This document shows, one piece after another, positions 1-64,000 of a DNA stretch of 64,000 nucleotides. Source of the DNA: a virus (lineage: Duplodnaviria; Caudoviricetes). The stretch lies in the IMG/VR virus record IMGVR_UViG_3300037249_000373, positions 2,876 through 66,875 of that record, one strand, 5' to 3'. The stretch's first letter is position 1. The number at the start of each line of letters is the position of its first letter. The translations under genes were made by a program, and so were the position numbers. Under the pieces are notes generated by a model. The model ran no database searches. It was not told the origin of the DNA and worked only from the letters and a program-made list of their open reading frames with translations.

Positions 1-67
1 GGATGAAGATAAAACTATATTTGATAGCCTAATAGAGATATTTAAACCAAGTAATAAACATGTAGGT

Positions 68-277
68 TTATTTATTATGCTGGAACTCAAGCCAGGCGAT
101 CATATCTAGTTCTTTCTTACGTAGTATATACTGGTTATTCAACCATTCATTTGTGCCATTCTTACGAACGTAGGAATGGTATTTGTTATCTAAACTGTCA
201 TAGTCTTTGTAATCATGGAATATATTTGATAAATCTTCAGGATATTCTTCTACTTGAGCATGATATTTTCTTGGCAT
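68..277 (-). CDS. hypothetical protein (69 aa)
   Basis: ORF track; AT-rich codon use; no recognisable motif. Confidence 0.5.
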   Translation of the reverse strand: MPRKYHAQVEEYPEDLSNIFHDYKDYDSLDNKYHSYVRKNGTNEWLNNQYILRKKELDMIAWLEFQHNK

Positions 278-341
278 TTAGTACCTACTTATAGTATATG
301 AGACATAATCTATTATAACATAATATATGTAGGAGAACCGA

Positions 342-686
342 ATGAGTAATAGTTGCTGTTGTAAAAATGCGTCATGGAACAACTTTAATAAAGAATTTCC
401 TATTACTACCCATTTACAGGGAACACTTTTATCACCTGTAGGAGAGCCTTTACCTAATGCTGTTATTACATCAGAAATGACTGATGCTGATGGTAGCTAT
501 GTAGGTGTAAGAGTAAGTGTAAGAACAGATGAAAATGGTAAATACAACTTTAAACTGGTTGGCGGTTACCATAATATCTATGTAGCCAAGACAGAAGATG
601 ATACAGAGAAACTAATAGGTAAAGTACATGTAACTGGTAATGACTACGATACTGTATACACTCTAGAGGCACTATTAAATAAATAA
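342..686 (+). CDS. carboxypeptidase-regulatory-like / phage tail-fibre N-terminal-type beta-sandwich protein
   Basis: AGGAG RBS at 331-335; 'LQGTLLSPVGEPLPNAVIT...VRTDENGKYNFKLVGGYHNIYV' is the typical transthyretin-like fold pattern. Confidence 0.65.
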   Translation: MSNSCCCKNASWNNFNKEFPITTHLQGTLLSPVGEPLPNAVITSEMTDADGSYVGVRVSVRTDENGKYNFKLVGGYHNIYVAKTEDDTEKLIGKVHVTGNDYDTVYTLEALLNK

Positions 687-687
687 C

Positions 688-733
688 TTGACACTCCTTA
701 TAAATAATAACTAACGTGATCTAGATCACACAA
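688..733 (+). promoter_or_regulatory. sigma70-like promoter (TTGACA 688-693, weak -10 TAACGT 712-717) overlapped by a CRP-like palindrome
   Basis: TTGACA exact; CGTGA-TCTAGA-TCACA at 715-730 compared with the CRP consensus TGTGA-TCTAGA-TCACA. Confidence 0.55.
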
Positions 734-743
734 AGGAGATGCT

Positions 744-878
744 ATGCTATTTTTTAATATATTAGCTTTTATAGGTTTAATTGCAGTTAATTTAGAACCT
801 GAATTAAAACTTATTATATTTGTATTGCTTTATCTTATTGATATGTTTTGGCTTAGGAAATCTTTAAAAGATGTATAA
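744..878 (+). CDS. small two-TM membrane protein (44 aa, MLFFNILAFIGLIAVNLEPELKLIIFVLLYLIDMFWLRKSLKDV); not in ORF track
   Basis: AGGAG at 734-738; manual translation gives two hydrophobic segments. Confidence 0.6.
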   Translation: MLFFNILAFIGLIAVNLEPELKLIIFVLLYLIDMFWLRKSLKDV

Positions 879-921
879 AGACCCTACGGGTCTTTGAGGT
901 CTTTTAATTAAGAGGTATTAA

Positions 922-1503
922 ATGAATGTAACAAATATTAAAGTATTTAACATACAAAGTGCATTAGAGGGTATGAGAAACCCTCTTGAATCATGGGCTA
1001 AAGGGGATACTAAAGATGGTATTATAGGTCCTAAAGACATGGTATTAGCTAAATCCCTTATAAAGGGAGGAACAGAGCATAGAAAGTTTCTAAGACAGAT
1101 TTTTGTAAGTATGTATATACAAGCTCCTATGTACTGGTTTGCTGAACTGGATACATATAAAATAGGTACTACTCGTAACAGTACCAGCTTTATGCATACA
1201 GGCTTAAAACAGCCATTTGTCCTTGGTGATTTTGCTCACTCAAAAGATAATGAATATTGGCTAAATAACATTAACTATTTAAACAAATTAAGGGAGGAAT
1301 ATAATACTACTAAATCTCCTGAAATATTTGAAGAATTAAGAAGTATTTTACCTTCTGGTTTTATCTATGGTTCTACTCTTACAATGAACTATGAGAATGT
1401 ATTAAATATGATAAACCAAAGAAAGAATCATAAACTATCAGAATGGAGAGAACTCTGTAAAATTCTAATGGATTTACCATATATCAAAGATTTCTATTCA
1501 TAA
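922..1503 (+). CDS. ThyX/Thy1-like (FAD-dependent thymidylate synthase fold) protein, divergent
   Basis: 'GTEHRKFLRQIFVSMYIQAPMYWFAELDTYK', 'ELRSILPSG' and 'TMNYENVLNMINQRKNHKLSEWREL' align by eye to ThyX blocks; canonical RHRx7S motif absent. Confidence 0.6.
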   Translation: MNVTNIKVFNIQSALEGMRNPLESWAKGDTKDGIIGPKDMVLAKSLIKGGTEHRKFLRQIFVSMYIQAPMYWFAELDTYKIGTTRNSTSFMHTGLKQPFVLGDFAHSKDNEYWLNNINYLNKLREEYNTTKSPEIFEELRSILPSGFIYGSTLTMNYENVLNMINQRKNHKLSEWRELCKILMDLPYIKDFYS

Positions 1504-1526
1504 TTATTTTCCTTAAAGTCAGATGT

Positions 1527-1552
1527 AAAGTCCCTGTTATAGGGACTTTTTT
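1527..1552 (+). terminator. intrinsic terminator
   Basis: AAAGTCCCT-gttat-AGGGACTTT followed by a T-run. Confidence 0.75.
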
Positions 1553-1826
1553 CTAATCATTAACAACAATCCTAATAGATATTTCATATTAATTTCTTAT
1601 ATACATATATAATAATACTAAAATTAATTGAGGGAATATATTAGATATAATATATAGATTTACTTTTTGTTTCGGCGAGTACGCCAAGTATAATATCGGA
1701 ATTCTAATCCGTCAATACCATATTATCTAATTGTATACTTTTTATACAGGGAGATATAATATATTATTCTTCTCAAATAAACCAAAATAGAAGAATATCC
1801 ATTAAATTAGAAGATTCTTATTCCTC

Positions 1827-1944
1827 AAGTCATACCTAGTTTTCTATAAATTTTGTATAAGTGTAACCAAAGTGCAATTTAAAAATTTTATAAATTTTGT
1901 ATAGAAACAAAAAGTCATACCTGAAATTTTTAATATTTTGTATA
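1827..1944. repeat. phased direct repeats in a long AT-rich non-coding region
   Basis: TTTTGTATA at 1851, 1895 and 1936; AAGTCATACCT at 1827 and 1912. Confidence 0.65.
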
Positions 1945-2004
1945 TATGCAGATTACATATTGGTAAAAAAAATTTATTAGGGGGAGCCCCCCCCTATGAC
2001 CCCT

Positions 2005-2016
2005 ACAATGCGATGG
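2005..2016 (+). promoter_or_regulatory. ACAAdGCGATGG early-region motif, copy 1
   Basis: ACAATGCGATGG; further copies at 2363, 3037, 4139 and 5527. Confidence 0.6.
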
Positions 2017-2041
2017 TGTAAACAATATAGGAGACATAACC

Positions 2042-2269
2042 ATGTTAGTTAATAAAGACCTCACTAGAGAATCATTACGTATCTACGTAAGTAATCATCA
2101 GATATACGCAAAGATTTTTCATAAATCCCATCATGGGAAATGGGAAACGGAAGAATATTTCAAAGATTATGGTTTTGAGATAGATAGAGAGCACACAAAG
2201 CTCACTATTAAAGAAATCAAGAGGCTTTGGGGATTGCAAAATCCAAAATTGAGTATTATTAATTATTAA
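2042..2269 (+). CDS. early hypothetical protein (75 aa)
   Basis: AGGAG RBS; first gene after the long non-coding region. Confidence 0.7.
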   Translation: MLVNKDLTRESLRIYVSNHQIYAKIFHKSHHGKWETEEYFKDYGFEIDREHTKLTIKEIKRLWGLQNPKLSIINY

Positions 2270-2362
2270 TTAATACTCACGTCCTGAGTAAGACGTTAAA
2301 CTGCTCACTAATTGTTTTTTTTTATTTTATATCGCATTGTATCTAGTCTAGGCTAGACCCTG

Positions 2363-2374
2363 ACAATGCGATGG
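2363..2374 (+). promoter_or_regulatory. ACAAdGCGATGG motif, copy 2
   Basis: ACAATGCGATGG, forming the right arm of an inverted repeat with 2331-2340. Confidence 0.6.
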
Positions 2375-2430
2375 AGCAATAGCAGAAATGCATTGCAATG
2401 TTCATTTATTTATTTTAAGGAAAAAAAATC

Positions 2431-2712
2431 ATGAGTAAGTTAGTAAGTTTAAATGAGATCGAGTTAGAAACTATGGTAAACCCTTCTGATTCAGAAGATT
2501 GCAAGTATACCCAAAAATCACAAAAGTATTGGAGTATGCTAGTGGTAAAACATAATCTATGGATCAACTATTTGACAAAGGAAAACTTAAAAGAGTTTAA
2601 ATCCAATCCTAACAAGAGGTGGAAAGTTATAGAACTTACCGCCAAAAACGGTGCATCATACTATTGGCTGGATGGCTTAGAGAAATCCTATGAAATCAAG
2701 GAGGAAGTATGA
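2431..2712 (+). CDS. early hypothetical protein (93 aa)
   Basis: AAGGA RBS; ATGA overlap with the next gene. Confidence 0.7.
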   Translation: MSKLVSLNEIELETMVNPSDSEDCKYTQKSQKYWSMLVVKHNLWINYLTKENLKEFKSNPNKRWKVIELTAKNGASYYWLDGLEKSYEIKEEV

Positions 2713-2951
2713 TTATTACCGATTATTTAAGACAGAAGCTTGTTGATAAGTTGGGTGGATGGCAGTCGGCAACGGCATGCCATTTTAACTCAGCTGTTTA
2801 CAAAGCGAAATGTCGATTCATCGACAATATAGATGAAATAGAGCTGGCGAAAGCTAGCTTTAAAGGTGTTGCCGGAAAAGGAACACCAAAAGCCTCTGCT
2901 GAACCGGCACAGCAAGAGGCTCAACTAGTAAGTCTAGATGATATTATCTAG
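2709..2951 (+). CDS. early hypothetical protein (80 aa)
   Basis: GGAGG RBS; coupled to upstream gene; followed by a terminator. Confidence 0.7.
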   Translation: MIITDYLRQKLVDKLGGWQSATACHFNSAVYKAKCRFIDNIDEIELAKASFKGVAGKGTPKASAEPAQQEAQLVSLDDII

Positions 2952-2957
2952 CACCCT

Positions 2958-2990
2958 AATGAGAGACATTTATTGTCTCTCATTTTTATT
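2958..2990 (+). terminator. intrinsic terminator
   Basis: AATGAGAGACA-tttat-TGTCTCTCATT plus T-run. Confidence 0.8.
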
Positions 2991-3036
2991 TTATATTATT
3001 TCATTGCATGAAATAAGCTAGTCCTAAGCTAGTCCT

Positions 3037-3048
3037 ACAAAGCGATGG
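3037..3048 (+). promoter_or_regulatory. ACAAdGCGATGG motif, copy 3
   Basis: ACAAAGCGATGG, preceded by tandem GCTAGTCCTA x2. Confidence 0.6.
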
Positions 3049-3171
3049 TAATAATATAATATATCAACTATATCCTATTTAACTAGTGTAAAACATACGC
3101 TATTTACAATAGGTTAATGAATTAGATAGCTACAATACCATTGCTAGTGTCTAATTCTTTATTATTCATGG

Positions 3172-3184
3172 AGGGCTACGCCCT
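3172..3184 (+). promoter_or_regulatory. N4-type hairpin promoter candidate (AGGGC-TAC-GCCCT)
   Basis: 5-bp stem; the - (template) strand reads C-GTA-G triloop, the class used by N4 vRNAP promoters; lies 41 bp upstream of RNAP1. Confidence 0.65.
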
Positions 3185-3225
3185 TTGTGTGGTTTAAATT
3201 TCATTCAATTTAAGGAGTTAAAGTT

Positions 3226-4125
3226 ATGAATGATTTAAAAGAAGTGTGCAAGATACTCGCACCTAAAATAAAACAAAAGATAGTATCTCGTATCCTGGCC
3301 AGATATGAAGTATTAAAGGGTAAGGTTACCAAGCAAGGTAAACCTTATAATACACAATATCTAGATGAGCTATTACAATTAGCTCAAATAGTAAAATTGG
3401 AACCATTAATCGAGAATACAATTCTCAGATTAAGGGAAACTTCAAAAAGCGAGCCAACAAGTATACATCAGTTTGTAGGCTCAACAGTTCCAAAAGAACT
3501 GGAATGGTGTATTTCGAGTAAAAGGTTAGCTCGCTTAGGCCAGTGGGCTACAATGTTTCTAGATACATTAGTAGTAGACTTCCATATAATTAAGAAGTCA
3601 GATGTAAAAATAGAAGCTAATAATGGGTTATTTATGGACGGTTATTATTTAAACCGTCAAGCTTTAATTCAAAACTATGGCTGTGAAGGAATAACACAGC
3701 CTAACAAAAAACCAAGATTAACCCATAGAGTGTTAGGCACAATATGGGCAAGGGATGGTAATGAATTAGATCATAATGATATTGCCCTAGAGTTACTTAA
3801 CAATACTCCATTAACATTCAACCAGGATGTAATGGAAAAGTTAGGATACGAATTCAATCTCTCTGAACCAGATAAGAAAGATTGGGATTCAGTGAAATTC
3901 CCAGTGTATGAAGACTGGGTAGAAGCTAGAGAAAAAGCCCACAAGGCTTATATATCTAAGCTCCCAGAGTATATAAAGAAAGAATCAGGTGTGGTTTACA
4001 ATACCTATGCACCGGATTCAAGGGGTAGACTCTACCCAACTAATGATACCGGCAACTTTGTAGGTATAAAATATGTTAGAGCAGTTATTCAATCTGCTGA
4101 ACCAGACAAAATTGAACTAGAGTAA
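3226..4125 (+). CDS. RNA polymerase II subunit 1 (N4 gp15-like)
   Basis: 'YAPDSRGRLYP' is the T7-type DxRGRxY motif; size and position as in N4-like phages. Confidence 0.9.
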   Translation: MNDLKEVCKILAPKIKQKIVSRILARYEVLKGKVTKQGKPYNTQYLDELLQLAQIVKLEPLIENTILRLRETSKSEPTSIHQFVGSTVPKELEWCISSKRLARLGQWATMFLDTLVVDFHIIKKSDVKIEANNGLFMDGYYLNRQALIQNYGCEGITQPNKKPRLTHRVLGTIWARDGNELDHNDIALELLNNTPLTFNQDVMEKLGYEFNLSEPDKKDWDSVKFPVYEDWVEAREKAHKAYISKLPEYIKKESGVVYNTYAPDSRGRLYPTNDTGNFVGIKYVRAVIQSAEPDKIELE

Positions 4126-4138
4126 GCCCTCTAGTAAA

Positions 4139-4150
4139 ACAAGGCGATGG
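4139..4150 (+). promoter_or_regulatory. ACAAdGCGATGG motif, copy 4
   Basis: ACAAGGCGATGG, preceded by hairpin ACTAGAG-taagcc-CTCTAGT. Confidence 0.6.
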
Positions 4151-4180
4151 GAGCTGTGTAGTGATACATGGCTCTTTTTT
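4151..4180 (+). terminator. terminator-like hairpin between RNAP1 and RNAP2
   Basis: GAGCTGTGTA-gtga-TACATGGCTC plus T6. Confidence 0.6.
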
Positions 4181-4206
4181 ATATAACATTTTAAGGGAAA
4201 TTAGTT

Positions 4207-5457
4207 ATGAAATTATATACAGCATTCCAATATGTATTGAGCCAAGTAGGTTCATTCGTATTGGGAATGGACAAAGATTCATTCGAAAACCGTATTAATG
4301 CGGTAAAAGGAATGGCAATGGATAAATTAGAAGCCATTGCAGAAAACCTAACAGGTACAAACCAGGCTTTAGCATACCAGAGCTTGGTAATGTATAAGGA
4401 CGTTCTAACAAAACGTCAAACCAGGTTATTCATATTCTTAGACTGGTGCTCATCAGGTGCCAGTCTCCTAGCTGCACTTACAAGGTGCATTAAAGGCATG
4501 GAGTCATGTGGTGTATTTAATACTACAAAACCAGGTAATCTTTACCAGGAGGTTACCGACCTTTTGATTAAAAAGCTTAATGATTTAAGCTTAACTAGAT
4601 CAGAAACCAAGTCCTTTACAGTTCCATTTTATTATGGTGGTGACGCCAATGTGAGATGGGCTCTAGGGGAAGAAAACGTGCATACATTCCATGAGGTATA
4701 TGCAGAGCTCTTACCAGGAGCATATGACTTCCGCAACAAGGGAGTAAATGCATGGAATGAGTCCAAGGATGAGTACTCATGGACAATGCCAGATGGTTAT
4801 CAGGTAGCAGTACCAGTGCTATCAGATAGTGAACTGGTTACGGTGGACTTTAACGGTGGCAGTTACAAATGTCACTTTAAGGTTAAAGCTCCTAGACCTA
4901 CTTACATAGAAACAAATCAAAACCACTATGTAAGAAACCACAAGACAAAAGGTTTAGGTGCACATGTGATTCATTCTACCGATGCTCTTGTATTGAGAGA
5001 GATGGTAGGAATGGCTCATATGCCACGCTATAAGGCTGAGGCTATATTGCGTCAAACCAAGAAAGGTTATGATGCCGATATGGCTGAAGACAAAACATTA
5101 GAACATTTATTGTTGGCTTGGGAAAATACCAATATGCCATCAGTAAGATGGTTCTATGAACTGTCACAGTTTGAAAATGCAGTTACATTACCATATGAAC
5201 TGTATGATCAACTGGCTGAATTAGCAACCAGGTTAGATGATATAGAATTTGACATGATTACAATTCATGATGAATTCGGTTGTCTACCATCTCATGTAAA
5301 CAGCATGAGAAAGTATGCAAATATAATTTATGCCAATATATACCGTTCTAACTTAATGGACTATTTCAATAGAACATTAAATATGGATGTCAAAGTTGGC
5401 GAATTCAAGCAAGAGATCTATGACAGATTATTGGAGGTAGATTACTTATTGTCATAG
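4207..5457 (+). CDS. RNA polymerase II subunit 2 (N4 gp16-like)
   Basis: Motif A 'FLDWCSSG', motif B 'RSETKSFTVPFYYGG', 'VIHSTDA', motif C 'TIHDEFG'. Confidence 0.92.
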   Translation: MKLYTAFQYVLSQVGSFVLGMDKDSFENRINAVKGMAMDKLEAIAENLTGTNQALAYQSLVMYKDVLTKRQTRLFIFLDWCSSGASLLAALTRCIKGMESCGVFNTTKPGNLYQEVTDLLIKKLNDLSLTRSETKSFTVPFYYGGDANVRWALGEENVHTFHEVYAELLPGAYDFRNKGVNAWNESKDEYSWTMPDGYQVAVPVLSDSELVTVDFNGGSYKCHFKVKAPRPTYIETNQNHYVRNHKTKGLGAHVIHSTDALVLREMVGMAHMPRYKAEAILRQTKKGYDADMAEDKTLEHLLLAWENTNMPSVRWFYELSQFENAVTLPYELYDQLAELATRLDDIEFDMITIHDEFGCLPSHVNSMRKYANIIYANIYRSNLMDYFNRTLNMDVKVGEFKQEIYDRLLEVDYLLS

Positions 5458-5470
5458 TTTCTTGTTGGAG

Positions 5471-5506
5471 GGCACAGCTCGCAAGCTCGCTGTGCCTATT
5501 TTATTG
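5471..5506 (+). terminator. intrinsic terminator
   Basis: GGCACAGC...GCTGTGCC followed by TATTTTATT. Confidence 0.6.
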
Positions 5507-5526
5507 TTTACTATTTTTACAGGGTT

Positions 5527-5555
5527 ACAAGGCGATGGATAGAGGGCGTAGCCCT
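5527..5555 (+). promoter_or_regulatory. ACAAdGCGATGG motif copy 5 followed by an inverted hairpin AGGGC-GTA-GCCCT
   Basis: ACAAGGCGATGG at 5527-5538; hairpin at 5543-5555 is in the opposite orientation to the other copies. Confidence 0.6.
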
Positions 5556-5597
5556 GTAATAAGTTTATTATTTTTTATTTTTTAGGAGTTAAAAAAA

Positions 5598-6008
5598 ATG
5601 GGTATATTAGCGATAAATTTAACTCAGCACGAATTAACTGCTGAGCAGAAAGAAGATGCGTATTGGGTAAGATTTGATTCTTACAATGGTACAAACAGTA
5701 ACATTGAAATAAAAAAGTTGTTAACTTTTGAGTTTCAACCAGATACAGCTGAAATACAAGAAAGAGCAGAAAAATTAGCAGAAATCGCTGAAGGAATTTT
5801 CCTTCAGTTAGATCCTGAGGAGGCATTGCCTCATAAAACTCTAATAGGAGGGGCACCATATTTAATGGGCCCATTAGAAAAAGAATTACATAAGAGAGGA
5901 ATACAACCAATGTACTCCTTCTCTAAGAGGGTATCCATAGAAACTACCAATGAAAAAGGAATTATTAAGACATCCACATTTAAACATGTGGGATGGATAG
6001 AGGTATAA
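5598..6008 (+). CDS. Csx20/Crn1-like protein, candidate cyclic-oligoadenylate ring nuclease
   Basis: N-terminal 'INLTQHELTAEQKEDA', central 'LIGGAPYLM...IQPMYSFSKR' and C-terminal 'VSIETTNEKGIIKTSTFKHVGWIEV' resemble the Csx20 pattern recalled from memory. Confidence 0.55.
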   Translation: MGILAINLTQHELTAEQKEDAYWVRFDSYNGTNSNIEIKKLLTFEFQPDTAEIQERAEKLAEIAEGIFLQLDPEEALPHKTLIGGAPYLMGPLEKELHKRGIQPMYSFSKRVSIETTNEKGIIKTSTFKHVGWIEV

Positions 6009-6030
6009 ACTAATACTACATCAATTATTA

Positions 6031-6073
6031 AATAAGCTAGAACAGAGAAATCTGTTCTAGCTTATTTTTTTTT
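6031..6073 (+). terminator. intrinsic terminator
   Basis: AATAAGCTAGAACAGA-gaaa-TCTGTTCTAGCTTATT plus T-run. Confidence 0.85.
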
Positions 6074-6093
6074 AATAGAGCTAAAAGTTCATA

Positions 6094-6106
6094 AGGGCTA
6101 CGCCCT
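6094..6106 (+). promoter_or_regulatory. TAC-loop hairpin promoter candidate
   Basis: AGGGC-TAC-GCCCT, identical to 3172-3184. Confidence 0.65.
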
Positions 6107-6178
6107 GAATAAATAATAAGAAGCATGATATAAATGCTGATTCTATGATTTCATTTACCCAGATTTAAGGAAAATATC

Positions 6179-6535
6179 ATGATCTACACAAGTTATTATG
6201 CAAAAGCACGTTATATTAAAAATGCTATTCTGGTACAGATAAGTAACAGTGCTCCTATGAATGTGGATTATACAATCAGACCTGCAATACCAGCATGGTC
6301 AATAGTATCTGCACATAAAAACAAACAAATTACTAATGAGCAATACACTGAAAGATATATTGCTGATACCGATTTTGTTGCTGTTAAAGCTGAGTTAGAT
6401 GCCATTCAAGCAACAAATAAGGATAAGAATATTATCTTATTGTGTTATGAGAAACCAAATAGTTTCTGTCATAGACATATCCTTGCTGAAAAGCTTAACG
6501 AGGATTATAACTTAAACATTAAGGAATGGGTTTAG
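6179..6535 (+). CDS. DUF488-family protein
   Basis: 'MIYTSYYAK' start and 'LLCYEKPNSFCHRHILAEKL' signature. Confidence 0.8.
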   Translation: MIYTSYYAKARYIKNAILVQISNSAPMNVDYTIRPAIPAWSIVSAHKNKQITNEQYTERYIADTDFVAVKAELDAIQATNKDKNIILLCYEKPNSFCHRHILAEKLNEDYNLNIKEWV

Positions 6536-6587
6536 GAAGGCTACGCCTCTTAAAAATGTTATTTTTTTCAGTGTTAGGAGCTAAAAA

Positions 6588-6707
6588 ATGATTAGAACAG
6601 AATTTGCTTATTATTACATAGGTTTAGCCTGGTACAAGGTATATAGAGATAACACATTACTAGGTATATTTGATGAATATACAGTTAAAGAGGATTTTTC
6701 TAACTAG
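6588..6707 (+). CDS. micro-protein, 39 aa (MIRTEFAYYYIGLAWYKVYRDNTLLGIFDEYTVKEDFSN); not in ORF track
   Basis: AGGAG at 6576-6580; downstream of hairpin 6538-6548; followed by a terminator; paralog at 7772. Confidence 0.7.
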   Translation: MIRTEFAYYYIGLAWYKVYRDNTLLGIFDEYTVKEDFSN

Positions 6708-6721
6708 CTCCTTAAAAATGT

Positions 6722-6750
6722 AAAGCCCTAGCAATAGGGCTTATTTTTTA
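6722..6750 (+). terminator. intrinsic terminator
   Basis: AAGCCCTA-gcaa-TAGGGCTT plus T-run. Confidence 0.8.
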
Positions 6751-6824
6751 ATTTTAAGAGCATATATGAGCTGGTAAGGTATTTGTATTACTGAATAGTA
6801 TATCGTTCAATAGAGAGCGTATAC

Positions 6825-7031
6825 GTGCGTCTAATGAGGTGTTTATTTATGACAGAAGAAGATAAAAAAGAAATTGAGAAAATGATTTTAGAAAAACCAA
6901 AAGAAAAAGGATTTATAGAAGAAACTTTACAAGAAGTTAAAGAGGTTAAATTTACAGATAAAACTGTAAACATACCAAAAAAATTATTAATTAAAGGAGC
7001 ATTAATTGCTCTTGGTTTATACATATTTTAG
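6825..7031 (+). CDS. small C-terminally anchored membrane protein (likely start ATG 6849)
   Basis: GAGG RBS before 6849; charged N-terminus; hydrophobic C-terminus 'LLIKGALIALGLYIF'. Confidence 0.6.
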   Translation: MRLMRCLFMTEEDKKEIEKMILEKPKEKGFIEETLQEVKEVKFTDKTVNIPKKLLIKGALIALGLYIF

Positions 7032-7041
7032 GAATCACAAC

Positions 7042-7255
7042 ATGATAAACTCCGTGTTAAAGGGGAGTCTTAATTGGTTCCCTTTGTTTATTGATTTGGA
7101 GAATTGTTATTTATTTAATCTTATGTGCATTAGACACACCTGAAGTTGAATACAGTTGGTCTACTAAAGAGTGCGTAAGAGTTGTTTACATGGACGGTAA
7201 GACAACTAATTGTGATGTCTTACCAGATAGATTTGATAAGGTATGGGTGAAGTAA
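7042..7255 (+). pseudogene. frameshifted membrane-anchored protein, paralog of 24955..25158
   Basis: ATG 7042 frame joins the 7064-7255 frame if one G of GGGG (7062-7065) is removed, giving MINSVLKGVLIGSLCLLIWRIVIYLILCALDTPEVEYSWSTKECVRVVYMDGKTTNCDVLPDRFDKVWVK. Confidence 0.6.
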
Positions 7256-7672
7256 ATGAAATTTAGAGATGATTTTTGGTTTTTAAGTAATATGTATGTT
7301 AGTCCAATTACATACAAAGAAATTAAATACTTATGTGTAGAAGGAGCTTTCCAAGCTCAGAAATGCCCTGAGAGAGCATCAGAATTTACTCATTTAAGAG
7401 GCTTTGAGGCTAAAAAATTAGGTAAAACAGTTAAACTTAGAAAAGATTGGGAAGATGTAAGAGTACCAATCATGCTTGAACTGTTAGAGATTAAATTCTC
7501 TAAACCAGAATTACAAAAGAAATTAATTGATACAGGTGATATTGAACTCATTGAAGATAATGAGTGGAGAGATACCTTTTGGGGTAAATACCATGGTAAA
7601 GGAAGAAATATGTTAGGTAGATTACTGATGGTTGTAAGGAATGAAATACAAGACCCTCAGAAACCACTCTAG
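7256..7672 (+). CDS. NADAR (YbiA-like) family protein
   Basis: 'FWFLSNMY', 'VEGAFQAQK', 'WEDVRVPIM...KFS', 'TGDIELIEDNEWRDTFWG' and 'GRNMLGRLLMVVR'. Confidence 0.9.
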   Translation: MKFRDDFWFLSNMYVSPITYKEIKYLCVEGAFQAQKCPERASEFTHLRGFEAKKLGKTVKLRKDWEDVRVPIMLELLEIKFSKPELQKKLIDTGDIELIEDNEWRDTFWGKYHGKGRNMLGRLLMVVRNEIQDPQKPL

Positions 7673-7771
7673 AATTGATTTTAAAGGGTATTGGTTAGTT
7701 TTGGAATACCAATACCTTATGGGCTCCTACGGAGACTAAAAATAGCATTTAAATAGGAGTTTAATTTAGCT

Positions 7772-7897
7772 ATGTATAGTTTTAAATATGCTTACACAAA
7801 AGTAGGTTTAGATTTTTATAAGGTATTTTTAAATAATGAGTTCATTGATGAGTTCACTTATGAAGATTGTGTTGATGATTTTGGAATGGAGTATTAA
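7772..7897 (+). CDS. micro-protein, 41 aa (MYSFKYAYTKVGLDFYKVFLNNEFIDEFTYEDCVDDFGMEY); not in ORF track
   Basis: AGGAG at 7755-7759; downstream of hairpin 7724-7734; stop 2 nt before the ATPase start; paralog of 6588. Confidence 0.7.
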   Translation: MYSFKYAYTKVGLDFYKVFLNNEFIDEFTYEDCVDDFGMEY

Positions 7898-7899
7898 TC

Positions 7900-8925
7900 A
7901 TGCTTATTAAGGATTTAGTTAAAAGTGTAGAAGTTGCAGTTAAGAGTGGTGTTGTACCTTTCATTCAAGGTTCACCAGGAATCGGTAAGAGTGATATTGT
8001 TAAGCAGGTAGCTAATAAATATAAACTCAAATTAATTGATATTCGTCTAAGTCAGTGTGACCCAACTGACTTAAGTGGTCTACCTAAACTCAATGGCAAT
8101 AGAGCAGAATTCTTACCATTCAATATATTCCCTATTGAGGGAGATGAACTACCGGAAGATAAATCAGGCTGGCTCATCTTTTTAGATGAAATTAATAGTG
8201 CTAGCAGAGCTGTACAGGCATCAGCATATAAGCTAGTGCTTGATAGAATGGTAGGTAATCATAAACTACATAGAAATGTAGTTATTGTATGTGCTGGTAA
8301 TAAAGACAGTGATAATGCAATTACCAATCAAATCAGTACTGCATTGAGATCAAGATTTATTACTCTTACCCTTGAACCAGATGTAAAAAGCTGGTTGCAA
8401 TGGGCTTATGATAATAATATTGATTGGAGAATTACAGCATATATTAACTACAAGAATATATCGGGATTATATGACTTTGATCCAGATAAGACAGATACAG
8501 CATATGCTTGTCCTCGTTCATGGGCTATGCTTGATAAGCTTATTAAACATATAGCTGAAGATAAACTTAAAGATTATATGGAATTGTTACAGGGTACCAT
8601 AGGTAATCAGGCAAGTATATTTATTGAATTCTGTGCTTGTATGAACATTCTTCCTAAGTTTGAAGATATTCTTAATGGTAAGGCTGAAGTTAAAGCTAAG
8701 ACACCAGGAGAGAAATATTTGTTATCTGGTTTTGTTATCAATAATGGTGACAAGATACTTACTGAAGAACATGCTCAGAACTGTATTAATTACCTTGATG
8801 AGATAGGTAAAGAATTCAGTATACCTTTCTTCAGTAATTGTATAAGAAAGTACCCTAGACTACTTAAATTCAGAGCAGTTACAACCAAAGCCAAAGAATA
8901 TTCACTTTGGTTAAATGAGAGATAA
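7900..8925 (+). CDS. MoxR-like AAA+ ATPase (N4 gp24-like)
   Basis: Walker A 'GSPGIGKS', Walker B 'LIFLDEIN', 'AGN', 'ALRSRF', 'CPRSW'. Confidence 0.9.
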   Translation: MLIKDLVKSVEVAVKSGVVPFIQGSPGIGKSDIVKQVANKYKLKLIDIRLSQCDPTDLSGLPKLNGNRAEFLPFNIFPIEGDELPEDKSGWLIFLDEINSASRAVQASAYKLVLDRMVGNHKLHRNVVIVCAGNKDSDNAITNQISTALRSRFITLTLEPDVKSWLQWAYDNNIDWRITAYINYKNISGLYDFDPDKTDTAYACPRSWAMLDKLIKHIAEDKLKDYMELLQGTIGNQASIFIEFCACMNILPKFEDILNGKAEVKAKTPGEKYLLSGFVINNGDKILTEEHAQNCINYLDEIGKEFSIPFFSNCIRKYPRLLKFRAVTTKAKEYSLWLNER

Positions 8926-8927
8926 TT

Positions 8928-10076
8928 ATGGATAAAGATAGACTTACTAAAGCCAAAGTCAGATTGCAATTAAAGGATAGATTCCTTGGTGCATTGGCTA
9001 TGATGGCTGAGTGGGAAGAGAATAATGAAATTCCCACTATGGGTACTGATGGTACCAGAATTGTATATAACAGTAACTTTATTGACAAGCTATCAATAGA
9101 AGAACTGGAAGGTGTTATTGCTCATGAATGCTTACATATAGCATTACAACATCCTTTAAGAGCAGAAGTAGGTAACTATGATAAGAATCTATTTAATATA
9201 TCTGCTGATTATGTAATAAACCAGGAATTGGTAGATAATGGAATGAAACTGCCAAATGGTGGTTTATTGAGTAGAGAATTTAGAGGACTATGTACTGAAG
9301 AAGTATATGAGATACTCTATAAAAAAGCAGATTATAAAAAAATAGATTTTAATGAATGTCAATGTAGTGGTGGTAATAACTCAGGAGAACCAGAAGGTAA
9401 ACTGCTTACTGATTCTATGCATGGTGATGTTCTTAAACCAAATAAAGACATACATAAAATCAAATCAATGATTATTACTGCTTCCTTAGTAGATAAATCA
9501 TCAAGCTGGGCTATGCAAGGAAAGGAATTCAAACGTGAATTTGATAAACTTACCAACCCTAAACTACCTTGGGAAGTACTATTAAGGAAATATGTAAATG
9601 GTTTCTTCAAAGATGATTTTACATGGCAAAGACCTAACAGAAGATACCAGGATATGTATTTACCTAGTATATCTGATACAGAAATGCTTGTAAGTGTTAA
9701 TGTATATATGGATATTTCTGGTTCAGTAAGTGATGACATGGTTACTAAATTCCTGTCTGAAATAAAAGGTATTTATAAGAAATATACATTACAGCATATG
9801 TCTATAAGCAACTTCAGTATAGGTATCAATGATGTAATTGAAATGTCAGATCATTGGAATCCAAAGGTAATAGGATTACATTCAAGAGGTGGTACTGAAA
9901 TAGACTCGGTTATAGAAGATATTAATAAACGTAAAGGTACTATTAATATTATATTTACTGATGGCTATTTTGATGAGAGTCCTGTTGATAAAGCTAAATA
10001 TCCTGTTCTTTGGATTATTTATGATAATCATAACTTTAAACCAGTTAAAGGAAAAGTTATTGAAATAACTGTATAA
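8928..10076 (+). CDS. metallopeptidase + vWA domain protein (N4 gp25-like)
   Basis: HExxH 'AHECLH'; MIDAS 'DISGS'; 'GGTE'; 'FTDGY'; paired with the ATPase. Confidence 0.88.
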   Translation: MDKDRLTKAKVRLQLKDRFLGALAMMAEWEENNEIPTMGTDGTRIVYNSNFIDKLSIEELEGVIAHECLHIALQHPLRAEVGNYDKNLFNISADYVINQELVDNGMKLPNGGLLSREFRGLCTEEVYEILYKKADYKKIDFNECQCSGGNNSGEPEGKLLTDSMHGDVLKPNKDIHKIKSMIITASLVDKSSSWAMQGKEFKREFDKLTNPKLPWEVLLRKYVNGFFKDDFTWQRPNRRYQDMYLPSISDTEMLVSVNVYMDISGSVSDDMVTKFLSEIKGIYKKYTLQHMSISNFSIGINDVIEMSDHWNPKVIGLHSRGGTEIDSVIEDINKRKGTINIIFTDGYFDESPVDKAKYPVLWIIYDNHNFKPVKGKVIEITV

Positions 10077-10078
10077 AT

Positions 10079-10564
10079 TTGTATAGGGTACGAGTCATGA
10101 TATATCAAGATATGTTTAATGAACAGGAATTAAAAGCTTTACAGGAATTAAAACGTAAGCTTTTCTGGAGTGATACAGGTATTAATTATCTTATTGCTTT
10201 TATATATTTATTCTCTAAAGGTAATGCAAAACAAAAGGTATATGATTATAGAACTATCTATGGTGGATACCTTATGCTATCAGCCAAGAGAGTTAAGCGT
10301 AAGTATTACACCTTGTATAAGTTAATTACTAAAGAACCAAATAATCAAATATTATGGTTTTCTAATATACTTACAAAGTGTGATGATAGCTTGAGTACCA
10401 TTACAGAAGATGTATTAAATCTACCTAGAAATTGTCCTAAAGAAACAATAGCTCACAGTTCCCAAATACATTTAATTCCAGATTATAAAACTAATCTTAA
10501 TATCACTAAAGGGGATATTATGGAATTGATTGAAGGAATTGTGAAAAATGCAAAAATGGATTGA
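10079..10564 (+). CDS. hypothetical protein (161 aa)
   Basis: ORF in operon context; TTG start per track. Confidence 0.55.
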   Translation: MYRVRVMIYQDMFNEQELKALQELKRKLFWSDTGINYLIAFIYLFSKGNAKQKVYDYRTIYGGYLMLSAKRVKRKYYTLYKLITKEPNNQILWFSNILTKCDDSLSTITEDVLNLPRNCPKETIAHSSQIHLIPDYKTNLNITKGDIMELIEGIVKNAKMD

Positions 10565-10829
10565 TACAATACATTTTACTATTATTGCTTGCTTAGGTGG
10601 TTGTGTTAGTTATGTATCTAATACAAGCACCTTTACTTTTAGAGAATTTTTCATTAAAGGATTATCATCAGGTTTTACAGGTTATTTGATTTATCAATTA
10701 TGCGATTATAATTCATTGCCTTCAAATATGACTGGTTTTCTATGTGGTACATTTGGTTATCTTGGCTCAGATGCTACCATTCTTATATTGAAAAAATACC
10801 TACAGAAATACCTACCTAAGGGTAATTAA
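10548..10829 (+). CDS. putative holin
   Basis: 93 aa; three hydrophobic segments with 'GGCVSY', 'SSGFTG' and 'GTFGYLG'; basic C-terminus. Confidence 0.75.
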   Translation: MQKWIDTIHFTIIACLGGCVSYVSNTSTFTFREFFIKGLSSGFTGYLIYQLCDYNSLPSNMTGFLCGTFGYLGSDATILILKKYLQKYLPKGN

Positions 10830-10833
10830 CCAT

Positions 10834-10848
10834 AGGGGCTACGCCCTT
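10834..10848 (+). promoter_or_regulatory. TAC-loop hairpin promoter candidate
   Basis: AGGGGC-TAC-GCCCTT, 30 bp upstream of the next gene. Confidence 0.6.
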
Positions 10849-10878
10849 GTTAGGTTATTAATTTAAGGAGTTAATTTT

Positions 10879-11523
10879 ATGGCTATTAGTTTAGTTAGTG
10901 GTGGTGCACTCGGTTCAGATTCAGTATGGTCTTTTATCGGAGAGAAATATGGTATTAAGACATGCCATTTAATTGCATTTGGTATGAAGAGACCAAGTGG
11001 TGGTTGTAATCCACAAAGACAGAAAGAGCAATCAAGTGGTTATAACCAGTATGTAACTGGTCAAGAAACCAATGAGGCTATACAGGAATTGATTAATAAT
11101 GACTGTACTATCAGTGGTGTTAAAGCTAAAGAATATTTTAGAGGACCATTAACTGTACCTCAAAAGCTCCATGCCAGAAATTATTATCAGGTAATAAATG
11201 GAGATCAGGTTTTAGCAGTATGTGCTATAGTAGGTAACAATGTAAGTGGTGGTACAGCTACAGCAGTTAATTTTGCAATTAAGCTAGGTAAACCAGTATA
11301 TGTATTAAATACAGTGGACCAGAATTGGTATCACTATGAAAATGGCAAGTATATCAAATGTGACGTACCACACTTAGCAAAAAGAAACACTTGCATTGGC
11401 ACTAGAACATTAGTTAAATATCAAGTCCTGAAATATGGCAAATGGGTAGATGCACCATATGTAGGTGAAGATACAGAGATTAACCTTAGAAAACAAATGG
11501 AGAAATGCTTTGAGAATATATGA
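10879..11523 (+). CDS. SLOG-superfamily (YpsA/DprA-like Rossmann) protein
   Basis: 'VSGGALGSDSVW', 'ARNYYQV' and 'SGGTATAVNFAIKLGKPVYV'. Confidence 0.7.
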   Translation: MAISLVSGGALGSDSVWSFIGEKYGIKTCHLIAFGMKRPSGGCNPQRQKEQSSGYNQYVTGQETNEAIQELINNDCTISGVKAKEYFRGPLTVPQKLHARNYYQVINGDQVLAVCAIVGNNVSGGTATAVNFAIKLGKPVYVLNTVDQNWYHYENGKYIKCDVPHLAKRNTCIGTRTLVKYQVLKYGKWVDAPYVGEDTEINLRKQMEKCFENI

Positions 11524-11746
11524 TTTTGCTACTTTAGTTCCTACCGAAGGTAGTATAACACTTAAAAATAAGAAGTTTGGTGGTTGGAAGGTAATTATAA
11601 CCACTGATATTAATATGGAATATTATTATAAAAATGAACAAGTGGATGACTGGGAAGAATCAGACGATAAGTATAGGTTACTTATGGCTATGAGACAGTC
11701 AGATACATGGGAGAAAGTTAATGTTCCTAAATCTGATAACAAGTAA
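11465..11746 (+). CDS. hypothetical protein (likely TTG start at 11510)
   Basis: GGAG at 11499-11502; overlaps both neighbours. Confidence 0.55.
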   Translation: MKIQRLTLENKWRNALRIYDFATLVPTEGSITLKNKKFGGWKVIITTDINMEYYYKNEQVDDWEESDDKYRLLMAMRQSDTWEKVNVPKSDNK

Positions 11747-12209
11747 AGGTTTTTGGATAGGTGTAGTAATTGTAATAGTTATATTTATTAGAGAGTATGC
11801 TTACCATGATGGTTATAAGAGAGCTACTGAAGAATACAATATAAAGTTATTACAATTACAGTCTTATAATAATGAATTAATCCTAAACCAAGAAAGAGAG
11901 TATAAGGACAGAGAGAATGAAATCATCAAGAATTATATGCAAGAAAAGGAAGTACTTAAGAGTGAATACGAGAAGAGCCTTATTGTTGCTAATAACCTTC
12001 GTGATACTTTTATTCCTGACTGCTTGCCAAACACCAATACAAGCAGTGCAGAAGTGTCCAGAAAGACCAAAGATAAATCCGGTTCTAGATGTTATTCAGA
12101 AACCGATTTACTCAGAAAGATTAAAGAAAGTATGGCTATTGGACAAGAATGTGACGAATTAGCTATCAGATACAATGCATTATTAGAGGTGTGTAATGAA
12201 ATTAAATAA
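11721..12209 (+). CDS. Rz: i-spanin (Rz-like)
   Basis: Single N-terminal TM 'FWIGVVIVIVIFI'; long coiled coil; C-terminal cysteines; contains an embedded lipoprotein ORF. Confidence 0.8.
   Translation: MFLNLITSKGFWIGVVIVIVIFIREYAYHDGYKRATEEYNIKLLQLQSYNNELILNQEREYKDRENEIIKNYMQEKEVLKSEYEKSLIVANNLRDTFIPDCLPNTNTSSAEVSRKTKDKSGSRCYSETDLLRKIKESMAIGQECDELAIRYNALLEVCNEIK
11917..12162 (+). CDS. Rz1: o-spanin (Rz1-like lipoprotein) embedded in another frame
   Basis: Hydrophobic signal plus lipobox 'FLTA-C', proline-rich mature part 'CPERPKINPV'; fully inside Rz. Confidence 0.8.
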   Translation: MKSSRIICKKRKYLRVNTRRALLLLITFVILLFLTACQTPIQAVQKCPERPKINPVLDVIQKPIYSERLKKVWLLDKNVTN

Positions 12210-12390
12210 ATTATTAAAAGTAATCAGCCTTAAAACCAAAGTAGCAGTGTATACACCAATGGGTATAAGAAGAAGTGTATTAGAAGAGCTATCTTATGGT
12301 TTTTTAAAAGACTGGGGAGATTATCAGGTAAAAGATATTGAACAAGAGAATGATTACTTAAAAATTCTTTTAGGAGATTATTATGGATAA
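12196..12390 (+). CDS. hypothetical protein (64 aa)
   Basis: GAGG RBS; coupled overlaps. Confidence 0.65.
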   Translation: MKLNKLLKVISLKTKVAVYTPMGIRRSVLEELSYGFLKDWGDYQVKDIEQENDYLKILLGDYYG

Positions 12391-12616
12391 TATAAATCCT
12401 AACCACTATACATATGGTAAATATCAATGTATTGATGTAATACAGGATATAACCAAAGATTTAAGTGGTGAAGAGGCATTTTGTATAGGTAATGCCATTA
12501 AGTATATCTGGAGATTCAAACATAAAAATGGAACTGAAGATCTGGAAAAAGCTAAGTGGTACCTGGATAGGATTATAACTAAACCTTCCAGAACCAAATT
12601 AGAAGAGATAAGCTAA
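12383..12616 (+). CDS. DUF3310 (SaV-like) protein
   Basis: 'INPNHY...CID...FCIGNAIKYIWRFKHKNGTEDLEKAKWYLD'. Confidence 0.88.
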   Translation: MDNINPNHYTYGKYQCIDVIQDITKDLSGEEAFCIGNAIKYIWRFKHKNGTEDLEKAKWYLDRIITKPSRTKLEEIS

Positions 12617-12727
12617 TGTTACTCTATTTGGTTTGATAGTGTGAGTAGACAAATAATCTGAGTAACATAATGTATTAAGGCTGGTTTATCCAGCCTTTAT
12701 TTTTTAATATTTTAAGAATTATCTAAA

Positions 12728-13000
12728 GTGGAGAAAACAATGACAGAACTCGAATTTATAAAGGAAAAAGTAAAAGAATTTGATGAGAGATACCACAGTA
12801 ATGAAAAAGTTCCTATCAAATTACTAGATGAACTGGAAGAAGATTATACTATTCAGGCTGATTTTAGGAATTATTTAAATGCTCTATCTTATGATTATTC
12901 TAAACCAGAAGGAGTATTCCTAAGATTATTATTTAGAGATTTTATTTACAATAAATATGATTTTGCAACTAAGAATTGTAACGTAGAAATGGAGAAATAA
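12728..13000 (+). CDS. hypothetical protein
   Basis: ORF track; GGAG before an internal ATG. Confidence 0.6.
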   Translation: MEKTMTELEFIKEKVKEFDERYHSNEKVPIKLLDELEEDYTIQADFRNYLNALSYDYSKPEGVFLRLLFRDFIYNKYDFATKNCNVEMEK

Positions 13001-13003
13001 GAA

Positions 13004-13291
13004 ATGGCAAGTAGAGAAAGTGTAATTAATTCATTAGAACAAGTTGACTATGACATTGCTCGTATTAAAGCAAATCTGTTAACTATTACAGAAAACTTTG
13101 AGAAAGCTAAACTGGAGAAAAACAATAAAGATATTCTTAAATGGAAACGCTATAAAATGCAACAGGAAAGATACATGCATTATGCTAAGGAATTTAAGAA
13201 GAATACCATGGAAAAGCATAAAGAGTTACTGGAAACATGGAAACAGCAAGTGCTTGATCTGGTAGATGGTATGGAGAAAGATAATGAATGA
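13004..13291 (+). CDS. coiled-coil hypothetical protein
   Basis: GGAG RBS; heptad-like pattern. Confidence 0.65.
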   Translation: MASRESVINSLEQVDYDIARIKANLLTITENFEKAKLEKNNKDILKWKRYKMQQERYMHYAKEFKKNTMEKHKELLETWKQQVLDLVDGMEKDNE

Positions 13292-13571
13292 GATGGATTT
13301 ACTGAAAGGTATCCCTTGGCATATCCTTACTTTACCTGGTTTTGATAGCGAATACCCTATGTATGATAACCAGAAAAAGAATATGACTATTGTATATAGT
13401 AGAGGAAAGAAACTGTTTAGCTTACGTATAACGCTTACAAGCGATAAGAAAGGCTTAGTAACAGATAACTATACCTATGCTGGTAAAGTAGCTGTAAATA
13501 AGCTTAAAAAGCTCGTAAAAGCATATATAGAATCCTATGGCTATAAAGTTAAATTAGGGATACATGTGTGA
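13266..13571 (+). CDS. hypothetical protein, probable outlier of the YxxILG paralog family
   Basis: N-terminal 'MDLLKGIPWHIL'; C-terminal 'VKAYIESYGYKV'. Confidence 0.6.
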   Translation: MVWRKIMNEMDLLKGIPWHILTLPGFDSEYPMYDNQKKNMTIVYSRGKKLFSLRITLTSDKKGLVTDNYTYAGKVAVNKLKKLVKAYIESYGYKVKLGIHV

Positions 13572-13824
13572 AAGATAAACCAGAATTTAATCCAATAAAA
13601 ATAGCCCTAGTTACCGTCTAGAGCTATTTAAAAATTTTGTTTTGTGGATATTTAGTTTATCTTTAAACCTAGTAATACAGATTAGAGATCTATATTATCA
13701 TGTAGGACCCCAGGGGGCTGTACATGCCTGAGTTAACCCGTCAGGAGGGGATAAAAAAATAAACCATGTTCATAAGAACATTTTTATTATACTATCCTAT
13801 TTAACATAATACTAGAGGAACACT

Positions 13825-14157
13825 ATGGAAAGTAAAATATTTGATGCACTTCTTAATCTGTCACAAAAAGATTTAGAAGATATATTTAAAGTAAAAGGAA
13901 GAATAATAGTAGATATTAAAATATTTAAAAACTATGATGACTATGATTCTGAGATGTATGAAGAAGTAGCTATATTAGTTACATACAAAAAAGATGCAGT
14001 AGTAATGCCACAGCTATATAGGATAACTGCTAATAAGTATGGATATGCTGGAATAGACTATAAAAATATATTTAATCGGTATGGAATTAAAAAACCAAAA
14101 AATGTTAATGTACTTAACAGACTTAAGACTTTTCTAAATTTATTAGGATATAATTAA
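13825..14157 (+). CDS. hypothetical protein, probable outlier of the YxxILG paralog family
   Basis: 110 aa; C-terminal 'RLKTFLNLLGYN'; GAGG RBS. Confidence 0.65.
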   Translation: MESKIFDALLNLSQKDLEDIFKVKGRIIVDIKIFKNYDDYDSEMYEEVAILVTYKKDAVVMPQLYRITANKYGYAGIDYKNIFNRYGIKKPKNVNVLNRLKTFLNLLGYN

Positions 14158-14163
14158 TTCAGT

Positions 14164-14176
14164 AAGGCTACGCCTT
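14164..14176 (+). promoter_or_regulatory. TAC-loop hairpin promoter candidate upstream of the replication module
   Basis: AAGGC-TAC-GCCTT. Confidence 0.6.
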
Positions 14177-14241
14177 CTGTAGGTATTTAACCAATAGGTA
14201 TGTATATATCTGTTGGTTTTCTTTTTTTAAGGAGTAGATAA

Positions 14242-15393
14242 ATGGAATTAACAGCATCACAGAAACAAGCATTAATAGAAATTGATAATTTTATGAATAG
14301 CAAAGTACAAGATGTACATTGCTTATCTGGTTCACCTGGTACAGGTAAATCTTTTCTGATTAATATCATAAGTAATAAGTATAAGAATACATTAATTACG
14401 GCAACTACCAATAAAGCAAGTTCTGTAATCAACGGTAAAACACTATGCAAAGCATATGGAATAACCTTAGTAGCAGATCTTAAAACAGGTAACCAGGAAT
14501 ACAGTACAAAGTATCATAAGAATATGCGTAATTCACTGGTAATCATTGATGAGGCTTCCATGCTTGAAAAAGAACTATGGCAGTTAGTTCAAGAGTACTC
14601 GTATAACTGTAAATTCTTACTGGTTGGAGACAAGTATCAATTACCAGCCGTAGGCTCTACATTTGATCCCTTTAGTGTATATCCTGTATCTGAATTAACT
14701 GAAGTGGTAAGACAGTCAGATAAGGATTTTCTTGAAGAAATAAATAAAGCAAGAGAAGGAGTAAAAAACTCTGTTCTCTATGAACCAAAAGAGAATAACT
14801 GTATTCATTATCTTAAAACTAAAAAAGAGGTAAGAGATTTATTAAGAACATTTGGTCCTTATGATAAAGCATTATCCTATACAAATCCTGTAAGTATAAA
14901 TTTGGCTTACACAATACGTAAGCTACAGGGTAAAGGAGAGGATTTTAAGGTAGGTGATACCGTTAGTCCTAAGAACTATTGTGAAGGTATAAATAAAACA
15001 TCTCTGTTTACAGGGGAAGACTTAATCATAAGTAATATAGAAGAACCAGAAGATATAACAATAGACTTATTCACTGTACCTGTAAGAAGAATGAACTTTG
15101 AAGGAATAATGGATACTTTCCTGGTTCCTGTTAATTATGAATATGTACAGTTATTGATTAAATCCTTTTCTAAAAATAAGCAATGGAAAGAAATGTACTA
15201 CTGCAAGGAAAGCTTGTTAGACCTACGGTTTAATGAAGCAAGTACAGTTCACTGTGCACAGGGAAGTACATATGATAGGGTGTTTATTCATATGACTGAC
15301 ATTAAAACATGTAGAGCACATAGCGTTAAATCAAGATTAATGTATGTAGCTCTAACCAGAGCTAAAAATGGAGTATACATCTATGAAGAGTAA
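14242..15393 (+). CDS. SF1 Dda/RecD-like DNA helicase
   Basis: 'GSPGTGKS', 'IIDEASM', 'VGDKYQLP', 'VVRQS', 'TVHCAQGSTY' and 'YVALTRA'. Confidence 0.92.
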   Translation: MELTASQKQALIEIDNFMNSKVQDVHCLSGSPGTGKSFLINIISNKYKNTLITATTNKASSVINGKTLCKAYGITLVADLKTGNQEYSTKYHKNMRNSLVIIDEASMLEKELWQLVQEYSYNCKFLLVGDKYQLPAVGSTFDPFSVYPVSELTEVVRQSDKDFLEEINKAREGVKNSVLYEPKENNCIHYLKTKKEVRDLLRTFGPYDKALSYTNPVSINLAYTIRKLQGKGEDFKVGDTVSPKNYCEGINKTSLFTGEDLIISNIEEPEDITIDLFTVPVRRMNFEGIMDTFLVPVNYEYVQLLIKSFSKNKQWKEMYYCKESLLDLRFNEASTVHCAQGSTYDRVFIHMTDIKTCRAHSVKSRLMYVALTRAKNGVYIYEE

Positions 15394-15793
15394 TTTAGAT
15401 AAACTAATGTTCTTTAATGATTTACAGAAAAAACAAACAGAAATCATTAAAGTAATGTATAAGGATATAGATTCATTATTATTCTTATGGCAACAATATC
15501 ATAAAGAATTATTCAAGAAACCAGAGATATTTGAAAATATCTTACAGCATCTTGATGAATGGAAAACTGATTTTTTAAATAAAACTACTATATTTCCGTC
15601 TGCAAGCACACCTCAGGAATCACTTGTAAATCACCTTAACAATCTAACTATCTATAAAGAGGCACTTGAAAAAGAACAAAACTTAGATATAGAAAGTTCT
15701 CTCAAAGATTCATTAGATACTGCTATAGGTATCAAGTTTGAAATGAATCTGTGTCTACCTACTAGAGAGGAGATTTTAAATGGTAGTGTATAG
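15368..15793 (+). CDS. hypothetical protein
   Basis: ORF between helicase and polymerase. Confidence 0.6.
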   Translation: MEYTSMKSNLDKLMFFNDLQKKQTEIIKVMYKDIDSLLFLWQQYHKELFKKPEIFENILQHLDEWKTDFLNKTTIFPSASTPQESLVNHLNNLTIYKEALEKEQNLDIESSLKDSLDTAIGIKFEMNLCLPTREEILNGSV

Positions 15794-17720
15794 TGGTAAA
15801 CCTGATAAACTGGTTTTAATAAAACCAAAACAGTTAGTAACAGATAAGATTAAACAATACTATGGAGATAACTTCATAGGATTGGATATACCCGATAATG
15901 GCAAAGCCAGAAAGGATTTTATAACAGACCTGAAAGAAACTATACCAGCAATAACAAAGTGCATTATATGTGCTGATACTGAAATGTTTAAAGCATTATG
16001 TCATGTAAAGAAGACAAGTGGATTAGATGGTATACCATGTAAAACAGATCTTGGTATCCCAGCATTTATTATGCCTAACTGGATTAGTGTTATATACAAC
16101 CCTGTAGAGGTACAGGCAAGATTAGGTTATATAAACCAAAAAATAAATGAATACTTAAATGGTACTTACAAGCAGATAGGAGATGATATTGTACATAGCT
16201 GTATATTTCCTAAGAACAGACTGGAAGTAAAACAGTTTTTAGCAAGTTTACATAATTACAATGCACTTACTTGTGATATAGAAACAGCAAGTAATCATTT
16301 TATTAATCTTGAACCAAAAGAAGAAGAGAAGTTTAAGAGTGCTACGCACCATTTCAGTAACAGATTGTATTCTATAGCATTTGCATGGGATAAACATAAT
16401 GGAGGTGCTTTCTTATATGCTAATGATTATAAAGATTTATTACTGGATTTCTTTAGAACCTATAAGGGTAAGGTAATTTATCATAATGCATCGTTTGATA
16501 TTACACAGTTAATATATCATCTGTTTATGCTGGATTTAGAAGACTATACCAATATGCTTACAGGATTGCATTGTATGTGCAGAGACATAGAAGATACTAT
16601 GCTGATAGCATACCTTGCAAAGAATAGCTGTAATAAGCCTGATATAGGTCTTAAGCCATTATCGCATGAATACAGCGGTAACTATGCAGAAGATGTATCT
16701 GATGTTACCAAAGTAGAACCAAAGAAATTACTTACATACAACCTTAAAGATGTTTTATCTACCTGGTTTGTATATGAAAAATACTATCCAAAGATGGTAG
16801 AAGATAATCAGGAAGAATTATATAAAACACTGTTTCTACCTAGTCTAAAGACTATCATTGAAACTCAATTAGTTGGTTTAAGAATTAAAAGAGATAAATT
16901 AAAAGAACTGTCTGATGAACTGCAAACCAAGTATGAATCATTACTTAATACAGTTAAGAATAATCCTAAAGTAAAACAGCTGGAGAAGATAACCAGAAGT
17001 GAATTATGCAGTAAATATAACAAAGAACATAAGAAGAAACAGAAGATACCAGATGATTTTACAAAAGAGAGTTTATTTAATCCAGGCAGTCCAAACCAGG
17101 TAGCAAGATTGTTATATGATTTATATGCATTACCTGTACTGGATTTAACTGATAAGGGCTGTCCAGCATGTGGTACTGATACAATTAATAAATTAATTAA
17201 TCATGCTAAAGATGATGAAACTAAAGAATTACTGGAAACACTTGCTAAATTAAGTGCTGTAAGTAAAATACTATCATCATTTATACCGGCATTCGATAGA
17301 ACACCTGTTATGAAAGATGGTACTAAAGGCTTATATGGTTCATTTAAACTTGGTGGTACTAAGTCAGGTAGACTTGCAAGTGCTAATCCTAACCTACAGA
17401 ATCTTCCTTCTACAGGAAGTCCTTATGCTAAACCAGTAAAGAAAATATTTGGTGCACCTAAAGGATATGTATTTATAGGTTCTGATTTCTCATCTCTTGA
17501 AGACCGTATAAGTGCATTAACTACTAGAGATCCCAATAAAGAACTTGTTTATTTAGAAGGATTTGATGGTCATTGTTTAAGAGCTTATTCATATTTTGGT
17601 AATCAAATGCCTGATATACATATGGCAGAGGAAGGGGATACTGTATATAAGGTAACACTCGATGATGGTACTGTTATTTACTGTAACGAAGAGGAATTAA
17701 AGGAATTACAAAATGATTAA
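15780..17720 (+). CDS. family A DNA polymerase, N-terminal part (3'-5' exonuclease to motif A)
   Basis: Exo 'TCDIETAS', 'YHNASFDI' and 'YNLKDV'; 'TKSGRLASANPNLQNLP'; motif A 'GSDFSSLEDR'; ends after 'GHCLRAYSYFGNQMPDI' without motifs B/C. Confidence 0.93.
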   Translation: MVVYSGKPDKLVLIKPKQLVTDKIKQYYGDNFIGLDIPDNGKARKDFITDLKETIPAITKCIICADTEMFKALCHVKKTSGLDGIPCKTDLGIPAFIMPNWISVIYNPVEVQARLGYINQKINEYLNGTYKQIGDDIVHSCIFPKNRLEVKQFLASLHNYNALTCDIETASNHFINLEPKEEEKFKSATHHFSNRLYSIAFAWDKHNGGAFLYANDYKDLLLDFFRTYKGKVIYHNASFDITQLIYHLFMLDLEDYTNMLTGLHCMCRDIEDTMLIAYLAKNSCNKPDIGLKPLSHEYSGNYAEDVSDVTKVEPKKLLTYNLKDVLSTWFVYEKYYPKMVEDNQEELYKTLFLPSLKTIIETQLVGLRIKRDKLKELSDELQTKYESLLNTVKNNPKVKQLEKITRSELCSKYNKEHKKKQKIPDDFTKESLFNPGSPNQVARLLYDLYALPVLDLTDKGCPACGTDTINKLINHAKDDETKELLETLAKLSAVSKILSSFIPAFDRTPVMKDGTKGLYGSFKLGGTKSGRLASANPNLQNLPSTGSPYAKPVKKIFGAPKGYVFIGSDFSSLEDRISALTTRDPNKELVYLEGFDGHCLRAYSYFGNQMPDIHMAEEGDTVYKVTLDDGTVIYCNEEELKELQND

Positions 17721-18426
17721 AGAATTAAAAGATGGCACTAAATGGATAAAAGCCAAATACTATGAGGGTGGAGACCTCAAAGGAATATGGACTGCTACAT
17801 TTAAGATAGATGGTATCAGATGTATAAGAGGTAGTGATGGAAAGATTTACTCAAGAGACAGTAAACCTTTAAAGCATACTGAATGTATGAAAGGTAATGA
17901 CTGTGAGTTCTACCATAAAAACTGGAATACATCTGTATCTATTCTTTCTACTGAAGAAGATACCATCATACCTACACCTGATATGTTCTATTCATTAGAT
18001 CCAATAGATAAGAGATTATATATAGGATTACTGGATAACCCTACAGAAACAGACATACATAACATGTTACTTAATGCTCTAACTATGGGTTATGAAGGTC
18101 TTGTATTAAGACAAAATTCTAAATGGTTAAAGGTAGTACCTGTTAAGTATGCTGATATATTCATACAGGATATAAAAGAAGGAGAAGGCAAGTATAAAGG
18201 CTTGGCTGGAAGTATTATTACTTCTCTTGGTTCTGTTGGTTCTTTTGAATTACAGGAAGGTATGACAGATAAGCAATTCAGAAAAGAACTACTGGATAAT
18301 AAAGCCAAGTACATAGGTAAGGTAGCACAAATAGGCTATAGAGAACTTACCTGTACAGGCAAATTTAAATTCCCTAAGCTTGCAAGGCTACGCCTTGATA
18401 AAGACTATGAGGATTTACCTGTATGA
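17713..18426 (+). CDS. minimal ATP-dependent DNA ligase
   Basis: Motif I 'FKIDGIR' (KxDGxR), 'SRD', motif IV 'GYEGLVLR', motif V 'WLKV', OB-fold tail 'GKFKFPK'. Confidence 0.85.
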   Translation: MIKELKDGTKWIKAKYYEGGDLKGIWTATFKIDGIRCIRGSDGKIYSRDSKPLKHTECMKGNDCEFYHKNWNTSVSILSTEEDTIIPTPDMFYSLDPIDKRLYIGLLDNPTETDIHNMLLNALTMGYEGLVLRQNSKWLKVVPVKYADIFIQDIKEGEGKYKGLAGSIITSLGSVGSFELQEGMTDKQFRKELLDNKAKYIGKVAQIGYRELTCTGKFKFPKLARLRLDKDYEDLPV

Positions 18427-18638
18427 AAGAGTATATACCACTGTTTAATGATCTCATAAGAGTTCATATGACTGAAAATAAAATTATTATTAAAAGAAAC
18501 CCGGAGATTAACTTCATTGAAATAGCTAATATCCTAAAAGGTATTGCTATAGAGCTGGAGTCTAAACAACCTGACTGGGATACAGCAATAATAGGAGTTA
18601 ACTATGAAGATAGAACAGACTACAGTGATGGAGTATAA
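18423..18638 (+). CDS. hypothetical protein (71 aa)
   Basis: GAGG RBS; ATGA overlap with the ligase stop. Confidence 0.65.
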   Translation: MKEYIPLFNDLIRVHMTENKIIIKRNPEINFIEIANILKGIAIELESKQPDWDTAIIGVNYEDRTDYSDGV

Positions 18639-19320
18639 CTTACATAAGATTAACTCAATTAAACAGAAATATCCTGAATTAAGACAGGCAAGTAAGCCTA
18701 TTACATTTGCTTTAACTTATTCAGGTACAGCCTATACGTTGCAGAAAGACCTTAACTTACCTGAAGAACAAGCCAAATTTGTTGAAAACAAATACCATGA
18801 ACTATATAAAGTAAGTGACAACTGGGTTAAGCAACATATAGATAAAGCCTGTAAAGATGGATATGTTACTTGTGCTTTTGGTTTAAGGCTTAGAACACCT
18901 TTAATTCAAAGAGCTATTATGGGAGATAAAAAAACACTTAAAGAGGCAAGAGCAGAGGCAAGAACTGCTGGTAATGCTCTTGGTCAATCATGGTGTTTGC
19001 TAACTAACAGAGCCCTTAATGAAGTAATGGAGATAGTATGGAACAGTGAACATGCTACAGATATACTGCCATGCTGTGCTATACATGACGCTTTGTATTT
19101 CTTCATTAAAGATGATATTGAGTTAATTTCCTGGTTTAACAAGGTATTGATTAAAGCAATGTCCTGGCAAGAAGATCCTGAGATACAGCATGACAGATTA
19201 AAACTTACAAGTAGTCTTGATATATTCTACCCAGACTGGGCTCATCCTATTGAACTACCAAACAATGCTAGTAAAGAAGATATTATAAAGGAAGTAACCA
19301 ATGCGAAAAGTAACCAATGA
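18604..19320 (+). CDS. family A DNA polymerase, C-terminal part (motifs B and C)
   Basis: AGGAG RBS; motif B 'LRQASKPITFALTYSG'; 'RTAGNALGQS'; motif C 'IHDALYF'. Confidence 0.93.
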   Translation: MKIEQTTVMEYNLHKINSIKQKYPELRQASKPITFALTYSGTAYTLQKDLNLPEEQAKFVENKYHELYKVSDNWVKQHIDKACKDGYVTCAFGLRLRTPLIQRAIMGDKKTLKEARAEARTAGNALGQSWCLLTNRALNEVMEIVWNSEHATDILPCCAIHDALYFFIKDDIELISWFNKVLIKAMSWQEDPEIQHDRLKLTSSLDIFYPDWAHPIELPNNASKEDIIKEVTNAKSNQ

Positions 19321-20275
19321 TTTAAAGATAGATAATGTTATTGCTACCTGGCTTGCAAGTAACTCATATAGCGGTAAAAAACCAGGTAAATGTATATCAG
19401 CTACATCATTACTTAAAAGTACTCAGCAACAGGTATTAAGTTATAGAGCACAGAACAGTGATGACATTATAGAAGTAGTAGATATAAGTACTCTGTTAAA
19501 ATCTCAGATAGGTACTGCTCTGCATAAGTCTATTCAGGATACATGGGAGAATAAAACATTGAGAGAGAATGGTTTATTGAACCTTGGAGTAAGTCCTAAA
19601 GATATAGCCAAAATTAAAGTAAATCCAGAGAATCCAGACCCTAATGACTATAACCTATTCTTTGAAAAAAGAGTAGAAAAAGAGTTTAAAGGATGGACTA
19701 TTACAGGTCAGTTTGACCTGGTTGCTAATGGCAATTTACATGATTTTAAATCTACCAGTACCTATACATATGTAAATAAAACCAAAGAGAAAGATTATAT
19801 TCTCCAGGGAAGTATTTATAGATGGCTTAATCCTGAATTAATTACAGGAGATTTATTAACTATTCATTATATATTTACAGACTGGAATAAAAACTACACT
19901 CTAAATAATTCTGATTATCCTAAGCATCCCTTTGTAAGTATTAAATTACCATTGATGTCTATACAAGAGATAGAAACATATATGAGTGATAAGATACTTG
20001 GTATTGAGAGATACTTGAATGAACCAGAATTACCTGAGTGTGACGCTAAGACACTTATGCTTGAAGAGGTATGGCAGTACTTTAGTTCTAATACAGCACT
20101 ACGTGCTTCAAAGAACTTTAATAATTTAATAGAAGCTAATGCTTATCTGTTAAGCAAAGGTGGTAAAGGAATTATTAAGAAAAAGGCTACAGAACCTAAA
20201 GGTTGTTCTTATTGTTCATATAGAGGTATCTGTAAACAGTATGCTAGGTTTCAACAAATGGGATTAGTAAAATGA
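19301..20275 (+). CDS. PD-(D/E)xK exonuclease with probable Fe-S cluster (Cas4/AddB-like; N4-type)
   Basis: 'GTALHK', 'GQFDL...HDFKST', cysteines 'PECD' and 'CSYCSYRGIC'. Confidence 0.8.
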   Translation: MRKVTNDLKIDNVIATWLASNSYSGKKPGKCISATSLLKSTQQQVLSYRAQNSDDIIEVVDISTLLKSQIGTALHKSIQDTWENKTLRENGLLNLGVSPKDIAKIKVNPENPDPNDYNLFFEKRVEKEFKGWTITGQFDLVANGNLHDFKSTSTYTYVNKTKEKDYILQGSIYRWLNPELITGDLLTIHYIFTDWNKNYTLNNSDYPKHPFVSIKLPLMSIQEIETYMSDKILGIERYLNEPELPECDAKTLMLEEVWQYFSSNTALRASKNFNNLIEANAYLLSKGGKGIIKKKATEPKGCSYCSYRGICKQYARFQQMGLVK

Positions 20276-22437
20276 TTGAAGAATTAATTAACAGTGCTCC
20301 ATATAATCCTACAATGGAGCGTATACTTGAAGTAATTGAAAAGAAGACAGGTAATAATTCACATAATTATTTTAGAATTGTTATATCATTCTATCTTACT
20401 CAACTTGCTTCTAATATGAGATGTAAAATCAAAGGTGCACTATATAACAATGTACCTATCAATATGTATGCATGTACTCTTATGCCTAGTGGTTCAGGTA
20501 AAGGACATAGCCAGGATATTATTGAATCACAGGTAGTAAATCAGTTTAGAGCAAGCTTTATTAACTCTACACTACCACAGTTAACTCAAACCAACTTGGA
20601 TAAACTTGCACAGCAAAAGAGTATCATTACAGGTATGCCTGTTGATGAGTGTTTAAATGCACTAACCAAAGAGTGTATGGAATATGGCAGTTTCCCATAT
20701 TCATTTGATAGTGCTACAGGTCCAGCATTTAAACAGGTAAGAGCCAAAGCACAACTATGTGGTGTAGGTGCATTATCGTTTATATGTGATGAAATAGGTT
20801 CTAATATATTAGCCAATCCTGAATTATTAGCTATTGGTTTGGAAGTATTTGACTTAGGTAAAACCAAGAGTAAATTAACCAAGGATAGTGCAACCAACAA
20901 AAGAACTGAATCAAGAGAAGATCCTGTACCTACTAATATGCTTTGGTTTGGTACACCTACAAAGCTACTTAATTCATCCAGAGAAGAAGATGAATTCTAT
21001 TCACAGCTACAGGCTGGATATGCACGTAGATTGTTCTACGGTGAGGGCGTTAAGACAAGTACCAAGTTTACATCAGGAAAAGAACTCAGAGATAGTCTGT
21101 TAACATGCAATGCAGATCAAACACTTCAAGATATATCAGATGACTTAGGTATTCTAGCAAGTCTGCAATTCTATAATAAAACATTATTATTAGGAGAATC
21201 AGAGGAAGAGTTAGTACTTGATTATAAGATATGGTGTGAAAACAGAGCAGAAGATTTATCTGACGAATCTACTGAGGCATTAAGAAAAGCAGAACTAAGT
21301 ACTAGATTTTGGAAAGCATTAAAGCTTGCTGGTGCTTATGCATTTATTGATAAATGTAATGTTATTGAAAAGAGACACCTACTAAGTGCATTTAAACTGG
21401 CAGAAGACAGTGGTAAATCATTTGAAAAGATAATGTATAGAGATCCTGATTTTGTCAAACTAGCCAAGTATGTAAGTAAAGCTGGTAAACCACTTACATT
21501 TGCAAGTCTTGCTGAATCGTTACCATTCTTTAAAGATAAGAATAAACAGGCATGTGATTATCTTATTACTTTGGCTTCTGCATGGGGATACGACAATGGT
21601 ATTGTACTAAAGTCATTTATGGTTAATAAAATACCATTCCTTGAAGGACAGAGACTTGAAGAAACAGACTTGGATAAGATTATTGTATCTGTATCAAATG
21701 ATATTACATATCATTATGATAACCAGGAAGTACCATGGAGCAAGATAGACAGATTTGGAGGTATTGATGGTATTAACTGGTGTACTCATCATTTCATGGC
21801 TGATAGTGCTAATCCAAGTATGGGTAACCACAGAAGTCAGAAATATGTAATACCAGCATTTAATCTTTTGGTTTTGGATATAGATCATAACTGTTCTATT
21901 GAATCAGCTCAGGAGATATTAAAGAAATATACTTATTGCTTATACACAACCAAAAGACATACGGATACAGAACCAAGATTCAGAATAATACTTCCTATGA
22001 AATATAAATTATTCCTTAATAAGGATGATTATTCAGCATTTATGACTAATGTATTTGAGTCTTTACCTTTCACTGGTTTAGATTCCCAGACAAAGGATAT
22101 ATCACGTAAATGGCTAACTAATAATGGTACTGTATATAGGAATGAAGGAGATTTGTTTGATCCTAGACCATATATACCTGATACATCACAGGATAAAGAA
22201 CGTAAAGAAAAGTTCAAGAACTATGGTGATGTAGATAATGTTACTCGCTGGTTCTTACAAAATACAGCAAATGGTAATAGAAATAACAATCTGTATAGAT
22301 ATGGAATGATGTTGCGAGATGTGGGCTACGCCCTCGATGAGGTTAAGTCCAAAATGACTGAACTTAATTCAAGACTGGAACAGCCATTAGACTTAGCAGA
22401 ATTAACAAACATATTTGACAGTGTATCGGTTAGTTAA
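20272..22437 (+). CDS. DNA primase(-helicase) (N4 gp43-like)
   Basis: P-loop 'SGSGKG'; AEP motifs 'LDID' and 'YTTKRH...PRFRIILP'; PriCT-like 'GNRNNNLYRYG'. Confidence 0.88.
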   Translation: MIEELINSAPYNPTMERILEVIEKKTGNNSHNYFRIVISFYLTQLASNMRCKIKGALYNNVPINMYACTLMPSGSGKGHSQDIIESQVVNQFRASFINSTLPQLTQTNLDKLAQQKSIITGMPVDECLNALTKECMEYGSFPYSFDSATGPAFKQVRAKAQLCGVGALSFICDEIGSNILANPELLAIGLEVFDLGKTKSKLTKDSATNKRTESREDPVPTNMLWFGTPTKLLNSSREEDEFYSQLQAGYARRLFYGEGVKTSTKFTSGKELRDSLLTCNADQTLQDISDDLGILASLQFYNKTLLLGESEEELVLDYKIWCENRAEDLSDESTEALRKAELSTRFWKALKLAGAYAFIDKCNVIEKRHLLSAFKLAEDSGKSFEKIMYRDPDFVKLAKYVSKAGKPLTFASLAESLPFFKDKNKQACDYLITLASAWGYDNGIVLKSFMVNKIPFLEGQRLEETDLDKIIVSVSNDITYHYDNQEVPWSKIDRFGGIDGINWCTHHFMADSANPSMGNHRSQKYVIPAFNLLVLDIDHNCSIESAQEILKKYTYCLYTTKRHTDTEPRFRIILPMKYKLFLNKDDYSAFMTNVFESLPFTGLDSQTKDISRKWLTNNGTVYRNEGDLFDPRPYIPDTSQDKERKEKFKNYGDVDNVTRWFLQNTANGNRNNNLYRYGMMLRDVGYALDEVKSKMTELNSRLEQPLDLAELTNIFDSVSVS

Positions 22438-22503
22438 CACCTTCTTTGATTGAGAGAGAATCAAAGTGACATGTTGGTGTGGTGCTTAAACCAAGGAGTC
22501 AAA

Positions 22504-22575
22504 ATGTTTGGTTTTATATTTAGATTGTGCCAATGCTTTATAGCAGTGTGCAGAATATTTAAAGTAAGATTTTAA
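22504..22575 (+). CDS. 23-aa hydrophobic/basic peptide (MFGFIFRLCQCFIAVCRIFKVRF); not in ORF track
   Basis: AAGGAG at 22493-22498; flanked by an upstream hairpin and a downstream terminator. Confidence 0.55.
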   Translation: MFGFIFRLCQCFIAVCRIFKVRF

Positions 22576-22604
22576 TGTTTAAGGTGAAAAAAGCACAATG
22601 ATTT

Positions 22605-22630
22605 AGAGTGTCCAATAGGGCACTCTTTTT
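22605..22630 (+). terminator. intrinsic terminator
   Basis: AGAGTGTCC-aata-GGGCACTCT plus T-run. Confidence 0.8.
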
Positions 22631-22649
22631 TATATGGAGAAATTAAAAA

Positions 22650-22997
22650 ATGTTATCAAGAGAAGAATTTATATCAAAATATATTAATGAATTAGCATTT
22701 AACTTTTTTAACAGTAATTACACCAATAGGGAGGAATTTATAAATGACCAATACAATGCATATATAAGAACAGAGAAAGTTAATAACATAAAACAAGGTG
22801 ATTTATTATCAGATGTACTACCTGAGATAGAGTACATAAGAGCTAAAGAGGTTATTAGCTATACCAGAGATTACTTAACTGTAAGATGTAATGTACATGC
22901 TAAAAGAGGTACTAAAGATCATACAGTAGAAGAACAAATATTAGATGGTTCTTTAAGAATAGCTACTGAAGATCTGTTAAAATATATTCATAGTTGA
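22650..22997 (+). CDS. hypothetical protein (115 aa)
   Basis: GGAG RBS. Confidence 0.65.
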   Translation: MLSREEFISKYINELAFNFFNSNYTNREEFINDQYNAYIRTEKVNNIKQGDLLSDVLPEIEYIRAKEVISYTRDYLTVRCNVHAKRGTKDHTVEEQILDGSLRIATEDLLKYIHS

Positions 22998-23047
22998 AAT
23001 TAAATAAAAATTAGTATCAAAGTAGAGGCTTTCTACAGGAGATAAAA

Positions 23048-23782
23048 ATGCCTAAAAGATTAGTTATGGTAGTTGGTCAATCAGCCAGTGGCAAGACTAG
23101 TTCACTTGCTGGTTTAACAGACCATGAAAAAGTACTTTATCTGGGTACTGAATCAGGTAAAGGAGTTAACTTTAAAAATAAATTTAAGAAAAAGGTTATC
23201 ACAGACCCGTTATCAGAAATGATAGGTGATAATTCTTATATCAGGCAAGCTGGAGCTCATCCTGATAAATTCAATACCATTGTTATTGATAGTCTTACAT
23301 TCCTTATGCGTATGTTTGAAGTAAAGTATGTAAAGACAGCATCAAATACAATGCAAGCCTGGGGCTTATATGGTGATTTCTTTGATAATTTACTTAATCA
23401 AGAAATACCTAAATTACCTCAGGACGTTATCATTACAGCGCATACAAGTGATGTTTATAATGATAAGGAAATGGTTACTGAAACAAGAGTTAAACTCAAA
23501 GGCTCAGTAATGAATATAGGAGTTGAGTCGTATTTCAATGACATTGTTGCCTGTAAGAAAATAGATCTAAAGGAACTTGAAAAGTACCAGAACGATTTAC
23601 TGCATATTACAGAAAATGATGAACTGCTGGGTTATAAGCATGTCTTACAGACACGTTTGACTAAAGAAACTCGTAATGAGCGTATTAGGTCAAACCCAGA
23701 CATGTGGGATATAAAAGAAACCTATATAGATGGAAATATACAATTAGTTTTAAATAGATTAAATGATTATTATGGAGATTAA
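23048..23782 (+). CDS. AAA_24-type P-loop ATPase (N4 gp44-like, Sak4-like)
   Basis: 'GQSASGKTSS', 'IVIDSLT', 'TAH'; position before SSB. Confidence 0.85.
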   Translation: MPKRLVMVVGQSASGKTSSLAGLTDHEKVLYLGTESGKGVNFKNKFKKKVITDPLSEMIGDNSYIRQAGAHPDKFNTIVIDSLTFLMRMFEVKYVKTASNTMQAWGLYGDFFDNLLNQEIPKLPQDVIITAHTSDVYNDKEMVTETRVKLKGSVMNIGVESYFNDIVACKKIDLKELEKYQNDLLHITENDELLGYKHVLQTRLTKETRNERIRSNPDMWDIKETYIDGNIQLVLNRLNDYYGD

Positions 23783-23788
23783 AAAATC

Positions 23789-24508
23789 ATGGAAAAATTA
23801 GATTTAAGTTTAGGTGCAAATGTAAACGCTAACGATTTATATACAGACTCTAACAAGTCATCAGTACTGGATACAGATTTATATGCTGGTTTACTTAAGT
23901 ATGTATATTTTACTACTGCTAAATCAGGTACTACTATGGCTAATGCTGTAGTTGAGATTAATGGTTTATCTAGAACATTCTCAATGTGCATTACATATAA
24001 AGATACCAAGAAACCAACAAAGGTAGAAAACGGTAAAACAAGTGTTATTCCTGGTTATAAGCAATTAAACTCTCTGGTTTATTGTGCATGTGGAAAGAAC
24101 CTGGATAATGTAGAACAAGAAGAAAAATCAATTCTTATACATGATTTCAAGAAGAATGAAGATGTACCTACTATGGTAATGACAATCAAAGATGTAATGA
24201 ATACCAAGGTAGGCGTAGGTATTAAGAAGGTATTAAAGCATAAAACAGCTTTAATTAATGGTAGCTATGTACCTACAACAGATACATATTATGCCAATGA
24301 GGTAGATAACTGGTATACAGCAGATGGCTTCTCAGCTAAAGAAAAAGTAACTGATTCTGAACCTGTTTCAGCTGTTAAATGGAAAGAGAAAAAAGGTCAA
24401 ATCTTTGAAGAAAAGCTTAAAGTAGCACCTATTGCACCACCTACACAGGCTACTGCTATGGCTCAGGCATCTTCTAAACCTGTAGCAAGCTTATTTGATG
24501 ATGAATAA
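23789..24508 (+). CDS. ssb: single-stranded DNA-binding protein (N4 gp45-like)
   Basis: Synteny after the gp44-like gene; 'TAKSGT' and 'IPGY' patterns; flexible tail ending 'SLFDDE'. Confidence 0.75.
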   Translation: MEKLDLSLGANVNANDLYTDSNKSSVLDTDLYAGLLKYVYFTTAKSGTTMANAVVEINGLSRTFSMCITYKDTKKPTKVENGKTSVIPGYKQLNSLVYCACGKNLDNVEQEEKSILIHDFKKNEDVPTMVMTIKDVMNTKVGVGIKKVLKHKTALINGSYVPTTDTYYANEVDNWYTADGFSAKEKVTDSEPVSAVKWKEKKGQIFEEKLKVAPIAPPTQATAMAQASSKPVASLFDDE

Positions 24509-24902
24509 TATAAAGCTTGAAATACCTTACTGGATTATTATTCCTAGAAAAACCAAAGAAGATAAGAGAGTGATATTGAATTTCAATCAGTATCATAAAT
24601 GGTGTCCAAACCAGAGGAATACATATAAACAATTATATCAAGATAGTTTATGTTCTATTCTTTCTGGTTTACCCCAAATAGCTTATATAGAGCTTATAGA
24701 GTATAAGCTCTTTTATGAGAGAAATGGCGATACGCCTGATACAAGGAATATTACCAATCTAATTGATAAATTCTTTTGTGATTCACTGGTTAAGTATGGA
24801 GTACTTATTGATGATAACCATAACATAATACATAGTACTATGGATATATGGGGTGGAGTAGATAAGAATAATCCAAGAATAGAAGTAACAATATCTTATT
24901 AA
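24495..24902 (+). CDS. RusA-like Holliday junction resolvase
   Basis: 'DTRNITNLIDKFFCDSLVKYGVLIDDN' and 'VDKNNPRIEVTI' match the RusA DxDNxxKxxxDxL...DD pattern. Confidence 0.8.
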   Translation: MMMNNIKLEIPYWIIIPRKTKEDKRVILNFNQYHKWCPNQRNTYKQLYQDSLCSILSGLPQIAYIELIEYKLFYERNGDTPDTRNITNLIDKFFCDSLVKYGVLIDDNHNIIHSTMDIWGGVDKNNPRIEVTISY

Positions 24903-24906
24903 TCAT

Positions 24907-24923
24907 AGGGCCCTACGGGCTCT
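24907..24923 (+). promoter_or_regulatory. TAC-loop hairpin (promoter and/or terminator)
   Basis: AGGGCCC-TAC-GGGCTCT followed by a T-rich tract. Confidence 0.55.
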
Positions 24924-24954
24924 TTTGGTTTTTATTATTATTTAAGGAATTGTT

Positions 24955-25158
24955 ATGAAAATTGCTTTATTACAAGGTTTATTATTAGGTTTATTAGCTT
25001 CTGGTTTATTTATTACTGCTATATGCATGTATACAAATAAGCCGGATGTTATTTTTAGTTACTCTACAGGTAAATGTGTAGAAGTAATAAATACAGATGG
25101 AAGTAAAGGTGACTGTAATAAGTTACCTGAAAAATATAATCATTACTGGAGTAAATAA
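24955..25158 (+). CDS. small membrane-anchored protein with two-Cys periplasmic module
   Basis: N-terminal TM; 'PDVIFSYSTGKCVEV...GDCNKLPEKYNHYWSK'; paralog at 7042-7255. Confidence 0.75.
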   Translation: MKIALLQGLLLGLLASGLFITAICMYTNKPDVIFSYSTGKCVEVINTDGSKGDCNKLPEKYNHYWSK

Positions 25159-25161
25159 ATT

Positions 25162-25410
25162 ATGAAAATTACATTGACTAAAAGTGAAGTTATTGAGATT
25201 GTTACTCAATATATGAAAAATAACATGGGTATTAATGGAGAAGTTAAGGGAGATACCCTTGATGGTTTATATGCCGAATTAACTATTGCAAATGCTAAGG
25301 AAGTTAAACCAGAACAAGAAGAAATCAAGAAAGAAGAAGAAAAAGAGGTGGTTAAAGAAGAACCACCTAAGAAAGATCAACCAGTTACTATTGCAAGTAT
25401 CTTTAGTTAA
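25162..25410 (+). CDS. hypothetical protein (82 aa)
   Basis: GGAG RBS; acidic low-complexity tail. Confidence 0.7.
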   Translation: MKITLTKSEVIEIVTQYMKNNMGINGEVKGDTLDGLYAELTIANAKEVKPEQEEIKKEEEKEVVKEEPPKKDQPVTIASIFS

Positions 25411-25515
25411 TATAAAATAACATTTTTATCTTTAAATTGAGAAGAGACGTAATTAGACCATTTCTGCATTACTTCTCTTCTTTCTTCCAAGTAGTTAGTT
25501 ATGAGACAAATCAGG

Positions 25516-27477
25516 TTATTCCTCAATTTTACTAAATTTTATCAATTTATTGATTGTATATCTTTTAGGAAAACCAAGATTAAGAGCTCTAGCTACCCAT
25601 TCAATAGAACTCATAGAATTAGGTCTCATCATTATTCTATAGCCCATATCACCTACCACACTTCCTTCTATGTTTTTGGTTTTATTATAGAAAGAATCTA
25701 TCTGTTTAACAGGAACAGTAAGGTGCTTTAAATCAAACAGGTCTACATATTTAGTAGGCTCAGAATACAGGAATACACCATTGTCTTCTCTGCAAGCATA
25801 ATAAGTTATTTCCTCAGGTATAAGCATATTCTTATGAGCTACCAATAAACCAACATGAGTATAATCACTATTTATATCTGGTATAGGATGATAATCATGT
25901 ACTGGATAACCTCTAGGTAATAGATTCTTTAAATGAGGAGGTTCATGTAATGGAGGTATAAATACACCTTTATAAAAATCTGGTTTAGGAGAAGGAAGTT
26001 TACTTACTATATTAGTTTTAATAATTCTTATTAAATTATCATATATAGACGTATCACCTTTATAACAAACCAAATAGACATGACCTTTAATTATTATACC
26101 TGTAGGTTCCTCTGGTTCTATAGGTTCAGGTTCAGGTTCAGGTTCAGGTAATATTGGTTCATAATAATCAAAGTAATTATCTTTCATTGCATATGGTTTA
26201 GTTTCTGAATATACATGAACTGCAACATAATCTACTATTTTAGATGCATCTTGAGCAACATGACTTAATGCACTTGATATATCAGAAAAACCTGGTATTG
26301 TACTGCTTCTAAAAGAAGCTGGTAAAGTTCTTCCACATATTTCTACTAAATCAAAATACTCACCATCAAAGTAAAAACCTTTTAAATTACCATATGTTTC
26401 ATAAGGTATTACTAGTTCATGCCAAGTAGATAATGTATCAGCAGGTAGTTGTTTTAATACTCTTATTGAAGGGTTAATCATCCATGACCATATTTTTAAT
26501 TCTTTGGTTTCAGGGTCTATCCATAAATCTCCAGAAGAGGATAGACTACCATCGACATTTCCTGTTGTATGAAAATGTATTAATCTATAAATACGATTTT
26601 CACCATTAGTCTCAGTAAATTTAAATCTAAATATATAAGCACAATTTAATGTATCGTTAGGATCTTCATGGTAATGAATAGAAGTTGGAATCCAGTTTAA
26701 AGTAAATCCAGACTTTAATATTGCATTAGTAAACTCAGGTACTTTAGTACCTGCATTATATCCATCTACTAATTGGTATTCTCCATCTATAACACCATCA
26801 GTAGATGTAAATATATAATAGCCATTAACTAGTATTTCATTAGGAAAATTATTGTATTTGCCTGCTTGAGAATTATTTCCAATATATGCACATTTATCTA
26901 CCGTGGCACTTCTAAGTAATACATCATTTATACCTAATGTATAATTTCCTATTTTTCTTCCCGGAGCATATACTTGAGTACCATAATCAGTTATAAAACC
27001 AACATAAACCAATAAACTTCCATCTGTATCTGTTTTTAAGTATGGTCTAATATTATCAGAAGCATATGTACCACCTGTATGAGCACCATTTGCATTTATA
27101 GCATATACAAAAGAATGTAATTCCTCATTCTCATAATAAGAGAATATGAAATAAGTACATGCTTTTTCTTTAAATTGAACACTATAATCAAAAATAAAAG
27201 GTACTTTATAAGTATTACCTGTTATTGGCTCACCTCTAGTAGGATTGTCTTTCCAAAATTCATTATAAATATCTGCTATATGCCAACCTTCTTCTAATGC
27301 AGTAGTTACATTAGACCTGTATTTACATGTACCTCTTGAATCACCAGAGTATTCATATGGATAAAAATAAGAAACATAGTACTGCTTGTTAGGAGGCAAT
27401 ACTATAGTTAAATTAAATGGTGTAGTAGTACTCATTATTTTATTCTCCGTAAATATAAAACCAAAGAAATAGTACAT
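25516..27477 (-). CDS. large two-domain hypothetical protein with Pro-Glu linker (likely start at MSTTTP)
   Basis: 653-aa ORF; Tyr/Gly-rich beta-type N-terminal part; 'PEPEPEPEPIEPEEP' linker. Confidence 0.75.
   Translation of the reverse strand: MYYFFGFIFTENKIMSTTTPFNLTIVLPPNKQYYVSYFYPYEYSGDSRGTCKYRSNVTTALEEGWHIADIYNEFWKDNPTRGEPITGNTYKVPFIFDYSVQFKEKACTYFIFSYYENEELHSFVYAINANGAHTGGTYASDNIRPYLKTDTDGSLLVYVGFITDYGTQVYAPGRKIGNYTLGINDVLLRSATVDKCAYIGNNSQAGKYNNFPNEILVNGYYIFTSTDGVIDGEYQLVDGYNAGTKVPEFTNAILKSGFTLNWIPTSIHYHEDPNDTLNCAYIFRFKFTETNGENRIYRLIHFHTTGNVDGSLSSSGDLWIDPETKELKIWSWMINPSIRVLKQLPADTLSTWHELVIPYETYGNLKGFYFDGEYFDLVEICGRTLPASFRSSTIPGFSDISSALSHVAQDASKIVDYVAVHVYSETKPYAMKDNYFDYYEPILPEPEPEPEPIEPEEPTGIIIKGHVYLVCYKGDTSIYDNLIRIIKTNIVSKLPSPKPDFYKGVFIPPLHEPPHLKNLLPRGYPVHDYHPIPDINSDYTHVGLLVAHKNMLIPEEITYYACREDNGVFLYSEPTKYVDLFDLKHLTVPVKQIDSFYNKTKNIEGSVVGDMGYRIMMRPNSMSSIEWVARALNLGFPKRYTINKLIKFSKIEE
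26123..26146. repeat. (GGTTCA)4 microsatellite encoding the PE linker
   Basis: Direct reading. Confidence 0.85.
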
Positions 27478-27650
27478 AAATCTACTACACTTTGGTCTTT
27501 TGGATTGGTAACAAACTTATAACCTTTATCTACTAAATTTTGCATTAAGGTATCAAGTGATACATCCTGATTATATAAATGAACAGTATTCCCTTTTATA
27601 TGTTCCAGCAACTCATTAAGTTTCTTTTCCATTGTATATTCTCCATGCAT
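27435..27650 (-). CDS. hypothetical protein
   Basis: GGAG RBS before MEKKL; coupled overlaps. Confidence 0.55.
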   Translation of the reverse strand: MHGEYTMEKKLNELLEHIKGNTVHLYNQDVSLDTLMQNLVDKGYKFVTNPKDQSVVDLCTISLVLYLRRIK

Positions 27651-27822
27651 GTAAACATGCTACTGATAGATGGTATAAGTTTTCTTCCCAATCCTTCATA
27701 CCTTTAGCATTAATCAATTCTTCATATTCCATTTTAATGATAGCATTGGCACCATTTGTGTCATCAGGATATTTATCCCAAGTATGTGGTTTATGTAAAT
27801 CAACTTCATGGCATTTATACAT
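27616..27822 (-). CDS. hypothetical protein (68 aa)
   Basis: ORF track; coupled to the next gene. Confidence 0.6.
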   Translation of the reverse strand: MYKCHEVDLHKPHTWDKYPDDTNGANAIIKMEYEELINAKGMKDWEENLYHLSVACLHAWRIYNGKET

Positions 27823-27879
27823 AAATTCTATATCTTCTGGCTCATCTATTTTATAGATATATTTTTTTAGTACTTATGG

Positions 27880-27892
27880 GCCCCTACGGGGC
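27880..27892 (+). promoter_or_regulatory. TAC-loop hairpin promoter candidate heading the + strand accessory island
   Basis: GCCCC-TAC-GGGGC in the divergent intergenic gap. Confidence 0.6.
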
Positions 27893-27932
27893 TGTACGGT
27901 TTTATTTTTTTATTTATTTTTAAGGATTAGTT

Positions 27933-28538
27933 ATGAAAGAAATTAATTTAGGTATGTTCAACAAAGTTATTGATAATTCATTCGATTCTAATGCAGAAGT
28001 TGCATATGGTCCAGAATTCTTAATGGATCTAGAAGTGTATCAGGATAACTTCTTAAAGGGTCTAAAGAAAGAGTTAATGGATAGAATTGAATCCTATGTA
28101 GATCATGATTATGACCTCATGAGAGGTGAAAAAGGTGCAATAGAAGGTGCTTTGGATGACTATCATCAAATTAAGGAAATCCATAAAGAATATATGGATG
28201 AGTTAATATTTGCTTTAACTAATGGATATAAAGTTTTAGCATTTGGTTTAACTCAGTATGCAGACAGGTGGGTTATCCCACAGGGATTAATGACCATCGA
28301 AAGTGAGTATATCACTGGAGATAATAGAAGAGCTCTTAAAGCTGTTTATCTGATTCCTGTTGTAGATTACAAGAGAATTGACAGAGGCATAGAGTTTACA
28401 TTATGCAGAAAAGGCAAGACTCCTAATAAATGGGAAAAAGAAACCAGAGTAGAAGAAAACCCTGTTAGGGTAAGAGTTACTCTAACGGTTAAAGGTAGTG
28501 TAGATACTATGAGTAAATATAAGGTTGAGGTATTATGA
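27933..28538 (+). CDS. hypothetical protein (201 aa)
   Basis: AAGGA RBS; first gene of the island. Confidence 0.7.
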   Translation: MKEINLGMFNKVIDNSFDSNAEVAYGPEFLMDLEVYQDNFLKGLKKELMDRIESYVDHDYDLMRGEKGAIEGALDDYHQIKEIHKEYMDELIFALTNGYKVLAFGLTQYADRWVIPQGLMTIESEYITGDNRRALKAVYLIPVVDYKRIDRGIEFTLCRKGKTPNKWEKETRVEENPVRVRVTLTVKGSVDTMSKYKVEVL

Positions 28539-28873
28539 CTCTAGAAGAGTTTAAAAACATCTGTGAACCATTAGAGGAAGTAGCAGTTAAGTCTATAAAT
28601 ATACCTGAATTCAGATGTGTAGACTTTGACTGCTATGCCAAGAATGACAGCTATATATTTGTAGTTAAATACATATCCAGGATTTCAAATAAGTTTAGAA
28701 CAATATTCTTATTTAATTCTAATGGTACTATGATAGGTATATTCGGTGATGCATATATGCATCATAAAACACTAAAGGCTATAGTAGATTATTTAACTCT
28801 ATTAGGATTACCTATAGATGAAAGTTTACAGCCATATATAAGAGATGCCACAAAGGAATCACCATGGTATTAA
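28535..28873 (+). CDS. YxxILG paralog family member
   Basis: 'IVDYLTLLGL'. Confidence 0.7.
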   Translation: MTLEEFKNICEPLEEVAVKSINIPEFRCVDFDCYAKNDSYIFVVKYISRISNKFRTIFLFNSNGTMIGIFGDAYMHHKTLKAIVDYLTLLGLPIDESLQPYIRDATKESPWY

Positions 28874-29229
28874 CTATTAACCAAGCAACAGATATACTTA
28901 ATAGTATACCTATTGAGTTATGCTACCCAAGAGTAAAACATAATGTTTTAGTAAGTGATACTCTAATACCATTAAGTATTTACCTATATAGAAGGGTAAT
29001 AATAGGAAGTACAGTTCCTAACCAAAGAGATATAAAAGTAGATATTATATTCTACCCTGATGTATACAAAGGTTGTTTCTCAGTAAATGTGTATTCAGAT
29101 CATAGATTATCTAATGTATACAATGGAACATATCTTAAAAGAGTACAGAAGAATTTAGGTATGTATTTTAATCTTCTTGGTTTAAAAGATCACCTTATGT
29201 CAGATATTAAGGATGTATTAAATGAATAA
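28864..29229 (+). CDS. YxxILG paralog family member
   Basis: 'DILNSIPIEL' and 'LGMYFNLLGL'. Confidence 0.7.
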   Translation: MVLTINQATDILNSIPIELCYPRVKHNVLVSDTLIPLSIYLYRRVIIGSTVPNQRDIKVDIIFYPDVYKGCFSVNVYSDHRLSNVYNGTYLKRVQKNLGMYFNLLGLKDHLMSDIKDVLNE

Positions 29230-29548
29230 AGAAGAATTCTTTAAATTAATTAAAGATATGCCATCTGATTTATATAAAGTAGATGACTATACAGTAACTA
29301 GAAATTTTAGTAAACATGCTAACTGTATAACATTTACTTATAAGTCACAAGAATATAAAGAAGTACCATTTTTTAAAGTAAGTGGTTATCCTAAAATATA
29401 CATTAATTATTATGTTAAACCAGAAACACCAACTATATGTATAGATAGCAACTTCTTTGTTAAACAAGAAATAGTAGATATAAAGCATAGAATAGGAAAC
29501 TACCTAGAACTATTAGGATTTACTATTAAAATGAGATATACAGGATGA
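29222..29548 (+). CDS. YxxILG paralog family member
   Basis: 'KLIKDMPSDLY' and 'IGNYLELLGF'. Confidence 0.7.
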   Translation: MNKEEFFKLIKDMPSDLYKVDDYTVTRNFSKHANCITFTYKSQEYKEVPFFKVSGYPKIYINYYVKPETPTICIDSNFFVKQEIVDIKHRIGNYLELLGFTIKMRYTG

Positions 29549-29604
29549 TAACCAGAAAAAAATGTAATATTGCTAAGTATATAACTAATTAGAGGAGATT
29601 TAGC

Positions 29605-30123
29605 ATGGAATTAGATAAAAGAATTAAATCACTAAAGTCTATTAGAAGTTTTAATACAGATAATAGTGATTGTTCAGGTAAGTTTGGCTATTTTACAAAC
29701 TATGTTGATAATTTTGATAACTTAGATGATATATGTAAAGGAACATGTGTATTTGAGGAAGGGGGAAGTTTCCCTTTTTATGCAATTAAAACAGATTCGC
29801 TAGAAAATAGAAAATTTCAATTTTTTATACCAGAGGAGGATTTGTTACCAAAACCAAAAGAAAAGAAATTTAGACCTTATACGCTCAAGGAATTTTTTGA
29901 CAAATTCACAGTCGGACAACCTATTAGATATAGAAGAAAAAGCGATTTATTAGAACGGTATTTAATTCTGGAAGGCTATGTGGATAGTAAAGGTGATGAA
30001 GAAGTTCGTTATCAATATGTCCACATAGGAAGTACACCATACACTCTTGACGAACTGTTTAATAAGTACGAGTGGCAAGAGCATTATACAGAGGATTTTA
30101 AACCATTTGGAGTAGAAGAATGA
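29605..30123 (+). CDS. hypothetical protein (172 aa), unrelated insert within the array
   Basis: GAGGAG RBS; lacks the family motif. Confidence 0.7.
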   Translation: MELDKRIKSLKSIRSFNTDNSDCSGKFGYFTNYVDNFDNLDDICKGTCVFEEGGSFPFYAIKTDSLENRKFQFFIPEEDLLPKPKEKKFRPYTLKEFFDKFTVGQPIRYRRKSDLLERYLILEGYVDSKGDEEVRYQYVHIGSTPYTLDELFNKYEWQEHYTEDFKPFGVEE

Positions 30124-30308
30124 CTGCTAAAAAATTATTAGAAAATCAAGAATTTAATGCTGATACAATTTCTGTATCATTGTCAAAGAAAGAATTGGAA
30201 CTACTTATAGATAAATTGTCTGATATGCCAATTATAAATAAGCAAGCTCTTTACATATTTCAAAAACTAACAGAAAAACTTGAAATTCTGGAAAGTAAAA
30301 ATGACTGA
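30120..30308 (+). CDS. hypothetical protein (62 aa)
   Basis: ATGA coupling; GGAG RBS. Confidence 0.65.
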   Translation: MTAKKLLENQEFNADTISVSLSKKELELLIDKLSDMPIINKQALYIFQKLTEKLEILESKND

Positions 30309-30678
30309 AGAACACTTAACTGATGAGATACATATGGATTCACTATTAAAGGCTCAACTAGAAACAGCCGAACAAATAGATAATTTTATGTCAGGTATTC
30401 CAATAGATTTATTTGATAAACCTGATTTCCTCATAGACATACATAGAGAAATTATGTGGAATAATCGTGGTGATCCATTTGGTAAATATGATTTAGTTGT
30501 ACCTGATAAGAATAATTTACGATTTAGTGTATTATCTGCAATTATTACTAAGACTACATATCAAGTACATACTAATACAAGATTTTATGATGATAATGTA
30601 AAGACTACAATAAATAATATAAAGAATAGGTTAAAAGCCTATTTTAGTATTATGGGTTTAGTAGAAAAAAAGATATGA
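30280..30678 (+). CDS. YxxILG paralog family member (likely start 30301)
   Basis: 'NFMSGIPIDLF' and 'LKAYFSIMGL'. Confidence 0.7.
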   Translation: MKFWKVKMTEEHLTDEIHMDSLLKAQLETAEQIDNFMSGIPIDLFDKPDFLIDIHREIMWNNRGDPFGKYDLVVPDKNNLRFSVLSAIITKTTYQVHTNTRFYDDNVKTTINNIKNRLKAYFSIMGLVEKKI

Positions 30679-30836
30679 CTATAGATGAAGAGAATAGAAG
30701 AAATATACTATCTAAAAATGATGGAATCCTACCTGTTAAGGAAGTATCTAAAACAATAACAAATACATTAGATAATATAGCTAGTTATTTTAATATTCTT
30801 GGTTTTACTGTGGGGAAAAAATATGACTACAAGTGA
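30675..30836 (+). pseudogene. 53-aa chimeric, internally deleted YxxILG paralog; not in ORF track
   Basis: MTIDEENRRNILSK (matches the N-terminus of 31127) fused to DGILPVKEVSKTITNTLDNIASYFNILGFTV (matches the C-terminus of 30799). Confidence 0.7.
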
Positions 30837-31140
30837 AATAGTAAAGATAATAAAGAGTATGCCTCCTAACATATATAGTAATGAATATTATAAGAATAAT
30901 CATTATATTAATAATGTAAGCTATTGTTCATGGAATTATGAAACTAAACCTAAATATTGCTCTGATTATCAAATTAAATTATTTGAACGTGATGGTAGCA
31001 TAAGTATCTATCTCTTTAGAATGGATAAGGTTTTACCTGTTAAAAGAGGACCTAAAGTAATTATAAATTCATTACAGAATATAGCAGCTTATTTTAGAAT
31101 TATTGGTTTTAAGGTAGAAACATTCTATGACCGCAAATGA
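30799..31140 (+). CDS. YxxILG paralog family member (likely start 30823)
   Basis: 'KIIKSMPPNIY' and 'IAAYFRIIGF'. Confidence 0.7.
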   Translation: MVLLWGKNMTTSEIVKIIKSMPPNIYSNEYYKNNHYINNVSYCSWNYETKPKYCSDYQIKLFERDGSISIYLFRMDKVLPVKRGPKVIINSLQNIAAYFRIIGFKVETFYDRK

Positions 31141-31468
31141 AGAAAATAGAAGAGATATATTATCTAAGCTACCTGATGAGTTGCTGCAAACCAAAGAATG
31201 TAAATTATTACATTCTTGGATTAATAGTACACCTCATACAGCTTGGAGAATATTAGCATATTCTAAACCATATGGTATTAAGTCAATAGATATAACTATA
31301 ACTGATAATGTTCGTGGTTCTTATTTTGTAGTTATTAAAGTATTTATCTCAGGTACTAAATATGACTACTTTAATGCACCTAAAAATAAATCATACCCTC
31401 AAGTAGATATAGCATATCAAATAGCTAATTATTTAAAGATATTAGGATTATACGTAAATGACCATTAA
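31127..31468 (+). CDS. YxxILG paralog family member
   Basis: 'DILSKLPDEL' and 'IANYLKILGL'. Confidence 0.7.
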   Translation: MTANEENRRDILSKLPDELLQTKECKLLHSWINSTPHTAWRILAYSKPYGIKSIDITITDNVRGSYFVVIKVFISGTKYDYFNAPKNKSYPQVDIAYQIANYLKILGLYVNDH

Positions 31469-31757
31469 TGAATTACTTAATGTATTATATACTGTACCCT
31501 TTAATAAACTAACAGATGGTATTATTTATTGTAGAATAAATAACTTTGTAGACGTTGTATCTACTCTAGGTAGAGTAGATATAGATTTTATGAGAGGTAA
31601 TACATGTATAGGTTTTATAAGGGTATATGGAGATAATACTATAAACCCTGCATTACCTGAAATATTACAAACAAATCCAAGACGTAAAGAATATCTAGAA
31701 GCTATAGAAAAAGTTATAACTTACTTAGAAATATTAGGATTTAGGAATGAACACTAA
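31458..31757 (+). CDS. YxxILG paralog family member
   Basis: 'NVLYTVPFNKL' and 'VITYLEILGF'. Confidence 0.7.
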   Translation: MTINELLNVLYTVPFNKLTDGIIYCRINNFVDVVSTLGRVDIDFMRGNTCIGFIRVYGDNTINPALPEILQTNPRRKEYLEAIEKVITYLEILGFRNEH

Positions 31758-31785
31758 TGAATTACGTAGTATATTAGAATCTTAA
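31747..31785 (+). pseudogene. truncated N-terminal remnant of a further paralog (MNTNELRSILES*)
   Basis: Coupled start like the other members; resembles 'MTINELLNVL'. Confidence 0.35.
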
Positions 31786-31906
31786 GTGAACTAGAAAAAA
31801 GGCTGTTAGCTAATTCACTATAACTAAGCATATAACAGCCTTATTACTTGGTTAACCACAATAATATTACTTCTTTTTCTTTCCACCACAACCCATAATA
31901 GTCTCC

Positions 31907-32152
31907 TTATTCAAACAACTTAACCTTAACACTTTTACACAATTCCTTAACTTCATTGTCATTCTTTAAATCAGTTTTATATGCTTTTAAACATACCTTT
32001 TCTAAGTTATCAGACTGTTCAATAAGATGGTTTTCATGCTTAATAGCTCCCCATAAAAATATTGATAAGCCAACTATTACAATTAACACAACACCGCCAA
32101 ATTCAAAAGACTCAATATCCATAAACTCCTCACTTGAGTAAGTGTCTTGCAA
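31907..32152 (-). CDS. small membrane protein (likely start MDIES at 32122)
   Basis: GAGGAG RBS before MDIES; TM 'GGVVLIVIVGLSIFLWGAI'. Confidence 0.6.
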   Translation of the reverse strand: MQDTYSSEEFMDIESFEFGGVVLIVIVGLSIFLWGAIKHENHLIEQSDNLEKVCLKAYKTDLKNDNEVKELCKSVKVKLFE

Positions 32153-32228
32153 GACATTTTAGCTTCACATCCCACGTGGGAACGCATGAGATTCTAACTC
32201 ATTTATAGCAAGACACTAAACCCATTTG

Positions 32229-32690
32229 CTACTCTCTATTTGCTACTTTTAACTGTTCAATCAAACTTTCTAATTCGTTAATCCTTGCTCTAGCATCATG
32301 TCTTTGTGATTTAACTTCTTGGTAGTCACTTTCAGTTATTTCACCCTCAGCAAACTTAATAGCCTTGTAATCAGTATCAGATAGATATTTTTTCAGTTCT
32401 ACGATTTCAGACTGATACTTCTCAATTAAAATCATACTCTCGGTTTTCTTAGGTGCATAGCCTTTCAGATAAATCCAACCATTAAGCTCACTCACTTCTG
32501 TATCAGTAATAGCAACGGTATTATCTTGCCAACCGAGTTGATAAGCCAATGCGGTATCTTCAGTAGAAGAACCCAAATGCTTATCATCATAGATTTTCTC
32601 GTAGTAGTAAGTATTAGGTACTTGTTCAATTACTGTTTCTTGGGTTTCTTGTTCTTCGATATAGTTTTCAAGTTCTGTAATCTGTTCCAT
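32229..32690 (-). CDS. tail-fibre-associated chaperone-like protein
   Basis: Directly after the fibre gene; 'LKKYLSDTDYKAIKFAEG...RARINELE' pattern common after phage fibres. Confidence 0.6.
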   Translation of the reverse strand: MEQITELENYIEEQETQETVIEQVPNTYYYEKIYDDKHLGSSTEDTALAYQLGWQDNTVAITDTEVSELNGWIYLKGYAPKKTESMILIEKYQSEIVELKKYLSDTDYKAIKFAEGEITESDYQEVKSQRHDARARINELESLIEQLKVANRE

Positions 32691-32693
32691 TAT

Positions 32694-35036
32694 TTAATCT
32701 CCTTGTGCGTTGCCTTGACATGGGTAGAATCTAGCAACAATAGTGCTACAAATACATCTAATATGATAGCTTTGACCTTTAACAACTGGAATAAATACAC
32801 AACCGTGATATTTGCTATCCCAAAGTGCATTGATAGGTGATAATACATTTTGCTGATAATATGTGTTACCGCCACCTGTTCTACCAACAAAAACATAGTG
32901 CATTTGGTCATACACTGTATCAGTAGCTTGAATACCAAGCCAACCATCGCTAGTAGGAGTATAAATGTTTACATTACTTCCATCAAGAACCCAATCTGTT
33001 GTATCAACATTAACGGAAGTCCCTGGCAAACTCAAAGCACCGGGATTAAGACTGTTTATTTTCTCTGTTTGAACATCTTTCCATTTGTAACCAGGAATAC
33101 CTAAGGCACCATTTCTTGTGTATGAGTATATACTATAAGATCCATCTGTACTTGTTCTAAACCAAGTTCTAGCTATTGAACCGATGCATGGATTTTGTGT
33201 TAATTCACACATTGTTTCCCCAGTAGTAAACATATAACTCAGTATAGCATTTGCATTTTGTGTACTATCACTATTTGTGTGTTTTAAGACGAGACAACTG
33301 GTCTGTGCTGTAGGTGCTTCACCAGTTGTAAAATTTCCAACATTTCTTACTATTATATCTTTAAAACTCTTAATTCCACTAATAGTCTCATTACCAGTAG
33401 TATGTACAACATCATCACTATATACTTTAGACCATTTGTTTGTGGAAGTGCCGAGGGAGTATACATTATTTGTGTATGGGTAAAAATCACCTTTTAATCG
33501 TGCATAAGATTTACCTGTATTATCAAGTGACAATCCAAAGAATGTGTAAACAACAGAGCCTGTTGTGCTAGGACTTCCACTGCTATATTTATTGCGAACA
33601 TAAAAGTCTAGGTTATTTGTTCCGTTCGCTATGTAGTTATTTCTGATATATGCAAGGTTATCAGTATTTTTATCTTTGAAACTAAACTGAGTGAACGTAT
33701 CACTTGATATTGTCTCGCCTATTGCAACTCTGCCATTTTTTAACTGAATTGTATCTGAATTAGTTTTGCTGAATGTGTTTGTATCAGTCCACTCGTTGAC
33801 TTTATCAAGTCCCCAAGCTGTGCCGTTGTAATAATAGGTCTGTGAGTAGACAGATTTCCACTGATTTGTAGATGTACCTAATGAAGAATCACTAGTATTA
33901 TTCCAAAGTGGCTTTAATTCACCATTTTGGTATTGCAATATATCAGTGTTTGTATCACTTTTAGAAACTATTAAAACAGCGTTACTATATGAACTTCTAT
34001 CCTGACCACTAAGAACTATTGAGCCACCTTTACCCCAAGCTGTACCACCATCTAATTCAATATATGAATTATCTAAGTTACACAGAACTTTTTTACCACC
34101 TTGAATGACCATATTAGAAGTAAAAGTCTTAACTCCAGCTATTGTCTGTGCTGTGCTCAAATCCACACACTGAATATTTACCGTCTTATCTGTACTTGAA
34201 TTAGCTGTAAATGTATCAACTGTTGTACCGTTTCGCTGAATAGTTAAAGTACCATCGTTCACAGTGCTAATTGTAGGCTTGTTACTAAGGTCATCATATG
34301 AACCAGTAAACGCTACAGTGGATAACTGTCCCTTTAGCCAGGTACAAAAATTATTAAACACACGGCGTAGGTTGAGCAGTGATATTGCCGGCTTTTGGTT
34401 AGGCACATGAATACCCGCTCTAACTGTAAGGCCGTCTGTAGCTAAACCTGGCGTATTTGGAAAGTAAAAGCTTGAGCCTCCACGGTTAAATAGTACAAGT
34501 TTTTTTCCAATTGCAAAGGGTGAACCATTATGGTGTAAATCTTGTCTATAAATTCTGAGCACGCTGTCAACATATAGGTATGCTGTGGAGACTCCTGTGT
34601 CGCTGTCATACTCTGAAATTATAGTGATGTGTACCCACTTGCTGGTTGGTGTGTCAATTGATACCTCTCGGTCACTGCCGCCAATTTCTAGGTTAATTGT
34701 GAGACCGTTGTCTACGTAGGCTTTATAGTCGCCCGAGTAGTTCATACCTGATTCAAGGTTAAGGAAGGAAAACCATCCCCCATCGGTGTAGCTAGGTTTA
34801 ACATAAAGATTAAAGTCTATTGTGTACTCGTTATATATAGCCTCCTGGTCGACTGCTACTAGTATCAGAGGTGTTCCGAGTGTACCCGTTACAAGTGAAT
34901 ATCCGTCTCGCCCGTCTATCTGCTCATATGTAGCATTAGGTGTTCCATCCAATACCCAGTTTCCCGTTAAATCGGTTACTGTTTGGTTGTCAAATGAAAG
35001 GTTTAAAATTACTTCGTTGCTCATGATAAACTCCAT
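32694..35036 (-). CDS. tail fibre / receptor-binding protein with N-terminal LamG/ConA-like domain (likely start 35024)
   Basis: 'YTIDFNLY...WVHITI...AYLYVDSV...IGKKL' LamG pattern; shaft repeats 'GSYDDLSNKP', 'SLGTSTNQW', 'SLGTSTNKW' and 'VHTTGNETISGIKSF'. Confidence 0.8.
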   Translation of the reverse strand: MEFIMSNEVILNLSFDNQTVTDLTGNWVLDGTPNATYEQIDGRDGYSLVTGTLGTPLILVAVDQEAIYNEYTIDFNLYVKPSYTDGGWFSFLNLESGMNYSGDYKAYVDNGLTINLEIGGSDREVSIDTPTSKWVHITIISEYDSDTGVSTAYLYVDSVLRIYRQDLHHNGSPFAIGKKLVLFNRGGSSFYFPNTPGLATDGLTVRAGIHVPNQKPAISLLNLRRVFNNFCTWLKGQLSTVAFTGSYDDLSNKPTISTVNDGTLTIQRNGTTVDTFTANSSTDKTVNIQCVDLSTAQTIAGVKTFTSNMVIQGGKKVLCNLDNSYIELDGGTAWGKGGSIVLSGQDRSSYSNAVLIVSKSDTNTDILQYQNGELKPLWNNTSDSSLGTSTNQWKSVYSQTYYYNGTAWGLDKVNEWTDTNTFSKTNSDTIQLKNGRVAIGETISSDTFTQFSFKDKNTDNLAYIRNNYIANGTNNLDFYVRNKYSSGSPSTTGSVVYTFFGLSLDNTGKSYARLKGDFYPYTNNVYSLGTSTNKWSKVYSDDVVHTTGNETISGIKSFKDIIVRNVGNFTTGEAPTAQTSCLVLKHTNSDSTQNANAILSYMFTTGETMCELTQNPCIGSIARTWFRTSTDGSYSIYSYTRNGALGIPGYKWKDVQTEKINSLNPGALSLPGTSVNVDTTDWVLDGSNVNIYTPTSDGWLGIQATDTVYDQMHYVFVGRTGGGNTYYQQNVLSPINALWDSKYHGCVFIPVVKGQSYHIRCICSTIVARFYPCQGNAQGD

Positions 35037-35497
35037 TCTGATGTCAGCGCATCAATCTGCGCATCGGTTGCATATTCTACGTCACCAGTGGTGATATTGA
35101 TTTCTTCGTTAGTTGCCTGGTTCGCAGTGAATATTCCAGCAGTGGTATCATTGACCTTAATTGTCAGAGTACCATCATTGACTGTAGGGATTGTTGGCTT
35201 ATTGCTCAAATCATTATATGATCCAGATGTTGCAACGGTAGATAAATCATTCACTAGTACAAACTCACTCGCATTATGGGTCAGGATGTCTCCTGTAGCA
35301 ACGCCATTAATTGCCAATGATTTGATATATGCATTGTTCCATTGTGCAGTAGAACTACCTAAATCAACAGTTCCATCTGTACTAGGAATTAAACTACCAC
35401 TAATCTCATTACTGCCAGCTAGCGGAATTTTAGTAATATCTCTAAAATTGTATGTATTCCCATCTTTAATAATTTTTGATGGATTGTATTCTGCCAT
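35021..35497 (-). CDS. short tail-fibre-like shaft module protein
   Basis: 'LIPSTDGTVDLGSSTAQWNNAY' and 'VATSGSYNDLSNKPTIPTVNDGTLTI', both shared with the adjacent fibre. Confidence 0.7.
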   Translation of the reverse strand: MAEYNPSKIIKDGNTYNFRDITKIPLAGSNEISGSLIPSTDGTVDLGSSTAQWNNAYIKSLAINGVATGDILTHNASEFVLVNDLSTVATSGSYNDLSNKPTIPTVNDGTLTIKVNDTTAGIFTANQATNEEINITTGDVEYATDAQIDALTSEWSLS

Positions 35498-35508
35498 ATT
35501 AAACCTCT

Positions 35509-36006
35509 TTAACTAACGATTACTGAATCATTTTGTTGGTCATAAGTCCACACATCTGAACCACCTCTAACTAGGATGGCATTTGAATCACTATCATAAT
35601 CCCATCGTTCTTGAAGGTCTGTTATTTCTGAAGCACTATGTGTATGACCAACATTTGATTTACCTAATAATAGTGTATCAGTTTCAGCTTTGGTATAGTA
35701 ATTAGATAAGTCTATTTGAGCTTGTCCTGCAACAGGTTGTTTCCAACCATAAGTAGGTGGAGTAGTTGTATCATCCACAATTTCCCAAATATAGCCATTT
35801 AACTTAGTAGGGTCATTGGAGCTAGGTACTAAATACATAATACCCTCTTGTTGTCCGGTCTGTGGCAAGGCAGATACTACAGTGAAAACATCTTGCTTGT
35901 ATTGAGCAAATGCAGTCTGAATAAGGGTATTGATCTGTATTGTAGTTAAACAATAGGTGTCTCTGAAGTATTTTAAACCAGCACCATCAACGTATTTAGT
36001 TGTCAT
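35509..36006 (-). CDS. virion appendage/decoration-type hypothetical protein
   Basis: 'VVSALPQTGQQEGIMYLVP' and 'IDLSNYYTKAETDTLL...GHTHSASEITDL' are typical fibre-associated motifs. Confidence 0.65.
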   Translation of the reverse strand: MTTKYVDGAGLKYFRDTYCLTTIQINTLIQTAFAQYKQDVFTVVSALPQTGQQEGIMYLVPSSNDPTKLNGYIWEIVDDTTTPPTYGWKQPVAGQAQIDLSNYYTKAETDTLLLGKSNVGHTHSASEITDLQERWDYDSDSNAILVRGGSDVWTYDQQNDSVIVS

Positions 36007-36017
36007 TTCCTAATATC

Positions 36018-36800
36018 CTATGAATTCATAAGTTGATCTATCTCAGCATTAGTTAATGGTCTACTATCTAGATTTCTACCTAATGTCTGAATAGTATCAG
36101 CTAAATCATTTACAGCCTTTGTAACTATTTTATTTTTTACCCAGTTATTACTAGAATTGTCAAGGGCATTATCACCATCGGGTACACCCTCTAAATCAGA
36201 ATAAGAACCAGTAAAACCAACAGAACTAATAGCAGTTTTAAGAGGGTATTTAGTTAATTCTGTTGCTATAGCTCTGTTTTCTACTAGGTTAGTTGAATTA
36301 GCATTAACTTCAGAATCTACTATAATATCTGGTATTTCAGGTTTATCAGTTAAACTATTATAACTAATAGACCTACTGGATACTTCATCTAAAGCTACAG
36401 ATAAATCACTAATAGCAGTCTGATAGTTATTCCATTTATCTTTATCCCCTTGAGTTACATGTACTACAGTATCCTGTATATGATTATTTAGGTTAGTAAT
36501 AATAGACTGTAACTGATTAGATACACTTGTTAAATCTACACCTGTATTATTTAGAGCAGTTTTTATTAACTCTATCTGGTTTATGGCTTCTATTTGTTCT
36601 TGGCTTAAGTGTATCTCATCGTTGTCTATATGATTAACCAAATCAATAATATCTCTGAATATCTTGATACTCTGTATCTTGGAGGATATATCAGTTAACA
36701 GTTCAAGATTATCAGCTACATATTCTACTATGTCATATGCACTGTTTAATTCTCTGTTAACTAATGCTCCTTTACCTAACGTATTAACTCTTATAGCCAT
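36018..36800 (-). CDS. tail fibre/appendage protein, N4-like adaptor N-terminus
   Basis: 'VNRELNSAYDIVEYVADNL'; coiled coil; 'HIQDTVVHVTQGDKDKWN'; 'GFTGSYSDL'. Confidence 0.7.
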   Translation of the reverse strand: MAIRVNTLGKGALVNRELNSAYDIVEYVADNLELLTDISSKIQSIKIFRDIIDLVNHIDNDEIHLSQEQIEAINQIELIKTALNNTGVDLTSVSNQLQSIITNLNNHIQDTVVHVTQGDKDKWNNYQTAISDLSVALDEVSSRSISYNSLTDKPEIPDIIVDSEVNANSTNLVENRAIATELTKYPLKTAISSVGFTGSYSDLEGVPDGDNALDNSSNNWVKNKIVTKAVNDLADTIQTLGRNLDSRPLTNAEIDQLMNS

Positions 36801-36855
36801 TCTAATCTCCTATGTAATTAGCACTCTGCTTTAAAAGTCATAATATAAATATTCA

Positions 36856-37431
36856 TTAAACCACCTCTGCTACCGATAAGTTAGGTAATAATCTAGTAAA
36901 TGTTCTATTCTCTTTTGCTTTAGCAGAACCAGAAAAAGAATTAGATATATTTTCTTTAATAAAGTAATTAAAATTGCTACCAGATAAAGAGTCAGACTGA
37001 TAACTAGTTATATTACCATTACGAGGCACATAAATAGTTATACCTGTATTCCCTAAAGCATTAGCACTTATAGGTAAATAACCTATATAAGTATCATCAG
37101 CTAGTTCTTTGAATACAGTGCCTCTAACACAAATATAATCTTCTTTATACTGAATTTTACTAAAGAAAGATATTGGATCAAATGTATCTAAATCATAACC
37201 AAAGCCTTCTATACAGCTTTTTGTAAAAGCAATTCTTATGCAATTAGTTACTTCAAATTCCTCTGTATCATGTGTACTGCTTTCATCATCATCTGGCAAT
37301 CTAAGATGTTCCATAATAGTTTCATACATCTGTACAAATTCAGGGTAATGATCTTGTACAAACTGAATCCTATCATAAGCTGTAGGACCATGATGAGGAA
37401 AAGGTTTAGATGGTAAATGTATTGGATTCAT
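36856..37431 (-). CDS. structural/tail hypothetical protein
   Basis: GGAG RBS; 'TAYDRIQFVQDH' resembles the neighbours' N-termini. Confidence 0.6.
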   Translation of the reverse strand: MNPIHLPSKPFPHHGPTAYDRIQFVQDHYPEFVQMYETIMEHLRLPDDDESSTHDTEEFEVTNCIRIAFTKSCIEGFGYDLDTFDPISFFSKIQYKEDYICVRGTVFKELADDTYIGYLPISANALGNTGITIYVPRNGNITSYQSDSLSGSNFNYFIKENISNSFSGSAKAKENRTFTRLLPNLSVAEVV

Positions 37432-37440
37432 TTTATTCTC

Positions 37441-38355
37441 CTATAACCAATCTGCTACATATATGTGTGACTCACCACCAGAAACATGAACGCTAAATGT
37501 TTGACCAGGATTAACAATAACAAATAACTGTCTAGGAGCCCACCAATCATGGCTACTAGGTGATTCACCTGCTACATCCTTACCGTCTATAAAAATAACA
37601 CCATTATGCTCATAAGGAACGTATACTGATACACAACCGCCATTTGCAAGAGAACCGCTATAAGTACCACCACCTGACCATACTCTTCTCCATGAACTTA
37701 ATCTAGGTCTAGCACTTGTTACCCTAGTATTAATAGTATTTACTAACTCTGTTTTAAGGGCATTAAGTCTGCTATCAATAAAAGAATAAACACCACCTGA
37801 TGTAATACCATGTATAGAGTTTTGTGTAGGAGTACCATCAAAATCCCATCCTATTTTACTTAATACAGCAATAATTCTATTTAAATCAGCTCCTAAAGCC
37901 TCAAGAGCTACATCAATAGCTTGATTTATCTCAGCAGTAATAACTGGTTCTAACTCAGTTCTTAACTGATTTACAGAATCTATAACCTTCTTAACTGTAG
38001 CTATCTGAGTATCAGGACCATTATCATAAGGATGGTTAACAAAGCTAGTTGGTATACCTTCATCACTAACCCTAAAACCAAGATAATTAGAACCTAACTT
38101 AAGTCTAATACCTAAATCCTCAGCAAGAGTTCTATAGCATTCAATAGCACCTAATAAATTTTTAGTAGCATCTCTAAATTCTACAGAATCTACTGTACCA
38201 GTAGTAGATTCGCTAGGAATGGAATTTTTACTAATAAGAGAATTAGTAATAGTTAATTTATTTTCTATTTCTTGTGGTTCAAGGAATGTATTAGCTTTAT
38301 CTTTCCTTGCACATAGCTTCATTAGGTTAGTTACCCATGTTTTTAGTTGTATCAT
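37441..38355 (-). CDS. tail fibre-like protein
   Basis: AAGGAG RBS; 'PTQNSIHGITSGGVYSFI' shaft motif; C-terminal beta tip. Confidence 0.65.
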   Translation of the reverse strand: MIQLKTWVTNLMKLCARKDKANTFLEPQEIENKLTITNSLISKNSIPSESTTGTVDSVEFRDATKNLLGAIECYRTLAEDLGIRLKLGSNYLGFRVSDEGIPTSFVNHPYDNGPDTQIATVKKVIDSVNQLRTELEPVITAEINQAIDVALEALGADLNRIIAVLSKIGWDFDGTPTQNSIHGITSGGVYSFIDSRLNALKTELVNTINTRVTSARPRLSSWRRVWSGGGTYSGSLANGGCVSVYVPYEHNGVIFIDGKDVAGESPSSHDWWAPRQLFVIVNPGQTFSVHVSGGESHIYVADWL

Positions 38356-38364
38356 ATACTCTCC

Positions 38365-39555
38365 TTACAGTACTCTCATAAAAATACCAGCAGTTAATTT
38401 ATATGTAGGGGTACTATTACCATCACCTACAGTACTTGTTTCAAATGAAGGAGATACAATGCATTTATACCTTGTTGTAGTAGGCATATTATTTACATTC
38501 CATGTATCATTCCATGCAGGAATCCAACCAGTATTATTAATACTTCCATCATCATTTTCAGCAAACACAGTACCAGTAGCATCTACTGATTGAGTACTAG
38601 TATTAAATTCTGTACCTGTTTCTACAGACTCTATCAGGTCTGAACCAGTAAGTATCTTACCTACAGGTACAGTAACATGTTGGCCTACACCATTAGCATC
38701 AGTAGGGTGAGTACTATCTATAAAACATGATACGAGTGTACCTATACTTCCATTAACTTGAGCAGTACCAGCTAAACTAGATAAATCTAATTCAGTACCA
38801 GTACCACTAGATGGAGTAATAACTATTTTATTTGTACCTGGATCAAATGAAAAAGTATATGTAGTATCAGTATTAGGTGGTACTTGTCCAAGTAAATCTT
38901 GCACAAAATCATAGATACCATTAGAGGTAACAAGAGCATTAGAGTCATCTACAGGATAGTTAATAATACCTATTCTTAGATAATTCTTAATAGGATTAAT
39001 AACATTCTCTAAGGCAACTAATCTATTTAATAAGTCTTCCATGGCTTGAGCACTATTAGTAATGTCACTGGATAGTGTAGCCAGAATAGTATGAAGATAA
39101 TCTACTCTTACAGCAGATTCATTTACTGTACCATCTGTAGGAGGTACTTCAAACCTTGCTGTATTATTGCATGTATTAAGAATAAGCTTTAATTGAGAAG
39201 TAACAGTATCTTCTGTTTCTACATCTTTTCTTGATACCTTAAATAATAAACAAGGTTCACAATCAGCATTATATTCAGCACCTATAAAACCAAAATCTTC
39301 ATTATGATCTTCCTGGTTAAAGAACTTAATTGCTTCAAGTCTAATATGCTCTAAGAAAGTCTTCTGACTCTCTACGGTTTCATCTGTATGCTTAGTTACA
39401 TACTCAGCTAATAAATTCTTAAAATACTGTTTTAGTTGAAACATAAAATCATAGAGTTCTTCTAAAGCTTCTATATTTTCACTAATAACAGCTAATTTGT
39501 CATAAGCATTATTTGCTTCACGTTGAGCTAAATCGCTTGTGCTAGGTATTCTCAT
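38365..39555 (-). CDS. tail fibre-like protein, N4-like adaptor N-terminus
   Basis: 'QREANNAYDKLAVISENI'; 'PVDDSNALVTSNGIYDFV'. Confidence 0.7.
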   Translation of the reverse strand: MRIPSTSDLAQREANNAYDKLAVISENIEALEELYDFMFQLKQYFKNLLAEYVTKHTDETVESQKTFLEHIRLEAIKFFNQEDHNEDFGFIGAEYNADCEPCLLFKVSRKDVETEDTVTSQLKLILNTCNNTARFEVPPTDGTVNESAVRVDYLHTILATLSSDITNSAQAMEDLLNRLVALENVINPIKNYLRIGIINYPVDDSNALVTSNGIYDFVQDLLGQVPPNTDTTYTFSFDPGTNKIVITPSSGTGTELDLSSLAGTAQVNGSIGTLVSCFIDSTHPTDANGVGQHVTVPVGKILTGSDLIESVETGTEFNTSTQSVDATGTVFAENDDGSINNTGWIPAWNDTWNVNNMPTTTRYKCIVSPSFETSTVGDGNSTPTYKLTAGIFMRVL

Positions 39556-40235
39556 TATACATATCCTCTTAAACCTGGTTTAATATTAGAAGAACTAACA
39601 TTATTACCAAGTATATTACTTACTAGAGTATCATTACATATTTGGTTATATCTTTCCTGATAGGCATTGCTTAATTGTATATTCTCTACGCCACCTATAG
39701 CTTGCATAAACTTAAAGCCAACATAAGTAGTAAGAGCTTCAAGTAAACATTCAGGAAGATATACATCCTGTTCTAAATCAATTTTATCAGGGTCTATATA
39801 CTTTGGCTTAGTCCTATAAATAACAAAGGTAGTTTCATGCTCATCGGCATTAGGTATTTGAATAGTATCAAAACCAGTAATGAAATAAGACATAGGATGC
39901 TGGTCATCGTTTAGTGGTATAGGATGACCATGCTCATCATATAAACCAAGAATAAAAAGTACATCATCAGTGAATACATCATCAGGTGTATCTAGAATAT
40001 ATTTATGCCTCTGGAGGCTACGCCTGTTAGTACGAGCATATTCACTAGATAGTTTATATAAGCTTATTTGTGGATATTGCTGTATAGCAATCTGTTTCTC
40101 TGATATAGGGAATCGTTCATACAGATTTGTTAAACCAAGATTAATAAATGTTACTATCTGGCTAAGTTTTTCTTCTGTATATACATTAGCTAATTCCCCA
40201 TATTTAAGAGTATCTATGATTTGTTTTAACTGCAT
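39555..40235 (-). CDS. head-tail adaptor (N4 gp67-like)
   Basis: 'LKYGELAN', 'INLGLTNLYERF', 'LPECLLEALTTYVG'; synteny with terminase. Confidence 0.75.
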   Translation of the reverse strand: MQLKQIIDTLKYGELANVYTEEKLSQIVTFINLGLTNLYERFPISEKQIAIQQYPQISLYKLSSEYARTNRRSLQRHKYILDTPDDVFTDDVLFILGLYDEHGHPIPLNDDQHPMSYFITGFDTIQIPNADEHETTFVIYRTKPKYIDPDKIDLEQDVYLPECLLEALTTYVGFKFMQAIGGVENIQLSNAYQERYNQICNDTLVSNILGNNVSSSNIKPGLRGYV

Positions 40236-40242
40236 ATATACC

Positions 40243-41835
40243 TCATACTATGTAAGAACTTATGTCCGAGTCTACAGTATCATCTTCCATATAGAATCTT
40301 AAACTGTATACATTATCTGGACTCCTTGTAGGTTTAATATCTACATTTGGTTTCCAGAGGCTCATACTACTTAACATAGATACAGTATCTATACAGTCAT
40401 CGTGCTTACTCTTAAAACCTGATGGAGAACTTAATAACAATTCTTCCATAAATTCAACCATTCTAGGATCATTTTCTAATTCTTTAGGGAAGTAGAATTT
40501 ATGTAATTTAAACCAAGGTAATACAGATTGAAATCTTACCATTTTATTAGTATTAGGTCTTATACCAAACTTAGTACTTCCTGGTTCTTTAGCAAAGTTA
40601 ATATAGTTATTACGCCTCATACATTCTTTTTGGATTATGTCTATAAATCCACTTTGCTGACCAGTAATTTCTATACCTACTTGTACTGGTTTATATACTG
40701 AATTGAAGTTAAACAAATCTTCTATTGTTTTATCTATGGTTTGTCTTTTAACTGTACCGTCTACCCAATAGAAATCACTATTATTAGAATAAGCCCATAC
40801 AGATATAACAGAATAGTCTGCTGATTGCTTGTCACTTACAGCAAAGTCAGTAGTAATATAAAAGTTAAAAGATGATTTACGTTCTAATAGGTCAGATAAA
40901 CAATACCATTGTATCTCTGATTTAGTAATAAGTCTGTCTTCATCACTCATAATACGTAACATTAATTCCTGATTAAATGCTTGTACTGTACCTGTAGCAA
41001 CTGCTGTATCATACTGTTCTTTAACAAATTCATAAGAGAATCTGTCTTCCCATGCACCTCTAAATTCTTCTTTAGAGCAAGGAAACTTCTCACATACAGG
41101 GAATACATTAACATTGAATGCACCGGATTCTACAGCTTTGTACAAAGGATCTTTCTTATTAAATGGAGTACCAGACCATATAATCTTTCTACGTTTAGGA
41201 TGTAATGCATGTAATACTGCTTTATATACAGTATTCTCTATATCCTGAATAACTGTAGGAGATGTAGCATCTTTATCGGATAACAAGTCATCAAGTATGG
41301 CTATTTGAGGTCTACTGTTTTGTTTCTTGGTTCCACGAATACCTGTACCAGCACCATAACCATTAACTGCTAATGTATGACCTTTCTTATTAGTAAATAC
41401 CCAATAGGATTCAGTTATCTTATACTCTGTTAAGTATTCTTGTAAAAATGAGGAATTCTTTATTCTGGTTTCAAGGTTGTCTCTCATAGACTTAACACCA
41501 TTCTCTATAGAGTCTGTTACATAGAGCATATAATTAACATCACCAAAACCAGGTAATTCACCATACACTGCTATATACAGCATAAAGTATTCACCGAATA
41601 CTGTTGTCTTAGCCATACCACGAGCACATAGATTAATGGTATTACCTTTACGTGTAAGAGTATCTAGCATCTTTAAATGAATAATAGGAGATTTATTCTC
41701 CTCACCTCTATTATCATTTACCAGTTTAATAAAATTAATAAAATCCAAAGCAAATTCAGTAGGTATATAACTGGGATCATATGCATAGGATACTTCATTA
41801 AGATAATCATCTACTTCTTTCTTATCTTTATTCAT
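40243..41835 (-). CDS. terL: terminase large subunit (N4 gp68-like)
   Basis: 'ARGMAKTT', 'RPQIAILDDL', 'GTP', nuclease 'TDFAVS...ADYS' and 'HDDCID'. Confidence 0.93.
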   Translation of the reverse strand: MNKDKKEVDDYLNEVSYAYDPSYIPTEFALDFINFIKLVNDNRGEENKSPIIHLKMLDTLTRKGNTINLCARGMAKTTVFGEYFMLYIAVYGELPGFGDVNYMLYVTDSIENGVKSMRDNLETRIKNSSFLQEYLTEYKITESYWVFTNKKGHTLAVNGYGAGTGIRGTKKQNSRPQIAILDDLLSDKDATSPTVIQDIENTVYKAVLHALHPKRRKIIWSGTPFNKKDPLYKAVESGAFNVNVFPVCEKFPCSKEEFRGAWEDRFSYEFVKEQYDTAVATGTVQAFNQELMLRIMSDEDRLITKSEIQWYCLSDLLERKSSFNFYITTDFAVSDKQSADYSVISVWAYSNNSDFYWVDGTVKRQTIDKTIEDLFNFNSVYKPVQVGIEITGQQSGFIDIIQKECMRRNNYINFAKEPGSTKFGIRPNTNKMVRFQSVLPWFKLHKFYFPKELENDPRMVEFMEELLLSSPSGFKSKHDDCIDTVSMLSSMSLWKPNVDIKPTRSPDNVYSLRFYMEDDTVDSDISSYIV

Positions 41836-42517
41836 CTTCCTTTACCTCTATAATATTAGCATTTATAAGAGATGATAAATCAGCACCATTCTGTAGTGCT
41901 TTTAATTGAGCTTTAGCAAGCTCATTAGTAGTGCGTCTTAATTCCTCTACAGTATCAGATTCTTTAACATTTACAGATAATTCCATCTGTTTTACTTCTT
42001 CTGGTTTTAGACAATCCATTAAAGCTTTAGCAGATTGACATCTAACCATAGGACTTACTTTAGGATTAAGCATGAGCTCTCTTTGTACATTTATAGCTTC
42101 CTGGAAGACATCTGCATTAAGGATAGAGGTAGGTATAGCTAATGCTTGATATATCAGTGTAACAAGCTTAGAACGATTGTAAGCACTAATGTAAGCATTA
42201 CGCTCATTGATGGGTAGGTTGGCATTCTCCCATTCAGTGTACCTGGCTGGGAATGTTTTCTTATAAGCCAGGATATTGGTATCACCCATGGTTTTATAAG
42301 TACAGTATTGTATAGCACTCAAATAAGAGCTAAGTTTGAACTTACCTTGTTGTAATACAGAAGTGTAACCAAGGATATTCTGACTGAGAATATCCCTTGT
42401 ATTAGGATCAGATAAACATGCATTGAATTGTTGTCTGATAGAATCATCTACACTTCCTCTTAAAGAGGAAGGTAGACATCTTTTAAATTCTTGTTCATTT
42501 AACATAAGATTCTCCAT
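41828..42517 (-). CDS. N4 gp69-like protein (putative terminase small subunit)
   Basis: 'YLSAIQYCTYK', 'SAYNRSKLV', 'FQEAINVQRELM' and 'SAKALMDCLK'; immediately upstream of terL. Confidence 0.75.
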   Translation of the reverse strand: MENLMLNEQEFKRCLPSSLRGSVDDSIRQQFNACLSDPNTRDILSQNILGYTSVLQQGKFKLSSYLSAIQYCTYKTMGDTNILAYKKTFPARYTEWENANLPINERNAYISAYNRSKLVTLIYQALAIPTSILNADVFQEAINVQRELMLNPKVSPMVRCQSAKALMDCLKPEEVKQMELSVNVKESDTVEELRRTTNELAKAQLKALQNGADLSSLINANIIEVKEDE

Positions 42518-42562
42518 TGTTAGTATATAGTTTCTATATAGTAATTGGAGAACCTAAGTCAA

Positions 42563-45500
42563 TTATAGAGCTTCCCAGATAGTATTAGCTATCTTAACTG
42601 ATGTTAATCCATTTAAGCTATCTACAAATAACTCACCTGGGAAATTGAATTTATTAATCATTGTAGTTGTACCGAAGATACCTTCGTATATATTAGGTAA
42701 ACCAAAGATTAAATCATTCAATGCCATAAAGCTTACAGCTCTATCAGGGTTACCGAATATGCTATTTAACATAGCAGATTTAGAACCAAAAGCATACTTA
42801 GCAAAAGGATATACACCTATGCTGTCCAGATACTGAATACTCTTAGGTAATGGGTTAGAGTAATCAATAAAGGTTTGTAATGCTACTCTACTTGATTCTT
42901 CTTCAGAGAAACCAGTATTTCTCATGTGTTTATATAAAGCATACTTAGCTACAGTATCACCTGCATTAGCAAACATGAATAGAGCCTGATATAAATTACC
43001 TTTAGGAGACAGAGTAAATTCATGAGCTAAATCTCTTATCATTCCTTTAGGAGTAATATTATCAATCAAGTCCTTAAAGAACTTATCTGATTCAGCACTG
43101 TTCTCAGCCAAAGAATTAGATACAATACCTCTCTTATACAGTGGATACATAGGAGAATTCTCTATATTTTGTTTTAGAGCTCTTTCTTTAATAGCATCTG
43201 CATCAGTATAGGTATTATTAAATTGTTTAACCTTTAATGCTTTTAACTGCTTTTCCCATTCATTGATGGTACGCATAGCATTAAATGCTTCAGCCTGGTA
43301 TTGACCTATCTCTTTAAGAGACAATCCTTTAATGCCTAAAGTAACACAGTTAGATACAAGGTTATTCCATGAAGTGGTTAAACCCTTAATAACAATATTA
43401 TCTTTAGCTGTAGAGGCTAACCATTTAAAGAACTCTTCCATATTACCTGTTATACCATTGTGGAATACATACTTAACATAATTCATAAACTCAGTAGATA
43501 AGTCTGTCTTGAATTTATCCTGTTCTTCTATGGCTTTAACTGCTTCCTTGGTTGCATCTATATCATTAGCAGATAACTGTTTATAACCAAAAACAGTAGT
43601 AAGAGCTTTCTTCATAACAGGTATTCCATTATCACCATATTTTTCAGTAGCTATTGCTTTAGTATCATATGGTAATGAATTGTATAATTCTCTATATTCT
43701 TCATTCTCTGAGTTATCAGATAACCATACAAACTGATTTGAATTACCCTGTTTAGCAAAGTGTTCATAAATATTAATCATAGCTTCACCAGCTGTTCTAT
43801 TAAACTCACTGGATTGACTACGTTCAATACATGAACCATAAATATCACCTAATACAGATGTTATTTTTTGGTTTCTTCCAATTACTTCATCTGTAGTAAC
43901 AGGATTTAATTCAAAATTAGCACCTGTAAGTCTATCTATATAATTAAAGTTAAGTACCAGATTACCATGAGGAGCTTTCTGTAATAACTGAGGGTTAGGT
44001 TTATTAAGAGCATTAACTCTCTGGTTTACATATTTCTTTAATTCCTCATATTCTTTGGTTCTCTTCCAGTCTATTTCTTTATCTACTTTACCTTCACCAT
44101 TGTAAGATAAACCAGATTTAGCTCTGCCTTTAAACAAGTCAGTCATAAGAGTAACACCAGCTACATAAGGAGTAGGTGATTTCCATTTAGCTTTAACAAT
44201 TACATATTTTTCTTTAGCTATACGCTTATAGAATGGGTCTAATTCAGCATCAGATACTTTTTCATAGCCATTCCATTGATATGCTTTAAGTTCACTTTCA
44301 GGGATAATATCATATCTACCTGTAGTTTTACCTCCATGTAACTGTCCCTTTGGTATATGATTTTTCTGTTGGTTATTACCATATACCTCAGTATATTCAG
44401 CATCTTTAACACCGTTATGCACCTTAGATAAATTCTCTATTACCCGTTCATCCAACTTGTCATAAACTGGATTTTTAATGAGATCTAGAGCATATAGAGT
44501 AGTTAACTGATCTACAACATTAACTATATCTCCGTTAAACTTACCCTTAGTTTGATAGCTTGAACCAGAAAGATTAACTATCTCATAGGCATTTCTATAG
44601 GCTAAACCAGTAGGATTAAAACCAGTAACAAGATATTGAGCTAAACCTTTAGCCATATTCTTATATGCATTAGCATATGTTTGACCATTAAGCTTATTTT
44701 CTAATTTCTTTATTTCTTTGGTTCTAGCATCTTTATTGGTTAACAATTCCTTAACTTCTTTAGCTGATTTAGTACTGTTAAATAAACAGCTAATATCAGT
44801 TCTAATGAACTGTCTGGTTAACTCACGTTCTACCTCTTTAGGTACATCCTTAAGTATGTCTTTAACAGTATTATTAACAGCATCAGCACCTCTTTCACGA
44901 GACTGGTCTATTAACATCTTACCTTGGTTTCTTATCTGTAAGTATCTGTACATATCAGGTGAAGCACCCTCAATAGAACCAGCTAAATCATTTGCAAAGT
45001 TTTCAAGGTATTTAAACTTAGATGAGGTAAATTCTCTGATACCATCAGTAAGTACAGTGGCTATATCTTGAGTACCTTTTCTTTCATACTCATTAGCCAG
45101 TGTAACCAAAGATGATGAACTACCTATAATATCTTCTATTGGATTATGCAAATTACCTAATAATCTTTCATAAGGAGTTTCATTTGCACCTCTTGCATAG
45201 TCATACTCTTTAGGTACAGTACTGTCCTTACCTATAGAGGCTTCTTGCCAGAACTTGGCAGATGCTTTATAGGAAGATCTGAAGATACCATCTACAGCAC
45301 TAACCAAAGAAGTAAATTCTGCTTTGGATTTAGGTTGATATTCTCCTGATATGAAGGATGTTAACTTAGTAATAACAGCAATAAACAGATTTTTAATCTT
45401 TTCTATTAAACCCATTTTAGCTTTATGCTTACCTATTCTGTTTTCCATATTGCGTATAGCTTGTCTGAACTTAGGGCAAGATACTGCATAAGCACCGAAC

Positions 45501-48500
45501 TCTTCCAGATGATTAGGTGTTTGAGGGTTGGTAATAGCATCCATAATAAGTCTATTAGCTGGAGTATCACCATCTTCAAAATCATCAAGAGTTAAGTTAT
45601 CCATAGCTGTATTGAATATCTTGGTTAGTTCCTGTTTAGCTCTAGGGTCTGCATGTCTCCATACAGTATGGGAGTACTCATGTCTCATAGCTTCTGTTTG
45701 AGATTCACCATTATTGGCTTTACCAAGAATAATCTCCTCATTACGAGCAACACCATATTCATCTCTTTCAAGTGATACCTGAGATACATCAATGGTATTA
45801 GAAGCTTCATCCATAAACAAAGTAATAGGTGTGGTAGAGTTAACCATTAAATCATCCAACCAGGATAATTCAGTATCATTGGTATCTACACCTCTTTCTG
45901 AGTCCATACGCTTACATTCATTTAATGCTCCTTTAAGAGATACACTGCCATTAAGCATATCTCTAGTCATATCAGAAAGGTTTCTATTTGCTGGCTTACC
46001 TCTCATGTTTCTAACATCCATATTTACTTGATCAGTAAATTCTTTATTATGAGTAGGTATACGTCTAAATGCATGGAATACACTGGCAATACCATTTACA
46101 GCACTTGTAAACATATTTCTCTTATTAACTTTAATCTCATCAGCTACAGTTTGCATTGCTTTCTTACTGATGTTATTTAAGCTTAAGAAGGTATAGCTAA
46201 AATCAGTACTGTCAGGTACAGTTAAATAAGCATCTGAATAATCAAAGGTATTATCTTTATGGATAAAAGCTAAGTTATTAATGCCTACTGCACTAAGCTT
46301 ATTCTGAATAACACCTAAGCATCTTGCATTAACATTCTTTAAACCTTCATCATAATTATCTACCTCAAGCAGATTCTTATTTATTAAGGACCTATCAATA
46401 AATACTCTCTTATCTGAATTAGAGTCAGAGTTATTAGTTACAAACTTACGTACATTGTTTACATTTAGTTTAGCTTCATCACTTAACCAATCAAATAAAG
46501 GAGTACCTGTTACTAATTCCCATTGACCATAAGATTTAGCAACACTCTGAGCTAGTTCATTCTTAGCTATAGAGGTATCTCTTGTTACCTGGAATACATA
46601 ATAATGAATGTTATTAAGGCTATCAGTTACTTTTATTACTCTTGGTTTAAGGTATTCTCTCCATGTAATACCACCATTTAAGTATTTCTTATAGTCTTCT
46701 TGCATAGCTAATTTAGCCTGGAATACAGCACTGTTAAATTCAGGTAAATCCTTTAATAAACCTACTGTACCTTCATTAACGAGAGAACCATCAGAACACA
46801 TATTAATACCAATAGCATTAGTGTTAATACCATTCTTAGGAGTAAATATAGCACCTATACCGCCATGGTCTGCATCAAACCAAATAGAATCAGAACCAAG
46901 TTTAATATCTTTATAGCCTGTCTTTGTATAAGAGGCATCATTCTCAGGATTATCCTGTAGTATATCATCTAAGTCTATATCCTGTAGTGATCTGTCTCTT
47001 ATGCCATTAGTTTCTAAAGCAATAGTAGGTAATATATTATCCCTATCAGAAGTTTCATTAGACCATGAATCTCTTAGTTCACCTATTTCATTAGTAAAAT
47101 CTATGTCTACATTTGCTTTATCAGAATAGCTAGCTCTGTCTATCTGTTTATAATTACCAGAATCATCAATAGAACCAGATTGAGCTTTTTCACCATAGGC
47201 AGACTTATGCTCTATTAAATAGGACTCTGTTACATCCTGGTTTGATATATTCTGTAATAGCTGTACATTATCCTTAACAGTTCCTCTAGTAAAATGAATA
47301 GTAGGGTTATTACAGGATTGCTTTAAGCGTAATAATAACTCAGATTCCAAATCAGTTTTAGGAGAATTTCTAGTAAGGTCAGATACAGAAGGTACTACTA
47401 CAATAGATGTACCCTGGAACATTTCATAACCCTCAGTACCGGCTCTATCTATCATTCTCTGCAATGCTTGCATACGAAGAATATCCTGGCTTGAACGAAG
47501 AGTAAATACTATCTGTTTGTCACCAGCTTTTAACTTATCTTTATAGTAATTATATACAGCATTAAATATATTGCTATCAAACCATTCAGTTGTAGCAGTA
47601 TTCTTATCATAGTCAGCTCTAGAACCATAAATATTGTTCTTGTTAACTGCTTGTTCAATAACAGTATCTACACCTTCCCAGTCTAATTCACTGGATAAGT
47701 CTATAAAAGTAGTTTTTGTTTTATCAAATTCAGATAGATTAACTTTGAATTGGTCTGTACCAAATCTATGTAACAGCTTTTCAAAAGCTTCTTTCTGTCT
47801 TGTAGATAATCTGTTACCAAGGGATAAGCCTACGGCTTCTCTAAGAATATTCATTATATCCCATGAATTGAAAGAGCCTTTACCAAGCAGTTTATCCTTA
47901 TTAGCCAGGATAGCCTGATATAAGTTTCTAATAACATACATATTGTCAAGATGTAGTACTTTACCAATATCAATCTTAGTAAGAATCTCAAAAGCAGATG
48001 CTATTTTATTATTAGTACCACGACTAGCTAGTCTGTTATTAGTATCTTCAATATTAAATGTCTTTTTATTAGCTATATTGAATAAACCAGATAGATGTAC
48101 TTTATCAATAGTATTAGAACCAGTCTTAAGATGGTCATTAATATCCTTTAAGTATGCAGGTATTAAAGCTCTATTAAGTGCCATTGCATTAAAGATTTTA
48201 TTAAGAGTACCTTCCAGAGTTAAATCAATATATTCTGAATCAAATTTCTTTTTGCTATCATAATAAACGTTTTCTAATCTGGAATTTAGCTCCTCTTCAG
48301 TTATACCTAACTGAGTAAGATGATTATATAACCAGTTCTTTAAGCTTAAATCACCATCTCTTAAAATGCTTGCTATGCTGTCTGTTATAATTTTGTCAGC
48401 ATCAGCCTTTTTGATGAGTTCTTTATAAGCTTCTATTTCCTTTTCTAAATCCTTTTCAGTAGGTTGATAAGCAGAAGACTCATCTAAACTAAACTGGTTT

Positions 48501-51500
48501 ACATAAAATGTTTTATCTCCTCTCTTGGCTTTCTCATAATTAAGTTCAGCCATAGCTAAACCAGAAAATAGAACATCCATTTGAGTACTGTCTTCACACT
48601 GAGCTATAGTACGTTCATATTGAGCTATCAACTTACCAGCGGTATCACCTAGCAGTTCTTTATGGTTTTGAATCCATCTTAGAGAAGCACGTAGTTTTTC
48701 ATCTCTATTTACACACATCTCAGCTATACGCATTCTGTCTGTATAGAATATCTTATTTAATTCAGGCATAGCAGATAACTGATTCAGACCAGCTATCATA
48801 GCATCATGAATAGGTAATCCTTTACCATATCCGTTTCTTAACATATAGTCCTGGAAGTTGGTCATATTGTAACTATCAATAGAATGTACAGTTACAGGTG
48901 ATTGACCAGCCCCTAAACCCTCAAGATAAGGTGAAGTATATTTGGTATTAAGTATTAAAGTACTGCCTCCTTTCATAAGAGTCATAGCACTTAATCTTGT
49001 ATTAACATCCTTAATAAGAGCTTCTTTAAAGGTACTTAACTCAGAACCAGATAAATCAGTACTTTCTTCTATACCCACAATACCAGAGAATATCTTAGTT
49101 AGCTCATTGGCTATATCCTGAGCTTTCTCCATTAAGTCTATATAGGTATATTCTTTAAGATTACCATTTTCATCAGTAAATGCTTTTTTAATAAGTTTCT
49201 CTAATACTACATTATAAGCAAAAGCCTGCTGATTAGTAGCAAGGTTATTATAACTAAGTACTCTCTGACCTTCTTTAAGAGCATCTGATACACTGTTATA
49301 GATAGGATCTAAAACACTTTCAGTTAATTTGGCTTTAGTAACAACATTCTCAGACAGATCTATATTTACTTCTCTTCTGGCTTTCTCATTACTAAAGATA
49401 TTTATACCGATACTGTTTCTATTTTTATCAAGAATATTACCCTCTCTGTCCAGGAAACAATTATTGTCTTCATAAGTAACAGATAAATAACCTTCATTAT
49501 AACCTACTAAGTCCTTAATAAGTTTTCTCATATTATCATTAACTTCACCAGCAAGTACTTTAGATACCTGTTCACTGATAAGCTTTAAGAAATCTAAAGA
49601 TACAGATTCTCTACCGGCACTGTAAGTAATATACATTACCGGGTATTTCATGAAGTTACGAGTCATAATACCTCTAAGGGTATCTACAATATTTGTTGTA
49701 TCCAAGCCATAAATAGACTTAAGTATTTCTGTATTTGGATCATCCTGGAAGTTATTTGTTACAATGCTTTCTAGCGATTTAATAGCTACATTGTATTGAG
49801 AGAATGAACCAGAGATTAAGTAAGTATCAAGGAAACCAGAACTAAGAATATCTACATAGTTTGTAAATACACTTGATAAACCTACACCTGTAGATAACAT
49901 CATATTCAATGGGTCTTGAGTGCCTTCAAATACACCTATCATAGCTCTAATAGCCGGACCATTAGTAGTACCATCTACTTCAATTCTAAGAGTGTAATTA
50001 GATATAGTATTAGATGGATTAAACAACTGAGCTATATCTGTAATAGCATTGGTCCTTCCTTTTGCATCTTTTATTTGTATATCCTTTAATTTAAGTAAAG
50101 TGTATACAGCTTCATGCTTATACTTTATTTGGAATAACTCAGCCTTTTCAGCATTCTTTTCATAATCTGGTTTAATTACATTAAAGCTTACTTCACTGGC
50201 TTTGTCTTCACCTTGTTTTGCATAATCACTAATATCTTCATTAAACTTGTCTATAGCTTTCTGCCAAGTATCAGGCTTATCAGGATCAATGCTTTGTAAT
50301 AGAGTATTAAAGGCATTATGTAATACACCATCTTTTTGACTCAATTTGTCCATTAAAGCACTAATGGCTTCAGGTCTCATTTTATCCCAACCTAGATCAA
50401 AACCATGAAGAATAGGTAATAAGAAATCAGTAGCATTAACTGTATATTTATTAGGATTAGTTGCATCAGGAACAGACCTGTCCTTACCTATAGTAAATTC
50501 CATTTGTCTCATATCGTTCATTTCAAATAAGTTTCTGTACATCTTATTTTCACGATAGTTATCAACAAGATTGTTTACAAACAGTCTGTTATTTACTGTA
50601 TTTTCTTCATCAAAATACATAGGAACAAAAGTATCAGTAGAATTCCATAGTTTATTACCTATAAATTCAGCTGTTTTTAATAAGCTTCTTAAAGCTTGAT
50701 AGTTACGAGTATTGATATTAGTAGCGAATTTACCTTGTTCTTTATTAGGATCTTCATAATCAATCAATAAACCAATATTAGGATGTGCTTTTACTAGCTC
50801 TGCCAATTTCTCAGGCGTATCAAAGTTAATTTCACTAATAGTTACCTTACCAGTAGCATCTATCAAATCTTTGAACATCTGTTTAGTTCTAGGTATATTC
50901 TGTAAAGATGGTTCAATAATATTAGCTAATATCTGAGCTAATCTTAAATGAGATACCTTAGTACCATCTTTCTTAAAGATTATATTATCAGAATAGTAAT
51001 ATGTTTGTTTTATATCCTTCTTTTTACCCTCTAGTTTAATAATACCATTATCTGCATCATGACTAAGTTTAACATCAGTTAAAGTACCCACTTGACCGAA
51101 GCTATCAAGTTCAACACCGTTAGTATATTCAGTTCCTAATTCTTTTTGGTATTCCTGGAATTCTGTTTTAATTCTAGGATTTTTAAGTCTATTGGTATAA
51201 CCAAGTAAGTTATCTAATATACTTACAGTATTACCTGATTCATTGGTAAAGGTATCCATTGTATTTATAGTAGACTGCATATCAGTACCCTTGTTAAGTA
51301 ACTTAACTACAGGCATGGTATTAGCGAATGTAGTACCTTTATCTGCTTTAGTATATTTACCATCAGCTCTGGATAGTCTACCTACTTCTATATAGCCAAG
51401 TTCATGTAATAAAGCAACACAGTGATTACCCATATCTTTTACAAGATTACTGTACATAAGAGCATTATCACTGTCATGCTTATATCCTAAAGCATTGGCA

Positions 51501-54500
51501 CACATTTTACCCATTTGATCTCTTATAGTACCTAAATCCATTACTTTATTTTTAGCAAACCATTCAGCAATAGGTACATTAGGGAATATTTGTGCTAATT
51601 TCTTTAAGAATTCTTCAGAGGCTTCTGTGCTAAAACCAGATAAACTAGCTAATGCTACAGCAGATACTACATTAAGATAGGAATCATTGTAGTAATCACC
51701 TATAGCTTCTATCTGACTAATAAGATGTCTACCAGTAGTATCTACAGCGAATTTTGATCTGGCTACAGATTTAGCATCTTTGATTAAGTTAACTATATCA
51801 TTTAATTGCTCTGAAATACTTGAATCTGTATTGGCAGATATAATTGCATTCAAAGCGTCATCAACTAATAAAGCAGATTTAATTCTAGGCTTAAATAAAC
51901 TGTTATATCTGTTTTCAGTTACATTGAATCTACGTATCTTCTCTATAGAGCTATTATTTGCATTTGGTTTAATAGTCTTTAAAGAACCTTTAGAACCAGT
52001 ATGAGCATAAGTATTATCAATATTCTTTGTATTTATAACTTTAGCAAGTATCTTAGCTATTTCATACTTATCTTCATTACTAATCTTATTTAGAAACTCA
52101 TTGCTAAATGAATCATACAGATTACCATTAGCATCAAATAACTGTTGTTTATTATTATCTAATAATTTCTTATTTTCAGGAGTATTAAAATAAGACTCTA
52201 AGTCACTTAAAGTAACATCGTTATAATTCAATACATCCAGTATACTAACCAAAGAATCAGATGTAATATCTTCCATTCTATAGGCTTGTTTGCCTGTATA
52301 TAAAGGTATAGATTCATTAGCTTGCTTATAGGCTTTTGCTATATTCCTTAATTGAGTTGTAACATCACTAATAGCATTGTTACCTATTCTATTCTCAGCT
52401 ATTACTTTACCTAGCCATAACTTACCAGCATTATTCAAAAAGAATTTTTGTAAGAATGGAGGTAAGTTAGAATTAAGAACATATTTACGTATATTATTCT
52501 TATTAAAAGTATCTAAAGATTGAATATAATTAACAAAACTTATTATGTCTGCTTTATAGTCCTCTTTAACTTTATCTGTTAAGACTGAAGTAAATGTAGT
52601 AGACGTATTAGCATAGGTTTTTTCTACAGCATTTAATATAATCCTTAATTTAGCTGTTTCTCTTTCAGCTGTATCAGTAATAGTACTAATCATATTTAAA
52701 ATGGTAACAGTACCTACAGATACATCGGCTATATCAGTTAAACCAAGATCAGCCTTAATAAAGTTTGTTATATTTTTTACTACATTAGTAAAATCTTTAG
52801 TATTTCTATAAGCAGACTCCCTGGATTTCAAATAGTCTTTAGCTGTAAGCTTAATAGCATTGCCTTCTATAAAACCAAGTAAACCTTGTACTACATTATC
52901 TTGTAATAATGTTCTTGCTACTTGAGCTTTAACCTTGCTATCCAACTTATTAAACATATCCTTAGGATTATCTTTAAAGGCATTAAAGAATTCTTTTACT
53001 TCTTTAATTTCAGTGCTGTCAGCAAAGTCCGTAGCTACGCTACCGGATGGTGTAGAACCATTAGCATCATATTTAAGTTTTAAATATTCCCATACTTCAT
53101 TAGGAAATTGTACATTAGCTAATGCTTGTTCAAAACCAATAAAACCAGAACTTAAAGAATCATTAAATATGGCTCTTACTTCAGCATCCACTATATTAGG
53201 ATCTATTAGGAGAGAGAACATATCGTCAATAAGTGTATCATCAGTTAGCCAGTTAGTTTCTTCATAGGTATCTGTATCAGTTAAACCAAAGTCATTCTTA
53301 CACTTATTATTAAAAGTATTTAATGAATCATATAACTTACCAAAGTTAGTTCTACGTGATTTAGGATTCTCTGAATTCCATTCTTCTTTAGAACCAGCTA
53401 ATAAAGAGAATGTAGTATCTTTAGCGTCAGGTAAAGAATTGTAAGGGAACTCAGTATCTATGATAGCAATAAGGTTATCTATAGCTGTCTTAAATGGCTT
53501 AATAGGATATACTCTATCACCGCTAATAAAATTAGCATCATTAACTAATCTGTTTAGCTTGGCTTGTATAAAGTGTAACTGGTCTACATTAAGCTTGGAT
53601 AGGTTCTTACTTTTTAAAGCACTTACAATACCATTGTAGTCTAACTCAGTAAGGTTTGTACCATCATAAAGATTTACTAAACCAAAGTTAAACAGAACAT
53701 CTGCTAAGTATTGCTGTAATTCATTATTATCAGACTTGGCATTTAAGAAACCAGTTAAGCCTAATCTTTTAGCTTCACTGTTAACCATCTTATTAGCTTC
53801 ATTTACATGTCTTATCTGATTCTTTATATAGGTACTCTTCTTAACTCTCTTAACTACATCAGAGAAACCTCTCATACGATAAGTACCTTCTCTTTTAAGG
53901 GACTTATTTGCTTTATTGCTATTCCAACTCTGGATTGCTTTTTCATTACCATCAGGTAAAAGGTTATTAATAACATCAAATACTTCTTGAGATTTATCAA
54001 GTTTATTGATGTCTTCTAAAGTAATGTCTTTAGCATCTTTCTTTAATGCTCTTCCTAATTTATTAGATAAGTTCTTATTATCATTTAAAAATTGTTTAAA
54101 CTCTTTATTAGCCTCAGTAAGTGTAGCATTTTTTACACCTGTTAAATCAGTTTTATCAAGTGAGATGACCTTACGTAAATTAGCATATTGATTATCTTCA
54201 GATTTAACTATGTAATACTTCTCAGTTCCATCTGATTTCTTAACAGATTTGATTTTAATAGTATTATTATCAATAAGCTTTTTATAGTCTTTTTCTATTT
54301 GTTCTTTAGAGTCATATACCTTAGCATTTTCAGATTCATAGATAGCATTATGTAGTTTAATAGACTCATCAAGTTTGGCTTTATTATCCTTAATAGCTTT
54401 AATAGTACCAGCTTCATCTGTAGTACCATATTTAGCTTTAAGAGCTTCTTTTTGTTCATCAGTTAGAGTAGCATATTTACTGTCTATATCCTCCATTTTG

Positions 54501-57316
54501 GAGTCTTTAAATGTATTCAGAAAATCATCCTGTATGATACCTTTCTGCTCTTCATTAGACAGTATATCTTTCCAATTAGATAGGTCAGCTTTAGTATCTC
54601 TTTTTTGAGTTTCCTTTAGTTTGGTTCTATGCTCTTTAGAAGAACGCTTAATTAAATCATCAAGACTGGAAAGTTTATTTTTTCTATGAGATTCTTCAAG
54701 CTTACCAGGTTTACCTGACTTAACAGGAGTATTTTTATACTCTTCTTCTAATTTGGCTTTTTCTTCTTGTAAAGCTTTATTTATAGTCTCAAGAGCATTT
54801 GCCTTATCTTCTTCAGTTTTAGCTTCATGCCATTTATCTACAAGATCATCAGATATACCTCTAAGGTTTGTAGTACTAGTATCCAGTTCTTTGGCAAGGT
54901 CTTTTAACTTAGGATTGATATTAGCTGTTTTCTTTTCTTCTTCTGTAGCAATATCCAGATTAGCTTTATATTCTGCTAGGTCTTTATCAGATAAACCAGA
55001 CTTCTTATATATCTCTGCTTTCTGTTCAGTACTTAAAGATTCATTAGAGTCTATATCACTTATGGCTTGTAACATATCTTCTTCTGTACTGCTGTTTCTA
55101 ATAGAACTTGAATAGGTATCCAGTATGGTACTATTTAAATTTGTTTTATATTTTTCAGCTTCTGTAAGTCTATCCTTTAACAAATTACTTCTTGCTTCCC
55201 ATTTAGCTTTAGCTTTAGGTGTAGTTGCTTTACTTGCATTTGCCTTAGCTTGATCCATTTCATTGGTAATATTACCAATAAGTTCATCTGTAGCCTTTAT
55301 ACGAAGGTTTACATAATTCTTAACTGTATCAGAATGGGAATCAATATTAGCTTTAATAAAATCATTTTCTATGGTTCTGCTTTCACCTTTAGGTATTTGT
55401 AAATCAGGATATTTACCAGTTAATTTTCCATAAGCTCTACCTAATTGTTTAGCGGACCATACACCTGGTCTGGCAACAATACCACCAAATAAACCAGCAA
55501 CACCTACAGGGAATCCAGCTGACGCTGTTTCAAGTACTTTATCCCAATCAATATCACCTTGCTGGTTAGCCCACTGAGTAGCCATTTCTGCTGTAGCATT
55601 TTCAGTGGACATACCAAAACCACCTTTGATAGAGCCTTCAAGTAAACCAGCCCCAACTCGTGATATTTTAGAACCAACTAATTCACCTGTTTTATTTAAG
55701 ACTTTACCAGTTAAATTAGATATAGCACCTTTTTCTATTCCTCTAAGTGCATTACCTGTATTCTGTAATGCTACACCAGCATCACCTATGCTTTGAGCTA
55801 AAGATTTATTACCTAAACCAGGAATATGCTGTAATCCTTTAATACCTGAGAATATACCATTGCCATAGTTACCAAATCTTGTACTTGCAGATATAGCAGA
55901 TGCAATACCATCATTACCTAATGCACCAGCTTTATTTATAAATTCAGCTGTATTCTTTAACCAATCATTAGCATTGTCTCTAAAGGATTTAATAATACCA
56001 TTTACAGTGGCTTTAGGCATACCTTCTAAGAGCATCTTAGAACCCATTAAGTTAAAGATGTAATTAAGGTTACCACCTGCAAAAGCTTGTAATTTGTTAA
56101 AGCCTTCTACAGTACCATACTTCTCAAAGTAGGCATTCAATGCATCACGTTCTACATTAACACCTGTACCAAGCATAGGAAGTGCATTACCTACAATAGC
56201 ACGTAATGAAGCTAATCCTCTAAGACCTGTACCAACTCCACCTGTAAGCATACCAAAAAGCATCCATGGAGCTAATTCCTCTAAAGTATTAATAAAGCCA
56301 GCTTTAGAACCAAATACTTTACCAAACTCATGAGACATCTGATCTTTCCAGTAATCCAAGTTAGACAGATTATCAGTGTATTTGGAACTACCATATTTGT
56401 TCATTAAATACAGATTATGTTCTGCTTCTTCATAGTCTTTTTCTACATCACTCTGGTATCTTGGGTTTGCTTTCTGTAAACCATAATTAGTAGCTTGTAA
56501 CTGATTCTCAATATCTACATATTGTTTACCATATTTCTGAAATGCATCTACTTCTGCATCAGTTAAAGAATCTCTAAGTAAACCAGCTCTTTGCTGTAAC
56601 TGCTCTAAGTCTGCTTGAGCTTGCATACCTTCAGGTGTAAATGGATTAGCTCTATGAGATGTTTCTCTAATGGCTTTATTTAATTCAGCTAATGTTCTGA
56701 GTTTATTAACACTATTTCTAGTGTCATTACCTAAAGCTGATTGTTGTTCTATTAGCTTACTTCTTTTGGCTTCTAATTCATTAGATTCCATGAAATTAGT
56801 ACCAATTAAAGCATCTATAGGCTTAAGAATAGAATCTTTAACAGTACGAACAAATGCATTAGGAGCTTCTTCATCTGTAGTAGCTCCCTGTACTTGGTCT
56901 AGTGGATTTACGTCACCTAATAGAGAATTGAATGAAGGAGTCTTACCATTCTGTAATTCGTATGAACGAGTAAGAATACTACTTGCTATAGCTTCTTTTT
57001 TACTTGGGTCATCCTTGTAAAGCTCTGCTAATAAAGGAGAGCTATCAATTAAACCATCTACTTGTTCTTTGGTTGTAGGTCTACGTTTAAGTATATCCTG
57101 AATAACAGCTAATTCAGCCTGTTTATAATCACCATTAAGAGCCAAAGGCATGCTATTAGGATTAGACATCTTAGCTAATTCTTGTTCATATGCTTGTTGC
57201 ATACGTTGAGGTCTAACTCTGTTTTCATAGAGAGCTTTTGATGTATCTGATAATAACCTTTCCTGAGTATAAGGTTGTGTAGGTTCTTCATCAAAAAAAT
57301 TAATATTATTAGCCAT
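42563..57316 (-). CDS. virion-encapsidated RNA polymerase (N4 gp50-like), 4917 aa
   Basis: Motif A 'EVDGTTNG' (D~2448), motif B 'RNFMKYPVMYITYSAG' (R~2553), motif C 'IHDA' (D~2838); A-to-C spacing 390 aa, close to the spacing recalled for N4 mini-vRNAP; Cys-poor; HExxH near aa 3879. Confidence 0.92.
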   Translation of the reverse strand: MANNINFFDEEPTQPYTQERLLSDTSKALYENRVRPQRMQQAYEQELAKMSNPNSMPLALNGDYKQAELAVIQDILKRRPTTKEQVDGLIDSSPLLAELYKDDPSKKEAIASSILTRSYELQNGKTPSFNSLLGDVNPLDQVQGATTDEEAPNAFVRTVKDSILKPIDALIGTNFMESNELEAKRSKLIEQQSALGNDTRNSVNKLRTLAELNKAIRETSHRANPFTPEGMQAQADLEQLQQRAGLLRDSLTDAEVDAFQKYGKQYVDIENQLQATNYGLQKANPRYQSDVEKDYEEAEHNLYLMNKYGSSKYTDNLSNLDYWKDQMSHEFGKVFGSKAGFINTLEELAPWMLFGMLTGGVGTGLRGLASLRAIVGNALPMLGTGVNVERDALNAYFEKYGTVEGFNKLQAFAGGNLNYIFNLMGSKMLLEGMPKATVNGIIKSFRDNANDWLKNTAEFINKAGALGNDGIASAISASTRFGNYGNGIFSGIKGLQHIPGLGNKSLAQSIGDAGVALQNTGNALRGIEKGAISNLTGKVLNKTGELVGSKISRVGAGLLEGSIKGGFGMSTENATAEMATQWANQQGDIDWDKVLETASAGFPVGVAGLFGGIVARPGVWSAKQLGRAYGKLTGKYPDLQIPKGESRTIENDFIKANIDSHSDTVKNYVNLRIKATDELIGNITNEMDQAKANASKATTPKAKAKWEARSNLLKDRLTEAEKYKTNLNSTILDTYSSSIRNSSTEEDMLQAISDIDSNESLSTEQKAEIYKKSGLSDKDLAEYKANLDIATEEEKKTANINPKLKDLAKELDTSTTNLRGISDDLVDKWHEAKTEEDKANALETINKALQEEKAKLEEEYKNTPVKSGKPGKLEESHRKNKLSSLDDLIKRSSKEHRTKLKETQKRDTKADLSNWKDILSNEEQKGIIQDDFLNTFKDSKMEDIDSKYATLTDEQKEALKAKYGTTDEAGTIKAIKDNKAKLDESIKLHNAIYESENAKVYDSKEQIEKDYKKLIDNNTIKIKSVKKSDGTEKYYIVKSEDNQYANLRKVISLDKTDLTGVKNATLTEANKEFKQFLNDNKNLSNKLGRALKKDAKDITLEDINKLDKSQEVFDVINNLLPDGNEKAIQSWNSNKANKSLKREGTYRMRGFSDVVKRVKKSTYIKNQIRHVNEANKMVNSEAKRLGLTGFLNAKSDNNELQQYLADVLFNFGLVNLYDGTNLTELDYNGIVSALKSKNLSKLNVDQLHFIQAKLNRLVNDANFISGDRVYPIKPFKTAIDNLIAIIDTEFPYNSLPDAKDTTFSLLAGSKEEWNSENPKSRRTNFGKLYDSLNTFNNKCKNDFGLTDTDTYEETNWLTDDTLIDDMFSLLIDPNIVDAEVRAIFNDSLSSGFIGFEQALANVQFPNEVWEYLKLKYDANGSTPSGSVATDFADSTEIKEVKEFFNAFKDNPKDMFNKLDSKVKAQVARTLLQDNVVQGLLGFIEGNAIKLTAKDYLKSRESAYRNTKDFTNVVKNITNFIKADLGLTDIADVSVGTVTILNMISTITDTAERETAKLRIILNAVEKTYANTSTTFTSVLTDKVKEDYKADIISFVNYIQSLDTFNKNNIRKYVLNSNLPPFLQKFFLNNAGKLWLGKVIAENRIGNNAISDVTTQLRNIAKAYKQANESIPLYTGKQAYRMEDITSDSLVSILDVLNYNDVTLSDLESYFNTPENKKLLDNNKQQLFDANGNLYDSFSNEFLNKISNEDKYEIAKILAKVINTKNIDNTYAHTGSKGSLKTIKPNANNSSIEKIRRFNVTENRYNSLFKPRIKSALLVDDALNAIISANTDSSISEQLNDIVNLIKDAKSVARSKFAVDTTGRHLISQIEAIGDYYNDSYLNVVSAVALASLSGFSTEASEEFLKKLAQIFPNVPIAEWFAKNKVMDLGTIRDQMGKMCANALGYKHDSDNALMYSNLVKDMGNHCVALLHELGYIEVGRLSRADGKYTKADKGTTFANTMPVVKLLNKGTDMQSTINTMDTFTNESGNTVSILDNLLGYTNRLKNPRIKTEFQEYQKELGTEYTNGVELDSFGQVGTLTDVKLSHDADNGIIKLEGKKKDIKQTYYYSDNIIFKKDGTKVSHLRLAQILANIIEPSLQNIPRTKQMFKDLIDATGKVTISEINFDTPEKLAELVKAHPNIGLLIDYEDPNKEQGKFATNINTRNYQALRSLLKTAEFIGNKLWNSTDTFVPMYFDEENTVNNRLFVNNLVDNYRENKMYRNLFEMNDMRQMEFTIGKDRSVPDATNPNKYTVNATDFLLPILHGFDLGWDKMRPEAISALMDKLSQKDGVLHNAFNTLLQSIDPDKPDTWQKAIDKFNEDISDYAKQGEDKASEVSFNVIKPDYEKNAEKAELFQIKYKHEAVYTLLKLKDIQIKDAKGRTNAITDIAQLFNPSNTISNYTLRIEVDGTTNGPAIRAMIGVFEGTQDPLNMMLSTGVGLSSVFTNYVDILSSGFLDTYLISGSFSQYNVAIKSLESIVTNNFQDDPNTEILKSIYGLDTTNIVDTLRGIMTRNFMKYPVMYITYSAGRESVSLDFLKLISEQVSKVLAGEVNDNMRKLIKDLVGYNEGYLSVTYEDNNCFLDREGNILDKNRNSIGINIFSNEKARREVNIDLSENVVTKAKLTESVLDPIYNSVSDALKEGQRVLSYNNLATNQQAFAYNVVLEKLIKKAFTDENGNLKEYTYIDLMEKAQDIANELTKIFSGIVGIEESTDLSGSELSTFKEALIKDVNTRLSAMTLMKGGSTLILNTKYTSPYLEGLGAGQSPVTVHSIDSYNMTNFQDYMLRNGYGKGLPIHDAMIAGLNQLSAMPELNKIFYTDRMRIAEMCVNRDEKLRASLRWIQNHKELLGDTAGKLIAQYERTIAQCEDSTQMDVLFSGLAMAELNYEKAKRGDKTFYVNQFSLDESSAYQPTEKDLEKEIEAYKELIKKADADKIITDSIASILRDGDLSLKNWLYNHLTQLGITEEELNSRLENVYYDSKKKFDSEYIDLTLEGTLNKIFNAMALNRALIPAYLKDINDHLKTGSNTIDKVHLSGLFNIANKKTFNIEDTNNRLASRGTNNKIASAFEILTKIDIGKVLHLDNMYVIRNLYQAILANKDKLLGKGSFNSWDIMNILREAVGLSLGNRLSTRQKEAFEKLLHRFGTDQFKVNLSEFDKTKTTFIDLSSELDWEGVDTVIEQAVNKNNIYGSRADYDKNTATTEWFDSNIFNAVYNYYKDKLKAGDKQIVFTLRSSQDILRMQALQRMIDRAGTEGYEMFQGTSIVVVPSVSDLTRNSPKTDLESELLLRLKQSCNNPTIHFTRGTVKDNVQLLQNISNQDVTESYLIEHKSAYGEKAQSGSIDDSGNYKQIDRASYSDKANVDIDFTNEIGELRDSWSNETSDRDNILPTIALETNGIRDRSLQDIDLDDILQDNPENDASYTKTGYKDIKLGSDSIWFDADHGGIGAIFTPKNGINTNAIGINMCSDGSLVNEGTVGLLKDLPEFNSAVFQAKLAMQEDYKKYLNGGITWREYLKPRVIKVTDSLNNIHYYVFQVTRDTSIAKNELAQSVAKSYGQWELVTGTPLFDWLSDEAKLNVNNVRKFVTNNSDSNSDKRVFIDRSLINKNLLEVDNYDEGLKNVNARCLGVIQNKLSAVGINNLAFIHKDNTFDYSDAYLTVPDSTDFSYTFLSLNNISKKAMQTVADEIKVNKRNMFTSAVNGIASVFHAFRRIPTHNKEFTDQVNMDVRNMRGKPANRNLSDMTRDMLNGSVSLKGALNECKRMDSERGVDTNDTELSWLDDLMVNSTTPITLFMDEASNTIDVSQVSLERDEYGVARNEEIILGKANNGESQTEAMRHEYSHTVWRHADPRAKQELTKIFNTAMDNLTLDDFEDGDTPANRLIMDAITNPQTPNHLEEFGAYAVSCPKFRQAIRNMENRIGKHKAKMGLIEKIKNLFIAVITKLTSFISGEYQPKSKAEFTSLVSAVDGIFRSSYKASAKFWQEASIGKDSTVPKEYDYARGANETPYERLLGNLHNPIEDIIGSSSSLVTLANEYERKGTQDIATVLTDGIREFTSSKFKYLENFANDLAGSIEGASPDMYRYLQIRNQGKMLIDQSRERGADAVNNTVKDILKDVPKEVERELTRQFIRTDISCLFNSTKSAKEVKELLTNKDARTKEIKKLENKLNGQTYANAYKNMAKGLAQYLVTGFNPTGLAYRNAYEIVNLSGSSYQTKGKFNGDIVNVVDQLTTLYALDLIKNPVYDKLDERVIENLSKVHNGVKDAEYTEVYGNNQQKNHIPKGQLHGGKTTGRYDIIPESELKAYQWNGYEKVSDAELDPFYKRIAKEKYVIVKAKWKSPTPYVAGVTLMTDLFKGRAKSGLSYNGEGKVDKEIDWKRTKEYEELKKYVNQRVNALNKPNPQLLQKAPHGNLVLNFNYIDRLTGANFELNPVTTDEVIGRNQKITSVLGDIYGSCIERSQSSEFNRTAGEAMINIYEHFAKQGNSNQFVWLSDNSENEEYRELYNSLPYDTKAIATEKYGDNGIPVMKKALTTVFGYKQLSANDIDATKEAVKAIEEQDKFKTDLSTEFMNYVKYVFHNGITGNMEEFFKWLASTAKDNIVIKGLTTSWNNLVSNCVTLGIKGLSLKEIGQYQAEAFNAMRTINEWEKQLKALKVKQFNNTYTDADAIKERALKQNIENSPMYPLYKRGIVSNSLAENSAESDKFFKDLIDNITPKGMIRDLAHEFTLSPKGNLYQALFMFANAGDTVAKYALYKHMRNTGFSEEESSRVALQTFIDYSNPLPKSIQYLDSIGVYPFAKYAFGSKSAMLNSIFGNPDRAVSFMALNDLIFGLPNIYEGIFGTTTMINKFNFPGELFVDSLNGLTSVKIANTIWEAL

Positions 57317-57391
57317 AAAAAATACACCTATTCAAGTTGAAAAATCTGAATAAGTGTATTTATGATTTTTTAAAAAAGTCAATATTACTAT

Positions 57392-58927
57392 CTATGGCAA
57401 GCTATTGAAGTCTTTACTGATATTATCTTTACTTCGATCAGATAGGTCTTGTAATTCCTTTCTTTTATTAAGTACATAGGTAGCTTGTCTACTCAAGGTT
57501 CCATCTCTGAGAGCATTGCCTCTTTGTGTAGGAGAGGAATTCATAAAGAGTTCTTTAGCATTTTCCCGGCTAAGGCCAGATAGAAATAGGTTTAAAGCAT
57601 ATTCTTTAGCACCTGGTTTTAAATTATTAACCCATGATAGATCACTATTGCTAGACATAACTTTATATATATTATTTTTAATATCTTTAGCATTTTTCAT
57701 TTCTGAAAAGAAATCATTAAATTTTTTTGAATTATACTTGTTATCAGTTATGTCTTTTGCTGTAACACCCTCTTCCTTATCTATAATAGTATTACCTGCA
57801 TGTTCCCTATTAGCATCATCAAAAGAGGTAATTCTAGCAGCATCATCGTTAGCTTTCTTGGTTAACTCAGATATTAATTGCTTTTTGAGTACCTTTTTAT
57901 AGGGTTTACCCATATCAAAGCTATCTACAGCTTCTTCTATCTTAGGTCTAATAATATTATAAGCCATAGCCTTATCTTGAGGGGATGCGTCAGTATTTCT
58001 AATAATGTCTATAGCATCTGCAAAAGAGTTGTCATTATTATCTTTAAAATATGTTTGAATATCGTCTCTTACATTTTGCATTACAGCTTGTGAAAAACCA
58101 CCATGACTATTTATATATTGCTCTATTTCATTGTCATTATATGAGTTACCATTAGCATCTTTAAGATTTTTAAATTGAGATTCTATATCAGAAATTTCAT
58201 CATAGTTATTCAATATATTATCTATTTGAATACTATTATTTCTATCTTGAGCTTTATTTTTACGCTGAGCAACATCGGTATTAACTACTGATACCTCATT
58301 ACCATTGCCATAAGCTAGATTAGCTGTAAGACCCTGTTGCTTGGATCGTTCAGCATCTGACATATTAAGTACTGCCTTTTGATAATTAGCTCTATTCATT
58401 TCTTGCTGGTTTGCTATTTTATTATCAATAGATTGCCTCATCTCAGCTGTAGGGGTAGCATACTTAGGGTTATTAAACCAAGAATAGAAATTATCACCGG
58501 CTTTAAGTCTTTCATTCATTTGCTCATTATTGAGACCCATGATATTATCATATAGCTGTTGGGTATTCTGGTTCTTTACAGCATTCTGTTTAGCACCTAA
58601 AGCTGTATATAAATTAGGGTCTTCTCTGTTATACAAGAAACCGTCTTTAGAATCATAATTTTCATCTAACCAATCTAGTAAGCTACCTCCATTTTCTAAA
58701 TAAGAATTTACCTCATCTTGATGTAATCTTTGAGCATCTCTCATTATGTTAGATGTGTTTATTCTCTTAGCACCCATATCCCATTGAGGTACAATACCCT
58801 CTTTATTATCAAATAGGGTATTATACATATCATTGAATAAGTTACGTTTATTCAATAGAGCACTACCATATAATTGAGTAGCCATTGCTGTCTGAGGACT
58901 AGCTGTTTGAAAAGTATTTATAGCCAT
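57392..58927 (-). CDS. putative internal virion/ejection protein (gp51-like position)
   Basis: Helical Q/N/D-rich sequence; directly upstream of vRNAP. Confidence 0.6.
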   Translation of the reverse strand: MAINTFQTASPQTAMATQLYGSALLNKRNLFNDMYNTLFDNKEGIVPQWDMGAKRINTSNIMRDAQRLHQDEVNSYLENGGSLLDWLDENYDSKDGFLYNREDPNLYTALGAKQNAVKNQNTQQLYDNIMGLNNEQMNERLKAGDNFYSWFNNPKYATPTAEMRQSIDNKIANQQEMNRANYQKAVLNMSDAERSKQQGLTANLAYGNGNEVSVVNTDVAQRKNKAQDRNNSIQIDNILNNYDEISDIESQFKNLKDANGNSYNDNEIEQYINSHGGFSQAVMQNVRDDIQTYFKDNNDNSFADAIDIIRNTDASPQDKAMAYNIIRPKIEEAVDSFDMGKPYKKVLKKQLISELTKKANDDAARITSFDDANREHAGNTIIDKEEGVTAKDITDNKYNSKKFNDFFSEMKNAKDIKNNIYKVMSSNSDLSWVNNLKPGAKEYALNLFLSGLSRENAKELFMNSSPTQRGNALRDGTLSRQATYVLNKRKELQDLSDRSKDNISKDFNSLP

Positions 58928-58929
58928 AG

Positions 58930-59622
58930 TTATCTCCAGTATTTGTCTAAAGTTCTAGAGTGTTTTCTAATGTATTCATCAGCTGTACTAGCACCATTTA
59001 ACTGAATAAATCTCTTAGTACTTGCTGATAGTTTAGCATCAGGATTACCCTCTGCTTGGATTATTTCTTTAGCTCCTTTAGGACCTATATTATAAATAAA
59101 ATATAGATTTCTAGGAGTTACAGGAATACCATAGCTTCTAAGAATTCTAGCATTATCTTTCATAAGTCTTACATAAGCATCATATGACTTATAGGGATCT
59201 GTCCTATCTTTAGGATCTAATCCCATAGCTCTAGCGGTACCTACTGTAAATTGAAATAATCCACTAGCACCTGTAGGACTTAATGCATCTGCATAACCAC
59301 CTGATTCTTTCATAATAAATGCATTAGTTAATGGATCATCTGAATACCATCTATTCTTAGCTTTATCAAACTTAATACCAGCAGAACCAAAGTTATCATC
59401 AAATACATAGTTATCAGATTTACTTGAATAAGTAGGCATGTAATTATTCTCCTTATTTTGTATGATTTCTTGTAATGTAGGTTGTATAGGATTAGCTACT
59501 AGTTGGTCATAATTAAATAAACCATCAAGATAATTACCAACTGTATTATCTTCTTCTTCTTGGTTTTGACTATCTAATAACTCTCTACCTATAGAGTTTA
59601 AATTAGTTATCATGTTATACAC
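58930..59622 (-). CDS. soluble lytic transglycosylase (SLT) domain protein, probably virion-associated
   Basis: 'IMKESGG', 'GASGLFQF' and 'YNIGP' SLT motifs; acidic low-complexity N-terminus. Confidence 0.88.
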   Translation of the reverse strand: MYNMITNLNSIGRELLDSQNQEEEDNTVGNYLDGLFNYDQLVANPIQPTLQEIIQNKENNYMPTYSSKSDNYVFDDNFGSAGIKFDKAKNRWYSDDPLTNAFIMKESGGYADALSPTGASGLFQFTVGTARAMGLDPKDRTDPYKSYDAYVRLMKDNARILRSYGIPVTPRNLYFIYNIGPKGAKEIIQAEGNPDAKLSASTKRFIQLNGASTADEYIRKHSRTLDKYWR

Positions 59623-59631
59623 CTTATACTG

Positions 59632-60786
59632 TTATAATTTATCAAATGCACCATGATTTTCCATATAATCTAAAAGCTCTCTTTTAGCGTTGTCAATATC
59701 TTCCTGAGACGCACTTCCATCTATCATCCTATCTATTTTTCTACTCATTCTCATCATTTCTGGATTCCAAGAAGTAGCATTTTTTATATTTAATAATGTA
59801 GAACCATATACTTTCTTTAAATCATCTTTAAAAGAATTATTACCTGGTTTATGGTATGTGCGCAATCTTCTTTTTGCACCACCTGGAGCTCTACCTTCCT
59901 CTATCATACGAGCAAATGTAGCTGGTTTTATACCCTCAGCTATTTCGCCATTAGCTATTTGTCTTTCTTTTTCTTGCTTTCTACTATCTTCTTCAGCTTT
60001 GAGTAGATTACCTTGTTCTTCTCTTGTACTAGCTAATTTATTTTGAATAGGATACATTAAAGATGTATACAAATCATTTAAAGAACCATTTTTGTAACCT
60101 AAAACAGTACCACCATTTGAATACTTTTTAGACATCATATATTCTAAAAGCTCTCTAACACCAAATCTTCTAGTACCATCTGGGTAAGTTCTACCGTATT
60201 TCTCTGCTAGTATCTTCTGATTCTCAGGTTGAAATATATCTTGTAATAGTGATTTGAAAGCTTTACTATCTGTTAAATTGTCACCATAAGACAAACTAGG
60301 TTTACGCAAACTACCAGCATAATTAGCAAGGTCCACTAAATTCTTGTATTCTTCTGGAGTTAATTTAGAATTAGGATTATCTTTAGCCCATGCTCTTATA
60401 CCAGCAGAAGCATTAAGATCATCAAATCTACTACCACCATATAAAAAAGAACCTAGCCAATTAAGATTAGTATCATCATCCTCATTGGTATAGGCTTGAT
60501 CTATCTGAGAACCTGTCCAATCTTTAATATTATCATAATCAGAAAATTTATTAGTACCAGTATATTTAGTTACATCATAACCACCAAGCTCAGATGAGGG
60601 AGAACCAGTTAAACCAAGTAAAGCTAAGTCTATATTAGACATACCATCAATAGTACCTATGTCATCAAAGTACAATTTACCATCTAAATTTCCAGGCATA
60701 TTCATCTCCTTGTTAGGAATAATGCCTACTAAAGCAAGTAACCAAATAGTAAGCATTAAACCAAGTAAAATAATATCTTTCTTCAT
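59632..60786 (-). CDS. putative internal virion protein
   Basis: ORF in the ejection-gene block; alternative start at MNMPG after AAGGAG. Confidence 0.6.
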   Translation of the reverse strand: MKKDIILLGLMLTIWLLALVGIIPNKEMNMPGNLDGKLYFDDIGTIDGMSNIDLALLGLTGSPSSELGGYDVTKYTGTNKFSDYDNIKDWTGSQIDQAYTNEDDDTNLNWLGSFLYGGSRFDDLNASAGIRAWAKDNPNSKLTPEEYKNLVDLANYAGSLRKPSLSYGDNLTDSKAFKSLLQDIFQPENQKILAEKYGRTYPDGTRRFGVRELLEYMMSKKYSNGGTVLGYKNGSLNDLYTSLMYPIQNKLASTREEQGNLLKAEEDSRKQEKERQIANGEIAEGIKPATFARMIEEGRAPGGAKRRLRTYHKPGNNSFKDDLKKVYGSTLLNIKNATSWNPEMMRMSRKIDRMIDGSASQEDIDNAKRELLDYMENHGAFDKL

Positions 60787-60829
60787 ATCTACCTCATTAT
60801 TAGCAATAAGGTAAATATAATCTAATCAA

Positions 60830-61198
60830 CTACCTATATCCATTTCTTAATCTTTGATATGCTAAGAAGTCCTCATAACCATTAGAAGGTGTATTACTTA
60901 CTGGCTTAGTAGTTACACCATAGTTAGGATTAGATACAGTATCAATGTATTGTTGCAGATAGGCTCTAGAGGCTTCTGAGATAGGAGGTCTTCCTCTCCT
61001 GTAACCAGTAACTACAGTTCCTTCTGGTTCAGATACCATCTGAAAATGTTGTACAGTAGGCTGTGGAGTATAGGATATACCTGTAGATATAGGTCTGGCA
61101 CTAAACCGGTTATTATAATCAATTCCATTGAGAGCATAGTTAGCCTTTACTTGAGGGAAGGCATACTCATCAAAAAAATTTGTAACTTTGTTAATCAT
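60830..61198 (-). CDS. putative virion protein (122 aa)
   Basis: AGGAG RBS; operon context. Confidence 0.6.
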   Translation of the reverse strand: MINKVTNFFDEYAFPQVKANYALNGIDYNNRFSARPISTGISYTPQPTVQHFQMVSEPEGTVVTGYRRGRPPISEASRAYLQQYIDTVSNPNYGVTTKPVSNTPSNGYEDFLAYQRLRNGYR

Positions 61199-61207
61199 AG
61201 TGTTCTC

Positions 61208-62059
61208 CTAATTAAACATATCCCAAGCAAAGTTAGCTAGCTTACCTGATAAATTAAATTTATTATCTAAATAGTTACCAAGTGCATATCCACCTAATCC
61301 AGCACCAGTTGCTAAACCAGCTCCTAATGCCCCTACACCAGCTCCAGCTAAAGCACCAGTACCAGATAAAGCTCCCATACCAGCACCTATGCCAGCACCT
61401 CCCATAGCAGAATAGCCAATATCATTAGCTACGTTAGATGCATTAAAGTTTTTATTACCTAAACCATAGTCAGCTAAGTTAGAGGCTTCTCCGGCTATAC
61501 CAGCACCTAATAAAAACTTCCTTACTGCTGGATTATTTAAAGCATTTATAGTTCTATTTCTAATACCGTTTTCCTGATCTGCTAAGCGTGCTTTGGCATT
61601 ATTTAAATCTCTTTCAGTCTGCCTTACATTAGCCTCATTAGCAGATAGCATAGGACCATATACCCTACCTCTACTAATAGAATCACCTACAACACCTTCT
61701 ACAGGATCAGCTGGGTACCAGGGTACTTCAGCTCTACCAAAACCTAAAGGAACCATAGGTCTAATAGGACTAGGTAAATCTCTTAAATTAACAGTTTCAG
61801 GAACATATTTAGTGTAACCAAAACCATTAGATACTGGTCTTACAATTTGAGTTTTAAGTGTACCGTTATCAATATCCTTCATCATAGAGTCTTTATATAG
61901 CTGATATGCTTTAGCATCTTCTCTCTGTGCCTGTAGGTTTACTCGTCTAGTAGTAGCTATATCATCTATATAGGGGTCTAGATACCTATTAACTAAGCGT
62001 TTTTGTAAATCTGGATTAAAGTCAGTTACACTAAATCCGTTACTATCTTGAGTAGCCAT
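61208..62059 (-). CDS. glycine-zipper putative ejection/membrane-pore protein
   Basis: C-terminal 'GGAGIGAGMGALSGTGALAGAGVGALGAGLATGAGLGGYALG'; GGAGG RBS. Confidence 0.6.
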   Translation of the reverse strand: MATQDSNGFSVTDFNPDLQKRLVNRYLDPYIDDIATTRRVNLQAQREDAKAYQLYKDSMMKDIDNGTLKTQIVRPVSNGFGYTKYVPETVNLRDLPSPIRPMVPLGFGRAEVPWYPADPVEGVVGDSISRGRVYGPMLSANEANVRQTERDLNNAKARLADQENGIRNRTINALNNPAVRKFLLGAGIAGEASNLADYGLGNKNFNASNVANDIGYSAMGGAGIGAGMGALSGTGALAGAGVGALGAGLATGAGLGGYALGNYLDNKFNLSGKLANFAWDMFN

Positions 62060-62067
62060 CTAACCTC

Positions 62068-62430
62068 CTATAATTGAGCAGATAATCTTTGCTGTCTTTG
62101 CCAATTAAATGCTTCTTTATTTCTGGCTTCATTATCCAAGTAAGCTTGTTTCTGCAAGTTATAGTTGTCTCTTGCTAATGCTAAAGCTTTCTTACTGTTA
62201 CTATAATTATTCCATGTATTCCATAGACTGCCTACGGCAGATAATGGAGCTGTAGGATTCTGTTTAATGTAACCACCTAAACTCTTTAAATATTCATCAA
62301 AGAAACTCTTATCAGCATCAGGTGTTTTACCACCCATACCATAAGGTATACCGTTATTGTTGCCATAATCAGCAACATTCTGTAAATAGGGATGCTCATC
62401 AGCAAATGAATCCCAAAAAGAATAAGCCAT
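62068..62430 (-). CDS. N4 gp52-like small ejection protein
   Basis: 'LSAVGSLWNTWNNY...ALALARDNYNLQKQAY' amphipathic pattern recalled for gp52 homologs. Confidence 0.6.
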   Translation of the reverse strand: MAYSFWDSFADEHPYLQNVADYGNNNGIPYGMGGKTPDADKSFFDEYLKSLGGYIKQNPTAPLSAVGSLWNTWNNYSNSKKALALARDNYNLQKQAYLDNEARNKEAFNWQRQQRLSAQL

Positions 62431-62441
62431 ATTTATGCTCC

Positions 62442-63944
62442 TTACGCATGTTTAGGGAAATAAATCTTTCCAGCATTTTTATAAAAATCATAATCACTGT
62501 TAGTAAGGAGTTGTTCTGTAAGCAAACCTAAAACCAAAGAATTCTGGTTATTAAGTAATTGACTAGCTTTAGCTTCAGATGCTTGCATTAACTTACTAAG
62601 TGATAATGAGCTATTATTCAATTTACTTAATCTGCTTTGATATTCTTGCTCTTTGGCTTTAGCATAGGAAGAACCAATAGATGTTAAGTTATTGAAATTA
62701 ACCAAATTACCTAAAGAAAAGGAATTAGTGTTATTAAGTGTTTGAGTCCATTTAGGTAACTCTTTAGATGACATCATTTTAATGGATGTACTAGCTAAAC
62801 ATGTCATAGCACCAGCCCAATCTTTAGTTTGTATTGCATAGTAAAACTTAGGATTAGTAGCTAAGTCAAGTACAGCTCCACTAAGTGGAGATATAGTCAT
62901 AAGACCATTAACAGCTACTGAGCCTAAAGAGTTAGCAATAGTTTCTAAATCAAATTTACCTTCTACAATACAATTAGCCATAGTAACTATAGTAGAACTT
63001 GCTAATGTACTTAAGGTAGTAGTTACTGTGGTAGTAGTAGTTACAGCAGTTGAACCTACCTGTACTACTGCACCAGAGGTAGTAGTTGTAGTAGCATTAA
63101 GATTAGGTAATACATAGATACAGAACATATCTAATATTGTTTCTAGTATTGCTTTAGTAGCACCTTCTATATGACATACCTTACATATAAATTTAAAGGC
63201 TATCTTAATTGCTAAAACCAAGAGTAATTGGAATAGTGTTTCCAGGGTAAATATCGCTTTTAACGTGGGTGCAGTAGCAGTACCCTGACTTGCTATAGTA
63301 ACTATAGTAATAATAATTATGTATATAACAATTCTTACTACAAGGAACCAACTAGATTGATACCATTTCTTTTTAATCTTTACATAGGTATTGTGTACAC
63401 TACGCATAGATATAGCTAGAATATCACCACCTATAATACCACCTATTCTTGAGTTAATTATGAATGGTAATACAGGTACTAAGCATTCATTAGGATCTGA
63501 ATCATCATCTTCATTTTCTGATTCGTCAGAATTATATTTATCTTTAAGGTCTCTTATTTCCTGTTGAGTTAATGGGGCTACATTCTTAAATGTAGGCACA
63601 GATCTATTCATACCATGACCATTATTGTATGAACAGAACTCAAGACCTTTTACTACTATTTCTATATACTGGTTTTTATCTAGCTGTTTGCATATACGTA
63701 AACAGGAAGTACTAACAGGTAATTTAATTGTAGATTGACCTATATTCTTTTCTATAAAGGTAGTCTCTGTATAGCCTTCTGTAGTGAATCTATGAAAGGA
63801 ATTAACTCTACCTGATTTAGTGTTATAACTGATACTAGACCAACGTATATCATAATTAAATGCTTTATGTCTATAGTATATACTGTTACCATTTAAACCA
63901 GCAGAATCATACATATACTTAAAGAATTCAAATAGGTATCTCAT
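62442..63944 (-). CDS. N4 gp53-like structural protein (C-terminal-type portion)
   Basis: 'YVKIKKKWYQSSWFLVVRIVIYIIIITIV' followed by multiple TM segments. Confidence 0.65.
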   Translation of the reverse strand: MRYLFEFFKYMYDSAGLNGNSIYYRHKAFNYDIRWSSISYNTKSGRVNSFHRFTTEGYTETTFIEKNIGQSTIKLPVSTSCLRICKQLDKNQYIEIVVKGLEFCSYNNGHGMNRSVPTFKNVAPLTQQEIRDLKDKYNSDESENEDDDSDPNECLVPVLPFIINSRIGGIIGGDILAISMRSVHNTYVKIKKKWYQSSWFLVVRIVIYIIIITIVTIASQGTATAPTLKAIFTLETLFQLLLVLAIKIAFKFICKVCHIEGATKAILETILDMFCIYVLPNLNATTTTTSGAVVQVGSTAVTTTTTVTTTLSTLASSTIVTMANCIVEGKFDLETIANSLGSVAVNGLMTISPLSGAVLDLATNPKFYYAIQTKDWAGAMTCLASTSIKMMSSKELPKWTQTLNNTNSFSLGNLVNFNNLTSIGSSYAKAKEQEYQSRLSKLNNSSLSLSKLMQASEAKASQLLNNQNSLVLGLLTEQLLTNSDYDFYKNAGKIYFPKHA

Positions 63945-64000
63945 TACTCTCTGGTCATTGGCAGTTATGTCCAGGGCAAAAGTAAGTGCTATATCAGTTA

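Follow-up and report, generated by a model that had tools for sequence, protein, structure and literature searches.

Whether a small phage protein can be placed in a family of CRISPR-associated ring nucleases, and what it would then do for the phage, is the question raised by a short coding sequence at positions 5598..6008 of the window, the 64,000-nucleotide stretch of viral DNA analysed in this study. The sequence lies on the plus strand, begins with ATG, belongs to the Csx20/MJ1673 family and, stop codon included, encodes 136 amino acids (the window protein). An earlier note, made without database searches, had described the product as a "Csx20/Crn1-like" protein and a candidate ring-nuclease anti-CRISPR against type III systems. 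The reading frame itself is a real gene under strong purifying selection, as dN/dS is 0.086 at dS 0.89 when the plus frame is compared with the 86%-identical ortholog from L042, a syntenic N4-like phage relative. A minus-strand open reading frame that overlaps it (5575..5910) is therefore spurious and was rejected as a gene, the dN/dS fitting the plus frame. The four motifs on which the earlier description was based, INLTQHELTAEQ, LIGGAPYLM, PMYSFSKRVSIE and STFKHVGW, are all found in the translation of 5598-6008, and because they coincide with the invariant or near-invariant blocks of the family their presence is not due to chance. When 60 relatives are aligned, the invariant columns are N7, T9, Q10, H11, Q17, F44, P48, G84, G85, A86, M90 and R111, and the near-invariant columns include Y106, F108, E115, K124, F128, H130 and G132.

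The Csx20 part of the earlier name was borne out by profile searches. The NCBIfam model for CAS_Csx20 (NF040559) matches the window protein with an E-value of 2.4e-08, aligning residues 6-133 with positions 2-121 of its 124, and the PADLOC Csx20 models match with an E-value of 1.7e-07. The NF040559 score of 34.4 bits lies below the 70-bit equivalog cutoff curated by NCBI, so the protein is a member of the family and not a curated equivalog. The same model matches 58 of the 60 relatives, the best of which reaches an E-value of 4.9e-13. Membership in the Crn1 family (Sso2081 family, CARF7), the other half of the name, was not supported and is not adopted here. In precomputed Pfam annotation, all of the near relatives (150 of 150) carry PF27247, MJ1673; the Csx20 and MJ1673 names are tied together by a control run in which the Csx20 model matched M. 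jannaschii above its cutoff. A Pfam search with the window protein, using a release older than PF27247, gave no match at E-values up to 10, a PHROGs search gave noise only (E-value about 0.3), and a sequence search of the PDB returned nothing with either the single protein or the family profile.

The canonical form of Csx20 is represented here by a protein from a Helicobacteraceae MAG (L041:9621-9998), which scores 132 bits and is encoded by the last gene of a type III-A locus comprising Cas6, Cas10/Csm1, Csm2-5 and two CARF genes; no canonical Csx20 over the cutoff was found in 301 cyanobacterial genomes. By BLASTP, the window protein is 24% identical to this reference (E-value 3e-05), and alignment of the profile of its family with the profile of type III-A-linked Csx20 gives a probability of 97.6% in hhalign with an E-value of 4e-12 over 120 columns. 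In that comparison H10, Q16, G75-A76, Y78, M80, Y93, T96, R98, F115 and H117 of the CRISPR-type Csx20 correspond to H11, Q17, G85-A86, Y88, M90, Y106, S109, R111, F128 and H130 of the window protein, respectively. All of the residues that are invariant in the family, namely the N-terminal histidine and glutamine, the GA-x-Y-x-M loop, the [ST]-x-R motif and the F-x-H motif, are thus retained. Judged by sequence comparison, the window protein is truly homologous to Csx20 over its full length, though divergent from it.

The AlphaFold2 model of the window protein is confident (pLDDT 91.6, pTM 0.83). A long beta-hairpin comes after an alpha/beta core in it, and the NLTQH and GGAPY loops are modelled at the C-terminal ends of strand 1 (residues 4-7) and of the strand at residues 79-82. 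Loops at the C-terminal ends of strands are the canonical ligand-binding positions in CARF and Rossmann-like folds. Fold searches with the monomer are only suggestive, as Foldseek returned nothing at an E-value of 0.001 or lower. The family also includes tandem fusions of two and three repeats (P0121-P0166, 261-668 amino acids), in which the full set of motifs is often kept by only one repeat. For a modelled two-repeat member (pTM 0.77), the top matches in two independent searches were exclusively SAVED domains and spanned both repeats, with a Foldseek E-value of 2.8e-05 for Cap4. SAVED domains are fused CARF-like pseudo-dimers. Because the tandem fusions are predicted to fold like such pseudo-dimers, the models indirectly support a CARF-type homodimer for the single-repeat proteins, including the window protein.

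The window makes up most of a 66.9-kb IMG/VR virus record with about 32% G+C, and no tRNA genes were found in it. By its hallmark genes, the genome is that of a distant N4-like (Schitoviridae-type) phage, and a search of 50,697 phage records found no near relative. Directly upstream of the Csx20-like gene, on the same strand, are two T7-like, N4-type subunits of RNAP2 (3226-4125 and 4207-5457), which match the RNA polymerase family phrog_2051 (E-value 1.2e-64) and Pfam RNA_pol and by tblastn are about 28% identical to "RNAP2-like" proteins of N4-like phages. A virion RNA polymerase ORF of 4,916 amino acids lies on the minus strand (42563-57316), its C-terminal part matching phrog_2206 with an E-value of 1e-119, and DNA polymerase, primase and the large terminase are also encoded in the window. 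Only the last 1,000 or so residues of the giant ORF match the N4-type virion RNA polymerase PHROG, and a central segment of 1,701 amino acids had no tblastn match in the 50,697 phage records.

The order of two RNAP2 genes followed by the Csx20-like gene is retained in three relatives (L042, L043 and L005), while the neighbours vary. No cas genes were found in the window, and no RHH or HTH Aca regulator was found beside the Csx20-like gene. The next hairpin-led cassette (6179-6535, plus strand) encodes a DUF488-N3a protein ("active DUF488-N3 subclade", E-value 1.6e-10) that is present in L042 and L043 and absent from L005. Two small cassettes downstream of the Csx20-like gene there is a NADAR-domain protein (7256-7672, plus strand, Pfam E-value 4.9e-21). 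Since NADAR enzymes reverse ADP-ribosylation of guanine bases, this protein could counter DarT-type defence; its gene is found in L005 but not in L042 and L043, which are closer relatives, and is thus a variable accessory gene. A ThyX-like protein (Thy1, weak match) is encoded in the leftmost region (922-1503, plus strand). A MoxR-type AAA ATPase paired with a DUF2201 metallopeptidase/VWA protein (7900-10076, plus strand) is kept in all of the syntenic relatives, and the layout of this pair is typical of N4-like phages.

The Csx20-like gene forms a separate unit after the RNAP2 genes, consisting of a hairpin, a ribosome-binding site, the coding sequence and a strong terminator. The RNAP2 unit is closed by a terminator-like hairpin with a 9-bp G+C-rich stem and a U-rich tail (5470..5506, with the hairpin itself at 5470-5497, plus strand), which folds with -16.1 kcal/mol (z -2.43); its counterpart in L042 has another sequence and the same structure (z -5.19). 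The promoter-like element of the Csx20-like gene is a G+C hairpin, GGGC-GTA-GCCC (5544..5554, plus strand), placed about 45 nt before the start codon. It is followed by a Shine-Dalgarno sequence, AGGAG (5584..5588, plus strand), read from the sequence 9 nt before the ATG, and the motif TTTAAGGAGTTAAA also precedes neighbouring genes. Downstream, an intrinsic terminator (6030..6076, plus strand) with a 17-bp stem, a 4-nt loop and a run of nine T folds with -23.8 kcal/mol (z -7.85). L042 has exactly this terminator; in L005 its place is taken by another one. The earlier statement that the gene has regulatory elements and a terminator of its own was therefore correct, the hairpin, the AGGAG and the 17-bp stem all being found.

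The 11-nt palindrome GGGC-NNN-GCCC occurs five times in the window (3173-3183, 5544-5554, 6095-6105, 10836-10846 and 22323-22333), where 0.05 copies would be expected. Four of the five precede plus-strand genes, among them that for the small subunit of RNAP2, at a distance of about 45-80 nt, and the fifth is within the 3' end of the primase gene. The loop is TAC in four of the copies and GTA, its reverse complement, in the copy before the Csx20-like gene; the orthologs in L042 and L043 have the usual TAC loop at this hairpin. CRISPR repeats were rejected as an explanation, as these are single palindromes before genes and not arrays. In phage N4, short hairpins with 3-nt loops are promoters for the injected virion polymerase. 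Given this precedent, and given that RNAP2 cannot transcribe its own gene first, the hairpin is plausibly an early promoter, and by analogy the GGGC-NNN-GCCC elements are possibly hairpin promoters of the N4 type. From its position and from the hairpin shared with the RNAP2 gene, we infer that the Csx20-like gene is expressed early.

The family to which the window protein belongs is large. When clustered at 50% identity, the matches of an exhaustive search form at least 1,449 clusters (581 at an E-value of 1e-10 or lower), one exact motif pattern alone recovered at least 109 contigs from IMG/VR, 5-269 kb long, and the ESM Atlas clusters nearest to the window protein are 60-82% viral. The contexts examined include a phiKZ-like jumbo phage and another phage type in addition to the syntenic N4-like relatives. 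Among cultured phages, the search found the family only in Rhodothermus phage RM378 (37% identity, E-value 9e-18), Pasteurella phage Pm86 and one uncultured Caudoviricetes record, and canonical CRISPR-type Csx20 used as the query gave no phage match. In Pm86 (MH238467.1, 55552-55740) no more than the C-terminal 41-53% of the query is matched, in a stretch without annotation where the record ends; the gene may be truncated, or the point at which the genome was opened may have divided it. These numbers indicate that the viral branch of the Csx20 family is far commoner in uncultured phages than the four cultured genomes on record suggest.

In a quick tree search, rooted at the midpoint and with the canonical Csx20 clade narrowly sampled, canonical Csx20 is separated from the phage-rich clade by a long branch with an SH-aLRT support of 100. 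Two members of the phage-rich branch, L024 and L031 (39-41% identical to the window protein), are encoded within type III-D-like loci, next to Csx7/Csx10 RAMPs and a Cas10. This ties the branch to type III signalling without recourse to the HMM label, and indicates that type III-D CRISPR loci, too, are supplied from the viral branch. In the Synergistaceae type III-D-like locus of L024, the Csx20-like domain is the C-terminal part of a 580-amino acid protein (8642-10384, plus strand), the N-terminal 450 amino acids of which have no NCBIfam match. The Helicobacteraceae MAG that carries the canonical Csx20 gene L041:9621-9998 (G306) also has a phage-type copy on another contig (L035:1599-1949), and the pair could represent a host regulator and the counter-measure of an invader in one cell, or a prophage. 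A wider reading, which we consider rather unlikely, takes the phage-rich branch as the main body of the family, perhaps with a range of substrates other than that of the one tested cellular enzyme, for example one that also includes cA3, cA6 or CBASS signals. If this were true, the branch would be a broad anti-signalling enzyme, and cellular type III-D loci would have borrowed copies of it repeatedly, as proposed for AcrIII-1/Crn2.

As to function, the window gene is likely, on the strength of its homology, to be a counter-defence gene, and the reading that we favour, with a probability of about 0.65, is that its product acts, as a homodimer, as a cA4 ring nuclease and thereby weakens type III CRISPR immunity. 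The earlier proposal of a Csx20-type ring nuclease directed against type III systems is thereby upheld as a candidate, supported by the end-to-end homology and by the type III-D-linked members of the branch. The phage would make the 136-amino acid protein soon after infection from its own small unit beside the RNAP2 genes, and the protein would form a homodimer and bind cyclic tetra-adenylate (cA4) across the dimer axis. The homodimer would then cut cA4 to linear products without metal. As the Cas10 of a type III CRISPR complex produced cA4 on detecting phage RNA, the phage protein would remove it, and cA4-dependent effectors (Csx1/Csm6, Can, Cam, CalpL and similar) would stay off. Dimerisation, binding and cleavage of cA4, early expression and the anti-CRISPR effect are all properties that we infer for the window protein. 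The CRISPR-associated Csx20 studied by Hoikkala et al. (2025, PMC12409355) degrades cA4 to linear products without metal, and also degrades cA3 when more enzyme is supplied; within 1 h it fully degraded cA4 present in 100-fold excess.

Three other roles need to be weighed against a cA4 ring nuclease. The same activity on cA3 (PMC12409355) is one reason to ask whether the target is not the cA4 of type III systems but another nucleotide of immune signalling, for example cA6, or a CBASS signal such as cA3 or a cyclic dinucleotide. The long branch between the phage-rich clade and canonical Csx20 would also allow such a change, and SAVED domains of CBASS, which bind cA3 and cGAMP, are among the best structural neighbours; however, two members of the same branch are inside type III-D-like CRISPR loci and not in CBASS operons, and a change of target seems improbable. 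The homology and fold evidence bears on binding and not on catalysis, so the window protein might instead bind cyclic oligoadenylate and chiefly sequester it, as a sponge, or cleave it only very slowly. Csx15 provides a precedent, as this small CARF-like "ring nuclease" candidate is a good binder of cA4 and a very slow enzyme (PMC13148439, PMC12409355). Such a role is quite improbable for the window protein, since the one Csx20-family enzyme assayed fully cleared cA4 at 100-fold excess within 1 h (PMC12409355), the polar residues invariant in the family (H, Q, R and H) are retained, and a sponge is argued by the authors of PMC13148439 to be a poor strategy against large amounts of signal.

A nucleotide-binding protein that serves the biology of the phage itself, in the regulation of transcription beside RNAP2 for example, and has nothing to do with immunity would explain why, in three phage lineages, the gene always comes immediately behind those for RNAP2. 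The wider distribution makes this role very improbable: the family occurs at unrelated positions in unrelated types of phages (phiKZ-like jumbo, N4-like and others), a pattern typical of accessory or counter-defence genes and not of core modules, and the cellular homologs are CRISPR-linked. A cA4 ring nuclease active against type III CRISPR thus stays the preferred reading.

The closest known system is Csx20 itself (NF040559; PF27247), a stand-alone cA4 ring nuclease of type III systems (PMC12409355). The two proteins are of the same size (about 125-136 amino acids), have profile homology over the full length, and share the H..Q, GA-Y-M, [ST]-x-R and F-x-H positions; the window protein is also predicted to have a putatively CARF-like alpha/beta core with a long beta-hairpin behind it, as in Csx20. 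The window protein differs in having about 24% identity and 34 bits against a cutoff of 70, and in belonging to a separate and mostly viral clade. It also differs in motif detail, with NLTQH where Csx20 has (L/M)NH and IGGAPYLM where Csx20 has QGDFGATYNM. The window copy is phage-encoded with no cas genes nearby, whereas the branch relatives L024 and L031 and the canonical L041 are associated with type III CRISPR-Cas. The window protein is therefore best described as a member of the Csx20/MJ1673 family in a divergent branch, not a curated equivalog and not AcrIII-1, and without support as a Crn1.

Csx20 in phages and a counter-defence role for it are already in print (PMC12409355, PMC13551039). 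Phage homologs were reported in four genomes of the Millard set (PMC12409355), and a csx20-aca14 operon of Pasteurella multocida came with an explicit counter-defence proposal (PMC13551039). The reported phage and prophage homologs are from the same branch (RM378, Pm86) and have the same proposed role, but the window copy is in an N4-like phage and in a hairpin-to-terminator unit without an RHH or HTH Aca. The literature search found no paper testing a viral copy of Csx20, and the window protein, with only 136 amino acids, offers a compact candidate, of high confidence, with which a viral Csx20 could first be assayed in vitro and in vivo.

Ring nucleases are the main known viral route against cyclic-oligoadenylate signalling, and to our knowledge AcrIII-1 is so far the only well-established viral example. 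AcrIII-1/Crn2 (DUF1874), a viral cA4 ring nuclease, would share with the window protein the strategy of a small dimeric phage enzyme that destroys cA4, but the two families are unrelated: the Pfam search of the window protein gave no DUF1874 match at E-values up to 10, and no such structure was among the fold matches. The models of the tandem-fused family members resemble SAVED domains, a group to which a viral ring nuclease also belongs (PDB 9r8s; PMC12751052), whereas the window protein is a single repeat that would need to form a homodimer, and sequence identity to SAVED proteins is below 12%. Compared with these systems, the window gene opens no new kind of mechanism; it adds an N4-like phage to the carriers of Csx20-type proteins, in a self-contained unit from hairpin to terminator, and belongs to a viral branch that is much larger than reported.

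Follow-up and report, generated by a model that had tools for sequence, protein, structure and literature searches.

A probable two-subunit family A DNA polymerase with a proposed accessory-gene slot at its split site in an N4-like gut phage

Petrov, Karam and co-workers reportedly found an intercistronic untranslated sequence between gp43A and gp43B, a short stop-RBS-start element. The two genes encode a split PolB in the T4-related Aeromonas phages 44RR, 25 and Aeh1 (Petrov, Karam and co-workers; summary in PMC2677866), and the gp43A and gp43B chains are reported to make an active enzyme. Among N4-like phages, the DNAP gene is interrupted by an HNH gene in Vibrio phages JA1 and VchO139-I (PMC3670811), and Pollock, Pylas and Shigella phage B2 have HNH-interrupted DNAP genes as well. 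Dassa et al. (2009, PMC2677866) have described fractured genes in which split inteins are combined with a free-standing endonuclease, and in the OM43 phages MEP401 and MEP402 PolA is split, the gap containing a small unknown ORF (PMC10580990). Phage polymerases in two pieces and genes fractured by endonucleases are already known, and they are usually read as scars of selfish elements. Here, we analysed a stretch of 64,000 nt (the window) from an N4-like gut phage, in which the two halves of a family A polymerase are separated by a ligase gene and a small ORF. We put at about three in four the probability that the polymerase has two subunits, that its split site is recurrent and that the intercistronic gap is a slot for accessory genes, the ligase not being the cause of the split.

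The polymerase locus of the window

In the ORF list of the window, PolN, the ligase, ORF71 and PolC follow each other in this order on the + strand and are closely packed. The features of the locus are:

15780-17720, + strand: PolN, N-terminal polymerase subunit with 3'-5' exonuclease, thumb and palm motif A, followed by a 32-aa tail (646 aa; PF00476, PHROG 17)
17622-17717, + strand: PolN tail, residues 615-646, conserved in broken relatives and absent from uninterrupted N4-type polymerases
17713-18426, + strand: minimal two-domain ATP-dependent DNA ligase, putative slot cargo (237 aa; PF14743, PHROG 114)
18383-18397, + strand: hairpin CAAGGC-TAC-GCCTTG (stem 6 bp, loop TAC), within the codons of ligase motif VI, 26 nt upstream of the ORF71 ATG
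18423-18638, + strand: ORF71, orphan small ORF (71 aa) with its own GAGGA ribosome-binding site and a 35-nt overlap with the PolC start
18604-19320, + strand: PolC, C-terminal polymerase subunit with a 15-aa head, fingers motif B and palm motif C (238 aa; PF00476)

PolN and PolC are two ORFs in different frames, 884 nt apart. PolN overlaps the ligase by 8 nt, the ligase overlaps ORF71 by 4 nt (ATGA) and ORF71 overlaps PolC by 35 nt, so that every base from the end of PolN to the beginning of PolC is coding. These overlaps agree with the original prediction, made from the letters of the window, that overlapping stops and starts couple the genes; all of its other sequence-level statements on the polymerase, the ligase and the small ORF (ORFs, break point, motifs, AGGAG and hairpin) were confirmed too. 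The same gene order was found in independent bovine-gut assemblies. Since contigs of other samples and studies span the arrangement (X16 record 1, 15500-18884; X2 record 29, 17564-18998) and the gene order is unchanged in four strain variants with about 3% divergence, the layout of the locus is not an assembly artefact. No near-identical DNA was found in cultured phages.

The PF00476 profile (381 positions) is covered from 10 to 201 in PolN and from 199 to 358 in PolC, and the PHROG 17 match breaks at position 1056 in both pieces. This complementary coverage indicates that the polymerase is cut cleanly with no part missing, the two halves together making up one intact family A polymerase. PolN ends with '...GNQMPDI' followed by the 32-aa tail, and PolC starts with the 15-aa head followed by INSIKQKYPELRQASK; the break site is at PolN residue 614 and PolC residue 16, between 'MPDI' and 'INSIK', that is, between motifs A and B. 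The exonuclease motifs and motifs A, B and C of an N4 gp39-type family A polymerase are all present, but the window encodes them in two ORFs, whereas the polymerases of N4, SP058 and Ea9-2 are continuous. The residues of Exo I (DxE; D166, E168), Exo II (Nx3D; N236, D240), Exo III (Yx3D; Y320, D324) and motif A (D569, E574) of PolN were invariant in alignment A3, as were those of motif B (R27, K31, F35, Y39, G41) and motif C (H161, D162) of PolC in alignment A2.

Between strains, pN/pS was 0.04-0.05 for PolN (the partial PolN genes of L160 and L161 being left out), 0.03-0.08 for PolC and 0.03-0.06 for the ligase, which shows strong purifying selection on all three. It is hardly conceivable that one half is a decaying remnant, with replication left to another polymerase. 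Nothing was found in favour of this; pN/pS values of 0.03-0.08 apply to both halves, every catalytic residue is invariant and the ORFs examined of the 66.9-kb genome include no second polymerase. A pseudogenised half, a case that the original prediction had raised, was not found, since both halves are intact and under purifying selection. AGGAG lies 6 nt upstream of the PolC ATG, giving the C-terminal half the ribosome-binding site of its own that had been predicted. The split is kept in many genomes, which makes a polymerase of two chains the most likely product, in line with the heterodimer originally proposed. The replicative polymerase would then be made as two separately translated chains, PolN and PolC, which presumably reassociate non-covalently.

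The gap protein matched PF14743 with a score of 36.7 bits (cut-off 28) and also PHROG 114. It has the motif I sequence KIDGIR (K31) and all other nucleotidyltransferase motifs, and K31, D33, G34, R36, E65, E128, G129, K140, R225, R227, D229 and K230 (motifs I, III, IV, V and VI) were invariant in alignment A1. Its model has a pLDDT of 92.5, and Foldseek gave a probability of 1.00 against 2q2t, 6gdr, 6rar and 6dt1 (Chlorella virus, Lig E, Pmar and T4 ligases). The protein is thus predicted to be a complete minimal ATP-dependent DNA ligase of NTase and OB domains, which is what the KxDGxR motif had led the original prediction to claim. It is 39-43% identical to the ~250-aa ligases annotated in 52-57-kb Erwinia, Escherichia and Pectobacterium phages. 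A single-protein query against IMG/VR gave matches at 24-31% identity only, and the ligase relatives in IMG/VR were obtained by alignment-based scans.

ORF71 had no match in Pfam or PHROGs and no usable match in the ESM Atlas, and in a phmmer search of 1.84 billion representatives the sole real match was its own variant (96% identity).

Spread of the break and contents of the gap

The same break was found in at least 21 of 77 assessable related IMG/VR contigs and, with the same tail and head, also in ENA and Logan contigs. Among the 120 best stand-alone PolC clusters, 67 have it too. Two cistrons with a stop-RBS-start at this fixed site are present in the window, in L108 and in 21 of the 77 IMG/VR loci, and L108 has the bare form of the gap, TAA-GGAG-9 nt-ATG. 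In principle, misassembly might account for some of the IMG/VR breaks, but their common stop-RBS-start layout and the conservation of tail and head argue against it. The survey of related phages for cargo at the break site showed a recurrent slot with variable contents: nothing, small ORFs, the ligase, NUMOD4-HNH endonucleases (L096, L120 and L125), Tad2-like proteins (E = 9e-25) or Acb2/Tad1-like hairpin proteins (E = 1e-10). No homing endonuclease gene was detected by Pfam or PHROG in the gap of the window. Searches with type-B PolC and tail-containing PolN segments as queries revealed no cultured carriers of the slot. A full-length match to Stenotrophomonas phage C121 was rejected as an alignment extension into an unbroken gene.

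A PolC tree was built by a quick method from 223 residues, with a sampling bias in favour of relatives of broken forms. It needs 10 changes between the broken and the unbroken state, of which starred branches force at least 5; the unbroken L078 falls within the clade of the window itself (98*). The break appears to have been gained or lost repeatedly, with at least 5-10 changes on this tree.

The original prediction had the polymerase split by an inserted ligase, and this part did not hold. Because relatives with the identical break, such as L073, L076 and L108, have no ligase in the gap and others carry unrelated cargo there, the ligase is neither the interrupter nor the cause of the gene split. 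Most relatives have the ligase elsewhere in the genome, and it lies inside the gap in one lineage only, other relatives having it downstream of the primase gene; the ligases found in the slot cluster as one group (SH-aLRT 94) within the post-primase ligases of related N4-like phages. That a non-selfish enzyme at the break is unusual, as had been remarked, is true as far as it goes, yet the ligase is one case of a wider pattern of cargo in a slot.

Polymerase and ligase work in sequence in lagging-strand maturation, and the PolN-ligase-small ORF-PolC order, found in three diverged lineages (the window, L071/L072 and L008-L010) and tightly coupled by overlapping stops and starts, could mirror the assembly of PolN, PolC and the ligase as functional partners in one complex. 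We consider this improbable, since the same break, tail and head occur in phages with the ligase 0.1-5 kb after the primase or with other gap cargo, and the tail and head do not vary with the presence or absence of the ligase. No evidence was found for the polymerase-ligase complex originally suggested, and the variable position of the ligase speaks against an obligate one.

It is somewhat less improbable, though still unlikely, that ORF71 and the analogous ~70-aa ORFs just upstream of PolC encode a third subunit or an assembly factor, or serve as a leader for translational coupling to PolC. In the window, L008, L071, L073, L076 and L148, the stop of a small ORF falls at or within the PolC start, and ORF71 is intact in 19 contigs. 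However, no sequence similarity is detectable among these small ORFs, L108, L112, L122 and L142 have none, and constraint on ORF71 (pN/pS 0.25-0.37, on just 5-6 substitutions) seems weaker than on its neighbours, these counts being small. A complex prediction of PolN 400-646 and PolC with ORF71 as the partner had a score of 0.00, the partner's fold being uncertain, and it has no bearing either way on binding.

Peptides at the cut and expression of the slot genes

The break was always accompanied by a conserved PolN tail and a conserved PolC head. Unbroken N4, SP058 and Ea9-2 have ~6 aa at the position of the tail; its motif [FY]K[VI]T.DDG...EEL is repeated in L008, L071, L073, L075 and L076, and 67 of the 120 stand-alone PolC clusters retain the head motif. 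In the single-chain AlphaFold model, the tail has strands at 622-626 and 632-636 and a helix at 637-643 (pLDDT ~77), and it is predicted to be structured as a β-hairpin and a helix. Their conservation and this model suggest that tail and head, which flank the cut, probably help hold the halves together.

We regard as very improbable that a single-chain polymerase is restored, either by a group I intron with the ligase as its ORF or by split-intein trans-splicing. Relatives do have introns with HNH in the polymerase gene (Pylas is annotated as a join, and L008 matches RF00028), a related phage has a Thy1 intein, and the PolN tail bears what we take to be a loose likeness to the N-terminal strands of the Hint fold. 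However, the all-coding stretch from PolN stop to PolC start leaves no space for a ribozyme core, the 9-nt spacer of the bare gap form speaks against splicing, and Rfam at 17300-19000 gave only noise at E values up to 10, with no match to RF00028 even at E = 10. As a positive control, L008 matched RF00028 with E = 7e-5 beside its HNH insertion. The absence of an intron signature had been noted in the original prediction and was borne out. Contigs from RNA libraries cross both insert borders unspliced, with no joint skipping the insert, although such contigs may originate from contaminating DNA. As for an intein, the first residue of the tail is His and not Cys/Ser, the head is followed by Val or Ile and not Cys/Ser/Thr, tail and head total 47 aa compared with ~130 aa for a Hint fold, and no Hint or intein Pfam family was detected even at E = 10. 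The PolC head ends in ...EYN, followed by L/V-H-x-INS, the latter being conserved extein sequence. An origin of the tail as an intein remnant was also considered and rejected; when ten tails were compared with Pfam at permissive settings, no Hint or intein family came up, the hits being only the sub-threshold DUF7141 (E ~0.008, twice) and Tudor/SH3-like pieces.

The TAC hairpin that had been predicted at 18383 is present. Its core GGCTACGCC occurs in 9 copies in the window (0.04 expected by chance), and the hairpin is a member of a genome-wide element family; further copies are found at 14166, before the helicase gene, and at 22324, within the 3' end of the primase gene. The relative L071 has copies at the equivalent helicase and primase places, plus GGAGC-TAC-GCTCC at the slot entrance. 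Scans for sigma-70 promoters and terminators gave counts at or below shuffle expectation. The start of an RNA contig at 18418, just 3' of the hairpin, was dropped as promoter evidence, since contigs cannot show transcript starts or ends. In the RNA runs, 17966-18376 was uncovered, an observation that carries no evidential weight.

Taken together, these results point to a two-subunit polymerase and to a stop-RBS-start splitting cassette that recurs at a single fixed site within the fingers subdomain of N4-like polymerases. The cassette would have been gained or lost several times, probably via HNH homing or recombination across the conserved polymerase flanks, and the intercistronic space would serve as a slot for accessory genes. 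In the window's lineage, the slot would have received the family's own minimal ligase, which is post-primase in relatives, and the orphan ORF71. Overlapping stops and starts and the genes' own ribosome-binding sites would allow co-expression with the replication genes, and the TAC-loop hairpin in the 3' end of the ligase gene is a candidate for driving transcription as well. More tentatively, and with the odds somewhat against it, the PolN tail, stop, RBS, start and PolC head may form a possibly mobile cassette that has made a protected slot in an essential gene of many N4-like phages, with Tad2-like, Acb2/Tad1-like, ligase, HNH and orphan ORF cargo and with the tail and head as a purpose-evolved non-covalent clasp. 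If so, the slot genes would be expressed alongside the replication genes, their imprecise deletion would kill the phage, and they would be mobile among diverged phages by HNH homing or by recombination at the conserved motif A and motif B flanks.

Comparison with known systems

The gap cargo includes recognised anti-Thoeris and anti-CBASS-type protein families. If our reading is true, N4-like phages would have a positional rule for accessory and counter-defence genes, namely between PolN and PolC, and the tail and head would be a natural minimal peptide pair that may reassemble a split family A polymerase. The locus would also be an example of an essential gene sheltering passengers, and paired 'DNA polymerase' fragments in such genomes should not be annotated as pseudogenes.

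In gp43A/gp43B, too, a short stop-RBS-start divides an essential replicative polymerase into two cistrons, with a free-standing homing endonuclease in the gap of some phages only (PMC2677866). In contrast, the polymerase is of family A here and of family B there, the virus family is different, and neither conserved tail and head peptides nor cargo of a non-selfish kind, for instance a ligase or anti-defence genes, is described there. The HNH-interrupted DNAPs of JA1, VchO139-I, Pollock, Pylas and B2 share the gene, the virus family and an interruption close to motif A, but their insertions are at points equivalent to PolN residues ~537, 573 and 593-598 whereas the window's is at 614, and they carry an HNH gene and in some cases annotated or detectable introns, whereas the window's break has no endonuclease and cellular-type cargo. 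The fractured genes of Dassa et al. (2009) resemble the locus in the order of gene half, intervening gene and gene half, in their origin from phage-derived metagenomic DNA and in the extra peptides at the cut ends. Unlike in those genes, the cut ends have no splicing nucleophiles or detectable Hint domain, and covalent rejoining of PolN and PolC is not expected, since the peptides (32 and 15 aa) are far too short. In MEP401 and MEP402, too, a family A polymerase is encoded by two genes that flank a small unannotated ORF, and no endonuclease or intron was recognised; however, these phages belong to an unrelated, Zobellviridae-like lineage with no cargo diversity described, and the likeness is one of layout. 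The ligase shares the two-domain NTase and OB architecture of the PBCV-1 Chlorella virus ligase, bacterial Lig E and ~250-aa phage ligases, although as a predicted enzyme of 237 aa it is shorter than the solved minimal ligases (closest chains 256-304 aa). In the literature searched, a cut that recurs across a large part of the Schitoviridae, with its own tail and head peptides and with reuse of the gap for useful cargo, appears to be undescribed.

The divided polymerase and its gene order

The window makes up 64 kb of a single-contig genome of 66.9 kb from a distant N4-like phage, the polymerase pieces of which share 38-57% protein identity with those of Schitoviridae (N4, Ithacavirus, Pollock and Ea9-2). 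A 4917-aa ORF, the size of a virion RNA polymerase, lies on the opposite strand. The runs containing this stretch are bovine gut metagenomes almost throughout and come from 13 studies. The gene layout of the original prediction, in which a ligase and a small ORF (ORF71) lie between the N- and C-terminal genes of a family A DNA polymerase (PolN and PolC), agrees exactly with our ORF list, and this observation holds.

Genes at the polymerase locus (coordinates from the ORF list; genes after PolC from Pfam and PHROG)
15780-17720, PolN
17713-18426, ligase
18423-18638, ORF71 (71 aa)
18604-19320, PolC
after PolC, PD-(D/E)XK exonuclease, then primase

PolN matched positions 10-201 of the Pfam family A polymerase model and PolC positions 199-358, while the PHROG 17 profile was cut at position 1056 in both genes; since this coverage is complementary, the two genes together make up one complete enzyme. 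The catalytic residues were invariant in the alignments of relatives, with Exo I-III and motif A in PolN and motifs B and C in PolC. Contigs from other samples and other studies span PolN, the ligase, ORF71 and PolC without interruption, and the gene order is the same in four strain variants that are ~3% diverged. Between strains, pN/pS was 0.04-0.05 in PolN, 0.03-0.06 in the ligase and 0.03-0.08 in PolC; ORF71 remains intact and has a pN/pS of 0.25-0.37, which comes from 5-6 substitutions only. Taken together, these results show that the arrangement is genuine and that the genes are maintained. The proposal of a heterodimeric polymerase is well supported, if indirectly.

The break site in relatives

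Uninterrupted N4-type polymerases have ~6 residues between 'MPDI', after motif A, and 'INSIK', before motif B. At this point the window has a 32-aa tail on PolN (residues 615-646), two inserted genes and a 15-aa head on PolC. Architectures in relatives, mostly metagenomic loci with L-numbers here, were read from the genomic contexts of ligase homologs and stand-alone PolC homologs.

Gene order in relatives
L073/L074: PolN, 69-aa ORF, PolC
L076/L077: PolN, 72-aa ORF, PolC
L075: PolN, HNH, 78-aa polymerase piece, 120-aa ORF, PolC
L071/L072: PolN piece, NUMOD4-HNH, PolN piece, ligase, 85-aa ORF, PolC
L008-L010: PolN piece, HNH, PolN piece, ligase, 71/74-aa ORF, PolC

A PolC-anchored IMG/VR scan found the exact window site broken in 21 of 77 assessable loci. 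Among the 120 best clusters of stand-alone PolC in a collection of 5.8 billion proteins, 67 begin with a head of 13-24 aa at the window site, and another 33 mark a second, Pollock-type site. The tail and the head fall into two main types, each of them conserved: type A has the tail [FY]K[VI]T.DDG...EEL and the head MKIEEI[ST]..EYNV, and type B has a longer tail, A[YF]K..VDG..IYFHS.EEI.Y.G, and the head ...V.S.S.V..SEHNV.R. The single-chain model of PolN folds the tail as a β-hairpin and a short helix (pLDDT ~77), and leaves segment 594-615, just before it, disordered without PolC. We read the tail and head as a putative aid to the association of the two halves.

Further cuts were seen in relatives. 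At the Pollock-type HNH site (Pollock, L002:2700-2889; Pylas, L001; L075:5700-5828; L094), the upstream piece likewise carries an additional, conserved peptide at its end, VYTVTIEG..HHI.DD.TI.YDGK.YTGEEFYD, that is similar to the type B tails of the window's site, and the downstream piece opens with a conserved [ST]ISIKK[VI]GNT head. In L010 (1825-3530) a second cut divides the PolN part into an exonuclease ORF of 260 aa and a polymerase ORF of 310 aa, which would give four polymerase pieces in total, sequencing error aside. In the HNH-bearing loci L096 and L120, the PolC frame ends 33-38 residues past 'INSIK' (about 6040-6110), which suggests an additional interruption downstream.

The ligase had been taken as the interrupter of the polymerase, and this causal role is not supported, as the same break occurs without it in L073/L074, L076/L077 and L108, with other gap contents or a bare spacer. 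On a quick IQ-TREE phylogeny of PolC (80 rows), on which gains and losses are not separable, the broken state has to change 10 times, and starred branches force at least 5 of these changes. In the window's clade (100*), 9 genomes are broken and 2 are not, and the unbroken L078 clusters with the window and L071 (98*). This pattern is consistent with repeated spread, or repeated precise loss, of a cassette. Homing by HNH genes, with co-conversion of linked DNA, would move such a cassette, and is a reasonable mechanism because some slots hold HNH genes.

Contents and expression of the slot

The gap between PolN and PolC behaves as a cargo slot. Across loci, PolC residue 16 lies 79 to ~1260 nt past the PolN stop, and the entire spacer of L108 is TAA-GGAG-9 nt-ATG. 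Besides the ligase and several ORF families of unknown kind, slots carry Tad2-like proteins in four loci (PF11195, E = 9e-25), Acb2/Tad1-hairpin proteins in three (PF24729, E = 1e-10) and NUMOD4-HNH endonucleases, also in three. The Tad2-like (anti-Thoeris) genes lie between the polymerase halves of N4-like metagenomic phages at L113:5514-5981, L131, L134 and L139:5234-5974, and the Acb2/Tad1-hairpin genes at L149:2008-2451 and L126/L129:5754-5957. ORF71 is an orphan, and the small ORFs at its position in relatives showed no detectable similarity to it or to each other. In two loci with a short spacer (L112:5926-5973 and L122:5927-5973), a GC-rich hairpin is followed by a terminator-like T run, and their polymerase halves may be transcribed separately.

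The ligase in the window's slot is real and complete: its nucleotidyltransferase motifs are all invariant among 20 relatives, its OB domain scores above the Pfam cut-off, and its AlphaFold model (pLDDT 92.5) matches the Chlorella virus, Lig E, Pmar and T4 ligases. A slot-borne ligase was found only in the window lineage, L071/L072 and L008-L010; in other N4-like relatives the homologous ligase either follows the primase directly or lies 4-5 kb downstream of that gene. The slot-borne copies make up a single group (SH-aLRT 94) in the ligase tree, nested within a well-supported group (98*) that includes ligases located elsewhere, which is consistent with the family's own ligase having moved into the slot once. 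The suggested physical complex of polymerase and ligase found no support.

Splicing of the insert is unlikely. There is no non-coding base between the stop of PolN and the start of PolC, and Rfam gave no match at the slot. The Rfam method is valid for this gene family, because it detects a group I intron beside the HNH gene interrupting motif A in L008. That match (L008:5435-5591; RF00028, 33.8 bits, under the gathering score) adjoins an HNH_3 gene placed exactly at a cut in motif A (DFSSL | EDRI), and the polymerase piece downstream lacks a start codon at this junction. RNA-library contigs span the PolN/ligase border (17622-17886) and the ORF71/PolC border (18418-18884), and none of them has a joint skipping the insert, which is weak support as these contigs may contain DNA. 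A split intein was ruled out: the nucleophiles are missing, tail and head total 47 aa, and there is no match to a Hint family. Elsewhere, on the contig of L075, L012:2660-4498 is a 612-aa Thy1 (ThyX) gene with an intein bearing an HNH domain; the polymerase of this phage is also doubly interrupted, so its replication module is rich in mobile elements.

The TAC-loop hairpin at 18383-18397 is a member of a real genome-wide family. Its core, GGCTACGCC, has 9 exact copies in the window (3174, 5545(-), 6096, 6539, 10837, 14166, 18386, 22324 and 40016) whereas chance alone would give 0.04; most are found ahead of genes on the + strand, and two are inside genes, at the 3' ends of those for the ligase and the primase. 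Copies ahead of the helicase gene and inside the primase gene's 3' end are shared by the window and L071, and L071 also has a TAC-loop hairpin where its slot begins. The hairpin may act as a promoter or as a processing element. In L071 (1424-2606) the helicase gene that precedes the polymerase was called as two ORFs (209 and 174 aa), whereas that of the window is a single 383-aa gene.

Comparison with known split polymerases

A DNA polymerase split by an endonuclease is already recorded in N4-like phages (PMC3670811), PolA is split by a small unknown ORF in OM43 phages (PMC10580990), and both the split gp43 of T4-like phages and fractured genes are well described (PMC2677866). In the literature searched, we found no description of this break site or of its tail/head module, and none of anti-defence or ligase cargo within a polymerase gene. 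Homing with co-conversion was proposed for T4-like gp43, and by analogy the same mechanism may have acted at the window's break site. Split phage polymerases are known, and this site, its tail/head module and its ligase and anti-defence cargo seem to be undescribed in the literature searched.

Follow-up and report, generated by a model that had tools for sequence, protein, structure and literature searches.

The island at positions 27,880 to 31,785 carries a tandem array of small, highly diverged paralogs, which sequence comparison with related phages identifies as an old, maintained multigene family with gain and loss of units rather than a transient amplification. Homologous recombination between the repeated gene junctions adds units to the array and removes them. 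The protein itself is small and not described before.

Genomic setting and content of the island

The window, the 64,000-nucleotide stretch of viral DNA analysed here, comes from a gut-derived phage that is a distant N4-like (Schitoviridae) relative with a genome of ~75 kb; the MAG assignment for one contig is 'Bacilli bacterium'. The island's neighbours are in every case fibre-type genes (a 653-aa gene, a 780-aa fibre with a BppL_N motif, and Peptidase_S74 fibres in relatives), and these flanking fibre/virion genes run on the strand opposite to the island. Its position between tail-fibre genes is a possible pointer to a virion-related role. The features of the island are as follows.

27880..27892, + strand: GC-rich hairpin with a 5-bp stem and a TAC loop (GCCCC-TAC-GGGGC), 41 nt upstream of the first ATG
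27933..28538, + strand: leader gene, 201 aa, non-family (family HMM E 3.2), restricted to the window lineage, including L002
28535..28873, + strand: subfamily L member, 112 aa (independent HMM E 1.2e-4; dN/dS 0.11)
28864..29229, + strand: subfamily M member, 121 aa, motif present (independent HMM E 5.9e-4; dN/dS 0.08)
29222..29548, + strand: subfamily K member, 108 aa (independent HMM E 1.3e-13; dN/dS 0.67)
29605..30123, + strand: 172-aa gene, non-family (family HMM E 13)
30120..30308, + strand: 62-aa gene, non-family (family HMM E 2.4)
30301..30678, + strand: subfamily J member (independent HMM E 1.5e-9)
30675..30836, + strand: chimera, 53 aa, subfamily A 5' end joined to subfamily D1 3' end (DNA-level matches)
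30823..31140, + strand: subfamily D member, D2 type (independent HMM E 1.7e-23), 80% identical to the D2 of L007
31127..31468, + strand: subfamily A member, A being the most widespread subfamily (independent HMM E 6.4e-19)
31458..31757, + strand: subfamily C member, C1 type (independent HMM E 1.9e-13)
31747..31785, + strand: remnant of another C copy (C2), 12 codons long (alignment to the C1/C2 junction of relatives)
31799..31841, + strand: long imperfect hairpin at the convergent island end, terminator-like and conserved in relatives (fold z-score -1.3; no match in an Rfam search)

For two of the family ORFs, homolog N-termini and Shine-Dalgarno sites suggest that the true start lies downstream of the TTG that opens the frame, at ATG 30301 for ORF 30280 and at ATG 30823 for ORF 30799. 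The three non-family genes of the block are those at 27933 (201 aa), 29605 (172 aa) and 30120 (62 aa). The leader gene has no match in Pfam, PHROG or PDB and shows a dN/dS of 0.13 against L002, while the best Pfam match of the 172-aa gene is a sub-threshold YccV-like hit (E 0.024) and a PDB search with it returned nothing at E < 0.01. The first-pass annotation had described a single translationally coupled block behind one hairpin. The hairpin is there; the coupling along the block is not continuous, since a 56-nt gap (29548-29605) interrupts it.

The array is one protein family

Profile, motif and DNA-level evidence assigns the seven ORFs (28535, 28864, 29222, 30280, 30799, 31127 and 31458), the chimera at 30675 and the remnant at 31747 to one family. 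All listed ORFs lie where they were first mapped and carry the proline motifs and C-terminal motifs first read from their translations. A profile that draws on the arrays of other phages and leaves out every window sequence (the independent HMM) puts the seven ORFs and the chimera in the first eight places among 412 ORFs (E 1.7e-23 to 5.9e-4). The C-terminal motif, in its broader form Y-x-x-[IL]-[LIM]-G-[FLY], occurs as Y[LF]x[IL][LIM]G[FL] eight times in the 412 six-frame ORFs of the genome, every time inside the island, against 0.12 expected from composition, so that the proposed kinship goes beyond chance similarity. The family is nonetheless strongly diverged: pairwise BLAST between window paralogs is weak, a leave-one-out HMM recovers five of the seven, and identity among them is 10-27% in MAFFT alignments and 22-39% in pairwise global alignments.

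Named relatives are absent, as first noted: no member has a match in Pfam, NCBIfam, PHROGs or PDB sequences, and none shows homology to a protein of known function. Of 1.84 billion cluster representatives searched, just 14 were recovered.

Two further copies had been proposed at 13.3-14.2 kb, of which one is upheld and the other is unproven.

13284..13571, + strand: single-copy paralog, distant and strongly conserved (ORF opens at 13266), directly upstream of a Dda/PIF1-like helicase
13825..14157, + strand: possible member, C-terminal motif match only

Profile-profile comparison of ORF 13266 (hhalign, A4 vs A3) gives a probability of 89% and E 2.3e-6 over 93 columns end to end, and its orthologs in L010-L013 are 64-96% identical and occupy the same position, which supports its assignment as a conserved distant paralog of the array family. 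ORF 13825 aligns over 19 columns (hhalign P 0.0012; HMM E 0.006-0.1) and is absent from relatives L010-L013.

Unit gain and loss in related phages

A syntenic island is found in five related metagenomic contigs, where it consists of 12-14 family members and no other genes; the window array has 7 members, against up to 14 in relatives. Sixteen subfamilies were counted, and their order is conserved apart from insertions and deletions. Orthologs remain intact and syntenic even between phages whose SSB proteins are 58% identical. The subfamily J member of the window has its ortholog (55% identity) at the far right end of the L004/L005 arrays.

Between contigs L007 and L008, at 98.5-98.8% identity, the difference is a single gene, and on either side of that gene stands a direct repeat of ~24 nt made of the motif tail, the Shine-Dalgarno (SD) site and the start codon. 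The same elements recur throughout the array, each gene junction carrying motif codons, a Shine-Dalgarno site and an ATGAC start. Within the window, both irregular units named in the first-pass annotation are confirmed as products of such events. In the chimera, bases 30641-30715 match the D2-end/A-start junction (77-82%) and bases 30713-30840 match the D1 3' end and D2 start of L007/L008 (82-83%), identifying it at the DNA level as an unequal-crossover junction of the duplication type. The remnant preserves the first 12 codons of the second C copy, which run straight into the terminator region that follows the array: window positions 31701-31782 align with the C1/C2 junction of relatives, whereas the 64 nt after them find their counterpart ~1.0-1.25 kb further on, past the end of the relatives' arrays (L004, L006). 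These alignments mark it as the scar of a deletion that took the right end of the array.

The label 'accordion-like' therefore holds in part. Gain and loss of units by recombination is borne out, by the one-gene indel and by the 12-14 members of relatives; recent near-identical copies, on the other hand, were not found in the array, where the youngest duplicates (the closest intragenomic pairs) are 42-47% identical with their reading frames still open.

Predicted fold and variability

AlphaFold2 (AF2) models of two members, the most dissimilar ones, whose topologies were compared model by model, share a predicted alpha-beta4-alpha sandwich. The subfamily L model (28535, m57e98e204313; pLDDT 80.9) is alpha-beta4-alpha with an extra C-terminal helix, and the subfamily K model (29222, m7822baac82ed; pLDDT 78.7, pTM 0.73) is alpha-alpha'-beta4-alpha-beta. 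The unit would be a soluble protein of ~90-130 aa, in which the N-terminal helix, with its conserved Pro at the end, and the C-terminal helix, with its invariant Tyr and Gly, pack on the same face of a four-stranded antiparallel beta-meander whose strands and loops form the variable part. No hydrophobic N-terminus or transmembrane stretch was seen on reading the translations by eye; Cys content is not unusual.

The best structural matches in the PDB are generic (Z 6.7-6.9, where the tool's noise guide gives a typical best Z of 7-8). KA1, the AMPK alpha-CTD and the IntS9/IntS11 CTD likewise pack a pair of helices against one side of an antiparallel sheet of four strands, and such KA1-type sandwiches match both models at Z 5.9-6.7 over 80-84 residues with 4-11% sequence identity. 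For the KA1 structure itself Z is 6.7 with one model and 5.9 with the other, at an rmsd of 3.4-3.9 for 80-82 residues, values that many unrelated folds tie. The order of elements differs, the N-terminal helix coming first in the family, and no member matches KA1 (Pfam PF02149) even at E<=10, so the models point to a resemblance of fold only.

The pattern first noted, conserved ends around a variable beta middle, is seen when paralogs are compared and again inside one ortholog group: in subfamily A (52 members, 45 distinct sequences) both helices are conserved and the variable residues lie chiefly at 41-70 and 81-90. Ortholog dN/dS is 0.08-1.0, mostly 0.2-0.75, with several members at 0.08-0.23 and a subfamily N pair at ~1; for comparison, conserved flanking genes lie lower, at 0.03-0.2, and fibre genes at 0.2-0.65. 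The array genes are therefore functional but fast-evolving, and whole-gene values below 1 in nearly all members do not demonstrate positive selection. Isoelectric points range from 4.1 to 9.6.

The upstream hairpin as a candidate promoter

The hairpin at 27880 belongs to a recurrent, + strand-specific class found upstream of early/middle-side genes. TAC-loop hairpins occur ten times on the + strand of the window and twice on the - strand, while other loop triplets occur 0-2 times; they lie 20-85 nt upstream of start codons. The hairpin is present as first described and is kept upstream of the island in five of seven loci, with an identical sequence in L002, L006, L007 and L008 despite diverged flanks. 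A role as terminator of an upstream gene is ruled out, because the genes on its two sides are divergent.

In LUZ7, early and middle promoters take the form of GC hairpins whose loop has 3 nt, and the start is a G lying 13-14 nt from the centre of the hairpin (PMC9163698); N4 early promoters are also hairpins (PMC4496689). The 27880 class shares with these the GC-rich 5-bp stem, the 3-nt loop, strand specificity and a position upstream of genes, and the 27880 hairpin has a G at +12/+13 from the loop centre; it differs in that its loop reads GTA on the template strand, with a pyrimidine at the centre, whereas N4 requires a purine at -11. It is thus a candidate phage-RNAP promoter of N4/LUZ7 type for the island, whose conservation suggests early or middle expression. 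Since several hairpins of the class lie 6-7 nt after stop codons, it could also be an RNA processing or attenuation element. The class as a whole offers candidate promoter elements for a very divergent N4-like lineage.

Possible functions of the array

The best guess is that the array encodes a diversifying set of binding proteins that act in the cytoplasm, in host takeover or in counter-defence, a reading that draws on context (a hairpin of pre-late type, fast evolution, varied pI) and on analogy. In a single operon whose stop and start codons overlap, the units would lie behind the GC-stem/TAC-loop hairpin, the type that N4-like phage RNA polymerases use for early or middle promoters, and an operon of this kind would have its proteins made before those of the flanking opposite-strand virion genes. 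With its variable sheet and loops, each paralog may then recognise a host target of its own, the set serving as a standing repertoire against variable host factors, and the single-copy relative beside the helicase may retain an ancestral housekeeping partner. This whole explanation, an early or middle host-directed binder repertoire recombining at gene junctions and forming a multigene family specific to one clade of N4-like phages associated with the gut, is favoured, if a little short of probable.

The constant presence of fibre-type genes on both sides of the island, themselves strongly diverged between relatives (42-47% aa identity), would fit accessory proteins of the virion or tail fibres that work with the variable fibres as adaptors, chaperones or host-range modifiers. 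Such a role is unlikely: the island lies on the other strand with its own hairpin of the early/middle-region class, there are 12-14 paralogs against 2-3 fibres, chaperone and fibre families give no match to any member, and L004 keeps a full array although it lacks the 653-aa gene.

Cofactors of the phage's replication or transcription, such as helicase partners or binders of nucleic acid (hairpins) laid out alpha-beta-alpha like a dsRBD, are suggested by the distant paralog at 13284-13571, which in every relative immediately precedes the Dda/PIF1-like helicase, by dsRBD clusters among the ESM-feature neighbours of subfamily A (0.86, a lead only), and by the small early cofactors that N4-like phages employ for RNAPII (PMC4496689). 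A housekeeping cofactor would, however, have no need of 14 fast-diverging copies with pI from 4 to 9.6. Further, 0 of 54 members match Pfam dsrm (PF00035) even at E<=10, no dsRBD is among the top 50 structural matches, and the dsRBD feature overlap (130-138 of 256) is what the tool's guide gives for chance, which leaves this reading improbable.

Immunity islands such as SUKH/Imm arrays typically consist of diverged alpha+beta paralogs, small and in tandem, and one member has a sub-threshold Imm59 match (E 0.064), so the proteins might neutralise polymorphic toxins or rival phages in immunity or superinfection exclusion. With no toxin gene nearby, no recurrence of Imm/SUKH matches over 54 members and no membrane or secretion signal, this is quite improbable. 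That the units are functionless duplicates retained by a recombination-prone repeat structure, as the chimera, the remnant and the subfamily N dN/dS of ~1 might imply, is very improbable given intact, syntenic orthologs at 58% SSB identity, several members at dN/dS 0.08-0.23 and youngest duplicates still open at 42-47% identity.

If, as in the preferred reading, the members bind host factors, they would offer a compact natural scaffold with a hypervariable face, a tractable model of viral multigene family evolution with recombination sites at nucleotide resolution, and a route into the defence and counter-defence of uncultured livestock-gut bacteria.

Comparison with known systems

SUKH/Imm immunity proteins form tandem arrays of diverged paralogs in bacterial polymorphic toxin systems and, like the present family, are small alpha+beta proteins in which a motif with Pro comes after the N-terminal helix. 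The family differs in the absence of a toxin partner and in its setting, probably a phage early/middle operon. A SMI1_KNR4/SUKH signal is found in 0 of 54 members, the Imm59 hit being the single related match, and no SUKH structure was recognised among the 50 best structural matches of the two models, a list that need not capture every similar fold.

In T-even phages, T6 shows SegB-driven segmental amplification of anti-defence loci (PMC13096335), and there as here tandem recombination alters the dosage or repertoire of small accessory genes. What T6 amplifies are identical segments; selection is acute and a homing endonuclease assists (PMC13096335). The array, in contrast, is a fixed set of diverged paralogs with no endonuclease gene inside the island.

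Large DNA viruses carry multigene families and gene accordions, exemplified by ASFV MGF110/360/505 and poxvirus K3L amplification. These and the array share tandem paralogs, a variable region, copy number differing between close isolates, recombination between repeated units and a presumed host-interaction role. The array belongs to a bacteriophage of ~75 kb and to an unrelated protein family, and its copies are ancient (10-45% identical), whereas the ASFV/poxvirus type consists of recent near-identical amplifications. It thus shows one hallmark of a poxvirus-type accordion, copy-number change between near-identical genomes via repeats (L007/L008), and lacks recent near-identical copies (closest pairs 42-47%). 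Small phages seldom hold more than two or three paralogs of anything; 14 diverged copies of one undescribed fold in conserved place and order imply strong, lasting selection for diversity. A possible though doubtful extension is that the array is the phage equivalent of these families, with 14 early paralogs neutralising polymorphic variants of host factors and recombining at their junctions. It would then represent a new small alpha/beta binder scaffold in a 14-paralog array taking up ~6% of the genome, its conserved junctions acting as built-in recombination sites at which units are reshuffled, added or lost in phage populations. Such a counter-defence repertoire, modular and combinatorial, would be one so far undescribed for phages.

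Genomic setting of the paralog island

The source IMG/VR virus record (66.9 kb, estimated completeness 81%), most of which lies in the window, is that of a distant N4-like phage (Schitoviridae). Its primase is ∼41% identical to N4 gp43-like primases in some 470 phage records, the + strand of the window encodes a Dda-like helicase, a family A polymerase, a Sak4-like protein and an SSB, and the window GC content is ∼31%. The features around the island are as follows:

25516-27822, − strand: short operon left of the island, including a 653-aa gene
27880, + strand: hairpin GCCCC-TAC-GGGGC, between divergent genes, 41 nt 5′ of the first ATG
27933-31757, + strand: paralog block
31799-31841: long imperfect hairpin directly after the array
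Right of the island, − strand: late genes, fibre-type genes first, one of them (780 aa) with a BppL_N motif
42563-57316, − strand: 4917-aa ORF among the virion genes, presumed virion RNA polymerase; no Pfam match at E≤0.001 was found

Contigs bearing homologs, among them one of 74 kb, one of 77.5 kb and another binned into an NCBI ‘Bacilli bacterium’ MAG, carry the island at the same site, between a short − strand operon and a − strand Peptidase_S74 fibre gene. Sample labels suggest pig gut and rumen as the source of these relatives. Blastn of the island against GenBank phages gave no match, and IMG/VR scans with the 201-aa gene of the block and the primase as queries found no close relatives. 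In the 77.5-kb contig (L004), a close relative, a tyrosine integrase (Phage_integrase, L004:1419-2567) adjoins the island and occupies the site of the 653-aa gene in other relatives; an integrase is unusual in an N4-like phage.

The small ORFs form a single new family

The ORFs, N-terminal Pro motifs and C-terminal motifs quoted in the first-pass annotation were all found at the island. From the window alone, their grouping into one family is arguable, since BLAST between paralog pairs is weak and a leave-one-out HMM retrieves only five of the seven paralogs. Three results settle the matter. The strict motif Y[LF]x[IL][LIM]G[FL] occurs eight times in the six-frame ORFs of the genome, each time inside the island (0.12 expected); a profile run against 1.84 billion cluster representatives recovered 14 proteins that are independent family members; and an independent HMM, built solely on arrays from three further contigs, places the seven ORFs and a 53-aa chimera in the first eight ranks among 412 ORFs (E 1.7e-23 to 5.9e-4). 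The paralogs thus constitute one new family, found in arrays of 7 to 14 units.

By the family HMM, the 201-, 172- and 62-aa genes within the block are not members. The 153-aa protein adjoining the island (32229-32690, − strand) scored E 0.0009 with one version of the family HMM and E 0.27-0.43 with others, the former probably a compositional effect.

The earlier impression that no named family applies agrees with the database searches: scans of all members against Pfam, PHROGs and NCBIfam, and a PDB sequence profile search, returned no recurrent or significant match. Longer fused forms were sought and not found, which is weak evidence.

A common predicted fold with a variable middle

AlphaFold2 models of two dissimilar members, K (pLDDT 78.7, pTM 0.73) and L (pLDDT 80.9, pTM 0.73), share one layout, in which a helix at the N-terminus leads into an antiparallel meander of four strands and then into a C-terminal helix bearing the invariant Tyr and Gly; beyond this helix, K has a fifth strand and L an additional helix. 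Across 54 aligned sequences, Tyr and Gly alone are invariant, with conservation of the Pro at 90% or more. In subfamily A (45 distinct sequences, median identity 74%), conservation covers residues 1-30 and the C-terminal helix, and variability peaks at residues 41-70 and 81-90, in keeping with the variable middle between conserved ends described initially. Conserved helices around a variable middle are thus the predicted common fold of the family.

Foldseek searches of both models against PDB and BFVD gave no match at E≤0.001. In exhaustive structural alignment, the best Z scores were 6.7-6.9, with KA1, XisI-like, RnlA N-terminal domain, Aha1 N-domain and BPI-like folds tied at the top; these likenesses, all with Z below 7, were read as those of a generic alpha/beta sandwich. 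In the ESM Atlas, no useful neighbour was found for subfamily K, and subfamily A gave a sub-threshold dsRBD lead.

The conserved Gly codon as a mere by-product of an overlapping ribosome-binding site was rejected as the main cause, because the motif is retained without a following gene in subfamily K and in the distant paralog starting at 13284, and lies ∼20 codons (∼60 nt) before the stop in subfamily L. At several compact junctions, the post-motif tail does contain the Shine-Dalgarno site of the next gene.

Gain and loss of units

Clustering of members gave 16 subfamilies (A-P). In the relatives, over the fetched stretches of 6-16 kb, there are 12-14 members per genome and every island gene is a member. 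Gene order is kept among arrays, and differences consist of single units.

Gene maps of the arrays (letters, subfamilies; brackets, non-members in aa, and the chimera)
Window: [201] L M K [172] [62] J [chimera] D A C
L004: E F G B H I D A B C C B J N
L006: E F G O B H P D A C C B N
L007: E F G O H I D D A B C C B
L008: E F G H I D D A B C C B

L007 and L008 are 98.5-98.8% identical over the island, the sole difference being the gene O. A direct repeat of ∼24 nt borders O at either end and takes in the last post-motif codons, the Shine-Dalgarno site and the overlapping start, ATGACTA. Because O also occurs in L006, L008 has lost it by a clean deletion between the junction repeats. The window itself bears two rearranged units, both recognized in the first-pass annotation. 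The 53-aa ORF at 30675 is a DNA-level fusion in which A supplies the 5′ end and D1 the 3′ end; since D1 lies upstream of A, this junction is of the type made by segment-duplicating unequal crossing-over. At 31747, the 12-codon remnant consists of the opening codons of a second C copy joined to the sequence that follows the array. Compared with L004 and L006, it marks a deletion of about 1.0-1.25 kb. Motif-coding DNA matches that of other units over 21-42 nt at 78-100%, providing microhomology.

Units are therefore gained and lost at junction repeats, and to that extent the proposed accordion-like behaviour stands. The recent amplification that the term implies does not: near-identical copies are absent, and the youngest pairs (C1/C2 and D1/D2) are 42-47% identical. 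The family in the array is old and maintained, and its units are still being gained and lost.

A conserved single-copy paralog outside the island

Two further copies had been proposed at 13.3-14.2 kb, one of which holds up. ORF 13266, whose true start is probably 13284, has nine homologs (64-96% identity), and hhalign of the 13266-type profile against the family profile gave 89% (E 2.3e-6) over 93 columns, end to end, by comparison with P 0.075 and 0.28 for two control ORFs. On this profile evidence, it is a conserved single-copy distant paralog of the island family; in relatives, the gene lies directly 5′ of the helicase. The match of ORF 13825 is limited to the C-terminal motif and the ORF is not present in relatives carrying the 13266-type gene, so its membership is unproven.

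For one homolog (L014:598-897), the database gene call matches only if TGA is read as Trp, which carries it beyond the normal stop; the probable cause is that code 4 was used for gene calling on that metagenome contig. The window gives no sign of TGA recoding, its 4917-aa ORF being open under table 11. Three genes 5′ of the 13266-type paralog, two relatives encode a NADAR-domain protein (L010:2012-2395 and L012:2004-2387). As NADAR proteins reverse DNA ADP-ribosylation, the early/middle region may hold counter-defence genes.

Hairpins and expression

The hairpin noted at 27880 is present upstream of the first ATG. Its reading as a plain intrinsic terminator was rejected because the flanking genes are divergent. 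Perfect 5-bp GC-rich stems with a TAC loop are strongly + strand-specific (10 on the + strand versus 2 on the − strand), and counts for each of the other loop triplets are 0-2. If one mismatch is permitted, the + strand total is 18, 11 of them in the + strand-coded part of the window, most directly 5′ of + strand genes:

880, 3172, 6094, 6537, 7723, 10835, 14164, 18384, 22322, 24909 and 27880, + strand: TAC-loop hairpins, most 20-85 nt 5′ of + strand genes

They fall into two stem classes, GGGC-TAC-GCCC and CCC-TAC-GGG. The identical hairpin precedes the island in L002, L006, L007 and L008 despite differing flanks, and L004 and L005 have a different hairpin there. Early promoters of N4 are small GC hairpins (PMC4496689), and in the N4-like phage LUZ7, early and middle promoters alike are GC hairpins in which the loop measures 3 nt and transcription starts at a G 13-14 nt from the centre (PMC9163698); hairpin 27880 has a G at +12/+13. 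The TAC-loop hairpins are accordingly candidate phage-RNAP promoters of the N4/LUZ7 type, and by analogy a phage RNA polymerase would transcribe the island before the late genes.

The long imperfect hairpin directly after the array (window 31799-31841; L004:8448-8511; L006:9575-9638; ∼80% conserved) lies at the convergent junction with the late genes and is probably a bidirectional terminator. Rfam gave no match over 24.5-33 kb of the window, this hairpin included.

Possible roles and known systems

We tentatively favour the reading that the paralogs are diversified binders of host targets, for host takeover or counter-defence. Ortholog dN/dS values of family members span 0.08-1.0 (many 0.4-0.75), those of conserved neighbouring genes 0.03-0.2 and those of fibre genes 0.2-0.65; the family is under purifying but relaxed selection. 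A role as fibre-associated accessory proteins is unlikely, and we hold it similarly doubtful that the paralogs serve the phage's own machinery for replication or transcription as cofactors. The proteins have pI values of 4.1-9.6, and no hydrophobic N-terminus or membrane segment was noticed in translations inspected by eye. Immunity or exclusion proteins are a less probable identity still. That the paralogs are functionless duplicates is very improbable.

Among known phenomena, the nearest to this array are the gene accordions and multigene families that large DNA viruses carry, and the amplification of segments with anti-defence loci in T-even phages (PMC13096335). Both, however, involve other protein families and lack the ancient-paralog character of this array.
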